DNA from: Eledone cirrhosa
Taxonomy: Eukaryota
Length of the DNA stretch: 64,000 nt
Reading direction: 5' to 3'
NCBI GenBank assembly: GCA_964016885.1
Contig: OZ024742.1
Location: 270,878,001-270,942,000, forward strand
The notes beneath the pieces were generated by a model that did not search any database, was not told the DNA's origin, and worked only from the letters and a program-made list of their open reading frames with translations. Positions within the stretch are counted from its first letter, which is position 1. Each line of letters begins with the position of its first letter. The translations under genes and the position numbers were made by a program. This document shows positions 1-64,000 of the stretch, piece after piece.

Positions 1-3000
1 GGAGTAAGGTCGATCTTCCGGGACATGGACGGTAAGTTGGTGGTCCTGGATGTGAGCAATAGCGAAGGTGGTGCCTTTAGACTGCTGGCCGGGTACACCC
101 CTACTGGAGTCGGACGACCAGACATATTTAGGCCCCTAGAATCCTTTCTGGCTACGTCTCGCCCTTTACTGTTAGCGGGTGACTGGAACGGCATCTTAGA
201 CGCACGATGGGATTGTGTGGGAGTAGCTGGTGTGGACGGTGAAAAAGCCTAAAGCACCTAATCAGCCAATTCCAGGTGTCTTACAGATACCGACTAGATT
301 TCCACAATGCGCCAGTGTGGACGTCGACCGCCGCATAGGGTCATCTAGATCGTATATAGATAGGATCTTCAATAGGAAAATTGATAGAAAAGTGTAGGCT
401 GCCCATTTGCTTAAATGGTCGCCTATTCAGATCATAAATTTGTGATCTGAATAGTCGACCTAGATAATACGCGTAGGTTACGACCTGCTTATTGGAAGCT
501 GAACAAGTCATTTCCGGCACGTAAGTCTTACAGGGACCGAGTCAACAATTTAGTTAAGCAAAAGTTGACACGGAGGATCTTCAATAACAGATGGTGGTGG
601 TGGTGGTGTGTGTATGTGGGGGGGGGGGGCTTCTCAAAAGGCAGATATAGAGTAACTTCGATAGGGTTTAGCAAAGAAGTAGCGCTAGAGAAAAATAGAA
701 AGTGGGGGAGCTGGTGATAAGTTAGACGAGGCTATTTATAATGGCATTACAATGGACGTACTAGCGGGGAGAATGGCGATAGACCATTTTTTCAATGCGA
801 AACACGAAGGTTACATTGTCAGAGCTAAGGCATGTGCGCTGAAAGACGAGGGAACCAAAGCTGTTCGATGGGCCCGCGTAGCAAACGCGCTGCATGGTAA
901 TAAAACCACAATTCGGTCTTTAGTGTACCGAGACGGACACCAGGTAAGCGATTCCAAGCAGAAGTGTGAGGCCATTCGCCTGCACTTTGCTCGGATGTTC
1001 GGCGAAAGTGGCGGGTCAGATACAATAGAGGACTACAGTCCCTACCTTGACGGCTTGCCGGGCATTTCGACGGTTGACGCGGAGAGCTGCGAAAGGACGA
1101 TTACTTCAGCCGAAATTCAGGATGCCCTTGTCGGCAGCATGAAGCGCAAATCACCAGGTTTGGATGTCCTGCCCTACAAGCTTTACGTAAATATGCCAGG
1201 CTTGTTCTCCGATCTCCTCGAATCACTCTACTGCAACTGGCAGGAGAATGGAAGTATTCCCAGTTCTGTGTGCGGGGGAGTCCTGACGCTGATAAGGAAA
1301 AACTAGAACAAGATGGATACATTAGACAACTTCACGCCCATAACTCTGCTCAACACAGAGTTTAAGATATTGGCCAAGGGTTAGCAAAGAGATTGGAGCT
1401 TGTGGTCGAGGATTTGGTTGGGGAGGCGCAAACTTGCGCAATCCCAGCATGGTCCATACACAATAACCTTCGCCACATGCGATACACCATTTAGTGGGTT
1501 GGGTGTAAACCTGGCTTCGGTGGGGCACTGATCAATTTATATCAATCAAAAGCCCATACCGTCCAACAGGGTCGTGGGGCGCTGGACGGACGGACGGGTA
1601 AAGTTGCTCGGGGTTTGGTTTGGACCAGACCTCCAGGTGGAAAAGAATTGGGACGAGGTAACGAGCAGAGTAGCCAGTCTCACCCAAAAATGGGCTGGGA
1701 GGAAGCTATCACTGAAAGGTCGCGCGGAGGTGGCGAATGCGTACATCGCGTCCGTCATCTACTACCGCCGTACCGTCGTGCCATGTCCCCGTCCGCGCCT
1801 TGTCAAGCTGGAACGGCTCCTCTTCAAATTCTTGTGGAGGGGACATGTTCCGTTGGTGAGGCGGTCCATCTGCTGCCAGCACCCTCTACGCGGAGGGCTG
1901 GGCACGCCGGGGATAATGATGCGCAGACATGCGTTGAGGCTGCGACATCTCCAGATATTCAGCCTCAACGGTGAACAGGTGTGGTCGCCGTTTATCAGAC
2001 GGACCTTTCCGCAGCTCATTTCTTTGACTGAGCTGCAGTCCTGGGTCAAGAAGAGACCGAGACTGGGTGACTGGCACCTGGAAAGTTGCCAGGCACTCAC
2101 TGCCCTCTACCAAGCGGGCAATGCGATCAGTGGAACTTCCACTCTCGAGTTCTATAGAGGATTAGTGGTGGGCAAGTGCGATGACGCACTCGGAGAAGCT
2201 TTGGCCTCGACGAAGTCGAACTGACCAGTCTGTACCAAAGGACTTTTGAGCCGAGGACGATGGACAATTTCCAGAAATCCCTCGCTTGGTAGTTGTACCG
2301 GGTGGCACTGCCGGTTCTGGATAAGCTCTACAGGCACGGAAGTGCTGTCAGACGGACCTGCACAGGATGCGCACAGATCGACGAAACCGTTCTGCACGCA
2401 CTTGTCCAATGTCCGTGCATTACTAACTTGTGGAGTTATGTCGAACAGCTACTGTCGCGTGTAGAACGAATCCAATTATCGGCCGAGTCCATAGTGAAGA
2501 TCGATTCACCGCCTTCCTTAGGTCAGGAAGAGCAGGAAATGTTCCTCTGTTTGGTGGCAGTTGCGAAAGAGATTATATGGTGGACCAGGTTGAAAGGACT
2601 AAAGACATACACTTTTCTCTTCGGCCAATCCCTCATCAACTTCTTCAAGTTTCACCTGGAAAGGAAGGTGAGGGTGGAGAGAGAAGTTCTTCCCCCCAGT
2701 ACATTTGCTAAAAGGTGGGTGAATGTGGCGAGAATGGCTCGTGTGAATAGGCCTACTCTGACCATGCGCCTATAGGCTGGCTAACTTGAGGAGAGGGGTG
2801 CTCTCCCTGGGTGCCCTAGAAGCGCAGGGTGGTTCAGGATTGGTGGGGTACCCGAATCACCCCAGGGTCGTCCACCCCCTATCGGGCAATTTTTTTTGTT
2901 ATATTTATGCATAGTTTATTTTATATGTTTATATTTTCATTGTTAAATTAGTCTTGCCATTGTGCACTTTTACTCGACCTTATTGTAAACTTCCACTGTC

Positions 3001-3053
3001 CCTGTTTTTGTATTGTCCCCTACATGTCGGCCCTTGTGGGTAATAAATGAAAT

Positions 3054-3087
<34 letters not shown>

Positions 3088-3095
3088 ATTATTAT
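1..3095 (+). mobile_element. Tx1-clade (L1-like) non-LTR retrotransposon, ORF2 pseudogene plus 3' UTR and (ATT)n tail; 5' end outside window
   Basis: APE endonuclease remnants (LLAGDWNGILD; SDHK at ~427; YWKLN at ~490), RT N-terminal motifs (KSPGLDVLP; NFTPITLLNTEFKILAK), post-RT region (LSLKGRAEVANAYIAS) and C-terminal CxxC..ETxxHALVQC. Many stops and frameshifts; the RT core with YxDD is deleted near 1550. Confidence 0.92.
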
Positions 3096-4100
3096 TTTGC
3101 GTATTATTACTTATATTCTTTATAGGGGAACTTGTATTATTTAATTTTTAATATTTAATTGGAAGGAATTGATTTTCTTTTTATTAGTCATTTCCGTATA
3201 TTCGACTATTTTTGGGGTTGTCGAAAAAGTTAATTTCACATTTTTTTCTATTTATTACCGTATAATATATGTGGTTCGGAGGGAAATTGTTTCCACTATA
3301 CCAAAGTCTATCTCAGCCATATTAGATGAAACTAGAATTCCAATTGGAGGATAATATCAGATGCATTTTTCTCCTTCTTAATTTCTGCCCTATATCATAG
3401 TTATTCGATGTATTGTTCAACATGCTGTTTATGCTATTGCTCACTTTAACAGGTGAGTTTAGTATTGAATAGTTGGTTTGGTCGATTTACTATTTTTGTT
3501 CATTGCATTTTTATTTTAATATTATCATTACATTTTTATTTTTAAGTATGAAACTATCGTTATTTTGAGATGTACATTAATATGTTAACATTTTATATAC
3601 TCTATCATCTGTAACATATTTCATTCATGCCTTGCAACTTGATCTATATAATGTGTCATTATAGCAATTTGTATTTTCATTAAACACATCGTATTCGCCG
3701 ATAGGTTTGTTATTCTCTTTGAGATATTGCTTACTATTGCTTTCTTAGTTGTGTTAGACTGATTAAAATGGTTCTGGACATAATAAAAAAATCTCACCGA
3801 GTTTATGGTTAAGCAGGAAAGTATGATTATTTAAATCTAGACTAACATCTAAGAAATTGAAACTTCAACATTATTTTCAAAAGTAACACTTTGATCATAT
3901 TCCTTAAAAAATTGTATATGTTTTCATACTCTGAATAAAACTGAAATGGTGTATTTATCAACGGTAAATATATCATCATCTCGCTATAATCCTCCTCCCA
4001 TAGCAAGAAATAATTGTTTGGTAATATATGTTTATGAATATATATCTATAAATATGTATATATATCTATATATATATATATATACATACATATATATATA

Positions 4101-4167
<67 letters not shown>

Positions 4168-4193
4168 TGTAATGAACAACATAAGATAATTAT

Positions 4194-4257
4194 TTCATTT
4201 ACCAGTGATTTCTTGAAAGAAGCAGATGCTAGATCTGTTTTCAGTCGTCAGAATGAA
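4194..4257 (-). ncRNA. Type I hammerhead ribozyme
   Basis: Minus strand: ttcatt-CTGACGA-[ctgaaaacagat..atctgcttctttcaa]-GAAA-tcactg-GTA-aatgaa. 6-bp stem I, GUA cleavage triplet. Confidence 0.8.
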
Positions 4258-4693
4258 TAAAAAACATGGGGTTTTTATTAAATATGGATTTGAAAACAAA
4301 ATTTAAGAAATATGAATGTGAGGCTGAGAAAAAAACGTGTGAAGAAGAAGAGGGGTAAAGAGGGGAAAAGAGGGGTAAAAGAATATAAATAAATATATAT
4401 ATATACATAAACCATACATATCCAGAACATTAACATACGGGCATATACTTAAAAAGTACGTAGACGTATACTTTTTCACATAAGCATATATGCGTCTACA
4501 GACAGAGATATAGATACATACACATACATATACATGAAATAATAAGAACAAATAGATAAATGAATAAGAACAAAAAATACAAAGTCAAAAACTAAATAAA
4601 GACAAAAGGATACGTGTTGACAACGATAAGTAAGAAGGGGAGAAAAAATAAAAACAACTTAAAAATAAACAAATACACGAGATTTACATATAC

Positions 4694-4906
<213 letters not shown>

Positions 4907-5098
4907 TATACATAGATATATAGATATATAAATATATACATAGATATATATATATATAAATATATACATAGATATATATATATACACATATATATACACA
5001 TACATACATACACACGCACACACACATAATCATGCATAAATACACATACACACGTAAAAAAACACATACACATAAATATGTGTATATATATATATACA

Positions 5099-5181
<83 letters not shown>

Positions 5182-5233
5182 AGTTAAATAAAAAGTCAAA
5201 TGTTTAAAATTTAAAATTTAGCCTCGTTTATTG

Positions 5234-5286
5234 CTGCTATATATATTTCAGTGACAGCCATCTTTGGCTGTGACCTCTTCAGGCAG
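5234..5286 (-). ncRNA. Type I hammerhead ribozyme (minimal palindromic stem III)
   Basis: Minus strand: ctgc-CTGAAGA-ggtcacagcc aaagat ggctgtcact-GAAA-tatata-TA-gcag. Confidence 0.8.
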
Positions 5287-5468
5287 TCCGAATTAGTGTG
5301 GTATAGACAAGTACATATGTTGTTGAGGTGTATCATATTGTCAATACTCTGATATGCCCAGTTCCTGGTTGGGTTGTTATTTCACTGAGGAACTGGAAGA
5401 ATCATATACACACCCACCAACTTTATCCTATATATATATATTTATATATATATATATACGTATATATA

Positions 5469-5552
<84 letters not shown>

Positions 5553-5825
5553 CAAAAACATATAAAATAAATATGCGAGCACATTCACATACACATACTC
5601 ACGCATACACACTAATATATGCGTAAACACATACATGTAACCTTATAAAAATATAAAATAAACATAAATAAACACACACACACATATATATAAAGAAACA
5701 CATACACACATATATATATACACACACACACGTACATACACACACACACACATATTTTTATATATATATATATATATATATACATACATAGATACACATA
5801 CACACATATATATTTATATATATAT

Positions 5826-5891
<66 letters not shown>

Positions 5892-6171
5892 GCACGCATA
5901 CACACACACACATACACACGTAAACACACACATACATTTAAAAAATCAAAATACTATAAATGTATGTACACATAAACCTGTCTGCATATGCGCCGGCGCA
6001 CAACCATATGTGTGTACTTTAAAAAACCTAGTGGCTATGTAATCAGAAAAGGGGAGTAAAATTGAAATAAAATAATAAACACAATTATTAAGAAAAGGTA
6101 AGGGAAAACATATTGTAATAGGTTTGTTCTGAGATTTAGATAAGAGTATCTGGTTAAAAAGTGAAAGTATA

Positions 6172-6212
6172 CGGTGCTGACGATAGCTAATAAGCTTGAA
6201 ACTAGTACATCG
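6172..6212 (+). ncRNA. Type I hammerhead ribozyme
   Basis: cggtg-CTGACGA-tagc taataa gctt-GAAAC-ta-GTA-catcg; predicted cleavage after A6207. Confidence 0.85.
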
Positions 6213-6606
6213 TTCCTTTGCCAGTGTTGAACAAAAGGGCAACGATGGTTGCGAAACACTGTACGGCTTAATTCGGGATGTTTGTTTACAAACAAACCGA
6301 GCATTATATAAATATTCGGCAAATCCATACGTACATATATATATGTGTGCATGTATGTATATATATAAATATTGTATACATGTACGTCTGTATACATATA
6401 TATATGTACGTATACATACTTATATTTAAGAACAGCCGTACTAAGAGTGAGAGACAAATTAAATTTCGTTTCATTTTGTCCATTTATCAATTTCGGTGCG
6501 CCCGGCCGATTATCTCACTTGATATGCAAATTAGGCTGCTCAGCCGTTAATATGCATAAGGAAAGTATATACATTCAGACGTTCAATCTTCTGGCAGGAA
6601 AGTATA

Positions 6607-6647
6607 CGGTGCTGACGATAGCTAATAAGCTTGAAACTAGTACATCG
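6607..6647 (+). ncRNA. Type I hammerhead ribozyme
   Basis: Identical to 6172-6212; predicted cleavage after A6642; stem I extended by ctggca/tgccag. Confidence 0.85.
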
Positions 6648-6788
6648 TTCATTTGCCAGTGTTGAACAAAAGGGCAACGATGGTTGCTAAACACTGTACG
6701 GCTTAATTCGGGATGTTTGTTTACAAACACACCGAGCATTATAAAAATGTTCGGTAAATCCATACGTACATATATATATGTGTGCATG

Positions 6789-6820
<32 letters not shown>

Positions 6821-6934
6821 CTGTATACATGTACGTCTGTATACATATATATAAATACGTATACATACTTATATTTAAGTAACAGACGTACTGAGAGTGA
6901 GTGAGAAATGGAATTTCGTTTCATTTTTTCCTTT

Positions 6935-6977
<43 letters not shown>

Positions 6978-7140
6978 GATAACAAAACATCGTTATAGGT
7001 AATACAGTTAGAGGTAGTGAATACTTATTATTATGGATAGTTCTAGCGTACGGCATTGTTTGAATCAACAAGAGGTTTACGTAGACGACAAGTTTATGAT
7101 TTCACTTGTATTCCTATGTAAGTTTATCTTGGAGTAAGAA

Positions 7141-8451
7141 AATTGATAAAGTGATGAATAACATGGTCAACACTACAAAAAAAGGGATTTATTTATAGTC
7201 TAACAATTGTTTCTCTGATTAAGTTGTCTAAAAATTGCTGAACACTAGAAGCAGTGCCAATCAATTTCAAATACGATGTTAGCTCACTCAGTTCATCAGA
7301 AACTGTTACAAAATATATATATAACCGGCAAATTTACAAATTCAAATTACATCATTAATAATAAAGATAGAGAGTGAACAAAGAAAGAAAGGGATATAGA
7401 TAAAGAAAAGAAAGAAAGAAAAATAAACAAAAATAAAAGAAAATGAAAAAGAGAAAGAAGAAGAAAATGGAGAAGTGAATACAGAGAAAAATATAGAGAG
7501 AAGAAAATATATGGATAACTGATGATTTAAAGAGGAGACACATGCCTAAGGAGAAATAACTGTTTCTACTATTGGCACAAGGCCAGAAATTACCCAGTAC
7601 ATTACTGGTACTTTATTTTATCGACCCCGTAAGGATGAAAGGCAAAGTCAACCTCGGCGGGATTTGAACTCAGATCGTAAAGGGACGTAACTATGCTGGA
7701 AAGCATGGCGTCCGACCCTCTACCGACCCCGTAAGGATGAAAGGCAAAGTCAACCTCGGCGGGATTTGAACTCAGATCGTAAAGGGACGTAACTATGCTG
7801 GAAAGCATGGCGTCCGACCCTCTACCGATACTGCCAATCCACTGCCTAAGGAGAAATAACGTAGGAGATAAAGAGCAATAGAGGGAAAATGATATCAACA
7901 ATAAATGAATAAACGTTAGTACATGAATAAATGTAAATAAAAAATAAATAAATAAGTAAATAAATAAATAGATAACTTACATCTCATATGATATAAAATG
8001 GTATAAAATGTGAAAAATGAAAAACGAAAATATGAAAATAAATAAGTAAAAATATATAAAATGTGTGAAGAAAATTTAAACATTAAGATTATTGAGAGTG
8101 GTTTTTGAATGTGGCTAAAATAGATAGAGATACGAAGGTGTAAATATGATAATGTTAAATATATTTATGTGTGTATTGGTTATTTCAATAAATAAATTAA
8201 TTAATAAGTTGTAAGTTATATTATATGATAAAATAAAATGCCAGAGATGAAATAAATTAAGGGCGAGAAATATAGAGATATAGAGTAATATGTTCTGATG
8301 ATCTGATTGGGCTAACATCGTATTTGAAATTGAGTGGCACTGCTTCTAGTATTCAGCAATTTTTAGACAACTTTATTAGAGAAACAATTGTTAGACTAAA
8401 TAAATCCTCTTTTTGGTACCGTTGACCATGTTATTCTTCACATTTTCAATT
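7141..8451. mobile_element. Non-coding element with ~160-bp inverted arms, each carrying a hammerhead (inverted pLTR-like)
   Basis: 7141-7300 is the reverse complement of ~8293-8451. HHR on minus strand 7197-7304 (agttt-CTGATGA..GAAAC-aatt-GTT-agact) and on plus strand 8291-8397. Confidence 0.8.
7561..7842 (-). mobile_element. tRNA-headed SINE (family A) with internal ~100-bp tandem duplication
   Basis: 18-bp TSD tgcctaaggagaaataac at 7543-7560 and 7843-7860; B-box-like GAGTTCAAATCC on the minus strand; same family as 27500, 30110, 47382, 59709. Confidence 0.9.
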
Positions 8452-8464
8452 ATATATATATTTA

Positions 8465-8643
8465 TAGGAAAATGTTCAAGACACCGACGGCAGAGCGCAA
8501 GCCGTTTCGACGGCTATTTCGAAACGGTTTGAGCTCTGCCGTCAGGGTCTTGAACATTTTCCTATTACCCACTATACTACCCAAAGTATTGAGTACTCTG
8601 GTGCGTTATGGTCCACCTGGTTCCTTACCACACTTCCTTCGTT
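8465..8643 (+). repeat. ~180-bp hairpin-plus-tail dispersed element (family H), copy 1
   Basis: Hairpin 8465-8564 followed by conserved tail attacccac..ggtgcgttatggtcca.ctggttccttac; flanked by TA tracts. Confidence 0.85.
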
Positions 8644-8659
8644 TTATATATATATATAA

Positions 8660-10355
8660 TGAAAAATTGAACGGGAACAAAACAGAGAGGCAGTACAACA
8701 AATGTTTATTAATTTCACGCTCTTGAGAGTGGGGTGGTGGTGGGGAACGACATTTCGGGCATAAGCCCTTCTTCAGGTGAAAAGTGTGTGGGAAGAGAGT
8801 TCAAAAAGTGTGTAGGGGAGTGGTGGAGAGATATATAGCAAAAGGGGTGAGAGGAAACGGTGCAAATGAAATTAAAAATAAAGGCATGATCAACAATAAA
8901 ATTAAAATGGGGTAAAACAGGTGGTGGAAGGGTGTGGGGCGTGTAGGCGTGTAGGCGTGGCGGCGGGTGGAGTGGGGAGAGGGAGACGGGGTGTCCAAGC
9001 GGGGAGGGCTGAAGGTGGTGTGTGTGTGTGTGTGTGTGTATGTGAAAGCAAGGGTTGGGGGAAGAACGGGGTTGCATGTTCAGGAAGAGGTTTGTGTGTG
9101 TGGGGTGCAGGTCGGAGTGTGTGTGCGTGTGTGGATAGAGGGGTGGGGGGAGAGGAATCCGGAGGCTGAATGTGTAAATATGTGGTGGTACGCACGTGTG
9201 TGTGTGGTGTTTAAGCGTGTTGTAGGTGTAGGTGGCGTGTGAGAAAAAAAATGTTTGTGTGTGTGTGGGGGAGAGTCATAAAGGTGATTCCGTAAGAAGA
9301 TATGGTGGGATGCTTAGTCAAATCCTTGGATGTGGTTGATTCCGGGATCAAGGTTCACATACGTATAATCCGTGAAGAGATTGGTCGGAAGAGGGGAGAT
9401 GTGGGGTGCGCGCGCAACCGGAAGTGGTCAAGGCAGGAAGAGTGTGGAGTGTCTGTGGCCAGAGGGCATAGCAGCAGTAGGGTAAAAAGGTGAGTGAAGG
9501 TGTGTTGTGTGTCTGTGTGTGCGGGGAGGTGGTCAGAAGGCATAGCAGCAGTAGGGTAGAATGGTAAGGGGGAGAGGATGGGTAGGTGTGGAAGTTGGAG
9601 TGAGGAGGGTGTGTGTGTGTATTAGTAGAGGTGTTAGTGGGATCAGTGAGTGTTTGAGAAAGGGTGTGGGTGGAGCGGGGAGAGAAGGGTGTGGGGGGTC
9701 GATGGAGGGAGTGTGGTGTACTGGTGTGTGTGTTTGGTGAAGGGGTGTTAGTGGGTGTTAGTATACCGGAGGTGGAGAAAGGGTTGAATGCGGGTGTGAA
9801 TGGGGGTCAGTGGTGGTAGGGTGTGTAGAGTGGGTGGTGTAAGAGGGTGTGTGTGTACGTGTGCGTAGGGTTGGAGGGTGTTAGTGATGTTAGTTGCGTG
9901 TAGGGTGGGTGGTGTAAGTGGGTGTGTGTGTTCGTGTGCTTGGGGTCAGGGGGTGTTAGTGATGTTAGTTGTGGGGTGGTGGGGTGGATGTGTGGGGGTG
10001 AGGGTTAGTGGTGGTAGTAGGGTGTGTGTTTAGTGTGAGCGCGTGTATATATGTGCCGGTGGGTGTGTGCGTGTGATAAGGAGGAGGGAGGAGAAGAAGG
10101 GAGGGATGTTAGTATGTTAGTTGGGGAAGGGTGGTCGGATGTGGGGTTAAGTGGAGGTGTTAGTATTATTAGTTGTGGGGTGGGCGGTGAAAAGGAGGGG
10201 TGTGTTAGTGGTGTTAGTGGGGGATATGTGTGGGTGCAGGGGGGCGGTCGCAGCCCAAAGGAATAAGGGTGGGAGTTCAGGCCGGGGGGGAGTGTGGGTC
10301 TGTAAGATGAAGATGGTTCGTTGTTCAACTCTTAGGAGATTGGCGGGTGTTCCGT

Positions 10356-10358
<3 letters not shown>
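8660..10358 (-). mobile_element. GT-rich degenerate repeat with a terminal hammerhead, probable PLE-derived remnant
   Basis: Minus-strand HHR core at 8747-8778 (CTGAAGA-agggc ttat gccc-GAAA-tg-TC; only a 2-bp stem I). Bounded by TA tracts; interior is low-complexity GGT/GT. Confidence 0.45.
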
Positions 10359-10392
<34 letters not shown>

Positions 10393-11996
10393 TGACATCA
10401 ACATATCCCTGGATCAATTGGTTTCACAGTAAGTAAAATCAGGGAAATATGCAAGCTTATATCAGTCTTCGCATATAGATAAATATTACAGGTGAGACTG
10501 TTGTTACACCGATTAAGAGCTCTTATACCCGATAAGGTTTTACAATACAACTAATGAATTTGTTAGTTTATATATTATATTCGTTTATTCAAATTATACT
10601 ATATAATAGTTTTCATTCCAATTCTATGTCTTCCCTCTCATCTACTCACATCACGTCAAAATGTTGATGCACCTCATATTGCATTATTATTTTCAGGCCA
10701 ATCATGAAGGATTTCATACGTCTTTCGTTCGCAAAAGAAATATCGTGAAATGCTTGTATTATGTACGCTGGATTCATTCCCATGTTACAGAAGAAACAAA
10801 CTGTTTATTGTTATATGTGTAGCATGTTAAATTATTAGCTACTGCGGATCCTTTACCAATTTGGTATATATGTTTATTCTCGTTTACTATAGAGTGTATT
10901 CATCATACAAGAACTGGATTGGCATAAAGCGATATATATATATATAATATATATAATGTATGCCTGTATATATTCCACATAGATTTAAACATGATGACAT
11001 ATAGCTAGCATTATTCAAAGAAAGGTGATCATTTTGGTAGTGAATACATCTCTGGGATAAAATAGATTTGTTTAGGCACCCCATATAATTCTCTGTGTAA
11101 CTTGCCTCTTCTCTCTATCATTGGCTTTGTCAAATACATCACCTACTTTATTGGAAAATAAGTGTTTTCGTGCGCACAATAAACTCTTTTGTCAGACACA
11201 ACGCTGAATGAGATATACATATTTTAATTTTTTCTAAAAATATTCTCATTTTACAGATTCATAAATTTAGTAATTATACACTTTCAACTGTTCCAGCCCA
11301 TATATGTTTACTATGTCCTGTGTATCATCCTACGAGAATCAAGTTTTATATACGGAGAAATTCATGAAACATTAGGATTATACTGCATTTAAAGGAATGT
11401 TTGTGGTAGTGTAATATTTTGTACAGTGCTGTTGAACCATAGATACCTTATTCATAAATAAGATATTTTGCCTGATGCTATACATCACAATACTTTATAT
11501 ATATAATATTCTCACTAGATTAAATAATATTTAACCAATACCCTCTTTCGGATCAACACCACAAGAATCCGACAAAGCAACCGATAAAAATAAAACGTTG
11601 GTTTAGGGCATAAAGACAAAGTAATATATACGCGAACTGTAACGCTTGAAGTAGTGTAACAAGCACGTAGCTTCGTTGCAGTCGTTGGGATAACCCCCCC
11701 CCCCCACACACACACACACACACCCCAAGAGCCCATGTAACAGAGAGGATTTAACCTGTGAGTACAAATAGCTGGAAGCGAATATCACTATGCATTATTT
11801 TTGATGTTACCACGAATGTACCAATTCCTCTCGCAAAGCGTATTAAATTTCGTACAACACAAATCTATACGTGAACAACTAAATATCATACAGTTAAATA
11901 AGTTGACTTACATTAACCACTGTATTCTGTACGATATTGCTTTTGATAAAACACCAAATAGTGCTAGAGGAAGTTAATGAGCGCCATTTTACGATA

Positions 11997-12027
<31 letters not shown>

Positions 12028-12028
<1 letters not shown>

Positions 12029-12224
12029 ACGAATGAAATGTGCTAAGAAACCAGATGGGCCATAACGCACTAAAGTACTCAATACTTAGGGTAGTAGAGT
12101 GGGTAATAAGAACAAGTAGGACCACGACGGCTGAGCTCAAGCCGTTGCGACGGCTAATTCTGGACGTCCAGAATTAGCCGTCGAAACGGCTTGAGTTCAG
12201 CCGTCGGGGTCCTACTTGTTCCTA
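12028..12224 (-). repeat. Family H element, copy 2
   Basis: Near-perfect ~114-nt hairpin at 12109-12222 plus the same tail in reverse orientation; TA tracts on both sides. Confidence 0.85.
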
Positions 12225-12225
12225 C

Positions 12226-12279
<54 letters not shown>

Positions 12280-12680
12280 TTTAGAAATAAGCCCAAAACG
12301 ACTAACTATATCATATTTTAATATACAGGCGTTTCTCCCTTAATATCAAGAATTTAGTATTATGACTCATCAGAATTTCATAAGATTTAGCTGCCTTAAA
12401 CAGGACATCATGTTGAAAAATATATCATAACGGCGTTGTTGTGTATACATTTAAAAATACTGCTGCATCCTAGCAGGAAGTAGTACTTAGCACAAGTGAC
12501 TCTGCTGACGTTTTTCATTGAAACGAATAAATATGCATTATATGAATATTATAACAGAATTGAAATTATAATGAAAAAAAATTATAAATAGTTTTCTTTT
12601 TTCACAATAAATAGAGTATAACCATTAAAGGTTTCAAGAAAGAGAATAGGTTTCACATGATGAATCATAATTCATATCTA

Positions 12681-14663
12681 ACATATGTAACATATTCTTT
12701 GTTCCCCGGTTCTAAGTGCCATTTCATGGTTTGTTATATCCCATTATTATTACAAAAACACTATTATTTAATCAGAAGTTTGGGTTTGTAGTCAGGAGTT
12801 TGATATTTCGAAATTTTCATATTTTTCAAGAAAAAGCACATTTAAAAAAAATGTATCAGTTCATATAATTAAATCAACAGAGTATATATTTATTTTATTA
12901 CACAAGCTTATCAAAAGCAAACAAGTAAAAACAGATAACACTTATAAAGCCACTTATACACGCCAGAAATGACTGGATTTCTTGGATTTGCGGTTGTAGT
13001 CCAGGTCGCATTGCCGCACTAGCCACCAGATATAGTCCCCCATCATTGTTTCATTGTAATGGCCCTGGTACCTCCGCTCTATGTCTTTCAAATCTTAGTG
13101 GAATCGTTCGCCTTGTTCTTTTGAGTAGGCGCACATATTGTTCTTGAATGTTTCCAGGTAAGTGTCCAGCATATGGAGTTTAAGCCATATCCTGCATCCC
13201 ATGGCGTCAACAGCCTTTATCAATCCTGCACCAGATGCTGGTAGTTTTCAGCTTTGTAGTTGCCCAGGAAGCCCTTAATAACTGCCTTGAAACAGTTCCA
13301 TGCTGTTCTCTCAATCCTATTCAGCTTATTGGAGAACTCGGTAGTTTAGAACACCTTTTTTATCTGAGGTCCAACAAAAATTCCCCCTTTTAGCCTCAGA
13401 TAATTTGGGGATGAACTCAAGAAGGTATTTCAAAGCGGCTGATTCTTCGTTGAGAGCCTTCACAAACTGTTTCATCAATCCCAACTTAATGTGCAGTGGC
13501 GGAATGAGCACAATCCTGCGATCAACCAGTAGCTCCCAGATGACGTTCCGGGTCCCAACTACAAATTCTGTTCGCTGCTCCCACTTCTTTCTATTGTAGT
13601 GGTCAGAGGTGGCTCTGCTGTCTCAAAGGCAGAGGAAGCATTGGAATTTGATAAAGCCTCCTTGGAGTCCAAGCAGAAAAGCCACCATCTTGAAGTCTCC
13701 AATGATTTCCCAATTGTGCTGGTTGTATTGCAGAGCTTCCAAGAGGACTTTCACACTCTAGTAATCTTCCTTCAGTCAGACTGAATGAGCTAGGGGCAGT
13801 GTCGGGAACTTGTTTCCATTGTGGAGGAGGACAGCCTTCAAACTTGTGGTCGAGCTGTCTATAAATAGCCGCCACTCCTTGAGCACAAACGGCACCCCAA
13901 TAACGTCAAACAGTCCAGACACGTCATGGCAGAAGCAGAAGCCATCCCTAAGAGTGTAAAAGCCTGAGAAAGGTTCGTGTCGACTTCTCTGACTTGTCAC
14001 CTGCACTTCCTCCTTGACCACGTTCCACTGTTTCATCCTGGAGACGAATAGGTTTGCATTGGACTTGGTCAGCCCCATATCCCTGACTAAGTCATTGACT
14101 TCTTTTTGGTTTGGGAAGTGAGGAACTTTTTTCTGGTACCTCAGGCAGATAGTCCAAGTCCCCTGAATCCATCTCCTTCTCTTCATCAGAATACTTGTGT
14201 TGGAAAATAAATTTGATATGCAATACAAAATAAATATTGGAAAGGGAAATATATATTTAAACAATATAAAAGAACACTAATCATACTAATGAAAATTCGT
14301 GCTTAAAACACAACTTACCCTTTATTCAGGGTTCGAAAATCCAGTATCAATAATCTTTAATCCACTTTTTACCAATTTTATACATTATTGCACTTTTAAA
14401 ATTTTCTTTAGGTATTACTCTTTATTTTATAATTTTAATTTAACCTGAAACATATATAAAAAAATAATTTAACAAGCAAATTAAACTTACATACAACGTA
14501 AAATCCAGCATACAAATAATTCTAGTGAATAGCTTAGAATTTTTACAAACCCAAACTTTTAACTGTTTAAAATAGCACTTTTTTATTTATTTAGGATCTA
14601 AGCAACACAAAAAAGTGATTATAAGCCAGGAACAGAGAAAATATATGTTTTTGTTACACGGTG
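12681..14663 (-). mobile_element. CMC/Chapaev3-like DNA transposon with disrupted transposase
   Basis: Motifs WRLFIDSSTTSLKAVLLHNGN, GDFKMVAFLLGLQGGF..CFLCL, PPLHIKLGLMKQFVKAL, EQGERFH. Imperfect TIRs: right end reads 5'-CACCGTGTAACA; subterminal aagtttgggtttgta / tacaaacccaaactt. Superfamily assigned from remembered motifs. Confidence 0.78.
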
Positions 14664-15815
14664 TTATACACACACTACTACATGTCTAGGCTAATATAGA
14701 CGGTAACATATAATTTATGCACTTCAAGTTAAATTCTACAACTTATTCATACACAACGTCAAAATAATAACAGTACATAGGTTCATAAATCTAATTACAC
14801 AAATACATACATTCTCACATATACACATATATACACATATATGTTTATACATAAATGAAAATAACGTTTCATAGTTAAGCAGGAACAGGTATGTACGATA
14901 TCATGTGTGGACACAAAAATATATCTTACATATTACCCCCCACTCCAGAGACTCGAGTGTCCATATATACATAGACATACATACAAACCCATAAACGCAT
15001 ACACAATCAAATATATACATCTACACATAGACTAATAGATTCACTTATATATGCCCAAAGTGAAAGATCTTGCAGTTGGTCAGAAGATCGCTCATTATAT
15101 GCAAACACATGCCTATACCTATTCAAATAATATGCTCGGGACAAATCATGGAAACCCACCTACATGTATATACACAATTACAACCCCCCCCCCCTAAAAT
15201 AGCCATACTAGTAGATTGAGATAAGAAAAACAGATAATAAATATATTTGAACCCAAACATACATATACACATGTCAGTAAGAATCATGTGTAGATATATT
15301 CATAAATTTCTCAATGCATATATGTATAAATACGCATACATTCATGTGCACATGTACTTAACATTCATATGCAAGAACATTATAGGAAGATTGTGTTCCC
15401 CTATAACATACACTACCGTATATAAATGCCACATATACACATGATATAGGTATCAATCTCAGATAATGTACAAGTATGATGGGAGTCATTCAAATCTATA
15501 CTTTACAATGTACTACTTCATGCCAAGGTATGCTGTCTGAGCAAGCTTAGCTGGAACAATGACAAAATATCAAACAAATACTTGATTACCAAAAACTATA
15601 CACATATAATAAACCTACATGCATATACATGTCAAAAAACACCTATGCATATTCACATACGCATGTGGATGCCAAATCAATGACGCACATGTAATCAACC
15701 ACGTATCTAAGTACACATATATAAGTGAAACACACACCAACACATAGATATGCATTCTTACATACATACACTCTACATATATGCACACACACATATACAC
15801 ACGTATGCAGATATG

Positions 15816-15857
<42 letters not shown>

Positions 15858-15898
15858 AAATGAAAATCCTAAGGCAAGGTAAAATTTCAATCATTTAA

Positions 15899-15972
15899 TC
15901 ACGACACATGTTTCAATAAGAGATAGATCACTTGTGAAGGCATGATCGATTATCACTGATCTCATCAGATGA
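15899..15972 (-). ncRNA. Hammerhead ribozyme in downstream pLTR
   Basis: tcat-CTGATGA-[long stem II]-GAAAC-atgt-GTC-gtga. Confidence 0.85.
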
Positions 15973-16540
15973 AAATGAATTGTCGTCAAATTCTTGATAT
16001 AAGGGAGAATAAATAACGATGTTCTCTCACAGAATTCATTCCCTTATATGGAGACACACCAGTCAGAGACACGGCAACTGCTATTAGCTTTATTTGATAA
16101 AAGTTTTCAGATTTCAGATTTCTATCGCTGCAAAATACGCTGGACAACAATCAAATATGTAGGGATACAGTCAGTCACAGTGAATGTGAGTGGGTATACA
16201 CACATTCCACACCCACATACACCGGCTCGAGGTCAAAGAAAAATACATACATATATATACACAAATTAACACAGTATTAAACCTGTAGAGTTAGTGTGGG
16301 TCGGTACACACACACTTTCACACACACCGAAGCGATGTCCGAGAAAAAACGAATATAAGAAAAACAATATAATAAAACAAATATAAGAATGTACCAACAC
16401 AGAACTCACCGAAAGTTAGTTCATAAAGCAACCGAAGCTATATTGGTGAAATCTCAATTTGACGATGTAAATTGGAAATATTGTGTTAACCAAAGTCCCA
16501 CACATACACACACACACAAACACACACACACACACACGCG

Positions 16541-16575
<35 letters not shown>

Positions 16576-16578
16576 GCG

Positions 16579-16621
<43 letters not shown>

Positions 16622-17449
16622 ACACACACAGCCACACACACTCACACACACACACGCAAGTAAGTTCAGTTCAGTGTTCTGCTATACGAGTATAGATCGA
16701 ATTGTAACATCCATATCTTCAAGTGAATGTTATGGTATATACACATCCGAATCCTCCAAAAAAGAGGTATGTCCGGGTATATACACATCCATGTGGAGAG
16801 CAAGCAATCAGCTCATGTCGAACTCAGTATGTACCGCTGTCCCATTGAGAATCAGAGTCACCAAATCCGTGCGTGCAAGCAACCTAATGTAGGCCACCAA
16901 AGAGCTCCATGTAGGGTTGGTTATTGGGTAAATGCGTTGGCAAGTGAGATTTCCCGTCATATGAGCCAATGAGCTTTAAGATAGTTGTTTGAGTGGTGGA
17001 GGTGTGTTATCCAACACAGAAGGTGAAGTAAAAAAACACAGGATAGTAAAATCCAAATGATGAGTCTAGGCCCATTAATGGTGTGTCAGTATCATTGTTC
17101 AATCTGTAACAGTGAATCCTCCATGGTTAGATGATCACGGATCAAAACCTGGTGTATTATTCAGTCGGTAGGAACGTGACAGTCGTAATTGTGGGAGCTC
17201 AATGTCTAAAGGAAACGGATACTGTGTGTAGAGTTATGCATAGAGAGCGTAATCGGTCCTAACTAAGTGTGTAATCAATCTAACTATTTACTAGCTAGGT
17301 ATTCTAAAAAAGAGCACTTAGCTGTGAGAATTCAGTGGAAACAGGCCGAGTATCGTGTGAAAGTACGCAAACAATCTTAGCCGTCTAAAAACCTAAGTGT
17401 GTGACTGTCTGTTTTTTGAGAGAACTCTATGTTTAAAGTAGAGAGGGAG

Positions 17450-20215
17450 GGGTTAGTGGTAGGTTATCTTCCAAAAATCCTGCGGAAAGTTTTCGAGATT
17501 CTATTTTGGTAGTTGCTGAAAAAATCTGCTCTCCTATTAATTAATAGGGGGCCGCCTCTAATAATATTAAAAGTTTCAGCTATACATAAATTGCAGACGC
17601 CAGTGCTGCCGTTATAAGGTTGGGCTGAGCAAACTATGGACCAGGATAAGGAGTGCTCTATATTCTGATGTTTAAGATTCCAGACTAATTCCGAAAGTGC
17701 CGTGCTATTTTTGTATCTAATCTATTAAAGGTATGGCGGTGATTATACCATATACCCTTAAATTCCGTGGCAGTTGCCCCAACATTCCTAAAGGTTCTAT
17801 CAGGAGTGGAGACCTTATAGTCGTAGACTATGTTTTTGGTTAGGCATTTCCCAGCCATAGGGCAGGTGGCGGTGCTTCTGCAGTTACATTTTTTGCTATC
17901 GACCTGGGTAGTTCCAGATGGACCACGGTACATTTGGGGTCGGGTCTCAGTTCCATTCTGCTCTATGGGTAAATTCCCTGGTGTTGGGGAGACCCGACTC
18001 GCCTCACGTGTATGAGTTAGTTCCTCAATAGAGCTGCCATTGTTCCTGCCATGCCTAATTCCCTCATGAGCTGTCCTATGTCTACTGTAATTCATCTTAG
18101 CTATATTCTGAGCTATGTTACTAGTTGTGGAGAAGGACAGCTTGATGGTATTTCTATTGAATATTTTATAATATCTGTGCGATCTAGGGAAGCATTTGTC
18201 TAAGGCCCTAAAGAAAAGCTTAGCTATACTAGTGGTCAGGCCAGTGGAGTAAGGGATATTATACCACACGACTTTTCTGGTCCGATGCCTTCTGTTCCGA
18301 CTAACTATATTAGAATTACCTGTCTCCCTAGTAGTTACTGGTCTATTGTAACTGGAAATTGCCTGTGGGTCGATGGTGTCCTGGGGTGTCACGATTGTGT
18401 TCGAAATCATCCCAAGTCTCCAGGGCGGTGTACCCCCCGTGCGGCCATTGGGATTACCGTCGATAGCCGGGGTTGTATCCACTATGCGTCTGCTACACCT
18501 GTCCCTATTCCCCTTACTCGATCCTCGTTCCATAATGCGTTCAACAGTAGTTTTATTGGTACCACAATTAAGGTTACCAATAGAGTTTCCGATGGCGTTA
18601 CGTTGCTCAGAAACAGTGTTAGTACTTGGGTGGTTGTTTCTATTGGTACCAACAGCATTGGGACTAGGCGGTAGTACAATATGAAGACTATATAAATCCT
18701 CCCTCGTATCACGCCTGCTGTTAACTAGAGTGTCACTATTTAGGCCTAAGCTATCGCAGGCAATGTTGCTTCTATTATTTAATGGACGTTTGAATCAGAT
18801 TCCCTTGCTATGGCCCGCGCGTTCCAGGGCGCTATTATAGTAATTCGAGATCTTATTAAAGGTATCTTCATTGGAGGATAGTCCTGAAATTCTAAGAGAG
18901 AAGCTTTTAGTAATACCGTTAGTGACTATTCTAGGGTGGTTCGATTTTGCGTTGACATAGTTTAGATTCTCGTTGGGTTTGTTGTAAGGTTGGAAGAGTC
19001 CTGAATTGAGGTTAAGTGTAACATCTAGAAAATTAACTATCTTTAAATTCTCTTCAAATAATATACTTAGGTCTATGTTCTTGAAGAATGTCCTAAGTTT
19101 TTTCCTCACCCTCTCTAACATACTATTATTATAGAACGAAACAGTAAACTAGACGTCGTCACGGTAAGCGTCGCCTTCCAGGTGGGGCATTTCCACTCCG
19201 AGACAGTCAAGGAGGTAAAGGCCCACCAGATCCGTCACCTGGGCCGAGTCCGTGGATCCCATGGCGATGTCGAAATTGTCTGGCCAATCCTTCCTGGTCC
19301 AGAGGTCACCGTTGAATTCAATTAAGGTTTTCCTAGCTAGGAGAATAATGCTAATTTCCTCGGATGTAAGGTCGGTGTGTAAACTAACAAAGTTAAGGGC
19401 CCTACCTAGAAGAGTTGGAGAGATTGAAGAATAGTAATTAGAGATATCGAACTGTATAAACTCAGTGCTATTCTTATTCTGCGATTTCTCAAGCCAGTTA
19501 ATTACCTCACTACTTCCTGACCACAACTTGAGCTTCGATCTCCTAACTAGAGTGGGGATTATTTTATCAAGGATGGTTTTACTTACGATTCCTATGACCC
19601 GACTTCGAAGGTTCTATCAGCCTTACAGGTCTTAATGATTCAAAGTTAAATTTGTGGTACTTCAGCAAAATCCTCGGGGTTCTAGGATGGAAGGTTCGGT
19701 TTTATCCTCAATACCCAGTTTAATGATGACGCTATTGGCCTCCGTGTTAATTAAATCCAGGTTGGCCCGTGTAGTTTTTCTGTAGCTTTTCCTAAGTTCT
19801 CTAGTTATCAAATCATCATAAGTTACTCTATCCATATCGTACAGGTTGTTAGTCTTGTCTGCGTCCACCAACATGCCGGTCGAGTTCTTTAATTTTACTA
19901 AATCACCATTCAGTCGTCTGAGGTATCTTTTTCTCCTGAGTGGGTTTTTCGTAAACTTAAGGTTGTACACTATGTTAGACATTTCAGTCTCGAATTCTTC
20001 GAAGTATTTATTGTGTGGTAGATTTCTTCTGGATTTGAATATTTCCTCGATGCCGCGCGTTCCCTCCCTGGGGTAGTTTGTTGGTTTTCCTCTGTCGAAG
20101 TGGAAGGACTTCCAACGCATTCTACGGACAAAAGAATCCGATTTACCTATGGCCAACCTTGTGAATTATTTTATGTTGGGCAAAGGGATGTCCTTAAGTG
20201 AAGTGTTCACCGAGA
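17450..20215 (-). pseudogene. PLE reverse transcriptase / GIY-YIG endonuclease, frameshifted
   Basis: SLKDIPLP, RRMRWK, ADKTNNLY, FIQFDISNYYSSI, MGSTDSAQVTDLVGLYLL, YRDD, VNFLDVTLNL, WYNIPYS, CNC..CP..GKCL..NIVY..VGAT..F...WYNH, CNLC. Confidence 0.93.
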
Positions 20216-20462
20216 ATTTCTTTATTATATTACTTGCTTAACAGCATTAAGTGCTCAACAAAAATAGGAGCCTTAAGTTGTTATAGAGTAAGGTGCATTA
20301 TTGGTTGTGTAAAATGGTCCAATAATTTTATGTTAGCAATATTAAATTCTCCACGCTTTTGTATATCTCCAATTCCATTCAAGGGAACATCTAGATGATG
20401 TAAAACGGAGTATAAGTATCAAAATGAAAATCCGAAGGCAAGATAAAATTCCAATCATTTAA

Positions 20463-20536
20463 TCACGACACATGTTTCAATAAGAGATAGATCGATTGTG
20501 AAGCCATGATTGATTATCACTGATCTCATCAGGTGA
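20463..20536 (-). ncRNA. Hammerhead ribozyme in upstream pLTR
   Basis: tcac-CTGATGA-[stem II]-GAAAC-atgt-GTC-gtga; perfect 4-bp stem I. Confidence 0.88.
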
Positions 20537-21053
20537 AAATTCTTCAAATTCTTTAAATTCTTGATATGAGGGAGAAAAAATAACGATGTTCTCTCACAGA
20601 ATTCATTCCCTCATATGGAGACACCCCAGTCAGAAACACGGCGACTGCTATTAGCTTCAGTTGAGGTCATAAATGTTTTCAGATTTCTATCGCTGCAAAA
20701 GGGGCTGGACATCAATCAAATCTGTAGGGATACAGTCAGTCACAGTGAATATGAGTGGGTATACACACATTCCACACCCACATACACCGGCCCAAAGTCA
20801 AAGAAATATGCATACATATATATATACACACATCAACACGGTATTAAACCTGTAGAGTTGTGTGTGTAGGTACACACACACTTTCACACACACTGAAGCG
20901 ATGTCCGAGAAAAAACAAATATAAGAAAACAAATATAATTAAACAAATATAAGAATGTACCAACACAGCACTCACCGAAAGTTAGTTCACAAAGCAACAG
21001 AAACTATATTGGTCAAATCTCAATTTGACGATGTAAATTGGAAATATTGGGTT

Positions 21054-21345
21054 AACAAACATCCCGTATTAAGCCGTTCAATCATCTGGCAGGAAGGTAT
21101 ACGTTGCTGACGATAGCTAATAAGCTTGAAACTAGTACAGCGTTCCTTTGACAGTGTTGAACAAACGAGCAACGATGGTTGCCAGACAGTACGACTTAAT
21201 ACGGGATGTTTGTTTACAAACACACCGAGCATTATAATAAATGTTCGGTGAATCCATACGTACATATATATATGTGTGCATATATATACACACTACTGTA
21301 CGTCCGTATACATATATGTATGTACGTATACATACTTATATATAT
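21054..21345 (+). mobile_element. Partial retrozyme-like copy with hammerhead at 21102-21142
   Basis: cgttg-CTGACGA..GAAAC-ta-GTA-cagcg; downstream sequence homologous to 6208-6425. Confidence 0.82.
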
Positions 21346-21360
21346 ATATATATGTATATA

Positions 21361-21538
21361 TAGGAAACGTTTTGATCCCGACGGCAGATCTCATGCCGTT
21401 TCGACGGCTATTTCTCAGAAGTGGCTTGAGCTCTGCCGTCGGGGTGAAACATTTTTCTATTACCCACTCTACTACAACAAGTATTGAGTAATCTGGTGCG
21501 TTATGGTCCATCTGGTTCCTTACCACACCTCCTTCGTT
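21361..21538 (+). repeat. Family H element, copy 3
   Basis: Hairpin plus conserved tail, between TA tracts. Confidence 0.85.
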
Positions 21539-21572
21539 ATATATATATATATATATAATATATATATTTATT

Positions 21573-21697
<125 letters not shown>

Positions 21698-21792
21698 GTG
21701 GAACACTGGAAGGTAATATCCGTAGTGGTAGAGCACTCAGTCCAAGGGACGAGTTAGGTAGAAGTGGTTACACAACAGTTAGTTCACCATAC

Positions 21793-21830
21793 CGAGAACA
21801 ATTGTTTCACCTTCGCGGATCTTCAGCTCG
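21793..21830 (-). ncRNA. Minimal type I hammerhead within a ~140-bp insert between TA tracts
   Basis: cgag-CTGAAGA-tcc gcgaa ggt-GAAAC-aatt-GTT-ctcg. Confidence 0.75.
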
Positions 21831-22880
21831 TGATATATATGGTTATATATATATACATGTATACATGTGTGCGTGTGTGTGTATTTGAATTTCATATATC
21901 TAAAGAAATATGGTATGACAGACACCGACAGCTAACGCCACACAGTGGTGCTCGGCAGAGACAAGGGGACAATGGATGATACATTTCGAACTCGACGGAT
22001 TCTCGTCAAGACGATGTCTCCCGCTCTTGCAACTGTCGGACATTGAAAACAGGCGAAAACCTATATATTTTCCCCTGTTTTCAATGATATAGGCTGGTAT
22101 TTATATATTTTCTGGTGGCGGGGGAAGGTGATGAGTGGGATGGGTGGACGTCATTGGCTGGTGTATTCAAAGAATGGATGATCTTTGAAAAAAACTATAC
22201 TTAGAGAAAAATACATAGTGACACAGAATGTTACAAATGCAGGCACTCCTATATATTTAGGAGGGAAAGGATATGTAAGCAGCAGCACACAGTTCTGTGG
22301 TTAGTAACCTAGAGAAAGGAGATGCACAAAAATAGTTAATACCAAGCCACCGGAGGAAAGTTCAGAAACCATATTAAAAACAATAGCGATTGGATAAAAA
22401 AATGTGCGACTGGTGAGTTTGAGGGTCATCGTGAAAAAAAAAACATGTAGACCGGACGTTGAGTAGGTGAAATAGCCAGAGAGATGGGAAGGTTGTAAAA
22501 TAGCAGAATGACAGGGGAGGAATGAGATTGATACGAAGAGAGAAAGAGAATCAGGTAACGAAAGAGACAAAAGCACGGGACGTTACTGCAGTAAAATAGG
22601 GTAGAATTAAAAAGAAGAGAGATGTTGTGTGGTTACCAATAAAAGTTATCTGTGAAAACACTGATGACACAAACACAAGAACAATTCCCACTGATCTACT
22701 GTCTTCTGTGAATCGCTAAAGTTTTGAACGCAATAAAAACACGACTTTTCACCACAGTGTGTTAGTAGCTAAATCCGGGAAGTTCCACATCGGAAAACGG
22801 AAAAAGAGGACAAAATAAACTTACAAATAATTAAATAAAGAAATAAAGAAAAACATAGCAACATAAAATGGGAAAGTATG

Positions 22881-22960
<80 letters not shown>

Positions 22961-23098
22961 AAAGATACTATTTATAGTTATGTATATACTATACTATAAA
23001 TAACTGTAAACAGGAAAGGTCAGTAATGTATTACTACCTTATTACCAGTAAGAGAAATAGCTCAATGTAAGAACATCAGGTGTTTTACAGAGGAGGAA

Positions 23099-23863
23099 TA
23101 TAAATTATACAAGTATCAAACTTATGTTCAAATCATTTAATCGCTGACAACTGTTTTTTCCAATCTTTCGTCTATCAGAGCAAAGAATTTAAATATTATA
23201 ATGAGCTAGTTACCTCCCCTTACGCATTAGCTCCCCTTAATTCTATATCCACTTCCGCATATTAAACCGTTCAAAAATCTCGCTGTAGAACAACTCTAAT
23301 CCATGAATCCATACGATAAGACCAAGTTACAATCCATTACTATAACTAACTAAAAACATTCAATACAGACATTAACTAAAATATAACTTAACATATGTAA
23401 TGTGTGGGAAATCAGTAACATTCATATTCTACACACATACACATTTGAACTATACAGAAACTATCATCGCTGCCCATATATATGACTAACGCATATACAA
23501 TCTCTACACGCTTGAATATGTACTTCTTTCTCAATGCTTCTTTAATTATTAGACTATTTAATTGTATTATCTCTCGCATGTATTCCACTCTGTGCTTTTA
23601 ATTTTAATTTTAATTTTAATTTTAATCTTAATTTGAATTATTGTACAATTCTCGTATAATATATGTCGCATCCATTGCAATCTATATATACTAAACTGTT
23701 GTTCACTACATCAATATATATGTATCTATATGATTCTTCAGTTGAATAGGGGGTTTATATTATATGTACAAACATTGATAATGCTCCGATAACTCCAAAC
23801 TAAGTTTGGAAGAAACAATTGTCAGCGATTAAATGATTTGAACATAACTTTGATACTTGTGAA

Positions 23864-23870
<7 letters not shown>
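23099..23870. mobile_element. Inverted ~85-bp arms with degenerate hammerheads around ~600 bp of AT-rich spacer
   Basis: 23099-23182 versus 23782-23870. Plus-strand copy: tgct-CCGATAA-ctccaaac taa gtttggaa-GAAAC-aatt-GTC-agcg (core mutated). Confidence 0.7.
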
Positions 23871-23919
<49 letters not shown>

Positions 23920-23923
<4 letters not shown>

Positions 23924-24045
23924 GAAGGCGTGTGGCTGAGTGGTTAAAGAATTTGATTCGCAAACGTGAGGTTGGACCGGGCTATGCGTTATGTCCTTGA
24001 GCAAGACACTTTATTTCACGTTACTCCTTCTACCTGGAGTTGCAA
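23920..24045 (+). mobile_element. Second tRNA-derived SINE fragment
   Basis: A-box TGGCTGAGTGG followed by tgtccttgagcaagacactt, a common SINE central-domain motif. Confidence 0.6.
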
Positions 24046-24124
24046 CCGATAGATAGTATTAGCAATTGGAAAGCCCAATGGAACCATTGTTTCCTCGGTC
24101 CGATTTGACGGATGTCGATCGTTC

Positions 24125-24173
<49 letters not shown>

Positions 24174-24240
24174 TACATTATAAATATATATATATATTCA
24201 TTATATATATATATATATACATGCATATACATATGTATAT

Positions 24241-24303
<63 letters not shown>

Positions 24304-24389
24304 GTTGCAGGTGAGTTTTATTGTAGCACAATAAAGCAATGCAAATATCGGATAAGTAGCACTCTACGGTTTGTAGGACTGGAGTATAA

Positions 24390-25580
24390 ATAATATAAGA
24401 TCAAAAGATGGTTAAAAGAGTATTTTATTATGCGCATTTCATTATGCGCATTTCAAAAACAAATATCATCATGGGATGAGATCTGCGTTCTCATCAGATA
24501 AAATAGGGAGACACGGTATGAAGCTTAAAAACCACTTGTGAATAGTGAAGTTTTAAATCAACATATGAAAAATAAATTAAGATTGATGTATGAGATTTGG
24601 AAAAAGTGATGGGTGGTTGGAAAATGTAAGGAAGAGGAAAAAATGAGAGTGAAGGATGGTGGGGGAGGAGTATAAGAAGGAAGGATGAGAGAAGAGGAGA
24701 GATGGGTGATAGAGAGAGAGAGTGAGAGATAGCCTTTACAACTGAAAAAAATATATTGTCTCACAGAGAGAAATGAAAAAGCCGTTGGAAAATAATAGAT
24801 AATTTAAAAGATTTTGAAATTAAAAGTTAATGAGGTTTATGCATGAAGAACAAGAAATTAAGAATAGTATTAAATTAAGGTGCGTATATTGAAGGGTTTA
24901 ATAATATGTGCGAGGAAAAGAATTTATTTATATGTATTATTAAAATTAAAATATTAATGATAGTTGGATATAATGTGAAAAGAAGGAGAAGAATGAATGA
25001 GTTATGAATTTAGAGGAATTAGTTAGGGTTTAAGTTTGTTTTTATGTAATGTAATATGTGTACGTAAATAGTTTGTTTAAAATGAGCGCGGAAGGAAAGA
25101 AGAAAAGAATGTTTAAGGAAGAAAATATCTAACATCAAAAAGTATATATGCTTACGAAATATTTTCTAATGGTAATAATATAATATATTAAAAGAAATTA
25201 GTTAGGGCTTAAGTTTGTCTTTAATTTCTCTCTGTGAAACAATATATTTTTTTCAGTTGTAAAGGCTATCTCTCTCTCTCTATCACCAATTTCTCCTCCT
25301 ATCTCATCCTTCCTTCTTATAGTCTTATCCCACCATCCTTTACTCTCATGTCTTCCTCTTCCTGACATTTTCCAACGCCTCCTCACTTTTTCCCAATCTC
25401 ATCTTAATTTATTTTTCATATGTTGATTTAAAACTTCACTATTCACAAGTGTTTTTTAAGCTTCATATCATGTGTCCCTATTTTATCTGATGAGAACGCA
25501 GATATCATCCCATGATGATATTTGTTTTTGAAATGCGCATAATAAAATACTTGGAACTCTTTTAACCATCTTTTCATCTC

Positions 25581-25590
<10 letters not shown>
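24390..25590. mobile_element. Element with ~370-380-bp inverted arms, each ending in a hammerhead
   Basis: 24390-24775 versus ~25222-25590. Plus-strand HHR at 25479-25549: tattttat-CTGATGA..GAAA-tgcgca-TA-ataaaata. Minus-strand HHR at 24421-24505 carries a 14-nt duplication. Confidence 0.85.
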
Positions 25591-25625
<35 letters not shown>

Positions 25626-26080
25626 AAGTGAGTCCTTCATCAGTGACCCTCCAACCGTCCTGGGCATTTCATCGCTTTAAGGGCCATATGCCTCGGGTTG
25701 GTGCGAACAACGGCTAAAAAAAGTCGTTGGTACACGTAAATAAAGGGGGACGCCAGAGTAACAACAAAAAAGTTTTAGCAACGGAAAGTGAGTAGAAATA
25801 GACAAGTCCCAGATCTCTATGAATATAAACTCTGTGAAATCGTGAACAAGAGACAAAAGACCATCAAACCTGGTTGAAATGTGAGCAAGGAAAGAATTTC
25901 GCCCAAGTTTGACGGGGGGAAAAAAGAGAGAGAGAAAAAGGAGAGAAGAGGAAGAAGAAGAAGAAGAAGAAGAAGAAGAAGAAGAAGAAGAAGAAGATAA
26001 AGGGGTCTGTTCCACGAATTCAGTAAACGTAAGTTTTGTGAAGTCGCAGACGAAAGAGAGAGAGAAAAAAATTCCATATA

Positions 26081-26290
26081 TATAGTTATGTAATAAACAA
26101 CATAAGACAATTAGTCCATATACCAAAGGTTTCACGAAGACAGACGAGCTCGATATAGACGTCTGAAATCGTTCATCAGAATGAACTTTATTTGATGAAC
26201 GATTTCAGACGTCTGTGTTGAGCTCGTCTGTCTTAGTGAAACCGTTCGTAAATGGAATAATTGTGTTATGTTGTATATTACATAACTAAA
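26081..26290. repeat. ~210-bp fold-back made of two back-to-back hammerhead copies
   Basis: Minus-strand HHR 26116-26184 (CTGATGA..GAAAC ctttg GTA) and plus-strand HHR ~26188-26255 (TTGATGA..GAAAC cgttc GTA); outer flank homologous to 4162-4200. Confidence 0.8.
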
Positions 26291-26736
26291 TAGCTCTGTA
26301 TCCTACATAGAACACTCTCCTTTCTTTTACCATTGCTATATGTATGTATAATTATATATATTTATATATTGTTCGTGATCAACAGCTAAATGCTATGACA
26401 GATCCTACCAAAATTACTCTGGACTGAAAAAGTAGCTGCTTACTTAAAAATATATAGGCGTCAATATAAAGAGACATAAGTAGCTATATAATTATGTATA
26501 TAAACCTTCTCGTATTTCTAAACTACCCGTCCTTTCTTTAAACAATAATGATATATTTCTAAAAGGAAAGCACAATCAACTCTAGGCGGCCAGCTTTTTT
26601 TCTTCTTATGTGTGTGTGTGTGAACATGTGCGAAATTGTGACATCTACGCATATTTTGCCCGTGGCACATTGTGTCCTTGGACATATTTTATGTTGTTGA
26701 GACCAATTAACTCAGCAATTTAAACTATGGAAATCA

Positions 26737-27207
26737 TATCAAACCCCACACTACCATTTGCCTCCATCATGGATCAACTAAGTGCTCTTCCCATAATAAC
26801 ACATTTTCAACGGCTTATCCTCAAGAACTATGCCTGTAAATAATATTATTTTTTCTTTCCCATTATCATATCATGTTCCACTTCACCCGCTTTTTATATC
26901 TTTTCACTTCAAAAACCTTGTTTGTAAATAATATTATTCTTTCTTCCCCATTTCCTTAAAATGTTCAACTTGACATCATTTTCTCTCCAACATTTTACAC
27001 CAATACAAATTCCCCCCTATCAAACCCCAAACTACCATTTGCCTCCGTCATGGATCAACTAAGCGCTCTTGCCATAATAACACATTTAAACTGCTTATCG
27101 TTAACTACTATGCCTGTAAATAATTTTTTTTTTCTTCCACATTTCCTTAACATGTTCAACTTCACATCATTTTCTCTCCAACATTTTACACCAATGCAAA
27201 TTCCCAC
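26737..27207. repeat. Local tandem duplication, first-copy offset ~281 bp
   Basis: tatcaaacccca.actaccatttgcctcc.tcatggatcaactaag at ~26737 and ~27018. Confidence 0.8.
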
Positions 27208-27497
27208 ATTTGATAATGCCTAAAATGCTGAAACCGGTAATAGACAATTATTAAATATATAAATAAATAAATAAATGCCATTTTTAATTAATAAATACAT
27301 TAACTAATACCTTAACACTTCACACAAAGTAAAATATTTTGTTTTAAACATTTTCTAACCCAGAAAAAATAGAAAAGGTTAGAAGGAAAAACATATTGTT
27401 TTTCCTAATAATCTTCTTTTTCTCCCTATTTTCACATATATATATATATATATATATATATTCCAACTCGTGTGTTCCTTCTCCACATTTTAGATGA

Positions 27498-27648
27498 TTT
27501 CCAGCATAGTTACGTCCCTTTACGATCTGAGTTCAAATCCCGCCGAGGTTGACTTTGCTTTTCATCTTTACGGGGTCGACAAAATAAAGTACCAGTAATG
27601 CACTGATATAATTGCTGGCCTTGTGATTAAAGTAGAAACAATTATTAT
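27498..27648 (+). mobile_element. SINE family A, 5'-truncated
   Basis: ttccagcatagttacgtccc..ggggtcgacaaaataaagtaccag..gaaacaattatta. Confidence 0.88.
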
Positions 27649-27750
27649 ATATATATATAGGGAAACAAGATAACAAGGACGATTGGCTACTCCTTCATTA
27701 CGTTTAATGGTTGGTGACGCGCGTCTCACCACTGATCAGCTCAAGGTTCG

Positions 27751-28275
27751 ATCTGACACATCGTTCCTTTGTCAGTGTTGAACAAAAGGGTGATGATGGT
27801 TGCCGAGCACTGTACGGCCTAATTCGGGATGTTTGTTTACAAACAAACCGAACATTATAATAAATGTTCGTTAACCAAATAAGTACATATATATATATAT
27901 ATATGTGTGCATGTATGTATATATATACATACTACTGTGCGTCTGAACACATATATGTACGTGCCTATACATGCTTATATTTAGGTATCAGCCGTACTAA
28001 GAGTGAGAAATGAAATTTAGTTTCATTCTTTTCCATTTATCGTTTTCGGTATGCCCGGCCGACTGATTCCCTTGATATGCAAATTAGGCTGCTCAGCCGT
28101 TAATAAGCATAAGGAAATTATATACTTTCAGACGTTCCACCATCTGACAGAAAGGTATACGATGCTGACGATAGCTAATAAGCTTGACACTAGTACATCG
28201 TTCCTGTGTCAGTGTTGAACAAAAGCGCGACGATGGTTGCCAAACACTGTACAGTGGAATTCGGACTGTTTGTTT
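27751..28275 (+). mobile_element. Retrozyme-like monomer plus partial repeat; HHR at 28160-28200 with GAAA mutated to GACA
   Basis: Colinear with 6208-6720; 437 nt from 27759 to the predicted cleavage site at 28195. Confidence 0.82.
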
Positions 28276-28489
28276 TCTCGTGAAATAAATACGTAAGTTT
28301 ATATTTTGTTATTGTGTATGCAAAAATATCTGTATACGAATATATAATGATATATGTATATATATATATATAACAGATTAAAGTTTAAGCAAAGCATCGC
28401 TGCTTTCACCCTTAACGGTTCTTCTGAAACTAAAAACATCAATATGTGAAAGGAGAAGTAAATATTTCGAAAAAAGCTAAGCTGTAGTG

Positions 28490-28870
28490 ACTTAGAGGGG
28501 TACCACCAATCTCCAGGACACTGTTTTCAAGACAAATGAGCGCGTCATTGTAAACGACATCGTATGTTACATTCGGATTGTGTCTGCGTATGAGGTGGAG
28601 AATGTCGTCAGCTGGACTTTCGCGGTGGTTGTTCTACAGTGCGAGAGGGTCGGCGAGATCGCAGTTGTGCAGCATAATAGCAAAACGTTTTCGCAGCTGA
28701 AAAGGGAGTTTAGCAGTTGCTGCTTCTTGCACGGTGAGGTGCCAATGGCTGTCATCGTGTAACATATCACGCATCTGGCAAGCCAAACGGTAAGTGGAAC
28801 ATTGATGGCCATTGATGGTTCTCAGATCTTGGAAAGACTGTGGTCCTCTAACCTCGAACAATAACTATGA
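28490..28870 (-). pseudogene. Helitron Rep/helicase internal fragment
   Basis: VRGPQSFQDLRTINGHQCSTYRLAC..LHDDSHW..QLRKRFAIML matches the segment at ~34470-34690 of the neighbouring Helitron but is diverged. Confidence 0.85.
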
Positions 28871-30109
28871 CGATATGCCGTCTGTGCTTTCGTGAAATAA
28901 ATATTTGTGTTTGTTTTTGTGTATGCAAAAATATCTGTATACGAATATATATATTAAAATAACAGATTAAAGATTAAGCAAAGTTTTTCACCCTTAACAG
29001 GATCTTCTGAAGCTAAATAAATCAATCTGAGAACGCAGAAGTAAATATTTCGAAAAACGTTATCTAATGCAGACAGCCAGACATACAGAGACATATTATA
29101 AGGGCGCTACGTTATAGCTATGTATCTATCTAAAAAGACAGACTAAGAAAAAGAGGGGAATGTTGTGCGACGTCATAAGAAAAAGTGAGGATTGTCGTAT
29201 AACCGGAAGTGTTGACATTTGGAATTTTAAAGAAGTGAATATTTAAATAATGTCTTTAATCTTTTAACAAAATTCAGTGCACAAAAAGTTTTGTATGCAT
29301 TAATTTCAAAAGGGATTATGTTGAAAAACAAACTCCTCTTTGTCATACTAGAGTATATTGGTCACCCTATGAACTCTTTATCCGATCCTCGTAAATATAA
29401 CAACAATTATTCATGCATATGCGTGAACATTTTTTATGTATGAGTTATAAGTGTATTTGGAGCGACAACGTAAATACTTGCCGATTGTATTGCAGATACT
29501 AAATCACAATTGATAAGGATTACATTTGACGGATAAAAAAATAAAAAAATGTCACAAAATCTTTAACATAAATACGAAAGAAAATAACAAACAAAGAAAA
29601 ATGAAAATAGATGAATAAATACTCACTCATGAATTAAGTAACGATAAGCGCATTTTAGATCGCTGGCAAGGTATTATTATCTTAATTCTTAAAGGTAAAA
29701 TCTAATTCCATTAATATTTCTCTCTCTTTCACGCTTCATTAAATCAAGTGTTATTTCAATGGTATACCTACGATTAAACAACAATCAGTTAAAATGTGTG
29801 CAACGCAACATCTGATATTTTTTTTATTTGTTTTATTCTGAAAATTGTTTTACATGTGGGTAATTAATGCTGAAATAAACTTTAGATTTGTCGTACTTAA
29901 GTGTTAGTTGGTCCCGCCTATAATTACACCAGCAGATGACCACAATGTTTATATTTGTATATATTATAATAAGTAATTTTTATTGTATATATATATACAT
30001 ATATATATATATTTTTTTTTTTTAAATGTGTGTGTGTGTGTGAGCGCGCTTATCCATATGTGGTTGACGGCTGAGGTACAAATTATCAGTTAAATATTCA
30101 TTATTATTT

Positions 30110-30300
30110 AGGTGAATTGGCAGTATCGGTAGAGGGTTGGACGCCATGTTTTCTAGCATAGTTACGTCCCTTTACAGTCTGAGTTAAAATCCCGCCGAGG
30201 TTAACTTTGCCTTTCATCCTTACGGGGTCGATAAAATAAAGTACCAGTAATGTACTGGGTAATTGCTGGCCTTGTGCCTAAAGTAGAAACAATTATTATT
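30110..30300 (+). mobile_element. SINE family A, full length
   Basis: A-box-like TGGCAGTATCGG and B-box-like GAGTTAAAATCC; likely TSD ttattatttagg at 30101-30112 and 30293-30304. Confidence 0.9.
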
Positions 30301-31794
30301 TAGGCTGAATGGACAGTTTTTTAAACTCTTGAGTTTTGCTCTTCCTCACAGGCGAAACTCAAAAGTAAGAATCTTACATTTTAGCCTTGATAATAATGAG
30401 TATATATATCGTTGGTATGACATTAAACTCCATCCAGTGGCAAGGCTGGGTGGAGTTATCCCTTAGCTGTTATCACTCCCCGGTCTGCTCTGGCCCGGTG
30501 TAGTAGTAACTGTTAGGGCCCCATTTATGGGTTAAATAATTACCTTATTCGAGTGACGCCGATAAGGCATTATCAGCCACTGAAAAGAACCATGTCAGGA
30601 ATATTGGCCACCCTATATCTATCTATCCATCTATTTATATATAAATGCAAGTTTACGATTCTTTGTGTCCGCCTAAAACTAGCAAACTACCAGACTAAAC
30701 TCCTCAAAATTACATGTAAAAATTCACTATACGGTCGAAAAAGTTTTACTTTGCAAAGCAAAGAATTCATTTAAATTTAATTTATCTTATTGTCTAATGA
30801 ATATCAAAAGAGATCATTCATTTTGTTTTTTTTTTATGTTCTCCGGTCTGTAGATAAGAGAGTGAGGAATGGGAGAGAGAAAGAGAGAGAGAGTAAGGGA
30901 TGAGAGAGAAAGAGAGAGAAAGTGAGTGGATGGGAGTAAGGGGATGTGAGAGAGAAAGAACGAGAGTAAAGGATGAGAGAGAGAGTGGTAGATGGGAGTG
31001 AGAGAGAGTAAGGGGATGTGAGAGAGAAAGAAAGAGAGTAAGGGGATGAGAGAGAAAGACGATGAAAAAGAGAGTGGGAAAGTAACCAGCGTTCTTAACT
31101 TTTATTTATTTATTATTTTTACACACTTTTTAACTCTCCCGCTTCCCTAACGTTATTTATCTTTTCTTTATTTTTTGTTTGCTATTCTATAGAGGATGAG
31201 AAAGAGAAAGAAAGAGAAAGGGAGTGAGGCGGATGGGGAGAGAAAGACAATAAGAAAAGAGAAAAGATGGGAGTGAGAAAAAAAGTAAAGAGCCAGGAGA
31301 GAGGGAGTGTTATTGGAGGCATTCTTTACCTAACGTGTGTCCGCGTTTATATATATATACACACACAGATGTGTGTGTTATGGGAGGCGGGGCGGGGCGT
31401 TCTTTAGCAGACGATATATGTTACCATCAAAGCTTATTTTCTACATATGTCTAAAGAAATCACAGATGTATGTATTTAACAGACAACAAATAAACGGTAT
31501 TTTTAAAAGTTATTATTTGAATATATTATTTTCCGCTGTTATTTTAATTAACACAGAAAATATTTTTGTTGTAGTGTTTGTCGTTTTTTTTTGTTTTTTT
31601 TAATTTTTTTTTTGGGGGGGGGGGGACCACGATAATATCAGAATGCGATCTGAAATCCCAATATTTTCTACATATGTCTAAAATGAATTACACCTAATAT
31701 ACATTCATATAAAGAGATCATTTAAAACAACTTTACTGAGTGAACAATACATTCTATAGTTGTTTCTATTTCGGAAAGAGTGTGGTGTGTAATA

Positions 31795-31860
31795 ATTGTT
31801 TCTACTTTTGGCAGAAGGCCAGTAATTATTCCAGTGCATTACTGGTACTTTATTTGATCG
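31795..31860 (-). mobile_element. 3' fragment of SINE family A
   Basis: aattgtttctac..ggccagtaatt..cagtgcattactggtactttattt.atcg. Confidence 0.75.
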
Positions 31861-31886
31861 TGCGGTGTGTAATAATATCACTTCAA

Positions 31887-34800
31887 ATGCCTAGAAAACG
31901 TTCCAGATCATTATATGGATGGTCATCTTCAGAGGCTAAGAGAAAGCAAACAGCGATCTGAAGAAGGTGAAGAAGTTCGGCATGCCCGTCTAGCTGCTAA
32001 CAGAGCCCAAACAGCTTTAGCGCGAGCAGACCGTTTTGATGAAAGGGAACAAACGACTGCTGCTACACGAGAACAACAAATTAAGGAGCAGCAGCAAATC
32101 AGACGAAATGCTAATCAAGCACATCGTTCTACTGCCCGAGCAGGAGAAGAAGCCACAAGTAAAATGTACTGGCTGATGGGTGCTTTTTCTTATGACCATC
32201 AAAAGGCCTACAAGAGTAATCCACAAATCAACATTGGGAAAATGAAAAAATGCTGCCAGTATTGTGGTGCCTAGAAGTAGGAAGCAGAAACACCAAGTCT
32301 ATGCTGCTCAAAAGGCAAAGTGAGCCTTAAAACAATACAAGAACCTTCTGAATTTCTGAAGAATCTACTCCTTCAGCATACACCAGAAGAACGACACTTC
32401 AATAAATACATCATAAAATATAATTCTGCCTTTCAAATGACATCTTTTGGGGTTGACAGGAATGTGATTGACTTTAGATTCTGTACAACTTATACAATTC
32501 AGGGACAGCGTTACCAATTAATGGGTGGGCTTCTACCACTTTCACAGGAGGCTCACAAATTTGTGCAGGTTTACTTCATGGGTGGAAATGAAATACAAGC
32601 ACAACAAAGATGTACCAATGTCCATTGCAGTCCTACATAGTCATAAAGTTACAAGAAATGCTTCACCAACATCATATCAGTGTATTTAAATATGCACTGG
32701 AGCATATGAACAACACCAGAGATCGTAAAATCAACATTAGGGCAGACAAACGCCCAGCTTCAGAACATGAATGCAGATTCAATGCACCTGTCACTAATGA
32801 AGTTGGAATCATAATGATTGATTAGCAGCATGAACGACGTGACATTGTTTTGCAAAAACGAAGTGGACATTTGGAGCGAATTTGTGAAGCTCATAGAGCC
32901 TATAATTCACTCCAATATCCGCTCATCTTTTGGAATGGTCAAGATCGATATCATTTTCAGCTACGGCAGATCAACCCAGGAACGGGACAAGAAACTGGAC
33001 GATCAATCAGCTGCAAATAATTCTATGCTTAACATTTCATGTTACGTGATCACTTCAACCAAGTTCTGTGATTCAAAGAAGTAACCAGCCAGTTCATTGC
33101 GGACATGTATACCAAAATTGAAACAGAAAGATTCGGTTTCCTGCGAAGGAATCAAACTAAGTTGAGGGCCGATAACTACATCCACCTTAGCGATGCCATC
33201 AATTCTGATGTTGACCCAAGAATTATTGTCCAGCCAGCCATACTTCCATCAAGATTCACGGGAGGTCCACGTTACATGCACGAACGTACGCAAGATGCCA
33301 TGGTCTATGTCAGAAAATTTGGTCGGCCAGATCTCCTCATTACATTTACATGCAATTCAAACTGGTCAGAAATATCAAATGAATTATTTCAAAATCAAAA
33401 ACAAAAGGATCGACATGACCTCATTGCTCGGATTTCCCATGAAAAGCAAAAAAACAAAACAAAAAAACTCATCTGGCTCCTAAAAGAATGAAGAATATTT
33501 GGTTAGTTTAGTGCGTGGATAACCACTATTGAGTGGCAAATGAGAGGTCTTCTTCACTCTCACACACTAATCCGGTGCAAGGAGAAGATAAGACCAGATG
33601 ATGTTGATAAGATCATTTCAGCAGAGTTGCCTGATAAAGGTGGTGATCCAGCACTCTTTGAAACCATAAAGTCCAAACCCATTCATGGTCCATGTGGAGT
33701 CATCAATCCAGCCTCTCCCTGTATGAAAGATAAATAATGCAGCAAACGTTATCCTAGAGATTTTATTCGGAAAACTCGGACTGACAATAATGTATACCCA
33801 TTTTATCGTAGGCGTAGACCAGAACATGGAGGCAATACTGCAAGCCTAACTGTTCGAGGAGAGGAGCTGACCATAAACAACCAGTGGGTCGTCCCACACA
33901 ATAAATTATTATGTAAACTGTTAAAAGCTCATATCATATGTTGAGTATTGCAGCACCATCAAGGCATTCCTATATGTCACAAAATGGATCAACAAGGGCA
34001 GTTAGATGGCTACCTTTATTACTGACAAAGAACTCAATGATGGTGGGCTGGATGAGCTCAAACCGTATCAAACAGGTCGATACATCTCCAGCAATGAAGC
34101 TATCTGGCGAATATTTGGATTTAATATCCACCAATGCCACCCAACAATGGTCAACCTCTTAGTCCATCTGGAAAATGGAGAGAGAGTGTACTTCACTGAG
34201 ATCACTGCTCATCAGTTGGGACAAGCATCACATGACACTACACTAACTGATTTCTTTAAACTCAGCCAGATTTATGAATTTGCTAGATACCTCCTATATG
34301 CTGAAGTCCCAACATACTACACCTGGACCAATTGCAAGACCTGGAATCGAAGAAAGCAGGGTCATTTAGTGGAAGGTCATGAAGTCAAGTCAAGTGATGC
34401 TATTGGGCGTGTTTACAATGTCCATCCCAACAACAGAGAATGTTTTTATTCATGGCTACTTCTGTATACTTTTCGAGTACAAGCGTCATTTGAGGATATT
34501 AGGTGCTTCAGACGAAGGGAGTGCGCAACATACCAAGAAGCATGTAAACAGCATGGACTCCTGCATGACAATGAACACTGGAAGATGTGCCTAAAAGAAG
34601 CACCAATCACTCAAGTAACCAGTCAAATAAGACAATTATTTGCTATTATGCTCACAGCATGTGGAATTTATGAAGCTCATCTACTCTGGCAGGAGTACAA
34701 AAACAATATATCGGATGACTATCTACACCTAGCCTGAAGACATCATGGCAATATGTATATAGAATATACCCCCAGGATTTACAATCAAGCTCTCTGTGAC

Positions 34801-36313
34801 CTGTCCCATCGAGTTCAGGCAATGAATAGCACATTAGCTAACTGCGGGATGCCAGAGCCAGATGAAGAAATGGAGGTAGCACAAGACATTTCTCAGGAGA
34901 CAAACTACGATATTCAAGCATTGCGTAAGTTTGTGGATGAAAATGAACCTCGATTGATGGATGACCATAAATACGCGTACTACATCATCGAAAATATTCA
35001 AAATGACTGGGGTGGATTGTTCTTAATCGATGCTCCTGCTGGCACAGGCAAGACGTTCCTCATAAACCTCCTGCTTGCAAACGTTCGCCAAAAGCAAAAT
35101 ATTGCCCTTGCTGTGGGTTCAAGTGGCATTTCAGCAACACTTCTGGCTCTGGCTGGAGAAAGAACTGCATCCTCCGTGTTTAAGCTGTCCATAGATCTCA
35201 CACGGCATGAACAATCTTTTTGCAACATCAAGAAGAACTCACCCAATGGCAAGTTTCTGCAAGCATGCAAGATGATAATTTGGAAAGAAGCTATTATGAG
35301 CCATAAAGGAGCAATTGAAGCTTTGGACCGGACGATAAGGGATCTGAGAGAAAATAGTTGCATAATGGGAGGAGTGACAATGGTTCTTGCTGGTGATTTC
35401 AGACAAACTCTGCCTGTAATTCCTCGAGTGACTCGAGCTGATCAGGTCAGTGCCTGTCTGAACACATCCTATCTCTAGCCCCGCTTTCAGCTGCTGAACC
35501 TTACAACCTACATGCGAGTGCACTTAACCGGTGACGAAGGTGTCAGTGAGTTTTCCATCCAACTACTTAAATAGGGAAATGGACTTCTAGAAAAGGACTC
35601 CATTGAGCACATTTAGTTGTGTTTGGTCATATCATTGGCACAGAACAAGAACTGATTGCCAGAGTGTTTCCAAACATTCAGACCAGACAAAGTGATCCGA
35701 AATGGCTCTGTGACCCAGCAATCTTAGCACCTAAAAATGTTGCTGTGAAAGAAATCAACAGAAGGCTGCTGGAGATGTTACCGGGAGAGAAAATATGTTA
35801 CAAATCAGTTAACACAATCACTTCTCAAGATCAGGTTGTAAACTATCCAACTTAATTTTTGAACAGTCTTGAACGAGCGGGAATTCCTCCACATAACCTG
35901 ATACTGAAGCTTGGAGCATCGGTTATGCTACTTCGCAATCTGGATCTTCCAAAACTTTGTAATAGCACAAGACGCATCATCAAAAATATGATGTCCAATG
36001 TTCTAGAGTTGCAATCATGTCAGGAAAATTTGCTGGTGACAATTGTTTCATTCCCAGAATACCTCTGAAGCCAACTTATTTGCCATTTGAATTTCAAAGA
36101 CTTCAATTTCCGATCAGGCTCAGTTTTGCCATGACCATTAATAAATCTCAAGGGCAATCATTGAAAGTCGTTGGGTTGAATCTGGCAGATCCTGTCTTTT
36201 CTCATGGTCAACTCTATGTTGGCACAACAAGGGTTGGGAACCCTGATTGTTTCTTCATTGTGGCACCACAGGGCAAAACCAAGAATGTTGTTTATCCAGG
36301 GGCTTTGGAATGA
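31887..36313 (+). pseudogene. Helitron RepHel (HUH Rep plus PIF1-family helicase), disrupted
   Basis: Starts MPRKRS. Motifs: Zn region C.YCGA..CC..GKV; GGPRYM..GRPDLLITFTCN; [14 protein letters not shown]; GRYISSNEA; Walker A APAGTGKT; GDFRQTLPV; FAMTINKSQGQS; FSHGQLYV. Numerous stops and frameshifts. Confidence 0.95.
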
Positions 36314-37274
36314 GCAATGTCGTAATTCCTCATTCAATGACAATACACACAGATCCTAATTCCTTAGTCATGTAGTTTGCAAGGAATTCCGAAGCCGCAA
36401 ATTTACTGCATGGTGTTACTTTGGAAGAAGATGCAGGCATTCCCGGGTACCTCTGATGTATAAAGTAGTTTAAGTGAGGACTTTGTTGGGTTGAAATAGC
36501 AGCCAAATTTCCTTCAAATCTCACCTTACTTTCTCAGGTATGTATATATGTATGAAGAAAAAAGGAATGGTTCTATGTGATAACTCGATCTACTAGAAAT
36601 ATTAGCAAAATCTATTTCAAATCACAAACAACTGTCTTACACACATACATGTGTGTGTATGTATCTATGTATGTCATGTGAGCCAGTATAACTGTTGGTA
36701 TAGCTAATAGAAATAGAAAACAAATCTCCCTCAAACAAGATCCTACTGCCATAGAGACAAAGATTGGTGAAAGCTACAGTGTACAAATTTAAATACACTT
36801 TCCCCAAATTACAGAAATGAGTAAGTAAATGCTTCATTCAATCATAAACCAATGCTAAATTTATTTTCTTATTTTATTTATGGTTTTTAACATGTTTGAA
36901 TTTCAGAGGTTCATATTGAGCAAAAAAAAAAAAAAAAAAAAAAAGTGAAAGAAAATGATAAATAAAAAAAAACTAAATGTATTTTTTGGGGTCATGCCCA
37001 TTTCACCGACAAAATGCCTAATGATTCATCTATGAGTAAAGCATTATATATGCTGACTGTTATAAGGAGCACTATTCAAAAAATCAACACTGGACAAAAC
37101 TAATATGTTTATCTCGAAGATTTACTTTGACCAAACGGCAATAAATATTCTGCTATGATTCCTACTTTGGTTAAAATTCAGCCATCATATTTGAATGGTC
37201 AAATATTTTGTAATGTGCGCCAAATATATTGTAACTTTTATTAAATACCCTGGTATCACCGGGTAGCTCAGCTA

Positions 37275-37318
<44 letters not shown>

Positions 37319-37869
37319 GTGTGTGTGTGTGTGTGTGAGAGAGAGTGTGTGTATACATATATCTATCTATATATATACATATATGTATATGTATATATAC
37401 AGATATATTATTAACAACTCAATGTAAAGAAAGATCTTCAATTAGATAACTATGCTATTTTTGATAAAATACATGACAAATTGGCATATAGATTCCTAGC
37501 TACACGGAGTGTCCCGAAGCATGATGAACTTGATACCTTCTTCAGCTTCAGAGAGTCATGCTGATAATGCTTCATTAACAATTCTCCTGAGAAATATAGC
37601 CCTTTTAGAAATTCGTACAAACACTCAAACGCACAAGCGTCATTTGCACATATATCTGCATGTATGCCCGCACGCATACACATGCACACACACTCATGCA
37701 TACACCCACACACACACATACACATACGTGCGCATATATCTTGTTAATCCGTATAGGAGAGTTAAATGTTCTGGAAAGTTTCCTTATTAGGTTTCTGAAA
37801 AAGTTAGGTTGGTTGCATATATGTCTTTCATCATTTTATGCGCGGACACTAGTGGGTGTCTGTATATTT

Positions 37870-38690
37870 GATGACCAAAACCGGAGAATATGTTTTGTTC
37901 TATGCGGGCTTGGTTTACATATCACGTGTCCGGAGTTGAATCACGAGCTTTGATCTAGTGAATCTTTCCATATAAGCCATGGCCCGGTTTTGCAGATTCT
38001 GCATCTCTAAGAATCATTAGCGTATTGTGTACATGTTTTTGCTATCCTGAAATTGATGTTCAAATCAGTAGATCCTTCTTTCAGCGTCCATACATTACTG
38101 CATAGCTTGGTGGTGTAGTTCTTCTCCTGATCGGAGCTACGCCGCATGATTGTTATAGCTTTCTATAAATTGTCGATTTGTAAATCCGATATACAGCTTG
38201 AGATTGGTTGTGCGGTAAGAGTTTGACAATTTCACTGTTGTCTCATACAGTATGGCTTCTGAATTACATTCCCCACTCTCAAAGGCATGCATTTATGATC
38301 TGACATGAGCATTCGGCTAGGTAGGGTAGTGGTAGCTTACTGGTTATAATCGATTGAACGATGGGCATTGAGCTCAATTTGACGTTAAAGTTTTGCCCAT
38401 TGAATAATTTCGTGTGAGAGTGGCTGGTACTAGGAATCTACTGCAGATATTTGCCTTGTCGGTTAGTGAGAATGAAGGCGTGAAATAAATTGTTATTCAA
38501 GCTCTGGAATTTATTCGGCTCTGCTGGTCAAAGATTTAAGTTATTTCTCTCCTTGAATGCACCTGCTTCTAGGGCTGCAGTGTAGTTGGCCGCTTTCTCA
38601 AAAGGTATTTGCTAGTCGAGAGGTTGTAGATTCGCCGACAAATATTTTTCACGATATTATTCAAAATTATTCGAGGGTTGAAGGATATTA
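37870..38690 (-). pseudogene. PLE GIY-YIG endonuclease remnant (not in ORF track)
   Basis: Manual translation: ECSC..NAC..GECNSEAILYETTV..LYIGFTNRQF..YNNH..CRIC. Confidence 0.8.
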
Positions 38691-38694
38691 ACTT

Positions 38695-39280
38695 TATGAT
38701 AGGATAGCTAAAACCATCTGGAACGCACTTCGGAAAACAAAATTAACAAAAAACGAGGAAGAATATATTGAGACAGATGGCACTAAGGAATACTGGTGGA
38801 ACCTGAAAATAAAAACTGCCACCAAATTAAAGCACAACCGGCCTGATATTGTTGTTTGGGACCATACATTGAAAACATGTTCTGTTGTGGAGATCAGCTG
38901 CCCACTTGTGTAAACGTCAGAAAAATACAGGAGAAGGAGGATATCTACGGACCATTCATGAGGAGTTTGCAAATCCAGTATCCAAGATACACCATTAGCT
39001 CCATACCGATCATTATTGGAGCTACGGGTTATATACCAACCCGTTTGACCCAAGTATGACAGAACTTGGATTTGCGGACAAAGAGCGCAGCTCCCTAATT
39101 CATAGTCTACAAATGGCTGCGATAGTTGGCACCTTCAAAATTTGCAAAACAGTCTTGCGATTCAAGGGATGACAATTTCTTTCCTTTTACAACCTTGCCA
39201 CCAGGAAGGTGGCCGGTCAAAAAAATATACTCGAAATTAAGAGAAAGATATAACATACATACATAGATACATACATACAT
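38695..39280 (+). mobile_element. 3' fragment of R4/Dong-like RLE retrotransposon ending in (TACA)n
   Basis: YWWN..HNRPDIVVWD..VEISCP and PIIIGATGYIP; restriction-like endonuclease motifs. Confidence 0.85.
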
Positions 39281-39281
39281 A

Positions 39282-42200
39282 CCACAGTCAACGCGATCAG
39301 TCGAATATTTTGACGTGGGAGACTATTTATTAAATTTAAGATGAATACTATGTCCGACAGTAATGCCACAACTACAGTCATGTTGAATAACTGGTTATTC
39401 TTCTAACTATATCTTCTGAAGACACATTTTATTTAAATTCGTAGAGATATCCGACTACATATTCATTTTACAATGATTTGCTACAAACAGCATGGCTGAA
39501 CACACCATCAACAACCGCATTAAGGAAGTATCGAAGACAAACAACGAGAAAGGTAAACAAAATCTTTTCAGTTGTAGCTACAGAAGAAACAGAAATTATA
39601 AATCGCATTTCTCTTGGAGTTGCGAACTTAATGATGATTTATTTAATTTTTATAAAATGGCAAAAAAACAATCCCTCTATTGGCTATATGAACACACTGA
39701 AGATACACTGGGACGAAATGCACCCAGAGCTAAATTATTTCACAGCGAAACAATTACGCCAACAAGTGACGTTCGTTCAACGAAAAAATAAGATAAATAT
39801 TATTAATTGTAAGTTCCCCACAACAAACATGAGATCAACAACACGTTCTACAGATCGCCATGCTACTAGACTTCCTATCAGCCAGGTCGAACAGTGCCTT
39901 GAAACAACTATGCCTGTAAGAAAATTGACACTACATAAACCATCTAAGTCTACCTCAAATGCTGGAGAAAACACTATCGATAATAATAATAATCGAAGAA
40001 ATTTGACATCCGAGTCTACCTCGACTGTTGTGGAAAATACTATCGATAATGATAATAATCAAATGTATAAACATTTGAACATTTCCCTCAACGATATCTT
40101 CCAGACAGAAATTAATTCATGTATAAATATCTCTCTTGCTGAACGTATTAAAACGACAATATTGAATAAAAGACCAAATAATGAAATATTACGAGTTATT
40201 GACAAAATAGGGGATGAATATTTGCGACGGATAAACACCTCAACATTTTGGCAAATCAACGCCTGTTTATATGCCTTAGCAACGTCAGTGAAGCATTATC
40301 TTGGTGATAGCAGAGATATTAACAAGAACAAAACACCACCAAAAATACCATCATATATAACTAAAATAGAAAAAAAGATTGCTGACCTACGAAAAACCAT
40401 AGTATATGTGACAATGCTCCTTACATGCAAACAAACACAAAAAACCTCACTCCTCACCAACAACGTGTAAAAAATAAAATAGAGACGATGTTTGGTAACA
40501 GTAGAACCAGAACTCTCCAATAAGAGCTGATCACCCTCAAACAAGAATTGAGAGCTGTTAGAGAAAAACACCGATACGCGAAGAAGGTAGTTGAGAGAAA
40601 AGTGCTTAATAAAAGATTCAGACGAAACCAAACATCAGTCTATAGAGATATGAAGAACAAAATAATAAGTGTCACTGAGGCCCCATCCCAGAAAGACATA
40701 GATTCCTTTTGGAGCAAAATATTGGATGAAAAGAAGAATTTCAACCAAAATGCAGTGTGGCTAAGAGAAATCCGAAAGAACTATTGCTCCTACACTACAA
40801 CAAAAACATACGAAATAAGTGAGGGTACCAGTGAGTCTGTGATAGGAACACTCCAAGATAAGAAAACACCGGCTACTGGAACAAAAAACTGATATTCTAT
40901 CGGAGGTGTCTTACTGATCTCTACCAACACGTTCTTAATGGAGATACATTTATACCAGAATGGTTGACATTATCACAAACATTACTGGTCCCCAAGAGCA
41001 AAGACACATATTTGGCAAAAAACTACCGAGCAATTGCATGGCAGAACCTGATGTAGAAGATGTATACAGCCTGCCTGAACCTATTCCTCCAAGATCGCTG
41101 TGAAAATAATAACATCATCACAGATGAACAAGCAGCTGGTAATAAAACTGCGATATCGAGGGTACGACAACTTAAGAGGAATATGGATACTGCCTGGCCG
41201 GACTATAGGAAAGCTTTCGATTCTGTTCCCCACTCTTGGATGATAGAGGCCCTCTAACTTGCTAAAGACCCATACATTATTATCAGAGCCATAGAGAAGC
41301 TGTCTTCTTCTTGGGCTACTATCGTAAGGTTAAAAGCAGAGAAGGAGGACTCTATTTTCACTGATAAAATAAAATATCGCAGAGGTATATTTCAGGCAGA
41401 AGGTCTCTCAGTGATATTATTCATCCTGTAATTAAACCCCTCGTCCTTTCTGCTCAAGAATTGTGAAGGATACATCATAGGCTCACAGGAGGACAGAAAT
41501 ACGAACCTAACCCATAATTTCTCTGTGGATGATCTGAAACTCTATGCCAGGAACATGGATGGGGTTACAACGTTCTCAAAGCATATAGGAATGGAGTTTG
41601 GCCAAGATAAATGCTCATAGATGACGGTAAAGCGGGGAAAAACAACCCAATCTAGCAACTGTCATAAATGGCCTAACTGTTTCATCGATATCTGATGAGG
41701 ACTGCTACAGATACCAGGGGATAGATGAGAACATATCCTATAACGGTATCCGTAATAAGGAGCGTGTAACCAGGGAATACGACACCCGATTAAGAAAGAT
41801 TTGGTCATCGGAACTCTCTGCGCAAAACAAAACAGTGGCTCACAATGTGTTTACTGTGCCTGTCCTAACACCAACGTTTGGAATACTCAATTGGACGATA
41901 GACGAAATCCGAGTAGTTGATGTTACAACTCGAAAATACTAAACAACACCTGAAAGTTCCACATCAACAGTGACATAGACCGCCTTTACTTGAAACGTAA
42001 GCAGGGAGGCAGAGGCCTAACATCAGTGCAGGAAGCATTTGAATATCGCATCATATCCCTCCGACAACATCTACGAATATCTAAGCGTAGGAGCCCGTCT
42101 CTCGGGCAAGTCTATCTGCATGAAACAGATAAGATCATGAGAGTTGGGAAGGTACTTCTCGTGAGATATTCCCTGTGTGATAATGAAAAACTCACACCCA

Positions 42201-43400
42201 GGGAAGTCGCTCAGCAGTATCGCAGTGAATCCATGTTTGAAAAACTGCATGCTTATCAGCAAAAATCATGCAAGGATATGTTGCCAGGAAGCTCCAGAGT
42301 GAGTGTAATATAGATAAGGAAAGTAGTCTATCTTGGACCAACAACCGCTCTATTGGATCCCACTTACCACTTTGAAGGATACGCTTTTGTAATCCAAGAA
42401 CAGGAAATTAACACGAAATACCTGATTCACAAAAGAGATAGGTATGCAGGCAAAACACCCAGTTGTGATAACAAGTGCAGACTCTGCAGAAGTAACATCG
42501 CAGATATCATCCATTTCATCAGCAGCTGTCCAAAGATGGCATCGCGGTACTATCTACCTGTGAGGTAGATGTAGTGGCCAAAACACTGTACAATGCAATC
42601 CGTAGAAAAGATAGCCGCGATCATTAACACATTAAAATCTACACAGTGTGGAAGACATCCATGTACATAATATGAAAGAATACTGGTGGAATGTTACAGT
42701 AAACAACCCAATAAAATGCAGGCATAATAGACCAGATATTATCATATGGGACAGGGAGAAGAAAGCATGCCGAGTAATGGAAATTAGCTGCCCAGCAGAT
42801 GCCAATATAATATCAAAGATTAGCGAAAAGGAGAATATTTATGCAGAACTGATGAGAAATCTGCAGATACTCCACCCTGATTACACCTTCAGATTTATGC
42901 CTGTGATTATTGGGGCACTGGGGTATGTAAGTAACTTCCTCAATATAATTCTTGAGAAGCTAGGCTTCACAGGAACAGAAAGAACACAACTAGTTAGGAA
43001 ATTACAAGTACAATCCATTAATGGAACAGTAAAAATATGTAAAACATTCCAAAAATGTTGCATCTAATAACTGCATATACACATGTACAGATACAAAGCA
43101 TATACACATGCACACATAACACTCATAACATAGACGTCCACACATACAATAACATCCATATCTACACATGCATGCATGCATACATAATCTACCTAGTTGA
43201 TGTGTTAATTCCAATGAGAGAGTCTTGTGTCTATGTTAGAAATCGACTCTATCTCTTTTGGGGAAAAAATTGTGAAATTATAAAACCAGAAGAATATACA
43301 TATATACGTACATATATACATATATACATATATACATATATCCGTACATACATATATACATATATGAATATATACGTACATACATATATACATACATACA
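39282..43400 (+). mobile_element. Near full-length degenerate R4/Dong-like non-LTR retrotransposon (RT, CCHC, RLE)
   Basis: NYRAIA, DYRKAFDSVPHSW, RGIFQ..LS, VDDLKLY, RLYLKRKQGGRGL, CRLC..HFISSC, HNRPDIIIWD..EISCP; ends in a degenerate (TACA)n tract. Confidence 0.9.
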
Positions 43401-44129
43401 TAAATAACTGCCTACTTATTATATTCATGGACTATTTAATTTTGCCTCTACAATGACGTGGAAATATAGACAATTCAATTCGCCAATCTATCTTGAGGTA
43501 TTTCTATGAAAAAGTACACTGTGCTACAGTAATGAAAATGTCAGCGCGTTTTATAGTTATAATTTAATTTTGCTTCATTTTAAATGTGAGTATACTTCAG
43601 AGACAAAGCCTATATTTTGCGGGCATTCTTTATTTTACTTCAATCTATTTTAATTTATAGAATGCCTTGATATTTGCACTTTCAGTTGTAAAATTAAAAG
43701 AAAGAATTAACGGTTAGAATTCAAGATTGCTTCATTAATTCTTTGTCTCTTCAAACATTGATAGAAATATATATGAACAGCTTTTATGTGACTGTAAGTA
43801 AAATACTAATTCTTGTTGATCTTAATTCTTGTATATATTCTCTAACGTTTGAACAACTTCATTGTTTGAAGTAATTTAACGTTTGAAGTAATTTCATAAA
43901 AGTTGATTTTCTTTCAAAATCAACTTAATTATTACCAAAGCAAATGGTACATTTAGCAATATATTTATTTACGTCCTGTATATATTTTGTGTTTTGTATT
44001 TCGAAACATTTATAGAAATTCAACTGGACAAATAGTTTAGAATTATTTTATGCACATATATACATACATGAATCAACAAGATACATACACACAGCAATGA
44101 ATATGTATATTTGTACATATTACGAATGT

Positions 44130-47100
44130 ATGAATGTATAGTATATACAGAAAGGACAATAGATATTCCATTCATTTGAAATCTTTTAAATAATGCTTTC
44201 TCTATTAAGCTCAAGGGTTGACATAAACCAGGGCAAGTGTCCTGTCCAAGTTTTCGACCTCCAATTTACAGGCACATACTCAGACAAGGCCCATTCATTC
44301 GGCCAATTTTTACCTCTCACCCATTTTTCAACAAATTTCTGGCAAGAGAGTACTTCTATCACCACCCTGCCTTTCCTTTTCAAATAAAATTTTAAAAAGT
44401 TAATCCAGGAATCACCGGAGAGGTAAGTGCTCGTCTTCAGAACTTTCAAATGCGTCCAACACACGACCTCTTTTGCCAAGTCGGCCTGGCAGATAAAAAC
44501 AGTCGGCCCTTCGCGGCTGAAGGAACGTGGCGGGGCAATCCTTACGATGGACTCAGCTGATAGCCGGATCCGTCCTACTTGCAACAGCAGGGATTCTACA
44601 TAAACACACAAGTCAGCAATGCTCGGACGTGGGACGAGTGCGTGGAGGGCGATTTGGTCAACAAGATGGACAGCCTGATCATCGGAGCATGTCCCTTCCA
44701 AAATAAAGCGAAAACGCAAATGCCTCAGCAGAGTTAGGCGGCGTTTAGGAGAAGGCGCGGCGTCAGGCGGTAGTAGATGACGAACGTTATGTACGCGTTC
44801 GCCAGCTCCAATTCACCTTTCGGGGATAGCTTTCTTTCGGCCAATTTCTAGGCGACAGGGGGCCGACCTTCTCGTCACCTCTTCCCAGTTTTTGTCCCTC
44901 TGGAGGTCCGGACCGAACCTGACGCCTAGCAATTTAATCGGTCCGTCCGTCCAGCGTCGTCTTGAATTTCCAGGTGCCGAGCCGCAGGCCCACCGATTTT
45001 TCCTGGTTGATCATTTCTCCTGTCACCGCCTCGTGTTCTCTTAGTGTTGTGCCGATCGACTTGATGTGCTTGCCGTTCGACACGACTACTGTGACGTCGT
45101 CTGGAAATACTGACACGGTCCTTCCGCATCAACGTACGCACGGGATCCCCTCAACGTCTCCAGTTCGTGCAGTAATGGATCGAGCGTCAATAAGTACAAC
45201 AGGGACGAAATGGAACATTATTGGTGAACCGTGCGCGTGATATTGAACGGTTCCGAAAGGTGACCGTTGACTCTCACCAAAGAGCAGATGTCGCTGTGCA
45301 TGGCAGCGATCCAGATTGATGAAGGACCCATCGGTTCCACTTTCCCTAACTCCACACTCTCAGATGCATCGCATGAGGTGGAGGTTGTCGTTGATGGATC
45401 TGTCTGGAATAATGGCGTATATGTGCGCCTCTCCCACTAGACAAACGACGGCAAGCTCCAACCTCTTTGCTAGCATATTGGCCAACATCTTGAATTCCGT
45501 GTTTAGCAGAGTTATTCGCCTGAAATTATCTATGTTATCCTCCGAACGAGGAGGATAAGATAGATGAGCGCCACCGCTTCTCGGGTCACGTAGCTGAGAA
45601 TACACACGTTCTACTGCCAGTTTGAGTAGACGTCCGGTAAGGGGTTTCCAACAAGTCTGACATGTGTACGTAAAGTTCGTAAAGCAGAACATCCCAAAAC
45701 AGACGATTGACCTATTGTGCAGCCAGTCATTGCCTGCCGTATTTCAGCGGCTGTTATCGGATCTTCGCAACACTCCGCCTCAGCGGCCGAGAGCCGCAGC
45801 AGTCCGTCGAGGTAGGCACTAAAGTCCATCCCTCGATCTGTCCCACCGCTGCCCGGAACAGCTGAGCGAAATGTCGCTGAAAAGCTTCGCGCATTTGCCC
45901 GGGATCGAGTAGCATGCGCCCGTTGTGGTCCACCAAACTCCGGATCGTGGCTTTATTGCCACGAGGCGCCACCACCACTCAGGCCCATTGAACGGCCTTC
46001 GCCCCCTCGTGTCTGAGAGCACGCATCCTAGCTCTGACAAAGCAGCCTTCGTGCTTTGTATTGAAGAATTGGTCAAGGGCCAATTTCGCCGCAAGTACGT
46101 CGGTCGCGATGCCTTTACTTAGCGCCTCGTCTAATTTTCTAACTAGTTCTCCCTCTGCTCTATTTTTCTCTATTGCTAAAGCCTTACTAAACCTCATGGA
46201 CTCTATTCTAATCGCTCTTTTCAAAGAAAACCACCATTCGTTGTTGACGATGGCTCCCGTCAACGCCCGCTTAACTAATTCATTAATCCGGTCTCCGAAG
46301 GCCATCCGTGCTGGTAAGGACGCGTTTAGCTTCCAGTATACGGGTCCCTGTCTATGAAGCCTATCTAAGTCAACCTCACAGATCACGAATTTGTGGTCCG
46401 TGTAGTCGACTATTTTGAAATGTGGACAGCCTATGCTTAGACCTATCTATTTCCCTTCAAAATACCCTATCTAGATATGATCTGGATGACCCGATGCAGT
46501 TTGTCTATGTCCACATTGGCACATTCGGGAAATCCAGACGGTTCCTATCAGTAAGTTGAAACCGTCTGAGTATGTTTGCGAGGCATTTACACCCTCCTCC
46601 CCTACCCGCTAATTCCACACAGTCCCAACGTGCATCTAAGATCCCGTTCCAGTCGCCCACTAACACAAAAGGCGGGACGTTTGAAGAAAGGTCTCCAGAC
46701 GCTTGAAGAAATCAGGCCGCCATGCTCCTGTCGGACAACGACCACCACGAGCCCGAAAGCTTGCTCGTCTCCGCTGGTCACGTGCAGCACCACCAACTTA
46801 CGTTCTGGGTCCAGGAAGATGGCCCGTATGGCGTGATCCAAACCTCTACGAAAAAGCACAGCAACTCCTCCACCCGATCCAGGACGGCTGGGAGATGCGT
46901 ACACATCTTAGCCACCGAAGATCAGTGCAAAGGCCCGTGCTTCGGAGATTCTGGTCTCACTGATGACCACCACATCTATGTTTAGTGACCTGAGGTCGTT
47001 GAGCAGGTGTCCCTGCTACATTGACGGCCCCAGGCCACGCGAATTTATGCTGCCTATTCTGAGTCAGGTCATGTTGAAAAGGAGTGTAAAAAGATGGGAA

Positions 47101-49412
47101 AGACCACTTACCTCAGTTCTCGTAGAGGAAGGATGGTTTCACCGTCCTTCTCACTGCTTGTGGTCTCCTCCGGAAGGATGTCCTTATAAATCCTCCTGGA
47201 GACTGTTTGTCGGAAGTCTCTGATGTGCTAGGGGAATTTTAATTTTAGTGTCATGTAAGTTTTCTGTGTGATTTGTATCTGTGGAGGTAGTGTGAACTTT
47301 TGGGGTGTTGTGTAGTCTTTTTCTGTGATGCTGGTGTTGTGTTGGATGTAGTTTAATAATTGGTTGTTGTTCAAATTTAATTGTTTCTACATTAGGCACA
47401 CGGCCAGCAAATACCCAGTGCATTACTGGTACTTTATTTTATCGACCCCGTAAGGATGAAAGGCAAAATCAACCTCGGCGGGATTTGAACTCAGATCGTA
47501 AAGGGACGTAACTATGCTGGAAAGCATGGCGTCCGACCCTATACCGATACTGCAAATCCACCGCCCTTCAAATTTAATGCTGTGTAGTGTGTATTGTTTT
47601 GGTTGTTTTGTGTTGTTTGCGTTTGTTGTGGGTTTGTTTCTGTTTCGCTTTTTGGTGACTTTTGTGGTGTTTGGTGATGGTGGTGTTGGTGTTTGTGGTG
47701 ATTGGGTTGGTGATGCTGGTGTGGATGGTGGCATAGCTGTCCTAACTTTTTTTTAAATATTTTATTTGTTTCCTTCTGTATTTTGTTTTTGGACGATGAA
47801 GGAAGGGGATTTCATCTTTTTTGGCTTCTTTTTCTTTTTTTCTTTTTTTTCCTGATACAGTTTCCCACTCCTCGTCACAATCTGTCTCAACTTGCGATAG
47901 ATCGGGGAGTTGAAAATCCTCCACAGGCGTTGGTTTGGTTGTGGTGTGGTGGATGGTGTAGGCGCTGGTGCTATTTCTGGCGCGGTGTGTGATGGTGGTG
48001 TTGATTTTGTTACTGTTGCTGGGGTTGTTGCTGCTACAGTTGCTTCTGTTGTTGCTACCATTTCTGCTGCTGGTGGTGTTGATGGTTGAGTCACTGGAGT
48101 GGGTAAGAGAATGGCCTCAACTTTTTAGCCTGAGGGCAGAAAGCCTTTGGGTGGGTTCCTTCACCACAGACGACACACCTAGGCCTTCTACCCTCGACGA
48201 TTACTGTGAGGTGGCTGCCGTCAGTGAGGGCTATTTCTTCTGGGATTTCCTCAATGCTTTTTTGTTCCGCATGGATCAGGAGCTCCATCCCAGCTTTGCT
48301 TTTGATATTTCAATTATTTTGGTGCTGGCCTCGATGCCAGCGAGGGCGGCAACCATTACCCAGGAATTTCGATTGCCGGTAGGACGTTGGTCACCCTGAT
48401 CTTCACGAGTCTCTGGCCACAATAGATTGGGGACGAGTGTGAAGTTGTGGCTTCTTAATGGGTCCATGTAGTGCTCTCTGGCCTCCTGTGGTGTTCCAAA
48501 GAAGACGTCCACGGTTCCATATTTCTGCCCACCTCTGATGTGGGTTTTTTCCGGCCACACATGTCCCAAAGCTTTTTGGATTTGTGACTCGGCTGCCCGT
48601 TCCACTCGGCGTGATTTTGTGTTAATCGTCCGATAAGACACTGTGCATAGGCGGCGATGCTCCATTTTATTATTTGGGTGAGGCTGACCCTGTACCCATC
48701 GTTCTTCACCATTCTCTTGGCTTCATTTAATTCTTCCTGAATTACCTCGATTGTTTCGCATTTCTTCGCTGCTTTGGCAAACGACAAATTTGTGATAGTG
48801 TTGATGTTTTTGTTGTTATTCTCATTGTTGTTGTAGCTGTTGTCGTTATTATTATTTTTGTTATTGTTATTTTAGTTTCAATTGTGGTGGTAGTGGCGTC
48901 AGTGGTGTTCGGTGTGGAAGAGTCGATTCTGGGTGAATCCATTTTGATGTCACGAGATAATAATGTATTTTTTCTTTTGTTTCTGTTGTCGCTGTGGTGG
49001 TGTTGGGGGTGGCGGCTTTAACACCTGCAGTTTTTGGTAATGGCGGGAAATGAATGTATGCATGAAACAAATTTAAATTATTGCTACTGCTTATATTTTT
49101 AGTGTTGGCAGACGTAGTAATATTTACAATGGTGGTGTTCGTGTGAGGTGTTAGTTTGTGAGGAAGGCTGTCAGCCTGGTGTAGCTGTGAGTCGTCCATA
49201 ATTTGTTCAAATAAATTTGTGTATGATAATTATAAAGATTTAAATTTTGGGCTCAAGGCCCCAATCTTTTTGAGTGTCCTTTTCCGAAAGCAATATATGT
49301 GACCTTATAAAGACTTAACAACAAAATGTTTCCATAAATGGCAATTTTAAACAACTGAAAACAACAAACCTTTGCGGAGATCACGATAATACGATTTCCT
49401 ACGTAGGTCGCC
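44130..49412 (-). mobile_element. Near full-length degenerate Tx1-clade LINE (ORF1 plus APE-RT ORF2)
   Basis: ORF1 ~47740-48790 with CVVCGEGTHPKAFC knuckle. ORF2 from ~47070: IGSINSRGLG, GGGVAVLF, YWKLNASL, NFRRITLLNTEFKMLA, FPDDVTV. Homologous to 1-3095. Confidence 0.9.
47382..47566 (-). mobile_element. SINE family A, full length, inserted in the Tx1 element
   Basis: 12-bp TSD ttcaaatttaat at 47370-47381 and 47567-47578. Confidence 0.92.
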
Positions 49413-50237
49413 AATAATAATAATAATTATAACAATAATAATAATTTTCTGTTTTGCATTTTAGCCAATGGGGGCAGATATTGCCTAGGACACCAGCCAC
49501 ATGTCATTTACTATCCGCCTGAAACTAGCGTAAAGCTCTCACCCCTCCCGACTCTGTATTAATATATCTACACATATCCTACCCTTTCCTCCCTCTTCCA
49601 TCTCTTAAATTTCCTAATCATTACCTTCTTCATCTCCTTCCTCTTTATTTCTCTGCCTACTTATGTATTTCAATCTAAAATGCTATCATCACTATATTTC
49701 ATCTGTTTCTTCCTCTTTTTCTGTTTTCTTATCTTTATCACATTTTCCATTTCCTTTTTATTTTCTTATTTTATTTATTTTTTCCTTGTTCCCCTTTTCT
49801 GTTTCATTTAATTCTTGTTTGCCTTCTATATTACTATATATGTGAAAAATAACTTATTCCACTTTTAAAAATCATGGTGTGAACATATGATTTTTACGTA
49901 GGTGGAATCGATTTAATTTGATTGAAATAGTCAAACATTAGCGATCCTAGAATGATATGTAACTCATACAACAAAGCACGAGTCAGTGTTATGCAATAAA
50001 TGCTATTCCAACTCTTCTGCAATGTGATGTCTTAAATAACAATGTAGTGAGTTGCTCCTCCGTAAATTGTTGCACTTGATAACTATAGCGGAACTACCAC
50101 AGGATTTACCAAAAGAAATAATTCGACCGTTGGGTATAACAGTACAGTAAACTGCTTCTGATTCTTGTTACATATTCAAAATAATTGATTACCCTAACGG
50201 AAACTAATTAAAGCTATAATTCTCTCGCTCTCACTCA

Positions 50238-50280
<43 letters not shown>

Positions 50281-50306
50281 TCTCTCTCTCTCTCTCTCTC
50301 CTTCTT

Positions 50307-50347
<41 letters not shown>

Positions 50348-51465
50348 ATATATATATATATATATACGTATCATATCTATATGCATATATATTTGCCTTT
50401 TATATCAATATGCATACTACATAAGTCAGCAGAAAACCATCCGTGGGCGGTTTTTCTGCTAGTTTATATAGTAATAAAAGAGACTATAGTGTAAGAGCTC
50501 ACTCTTTTCATAAAACTAAAAAAGATAAAATAGTTACAGAAGCAGAGCTTTTGATACTGAAGATTTATTAAGACTAAAGAAAATTATTATTTATTTATTT
50601 ATTTATCCATTGCTATGGGCGTTTCAATGCGGCCAGGGTATCTCATCGAATTGTGGAGAAAAAACAGATATTATCAGTAAAATGACGCCATTATCGATGC
50701 TCTACACAAAACTGTATATCTTCAAGAAATATCCATACACAGTAACAAGAAATTAATACAAATCATAAGACATGATTCAAAGCAATGTGCATTCAAATAG
50801 AAAGGAATTGTAAATTTATAACTACAAAGGCATAAGATTGTGTGTATTTTTTGACATGCAAAAATAATTAAATATCAGTGACCCCAATAAAGAACCGTGA
50901 ATTAATACATATATGTATCCGTATTTTTATAAATAGGGTAATTTTTGAAGGTTTTAACTCAGATTTTAAACTAAACATATGGTCATTATTGAACAATGTT
51001 ATTTTCTCATATTATATATCTATGTCTCATTCATGAATATTGATATTTGCATTTTTATTATTCATTTCATATGAATTGTTAATTCAACTTAATATGACAT
51101 GACGTAAAGTTGTCACTGTATCCTCTTCTCTCTATATAGTACTTCCTCTCTCTTGAGTTTCTCTATCTCTATGATGAATTATTATCTCTCTGTTGCTTTC
51201 TTTTGCCTTTCTTATTTCATTCTTTTTTCTTTTTCATTTCCTCATATCTATTTATATATATCTTCCTTTTTTCTCTTTCTCCTTCTCTCTCTCCGTTTTT
51301 TCTTTCTCTCCGTTTTTTTCTTTCTCTCCGTCTTTTTTCTAACTGTGCTTAACACTATAACAAATAAAATAATTATAAACATCTCACTATCCAGACAGCT
51401 TCCAAAAATAATGGTCGCTTCTAATAGGGTACGTCAACATTATTTATAAAACTGTTTATATATTG

Positions 51466-51530
51466 TATTTTATCTGACGAAGGCATGCCATATTTTAATT
51501 TGGTATCCCTGAAATATGTATAATGAAATA
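51466..51530 (+). ncRNA. Type I hammerhead ribozyme
   Basis: tattttat-CTGACGA-aggcatgcca..tggtatccct-GAAA-tatgta-TA-atgaaata; 8-bp stem I. Confidence 0.83.
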
Positions 51531-51658
51531 AATATGGTTTTATAAATATAGTTTCCATTTATTTAATATCGTATATCTACTCCAAAAACTTGTCGAGTGC
51601 TTTATATCAGTTATAAAATATTTACTTGTTGTATCCCAACAATTTTAAATAAAACTTT

Positions 51659-51699
<41 letters not shown>

Positions 51700-51705
<6 letters not shown>

Positions 51706-51865
51706 AAGTAAGTGTGATAAGGAACCAGGTGGACCATAACGCACCAGAGTACTCGATACTATGAGTAGTAAAGTGGGTAATGGGAAGAGAGTCAGGACAC
51801 CGATGACTGTTCAGAAATAGCTGTTGAAATGGCCGGAGCTTAACCGTCGGGGTCCTGTCTCTTTT

Positions 51866-51869
<4 letters not shown>
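51700..51869 (-). repeat. Family H element, copy 4
   Basis: Same tail (gaaccaggtggaccataacgcaccagagtactc) and an internally deleted hairpin; TA tracts on both sides. Confidence 0.82.
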
Positions 51870-51944
<75 letters not shown>

Positions 51945-54659
51945 TATACATATAATTTACTTCCAAATTATCTATGTTTGAAAATACATTAGTCTTATTA
52001 TACAAAGAATTGTTAAGATCGGCCTCTGTTCTTATTTCAATATGTTATTCCTAGATTCATCTTTCTTTGAATTGTTGTAATTATCGAACGCTATGAACTT
52101 TCAAATGTGCTGTAGATTTTCAAGTGCACTTTACTTTCAAGATGCCATTAAGTCTACCTGGTGATTGACGGCGGCTTCCATTATTAGCATAACAGATAGG
52201 GAGTATGATGAATGTGAAACCTAAAGATACAAGACCTTCAGCGAAAATGATCATTTGTGGTCATGTTAGGTTCATCAATAAATTATGTGAAATATATGAG
52301 TAATATATGAATAAAGCAATATAGAAAGAATAGAATGGGTAATACATTGCTCATCGTAATATTCAAGTCCGGGTGGCCTGGAGAGATATGGAGTATATGT
52401 TTCTCTGTTAAAAATACAGAAATGAAGTGTTGCTATTAGTATATCAGTCCAATTTGCTTTACTTCCATTCAATGAGAATCTGCCGTACTTCCTATGTGTC
52501 TATGAAATGATGACACTAAGAAAACAACAAATATTTCAAGTCTACTCGACAACCTTAACCATCTGCATTGATCTCATTTGACCACTGTTTGGTTCTTTAT
52601 TTCTTTGTATTTAATGGAGACACACGTTAAAATTGATTGGGAATTTTGAGAAGGTGCTTTGGAAAACTAAGTCTATCACATTTCATATCATCTAATTTGG
52701 CATTGTCGTAATATGTATCGATATGCTGGATGTTCCTACTTTCCATTTGAAAATATGGTGAGCTCACTAGAATAGAAACTTTGCAAAGCAAGGTATGTGT
52801 AGCGTACAGAAAGATTCAGGAGATCAACCTGATGGATCAAAACTAGGTAATGAAAACCGAGGTGTTATTATCGACGTCTATAAAATATATATTTTGCTTG
52901 GTTTTCCTCTAAAACGAGTGATATATGTAAGTTGAGATTTATTTTTTCTTGAACAACTCTCCCCATAAACGAACAAAAATTCATACCACGTAAATTGATA
53001 AATGAAACACCATGCCATAGCCATCATATTATTCCTACAAATTTTAGACGGACCCAACGCGAAGGGGAAAATGACAGCTGCATGTAAAATGTAATAAGAT
53101 TATACAATTTTGCGTACATTTTTTTCTTCCACTTGCTGTACGAATCCCACTCACATACATATATACACAAATGTACACAGATACTCTGAGTGGTTAGTGC
53201 GGGAATGGGGATTATGGACAGAATACGAATAAATCTCTCTGTATACATCTATCTAATTATATCTGTTACTCTGTATCAATCGCAAACTTTCACTGTGTTT
53301 CTGTATCGCTCTGTAATGATGTATGAACATACAGGCGTACACATGCTAAGGCAAGCAAACAGATACACTTACACACACACATAGCGTATCTTGACCGTTG
53401 TATTTTTATTGATGTGTTGTTTTTTCATTTCAACAGTTTAGCATTACAATTATCCTCTGTTGCAGGTAAAAATTTGGTGGATATTCCAAGCACGTAATAA
53501 AGAAATACATAATTCCCAAGTAAGTATGAGGAATGAGAGACAAATAGCGGAAACCAAGCTATTTTAAAGAATTAATATACTTATCAAGAGATTCAGTGAC
53601 ACTTAATTTCTGCTTTATTTAGATGATTTCATGATGAGTTCATATACATTTTTAGTAGGAGGTGAACATTCAATATATTATTTTTATTCTCAGAGTTTTG
53701 AGACTAGTAGATATAAAGTAAAACGTTCCCTCAAACCGAAACCCATGCCTGAATGCTAACTATTTAGTGTACTCCAGAAAAATATCCTAAGGATCCTCTC
53801 AACTGTTGGAATGTTGACAGATAAAGTATGTCACCAAAGAGACAGGATTTAACAGTTTCATTTGAGCAAAATTCATTCAAAAGGTTTTGTAAATCCGAGG
53901 CTTTATAGATAAAACAAAACCAATAAATAATGCAGATTATAACATTCTGGGCAAGGTGTTAGAACAAATGAGCCATCTTTAAAATATTCAACAACAACAA
54001 TATCCGTCATGTGTGCTATATCATAGAGAATGTGGTGAAGGAACTTGGCATTGGTGAAGCTCCAAGAAACACAGATGACTAAAATATTTTCATATGTTTG
54101 ACCATCGGTACCTGGCAGCAGTCCTCAAGCCCGTTTTTAGAGGTGAGATTGGTGCAACGCAGTGTGAAATGTGATCTGTGGTCATAGTGCACGTTTACCT
54201 CTTTAAACCGTTTAACATCATGCTTTCTGTCCGCTTGGCCACACTCGCGCATGATGTATATGTTGACTTTCGAGGCACGACAACACAAATTAGAAATGTT
54301 GAAGATCATCTCGCGTGGAATAGGATGTGTGAGATTCATGTCAGAATATGCCGACACCAACACACATTCAGAGGAACCGCACGGCTCACACGGAGTTCGA
54401 AACGGGGATACGAGCGAAATTTAAACAAGAAACGTTGGTGCGCCTGCAACTAAGCAAGCGTAGAGGTATGCACATGCCGTCTAACAGTGACCCAATTGTG
54501 GAATCTGTTTTTATTTGAATATTTACATGTTTTTTTTTCTGGTTTCGTAATATATTTTGACACGCCAAAAAAAAATTGTATCGACATATACCTTTCTATG
54601 TAGTCCTTTAAGTTTTCTTCATGTTGGAACCATGCTGCTAATAAAGACCCCATTATTAT

Positions 54660-55040
54660 TATCACCCATTTCCTGTGTATTGCAGAGTCGTCGGCTAGTG
54701 TCGAACAGCTGCTATCATATGTAGAACAGACCCAGCTAACAAGCGGATCTATAATGAAAATTGAAACGCCACATACTTTTAGAAAGGTGGCGGGGTTAAT
54801 CTTCCTCTATGTGGTAGATATGTGAAGAATGCCCTACGGTCGACGTGCCTAAACCCAATAAGGACATGCGGCTTCCTCAACGGCCAAACACTCGTCATCC
54901 TTTTTCAATTTAACTCTAATTTTTTCTCTTTAATGATGTCACCTTTCCTTCACTCATTGTAAGCCACAACTTTCTTTTTGCCTTGTACCATTCCCAATGG
55001 TTTCGGCTATTGTGGCGTATAAAGAAATAATTATTATTAA
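54660..55040 (+). mobile_element. Old Tx1 3' fragment
   Basis: tgtcgaacagctgctatc matches ~2439-2456; ends ggctattgtggcgtataaagaaataattattatt. Confidence 0.7.
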
Positions 55041-55093
55041 CAGCATCATTATTAATATTATATCCATCATGATTATTTTTTGATTATTATTAT

Positions 55094-57430
55094 AGCTCCC
55101 CTTTGTTATCGACGTCTACAAATCCGATCCTCCACTTTTGTTGTTTTTCACCTGTTTTCAAAATGCTTTTATTTAGATCTTTAGTCTAAATATTTTACAT
55201 AATTTCACTTCTCTTAAGTTTTAAACAATGGACGGAAAATAATCTACGCCTCATCCACAAAACGGAATAGCTACAGTCTACACGAGCTAAGTAGACAATA
55301 TAACATCAACAACGCCTTAGACGTGCGCACGAATCGATAGGTGAACAATGCAAAATTCAGCACCGCTAAAACTACAAACGCCATTATCGAAGCCGCTGTC
55401 GCCAACAATAACAAAGAGAACAACAGCAGCGGCGGAAGCAGTGAGAGCAACACCAACAACTACAACAACAATAAGAATAACCAAAGCCTTAAGTAGCTAG
55501 TAAACCACCAAATCAGACGATCCGCCAATTTCGCAAGCTCACCAGCAGCAAGGACGATCTGTTAATCAACAAACAAGGCTTAAAAGCAAAATACAGCCAC
55601 TATAAGCAATATTGGAATGACTCCCATCTTGCCAACCATTTCTATCACAGGGTGAAAAAATATTAGAAAAAATAATTCTTTGAGAATGAAGTAAGCGAAG
55701 TAGAAATGATGTTACAAAATATTGGTCACAAGGTATGTCTCAAACCTATGTCCAGCATGGCAGAACACACCCTTGCTTCTGCTAATTCGCGCCGGCTTCC
55801 TCGGTCCTTATTTAAAAAGCCTTGGAATGCATGTGGGCACACAAACACCTGTCGGCGGAGGCAACAAATTTGGCATAGGAGATGTCATGTTTTCTAAATC
55901 ATGTAAGTTCATGTCACAATTTCAAGCACCCTTCTGGTTTGACGAGTATATTCTGGTGCCGTCATATCATATTGTAGCTAGAGATTGGTGAAGATCATTA
56001 TTTAATACGTAGTAGCTCGTCTCGAATGACAAAACGACGATACTAGAAGTCTACAGAATTAAAAAAAGAAAACCGGTGCGGAACGAGATGTAGCTACACA
56101 TACAAACTAAGCAAGCGTATCAAAGCCATCCCAGATAAAGTAGATCTCACAGACGATATTTACCCTCTCGTGACTGTGGAATGTAGGAAGTAAACTTTTA
56201 AGGTAGGTGACGCAAAATCCTATATGAAGTATTTCTACCCACAATTGACCCCGAGGGATGTAAGGCACCAACTCACTCTTTCAAACACTGAATCCCCTGC
56301 AACGAACAACAATACAACAGCAAATCAACAACACACACGTATAGGTTCCTAACCGATTTCACACAGTTAGATAATGACATGGTAGGGGATAGACAATCAC
56401 AGATTGAAAAAAAAGAAGAAAAAATGTTTTTTAACAGAATAAAAGTGAAAGCAAACAGCACCAACATTAATCTCATGATCACCACCATTATAACAATCAC
56501 CACTACCACCCACATCAGTACCTGTATAAGCAACACCATAGACACCTTATTGCTACACAAGCCAAGAACATGTCAAATACAACCCACAAACCCAACATCA
56601 ATAAAAGTAATCTGAACGAAAAAGAGAAATTACACAACAATAAACTCAAAACAATGAAAATGTAATGCATCATATATACCAACACAGAAACGTAAAAGAA
56701 AATTACTCCACCATAGTAACAAACTATATTCTAAAACATAAATATCATCCAAAACACCCAAGACAGTTTCAGAGTCGTAAAACAGTAATTCCCCAATTCT
56801 GCAGATCCATCACAAAAAAAAAAAAAGATATAGGGCGATATTCTTGCCAGAAGAAGAGATCCATCTTCCTTCTCACACACGAACGCGGTAAGTTATCCTT
56901 CTCACTTTTTATCATCTTCATCTTATATGGTCTTACTCAGAATAGACAATCTAAATTCATATGGGTTGATGTTGTCTTGGAAGCAAAGCAAATAGCGCAA
57001 AGGCCTCAGGTAGCTAAACAGAGATTTCTTGGCAATAAAAAGCCCAGAATTTCCGAGGCATAAACCATTGCACCCGTTTTGGTGTCTACTAGGTTTATTC
57101 TACTCAAGGCCACCGGGCATCGGGATACAGAGTCGCTATGTCTTTTCGGAAATATCTGGCTGGGCTGGACCTGGCCATCAGTGAAATAAATGACTTCAGA
57201 CTCCTGACCGGTTATACTCCGACAGTTTTGTCGTCAAGTTTCAGGGGGTCATTCTAGAAACATCCCAATTGCTAGTGTTAGTGTGTTACAGGAACACTAT
57301 TTTACCTGCAAACTGGGGTTGTGTGCTGCTAGCAGATAAGGGTGGAAGGTGTGAAATCTGCATAAACCTACTCAGGCATTTCTAAATGCCTGACAGGTAC
57401 TGACGGTATTCTGGAGAATGCCGGTTTGAA
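55094..57430 (+). mobile_element. Highly decayed Tx1 5' part (5' UTR, ORF1, APE start)
   Basis: 5' UTR shares tttgttgtttt.ca..tgttt..aaa.tgc with the 49412 end; ttcagactcctgaccggttatactcc (~57195) matches ~76-101. Confidence 0.6.
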
Positions 57431-57559
57431 CACAGATTTAAGGGAGTAAAAGTTGTGAGTTTATAGGCGTTATTATATGAATGGTATATTTACGTCTGTG
57501 TGGGGGTGTAAGTGCATATGTGGTGTGGAACACCGATTTCAGGGTAAAGGAGTAAAAGG

Positions 57560-57790
57560 GCATATTTTACATGAACAGACTCGAACGACCTGTACTCAGC
57601 TCCTGAGTCACCTGCGCTTTCTTCGTTAAATATGTGGACGATATACTCATCCTCACATCTTCTAAGAAGAATGCCAACATAATTGTCAAATCTATTAGCT
57701 AGGCTAACAGTAAGACTCGGTTCAGCTTAGAACATCCCACCTTCTCTGAGGCCCTTGTCCTGCTCGACTTCAGATTGGACATCTCTGGCC
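57560..57790 (+). pseudogene. PLE-type RT core fragment
   Basis: FVKYVDDILILTS..RFSLEHPT..LVLLDFRLD, with one internal stop. Confidence 0.72.
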
Positions 57791-58406
57791 TGTGTTGACA
57801 CAACCAATACTAACAGCATGAAAATCTCTAACTAGCTGCGAATGGTCATCCAGATAGATACTGGCAATACTAGCAGCAGAGACCTTCCTTACTAGCTTCT
57901 AATGGTCATCTAGCAGAAAAATAAACAAATAAATGTTGCAGACCAACTACACAAACACCGATTAATACCTTACTCTGAAATCTGCATTTCTCACTGCACA
58001 TACATACATCAAAGCAGATATGTACATATACAATACCAATAATCACACCTACGCACACACATTTTACACCCTTACCCTGAAATCTGCGTTCCCCACTACA
58101 CATAGACACTTACGCACACGCACACACATACATATATCATAGACATACTCACACACATTTTTCCAATCGCATTTTCGCAAACAACATTAAACTTTAAAGT
58201 TTTATTTCATACAATCACATGAAATGGAGCAGCCATGAACAACACATCTCATATCATATTGCTCTCTGAGACCCACACCCACGGACACCCTTTCATAATG
58301 GATGGTAAATCCGAAAATATTCGGGATCATTAACGTTGCTCGGTGTTCAATCGGGGGTAACCCCAGTAAGTAAGGTACACAATACATAGCAGATTATAAT
58401 AATTTG

Positions 58407-58521
58407 ATATAGAAATGGCTTTTACAGGAGTAGAATTGTTTCATTCGGTAGAAATCATCAGGAAGCCCTGATGATTTCTCCGAATAAAACAGTTCTACTC
58501 CTGTAGAAGTAATTTCTATAT
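58407..58521. repeat. ~115-bp fold-back with two back-to-back degenerate hammerhead cores
   Basis: aatcatcagg aagc cctgatgatt centre; minus strand CTGATGA-tttc tacc gaat-GAAAC-aatt; stem I absent. Confidence 0.7.
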
Positions 58522-58579
58522 TATATATATATATGTATATATATATACATCCAGACATTCAGATTAAATGAAAAAATCA

Positions 58580-58611
<32 letters not shown>

Positions 58612-59399
58612 ACATACATGCAAACAAACACACATATATATATATACAAAAAAAATACATGTACACGTACATACACATATATATATGCATATATATAGAG
58701 AGATACACACACACACATACACATTTATAAAAAGATATACAGACATATAAAAACACATACACACACTCACATATATCACATACAAAAATACACGCACATA
58801 AATATACGCACAAGTATATAACAAGAAATTAGATTAATTGATAGGTATATTTACAGGGATAAAGTTATATTAATTCATATGAATGTGATAAATAAAAACT
58901 TGATGTTATTAAAGAGTGTTGTTAAAAACGAAGGAAAATAACATTTTGGGAAAAGGATATTAGTGAGAAATACCAATCTTATTTAAGCTACAAGGAATCT
59001 AAATACATAACAGGAAATTAAATTAATTTATAGGTATACTTATAGGGATAAAATTATATTAATTCATATGAATGTGATAAATAAAGAAGTAAGAAATTAA
59101 AGCAATAAAAATAAAAGATAAATATATAGAAAAACTGAAGTAGATAACAACATTTTTTCATAAAGAGTATTGTGTCTATACGGACATTGATGATATTAAA
59201 TATATTAATTATATTTTATAATAATAGGTATTAAATGTAATAAATAGGGGATGCGATTAATTGAAGTAGTGTGATTAAAAATAATTTTAGGAAAAGGGAA
59301 AAAAATATCAAGTTCTCTGTAGTAAAATACTAATTAGAGGTTAACTAAATAGAAAAAAACAATTATAATAATTCGTAAAATATAAGAGTAAGGTGTATA

Positions 59400-60830
59400 T
59401 TAATTAGGTTTATAATATTTGAAGGTTCTTCTAATTCTATGATTGCAAGATATAATTAATTCCTGTCGCTTATTTAATAGGATATCCTTAGATTTCATGA
59501 TTTCAAAAAGTTCTTGGGTGCATAACCTACACTCGTATCTAGTATTTTGATAAGGTGTGGCCCTTTTGAGCACGCTCCTGGTCAGGTTATAATCGATGTT
59601 CTTCTTTCTATAATTATTAATTGTTTCAGCCAAGGATGTTGTATCTAATGCGGCATTTTTAAAACTATGTTTGTGGGTATTAAATCTTACTTTAAATCTT
59701 ACTTTAAACTATGCTTTCCAGCATAGTTACGTCCCTTTACGATCTGAGTTCAAATCCCGCCGAGGTTGACTTTGCCTTTCATCCTTACGGGGTCGATAAA
59801 ATAAAGTACCAGTAATGCACTGGGTAATTGCTGGCCTTGTGCCTAAAGTAGAAACAATTAAATCTTACTTTAAATCGGTTAGACGTAGTGCAGTCCTTAG
59901 TGCTAATATTACATTTATATACTATGTTATTAATAAGACAATTTCCCTTTAATGGGCAATTTCTTTTGATTCTACAGTTACAACCATTCGTGAATATTAT
60001 ATCAGGGGAGCTAGTTAAATTTGGTGTGGAACTTACTGTACATGTTATAGGTGAAGGAGGTGGTGGTTTGTTATGGTTTATTTTAGTATTATTATGGTTG
60101 GTTTGATGTGTTGGTGGTATATTTATGGTCATTTTACACTTATATGCGTTGTACGCACTTATAATCTGTTGTAAATTTGTGGTAGTGGAGTAGGAGAATT
60201 TGACTGTAGATCTATTTAAAATTTGATGGTATTTATGGTTTGGTGGGAAGTTTTTCTCTAGGATAGCAAAGAAATGTTTAGGGAAATTGTCTTATATTGT
60301 TTCTTATATTTATACGATGTATCAGGAGGTTTACTAAGAGAGTTACTATTAGTGATTTTATTATATATAGGTTTAGTTAGATTAACTGATTTAGGTGTTT
60401 TAGTCTGATTACTAGGAATTTTGTTAGTAATGTTGTTAACATATGTTGGAGTATTAGGATAAATGTTTTTTTTTTAAATCATTATATTTTATGTGAGCAG
60501 AGGTAGAGAAATTAAGTTTTAGGTTGGTGTTTTTAGGTGTAGTATGAGTGGCATTTAGGTGTGGGTTTTCATTTGGTGTTTGTTGGTAATATTAGGTTGT
60601 ATGTTTGAAATATTATTGGTGCAAGGTATGTATACTAATTTGTTTTTGTGGCCACTTCTAGCTAAATCTTCGTTATAAAAGGGCGCGTTTTTATCGAATA
60701 CATCCTGATTCGATGAAAGGTTAGAGATTCTGAGTGTGATATTATATGCCACGTTTTTTAAGGATAGATCTAGGGAGATTGGATTGTGAGTGTGTGTAAT
60801 GCAAGTTTTGGTTAGATTATGGTAAGTTTG
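59400..60830 (-). pseudogene. PLE remnant (RT thumb plus GIY-YIG)
   Basis: RISNLSSNQDVF; CNCRIKRNCPLKGNCLINNIVYKC; FKVRFN.HKHSF; CRLC..LLNKRQELIISCNH. Confidence 0.88.
59709..59856 (+). mobile_element. SINE family A, 5'-truncated, inserted in the GIY-YIG remnant
   Basis: TSD attaaatcttactttaaatc at 59679-59698 and 59857-59876. Confidence 0.9.
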
Positions 60831-61340
60831 GTATATATATGTTTATTCATATAATGTGGTTGCGTGCAGTAGTATATATGTATTTATGTGTGTGGTTATC
60901 TGCGCATGGTCCTTTGTATTGTTGCTTGCTCTTAGTTGCATAACACTTCCACTGGTCATATGTATCCGTTTGCAGTTTTGCGTATCTGTATTCTTGTTTA
61001 ATACTATGTGTGTGATGTCTCCGTATCATTTCATATATACATATATGTGTGTGTGTGTGTGTGTTCGCGCATGTATGTTTTCGCAGATTAATGTGTATGT
61101 GCCATATATACATATGTATGTATATATGATTGTATGTGTATATATATATATATGTATATATTCCTTTTATCTGAATGTGTGTATATACTTGTATATACAT
61201 ATACACTTCTTTTTCTATATTGCTATATATAAATATTTTTATATTTATTTTTTATCCTGTTATTTTTCCAGCCTCACTTCCAATTTTTAACAGATTTTAA
61301 ATTTCATTTATTTTACATTCATATATTTTATCTATAACAT

Positions 61341-61410
61341 CTCTATCTGAAGACCGATCCAGACGTCTATATTATTATCGTCTATGATCCAGAAGCCTTT
61401 GGTAATGGAG
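61341..61410 (+). ncRNA. Hammerhead (GAAG variant), related to the 26081 family
   Basis: ctctat-CTGAAGA..cagacgtctatat..GAAGC-ctttg-GTA-atggag. Confidence 0.65.
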
Positions 61411-61439
61411 TAGTTATATTTTCTAATTTATATATATAT

Positions 61440-61473
61440 GACATATCTGTTTCACACTGGTGGTGTTCATCAG
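61440..61473 (-). ncRNA. Hammerhead core lacking the 3' strand of stem I
   Basis: CTGATGA-acac cacca gtgt-GAAAC-agatat-GTC, then directly a TA tract. Confidence 0.6.
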
Positions 61474-61654
61474 AGCTTAATACTCGCCGACCTCTGCCGA
61501 AAATTATAGACGCTGGATTCTCATAGAATTCCAGTAATAATCAGGAACTGATTACACAGAGCGATTGCCGGTCCAGCAAAAATTAAAAATTAGAATTTAA
61601 TTAAACATGCAGTATATTACCAAATATACTATACACACATTCATGTGTACATAG

Positions 61655-64000
61655 CTATATCAGAGCACGCGTTCTAGCTATGACAACGCAGCATTCATGC
61701 TTTGCGTTGAAGAATTGGTTGAGTGCCAATCTCGCCGCAAGCACGTCGGTTGCTATGCCTGTCTTAAACGCCTCTTCTAGATTTCTAACTAACTCTCCCT
61801 CTACTTTATTTTCCTCTATCACTACTCCTTTGCTAAACCTTATCGATTCTACTCTAATAGTCCTTTTTAGTGTAAACCACCACCCGTTGTTGACCATCGC
61901 AGCCCTCATCACACGCTTAACTAATTCTCTAATCCGGTCTCTATAAGCTTTGCGCGCCGGGAACGGCGCGTTCGGCTTCCATTAGCCGGGCCCTTGCCTA
62001 TGGAGTCTATCTAAGGACCCACCGATGCCAGGTTCCCTAGCTACCCTCTCCACGATGTATCGCTTGAGGTGGTGATTGTTGTGAATGGATCTGTTTGGAA
62101 TGGCGCATGTCTGCGCCTCTCCCACCAGACGACTAACGACAAGCGCCGACCTCTTTCTAGTTCCTTGGCCAAAATCTTGAACTCTCTGTTTAGTAGAGTT
62201 ATGGGCCTGAAATTATCTATGTTATCCTCCTTGTTCGGATCCTTTCTCAACAGCGCCACCGCTCCTCGGCTCACGGTGCTGGAATTTCTCCCGTTCTGTT
62301 GCCAGCTGCGATAGACGTCCGCCAAGAGGCCTAAGAAAAAGTCTTCCATCTGTAGGTAATGTTCATAGGGCAGACCATCAAACCAGGCGATTTACCCCTT
62401 GTCCTCCCGTAGTTCAGCTGCTGTTGTCGGCTTTTCGCAACACTCCGCCTCAGTGGCCGAGAGCCGCAGCAGTCCGTCGAGGTAGGCACTAAAGTCCATC
62501 CCTCGATCCGGCCCGCCGCTACTCCCGAACAGCTAAGCGAAGTGTCGCTGAAAAGTTTCACACATTTGCCCGGGATCGAGTAGCAGGCGCCCGTTGTGGT
62601 CCACCAAAGACCGGATCGTGGCTTTGTTTCTACGGCGCGCCTCCGCTATTCGGGCACATTGAACAGCTTTCGTCCGCTCGTGTCTGAGAGCATGCACCCT
62701 AGCTCTGACAAGGCAGCATTCGTGCTTTGCATTAAATAATTGACAAGGGCCAATTTCGCTGTGTGTGTGTGTTTTTGTTTTTATTGATGTGTCTACTTAG
62801 TTGGGGCGGGGGGGATTTTACAACTTTCCGCGTTTCCCCCCTGGGTGGCCAATATTGGTGGTGGTCTTTCTATTGGTGTGGTTGTTGGTGGTTTTGCCGG
62901 TGCTGGTGTTGTTTGTGGTTCTCGCAAGGGTTCGTCAGCAGTGGAGCCCTTCGACCTCTTGCATCCTTCAGCAGTTGAGGGCAGAACACGCGCAAATGGG
63001 TTTTTCCCCCCAAACAAAACAATGCGGCCTTTTCCCCTCGGTCATAATAGAATGACCGTCCCACTCTGAAGGCGGATGTGGTCCGGGATTGTTTTCACAT
63101 TCTCGGGTTGATCTGGAGAAGTAGTTGCAGGTCACACCCCGTCACCCCTTCTCTTGCCATTCTTGTCACTTCTATCGGGACGGTATCAGTCCCCTCCAGA
63201 ATCACACATCCCAGAAGCCACCACACGTCAAGTACTAGTGGGATTCTGGGAATGCGGTGACGGCCGTTCTTTTTCACATGTGGGAGTGATACATTATGAC
63301 CTTGCTGGTTTTGCAAGGAGTCATAGCGTGTTTCATAGCGAGGGATTCTGACTTGAACAGCACCGAAATGATGCCGTACTGTCTTCCCCTCGCTATGTAT
63401 TCGGTGTCATCTCTGATGCTGCTCAGCGCGACTTCGACATCTGCTTGTGGAATTAAAGCTGCCCTATTGGTTTGTGCTGAGATGCATCTATAATGCACCG
63501 TTCTGCGTTCCACTGCCTGATATAGCTTCTACGCGACAGTTAAGTTGGTCCAGGTTTGCTCTTGCTTGATGAGCTTCCAGCCCTCGGCCAACTTTTCATC
63601 TTTGTTTGAGAGGTCCATGTTGAAACATCGCCTCTTTTTTTGCTGCTGCCGAAGCGAAAGTGTTCTACTTGTCCACATTGGGGGTGTTGTTGTTGTGTCG
63701 TTGTTCTTGTTGGTGTTGTTATCACTGTCGCTTTTATCATTTTTGTCTTTGGTGCCGCCGTTGTTCTCGGTGTCGTTGGTATTGTTGCTGTTGGTGTTGT
63801 CGCTATTTGTTTTCATGTTAGTGGTGTTGATATTGTTGTTGCATTTGTCATTTTTTCTGTTATCTGTATTTTCTTTGTCGCTGTTACTGTCATCTTTTTT
63901 CAAAATTACAGTTCTCAGTGTTGTTATCATTGTTGTTTTTGTTCACATTATCTTTGATGGTTTTGTTGTATCAATTTCTGTTAATTTCGCCGTAGCGCTT
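61655..64000 (-). mobile_element. Rearranged Tx1 copy: ORF1 (62790-64000), ORF2 linker/RT-N (62040-62760), second ORF2 piece (61655-62015)
   Basis: GRQYG and HLRVFCP knuckle in ORF1; GKSPGL, NFRPITLLNREFKILAK; WWFTLKRTIR..NQFFNAKHE. Closely similar to 45360-46350. Confidence 0.88.

What the first reader, a model, noticed from the sequence alone, without database searches (positions are those of the whole stretch)
8465..8643. Family H: palindromic mini-element carrying only the 3' half of a hammerhead, with arms that differ between copies but stay self-complementary
Seen: four copies (8465, 12028, 21361, 51700), all between TA tracts, sharing a ~80-nt tail and the same outer boundary (aggaa..ttcct). 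The outer arms differ between copies (aaatgttcaagac, acaagtaggac, aacgttttgatc, aaagagacaggac), yet each pairs with its own partner arm. The arm reads gccgtc-GAAAC-ggc ttgagctc. gcc-GTC-ggggtc, i.e. stem II 3' strand, GAAA, a stable stem III and a GUC triplet, but there is no CUGAnGA box. The hairpin centre falls at the putative stem II loop. Inference: the 5' arm is regenerated by snap-back synthesis primed at the ribozyme's stem II during each insertion. Alternatively the RNA is a split-hammerhead substrate cleaved in trans by a strand supplying CUGAnGA.
Basis: partly seen in the sequence, partly recalled or inferred. Interest (0 to 1): 0.8.

Follow-up and report, generated by a model that had tools for sequence, protein, structure and literature searches.

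The report
Tiny head-to-head Penelope retrotransposon insertions
These hairpins are the shortest insertions of a Penelope-like retrotransposon whose full-length parent carries a complete hammerhead-shaped motif, and each is likely made when two short DNA copies of the same RNA, started on the two strands of a TA repeat, are joined head to head, which gives a way to test how this class of jumping genes builds its inverted repeats.

Summary
The four copies are real, but they are neither a half-ribozyme element of their own nor products of stem II snap-back. They are ultra-short insertions of a 3.2-kb Penelope-like element (PLE) with Hydra-clade motifs, found full length in the same genome. The parent's 3' end holds a whole type I hammerhead fold with a U3-A8 core (UUGAnAA), which a CUGAnGA search misses. 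Long sense copies end at two fixed sites, A (base of stem I) or B (about 80 nt later), the known PLE 'tail' signature. Each insertion has two head-to-head arms. In 22 of 25 long insertions picked without regard to the tail, one arm ends at A and the other at B. Centres are nearly all different (62 of 66), and arms match their own partner best. No arm (0 of 82) has the centre that stem II snap-back predicts. Inner ends pile up at one site inside stem II (78 of 158 arms within -3..+3), likely the transcript start; no RNA data were available. Two sister families in the window show the same anatomy. Known kind of structure; the one-tail rule and the start-site boundary bear on an open mechanistic question.

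The parts
8467..8518 (-). Copy 1, tail-less arm: short copy running from site A back to about +9 of the inferred transcript
8519..8643 (+). Copy 1, tail-bearing arm: about +17 to site B (+140)
8521..8543 (+). 3' half of the hammerhead core in copy 1: GAAA, stem III with a palindromic loop, GUC triplet
   Evidence: parent fold
8548..8559 (+). Subfamily-variable segment, which folds as the internal loop of stem I in the parent hammerhead
8560..8565 (+). Site A (TCC|TAT): first fixed 3' end of element copies, with a TAT match to the TA target
8566..8643 (+). PLE 'tail' between sites A and B; in the full-length parent it runs on into the 5' UTR ahead of the ORF
12029..12165 (-). Copy 2, tail-bearing arm (+2 to site B)
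12166..12224 (+). Copy 2, tail-less arm (+2 to site A); joined to the other arm with no loop
21361..21415 (-). Copy 3, tail-less arm
21423..21537 (+). Copy 3, tail-bearing arm (starts at about +24)
51702..51803 (-). Copy 4, tail-bearing arm (starts at about +40)
51809..51870 (+). Copy 4, tail-less arm (+2 to site A)
26079..26340 (+). Sister family 2: same head-to-head, one-tail anatomy with a canonical CUGAUGA hammerhead core
58340..58521 (-). Sister family 3: same anatomy, canonical core

Best explanation
The element is an ultra-short insertion of a Penelope-like retrotransposon, made of two head-to-head arms that likely are two short cDNAs primed on the two strands of a cut TA repeat, one at site A and one at site B of what is probably the same RNA. 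[quoted passage not shown] Inferred: both cDNAs read through the uncut GUC, run off the RNA 5' end at an initiator-like site inside stem II (likely the transcription start, so a transcript from there has only the 3' half of the ribozyme), and are then joined end to end, with trimming, short microhomologies or filler bases. The segment that differs between copies is the subfamily-variable internal loop of stem I; both arms agree because they likely share a template.
For: Parent: full-length copy L131, whose sense arm starts at about +5 behind an inverted short arm and ends at site A. Its frames show RWR, DKT, YRDD, CxCx5C, VIY..YIG, CxxC and CxH. One of its ORF pieces found 868 homologues; 53 of 54 listed full-length ones share the linker and the C-terminal motifs. 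Hammerhead: copy L035 folds as a three-way junction, -30.3 kcal/mol, z -2.2; 41 of 68 spanning copies have the core TTGAAAAG. A/B rule: 22 of 25 long insertions picked by 3' UTR or ORF have one A and one B end (binomial p 7.8e-5). In the mixed, mostly tail-selected set, 88 of 95 pairs are A/B and 4 of 95 carry a tail on both arms. Sister families: 20 of 21 and 21 of 22 pairs have a tail-less partner. Same template: stem I loop within 1 edit in 47 of 64 pairs against 8.4 expected; 20 of 203 rare letters shared with the own partner against 3.9 expected; long arms closer to their own partner than to the median other arm in 14 of 14 scored. Inner boundary: 54 of 158 arms end at +1/+2, 78 within -3..+3 and 11 further upstream (89 of 95 pairs used, 6 with long arms left out). 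A purified PLE protein cuts and extends both target strands, starts at two sites that bound the tail, is predicted to be a dimer and uses uncut RNA (PMC11167929).
Against: No RNA was seen, so the start site is inferred. The initiator-like match is weak: 17 such matches in 540 nt. A copied cap G is only hinted: 19 G, 13 C, 1 A before +1 ends, many supplied by the partner arm. High arm concordance would also follow from fold-back or from later conversion between arms, and palindrome centres can delete after insertion. Three of 25 long insertions break the rule (L046, L131, L135). Long arms beat the best other arm in only 9 of 14. In families 2 and 3 the boundary lies just upstream of the core, so 'start inside the ribozyme' is not general. 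Rfam finds no hammerhead here, and some subfamily copies have a C3-A8 mismatch, so catalysis is unproven. In PMC11167929 initiation needed no homology to the target, whereas here both sites carry TAT.
Confidence: 0.7

Rival explanations
1. Fold-back of one cDNA: the B-primed cDNA reaches the RNA end, adds a few untemplated bases, snaps back on itself and copies to site A, where it joins the other target strand. The first reader's version primes at stem II; PMC3846280 proposes self-priming on an antisense template.
For: Explains arm concordance, new centres and the A/B asymmetry; 36 of 88 pairs have inner ends within 4 nt of each other.
Against: The stem II version fails 0 of 82. In 27 of 88 A/B pairs the tail-less arm reaches at least 5 nt further upstream than the tail arm, in 13 by 20 nt or more, so neither arm contains the other. 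Long sense copies end at A on their own and about half of the long insertions have the tail on the inverted arm. L007 and L176 join arms of two different recurrent subfamilies.
Confidence: 0.12
2. Two separate RNA molecules are copied by a protein dimer, one per target strand, with a built-in asymmetry of start sites; the RNAs may pair through the palindromic stem III loop.
For: Chimeric pairs L007 and L176, and the discordant L006 and L020; PLE hammerheads are proposed to act as dimers (PMC4209133).
Against: Arms share rare letters five times more often than chance and reach 97% identity where the best other copy is 85-90% (L077, L081, L137). This needs one source locus to dominate in each cell.
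Confidence: 0.12
3. A non-autonomous hairpin element (MITE- or SINE-like) copied whole from master palindromes, whose centres later decay.
For: High copy number and a constant outer boundary flanked by TA (84 of 95 pairs have TA repeats on both sides).
Against: 62 distinct centres in 66 pairs, with repeated centres falling in different subfamilies where both could be typed; left arms do not cluster with left arms (0.117 against 0.119); there is a continuum of arm lengths up to the full element; the tail lies outside the inverted repeat.
Confidence: 0.04
4. Split hammerhead: the mini RNA is a substrate cut in trans by a strand that supplies the missing core.
For: A transcript starting at +1 would hold only the 3' half, and the 5' half exists in 3' UTR transcripts of the parent.
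Against: It does not explain the structure; the inserted cDNAs read through the GUC, so their template was uncut; no evidence of cleavage was obtained.
Confidence: 0.05

Closest known systems
Hydra clade of Penelope-like elements (PMC8557442; passages and section 11 read)
   Same: C-terminal GIY-YIG, DKT, CxCx5C linker, CxxC and CxH at the C terminus, hammerhead in the pLTR, (TA)n targets; an inverted 5'-truncated copy and a tail at one end only are described as typical of PLE insertions.
   Different: RWR rather than RWK; 3.17 kb with a long 3' UTR against 'generally under 3 kb'; U3-A8 core; tail about 80 nt against 30-40; insertions dominated by 150-250 nt minis.
PAc (Poseidon from Anolis) two-site internal initiation (PMC11167929; parts 1-2 of 4 read)
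   Same: Two start sites bound the tail; both target strands are cut and extended; uncut RNA is the template; the sites lie shortly after the hammerhead.
   Different: That work found no difference in start site between strands and no homology to the target; here the two ends of one insertion almost always use different sites, and both sites carry TAT.
Minimal PLE hammerheads, including the U3-A8 variant of Schistosoma (PMC4209133; parts 1-2 of 4 read)
   Same: U3-A8 core swap, long stem II with unpaired bases after its first pair, palindromic loop 3, pairs of motifs on opposite strands 100-700 bp apart.
   Different: Stem III here is stable (4-5 bp); the minis lack the 5' half; no cleavage test.
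Adineta vaga Penelope inverted pLTRs with junction palindromes (PMC3846280; passages read)
   Same: Head-to-head inverted pLTRs, optional tail on one of them.
   Different: That paper favours self-priming on an antisense template; the non-nested arms and the A/B rule here fit two primers better.
Non-LTR retrozymes (10.64898/2026.07.22.740005; part 1 of 5 read)
   Same: Short non-coding PLE derivatives related to the pLTR hammerhead.
   Different: Retrozymes are head-to-tail tandem units, each with a whole hammerhead; these are single head-to-head insertions without one.
L1 twin priming (recalled, no call)
   Same: Two target strands prime on one RNA and give an inversion.
   Different: L1 arms cover different parts of the RNA and the second site is variable; here both arms cover the same part from two fixed sites.

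Membership tests
Penelope-like element, Hydra clade (parent) | Single ORF with RT followed by C-terminal GIY-YIG nuclease | tested here: met
   YRDD and VIY..YIG in order in L131 and L135, read by eye in broken frames; Pfam gave no significant hit on 6 ORF pieces
Penelope-like element, Hydra clade (parent) | DKG motif changed to DKT | tested here: met
   SDKTGN in L131; L135 reads SDITGN
Penelope-like element, Hydra clade (parent) | RWK motif near the N terminus | tested here: inconclusive
   LRWRT in L131: conservative change
Penelope-like element, Hydra clade (parent) | CxCx5C linker; CxxC and CxH around the conserved E and N; no CCHH | tested here: met
   CNCPDRSTC, CNLC, CKH, and one Cys only between VIY and YIG; 53 of 54 full-length homologues carry the linker and C-terminal motifs
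Penelope-like element, Hydra clade (parent) | Insertion into (TA)n | tested here: met
   84 of 95 pairs have TA repeats on both sides, the other 11 on one side
Penelope-like element, Hydra clade (parent) | RT phylogeny groups with Hydra references | not tested
   No named reference set was at hand; supplements of PMC8557442 were not read
PLE insertion structure | Inverted 5'-truncated copy and a tail at one end | tested here: met
   22 of 25 long insertions; 88 of 95 pairs
Type I hammerhead (parent 3' end) | Three stems around the core, stem I open-ended | tested here: met
   Fold of L035; 6 of 11 printed segments gave the three-way fold as their minimum-energy structure
Type I hammerhead (parent 3' end) | Core with a 3-8 pair, GAAA and NUH | tested here: met
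   U3-A8 core in 41 of 68 copies exactly, with variants mostly single changes; a C3-A8 mismatch in three copies from other subfamilies; no Rfam hammerhead hit
Type I hammerhead (parent 3' end) | Self-cleavage after GUC | not testable with these tools
   No RNA data
Non-LTR retrozyme | Tandem units, each with a complete hammerhead | tested here: not met
   Minis are head-to-head and lack the 5' half
MITE / TIR DNA transposon | Both ends defined by terminal inverted repeats, shared interior | tested here: not met
   Tail outside the repeat; 62 distinct centres in 66

The most novel reading that the evidence does not exclude
Tens of thousands of minis are a genomic footprint of the PLE insertion reaction: a dimeric RT-nuclease holds one RNA, primes one target strand at site A and the other at site B, and both cDNAs run to the capped 5' end, which in this family lies inside the hammerhead, so that the transcript's 5' ribozyme copy is disarmed by where transcription starts. 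This would explain the one-ended tail and the inverted repeats of PLEs in one step, without self-priming.
Probability: 0.4. Interest if true: 0.72.

Novelty: new member of a known kind. Interest (0 to 1): 0.46.

Why it matters
How PLEs form their tandem and inverted repeats is named as unresolved in PMC8557442, and the steps after priming are unvalidated in PMC11167929. Three families in one genome give a countable rule (one A end and one B end per insertion, arms from one source, a hard inner boundary) that a reconstituted reaction can test directly. For annotation, such minis will be mistaken for MITEs or miRNA hairpins, and U3-A8 hammerheads are missed by CUGAnGA searches and by Rfam. I did not find the A/B rule or the start-inside-ribozyme idea in five literature searches (listings seen, six papers read in part). 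The library lacks most subscription journals and I read no supplements, so this is not proof that it is unpublished.

Tried and rejected
Rfam on the window and on six loci: only miRNA-like and other chance hits, no hammerhead family. Pfam on six pieces of the parent ORF: nothing significant. Search for RNA runs: no RNA holder listed; no reads were laid, so expression and start site remain open. Earlier findings of this scan: none for this genome. A first loose pattern for the stem II snap-back centre gave 8 hits in 7 pairs that were pattern noise; a second try had an off-by-one error; the corrected test is. One conservation script timed out and was replaced; one script stopped part-way and was rerun. 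Inner ends at '-5' are alignment artefacts; re-scored the ends. Cap-G signature: inconclusive. TATA-like TATTTAT at -29: present in the main subfamily but changed in another, so not used. Helitron/Helentron and MITE readings were dropped once the RT/GIY-YIG parent and the variable centres were found. An early note called the parent Neptune-like; the motifs fit Hydra. A branch-point stop at -4 was considered but the spacing to the nearest AG is too short (recalled norm); not tested.

Full report
Observation. The four copies are at the stated places, between TA tracts, with a shared tail and arms that pair within each copy. The window lies on contig C3 of a 3.0-Gb genome. A search with the tail of copy 1 gave 1803 first-look candidates, of which 40 were scored, most 98-100% identical. 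In 51 unselected 10-kb stretches (510 kb) there were 8 hit clusters, 4 of them head-to-head pairs; a stricter motif count found 4 sites. That extrapolates to roughly 2-5 x 10^4 copies, with wide error.

The parent. Some tail hits ran further upstream. Following them led through a 3' UTR of about 700 nt into a coding region and to a full-length copy, L131, of 3172 nt. Its broken frames show RWR, DKT, YRDD, CxCx5C, VIY..YIG, CxxC and CxH, which match the description of the Hydra clade of Penelope-like elements (PMC8557442 section 11) except RWR for RWK. A 429-aa piece found 868 homologues, almost all unnamed; of the 54 listed ones of 650 aa or more, 54 have YxDD and 53 the linker and C-terminal motifs. 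Pfam gave nothing significant on six pieces. No tree was built.

The ribozyme. Upstream of the part kept in the minis, the parent has the missing half: the 5' strand of stem I, the core UUGAAAA, and the 5' strand of a long stem II. Copy L035 folds into a three-way junction with the GUC unpaired at its last base (-30.3 kcal/mol; z -2.2; 6 of 200 shuffles as good). The core is a U3-A8 swap, already reported for PLE hammerheads (PMC4209133); 41 of 68 spanning copies have TTGAAAAG. Against function: Rfam finds no hammerhead, 5 of 11 printed segments fold otherwise, three copies of other subfamilies have C3 opposite A8, and all arms that span it read through the GUC.

Outer ends. Numbering from the A of the AGTCCAG site in stem II as +1, long sense copies end beside TA either at +60/63 (site A, base of stem I) or at +140 (site B); both sites are followed by TAT in the parent. 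This is the PLE tail, which in vitro lies between two start sites of reverse transcription (PMC11167929). From 211 sequences (1.13 Mb, mostly chosen by tail, UTR or ORF searches) I obtained 236 distinct units, 95 of them head-to-head pairs: 88 have one tail, 4 have two, 3 could not be classed. For a test blind to the tail I took long insertions picked by UTR or ORF. Of 33 loci examined, 25 insertions had both ends readable; 22 have one A and one B end, with the tail on either the long or the inverted arm, 2 are A/A and 1 is B/B (p 7.8e-5 against independent choice, with three ends read).

Arms and centres. Arms resemble their own partner: 47 of 64 typed pairs are within one edit at the variable loop against 8.4 expected; divergence is 0.075 within against 0.117-0.121 between copies in 72 pairs, with no left-left clustering; 20 of 203 rare letters are shared against 3.9 expected. 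Long arms are closer to their partner than to the median other arm in 14 of 14 scored, and than to the best other arm in 9 of 14 (one of 15 had no own alignment). L007 and L176 join two different subfamilies. Centres are new each time: 62 distinct in 66. Snap-back at stem II predicts the sense loop II at the centre: 0 of 82 arms show it, 77 continue antisense and 5 are other. In 27 of 88 pairs the tail-less arm reaches further upstream than the tail arm, in 13 by 20 nt or more; neither arm can then be a copy of the other unless the centre was deleted later, which I cannot exclude case by case.

Inner boundary. Of 158 scored arms from 89 short pairs, 54 end at +1/+2, 78 within -3..+3, 69 further downstream and 11 further upstream. 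The sense arm of the full-length copy starts at about +5 and two other long copies at about -10 and +15. The +1 base is the A of a YYANWYY initiator match (consensus recalled), but 17 such matches occur in 540 nt. Penelope transcription starts within the pLTR (PMC2377424 passages). I infer a transcript start; no RNA run was listed, so this is untested. An extra cap-derived G is not established.

Replication in sister families. The window holds two more hammerhead palindromes, at 26079 and 58340. In 29 and 30 loci picked mainly by their tails, 21 and 22 had an adjacent inverted partner, tail-less in 20 and 21. Their inner ends are bounded just upstream of the core (-14 and about -6), so these minis can hold a whole hammerhead. 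For family 3 my reference reached only to -9, so that limit is not secure. I did not trace their parents.

Mechanism. Most likely the element's nuclease cuts both strands of a TA tract; one strand primes at A and the other at B on the same uncut RNA; both cDNAs run to the RNA 5' end or stop earlier; and their ends are joined head to head. Ends, parent, fold, A/B rule, concordance and centre diversity are shown; the single RNA, the start site and the joining step are inferred. Rivals are fold-back of one cDNA (0.12), two RNAs (0.12), master hairpins (0.04) and a split ribozyme (0.05).

Novelty. The structure (inverted truncated copy, tail at one end, TA targets, U3-A8 motif) is in print for PLEs, so this is a new member of a known kind. 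The counted A/B rule and the boundary inside the ribozyme were not found in five searches and make an open question testable. Papers were read in part as listed under Closest known systems; no supplements were read, and those of PMC11167929 and PMC8557442 may hold related end statistics. Interest 0.46.

Noticed in passing
window 26079-26340 and 58340-58521: Two more hammerhead-bearing families with canonical cores and the same head-to-head, one-tail anatomy; family 3 gave about 8 sites in 510 kb of unselected DNA. Parents not traced.
   Followed up: partly
L007, L135 and 7 other tail-bearing arms: 9 of 127 tail-bearing arms carry a one-base variant just after site A; two insertions with tails at both ends (L007, L135) have it, hinting that the variant weakens site A. 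Not tested.
   Followed up: partly
L173:1395, L207:1162, L224/L225: Copies of other subfamilies have C3 opposite A8 in the hammerhead core and a different loop II, while the +1 site is kept.
   Followed up: partly
L031-L060, about 200 nt upstream of +1: A splice-donor-like CAG/GYAAGT is conserved in the 3' UTR; Penelope has an intron in its pLTR. No spliced copy was looked for systematically.
   Followed up: no
L069:1819-1870; L044:1831-1938; L073:592-733: Template-jump products: a +1-to-A piece with an extra G joined to a truncated ORF, a duplicated tail from another subfamily, and a full-length 5' end preceded by 80 nt of 3' UTR.
   Followed up: partly
window 34738-35478 (+): ORF piece with a PIF1-like helicase domain (E 1.9e-42), likely a Helitron remnant.
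   Followed up: no
window 7555-7846, 27494-27646, 30111-30297, 31791-31860, 47375-47565, 59711-59863: A young repeat of about 170 nt, 89-99% identical between copies; unclassified.
   Followed up: no
window 143-1871, 44664-46691, 61662-62759: Three diverged copies (66-79%) of a long coding-like repeat; no Pfam hit on two ORF pieces.
   Followed up: no
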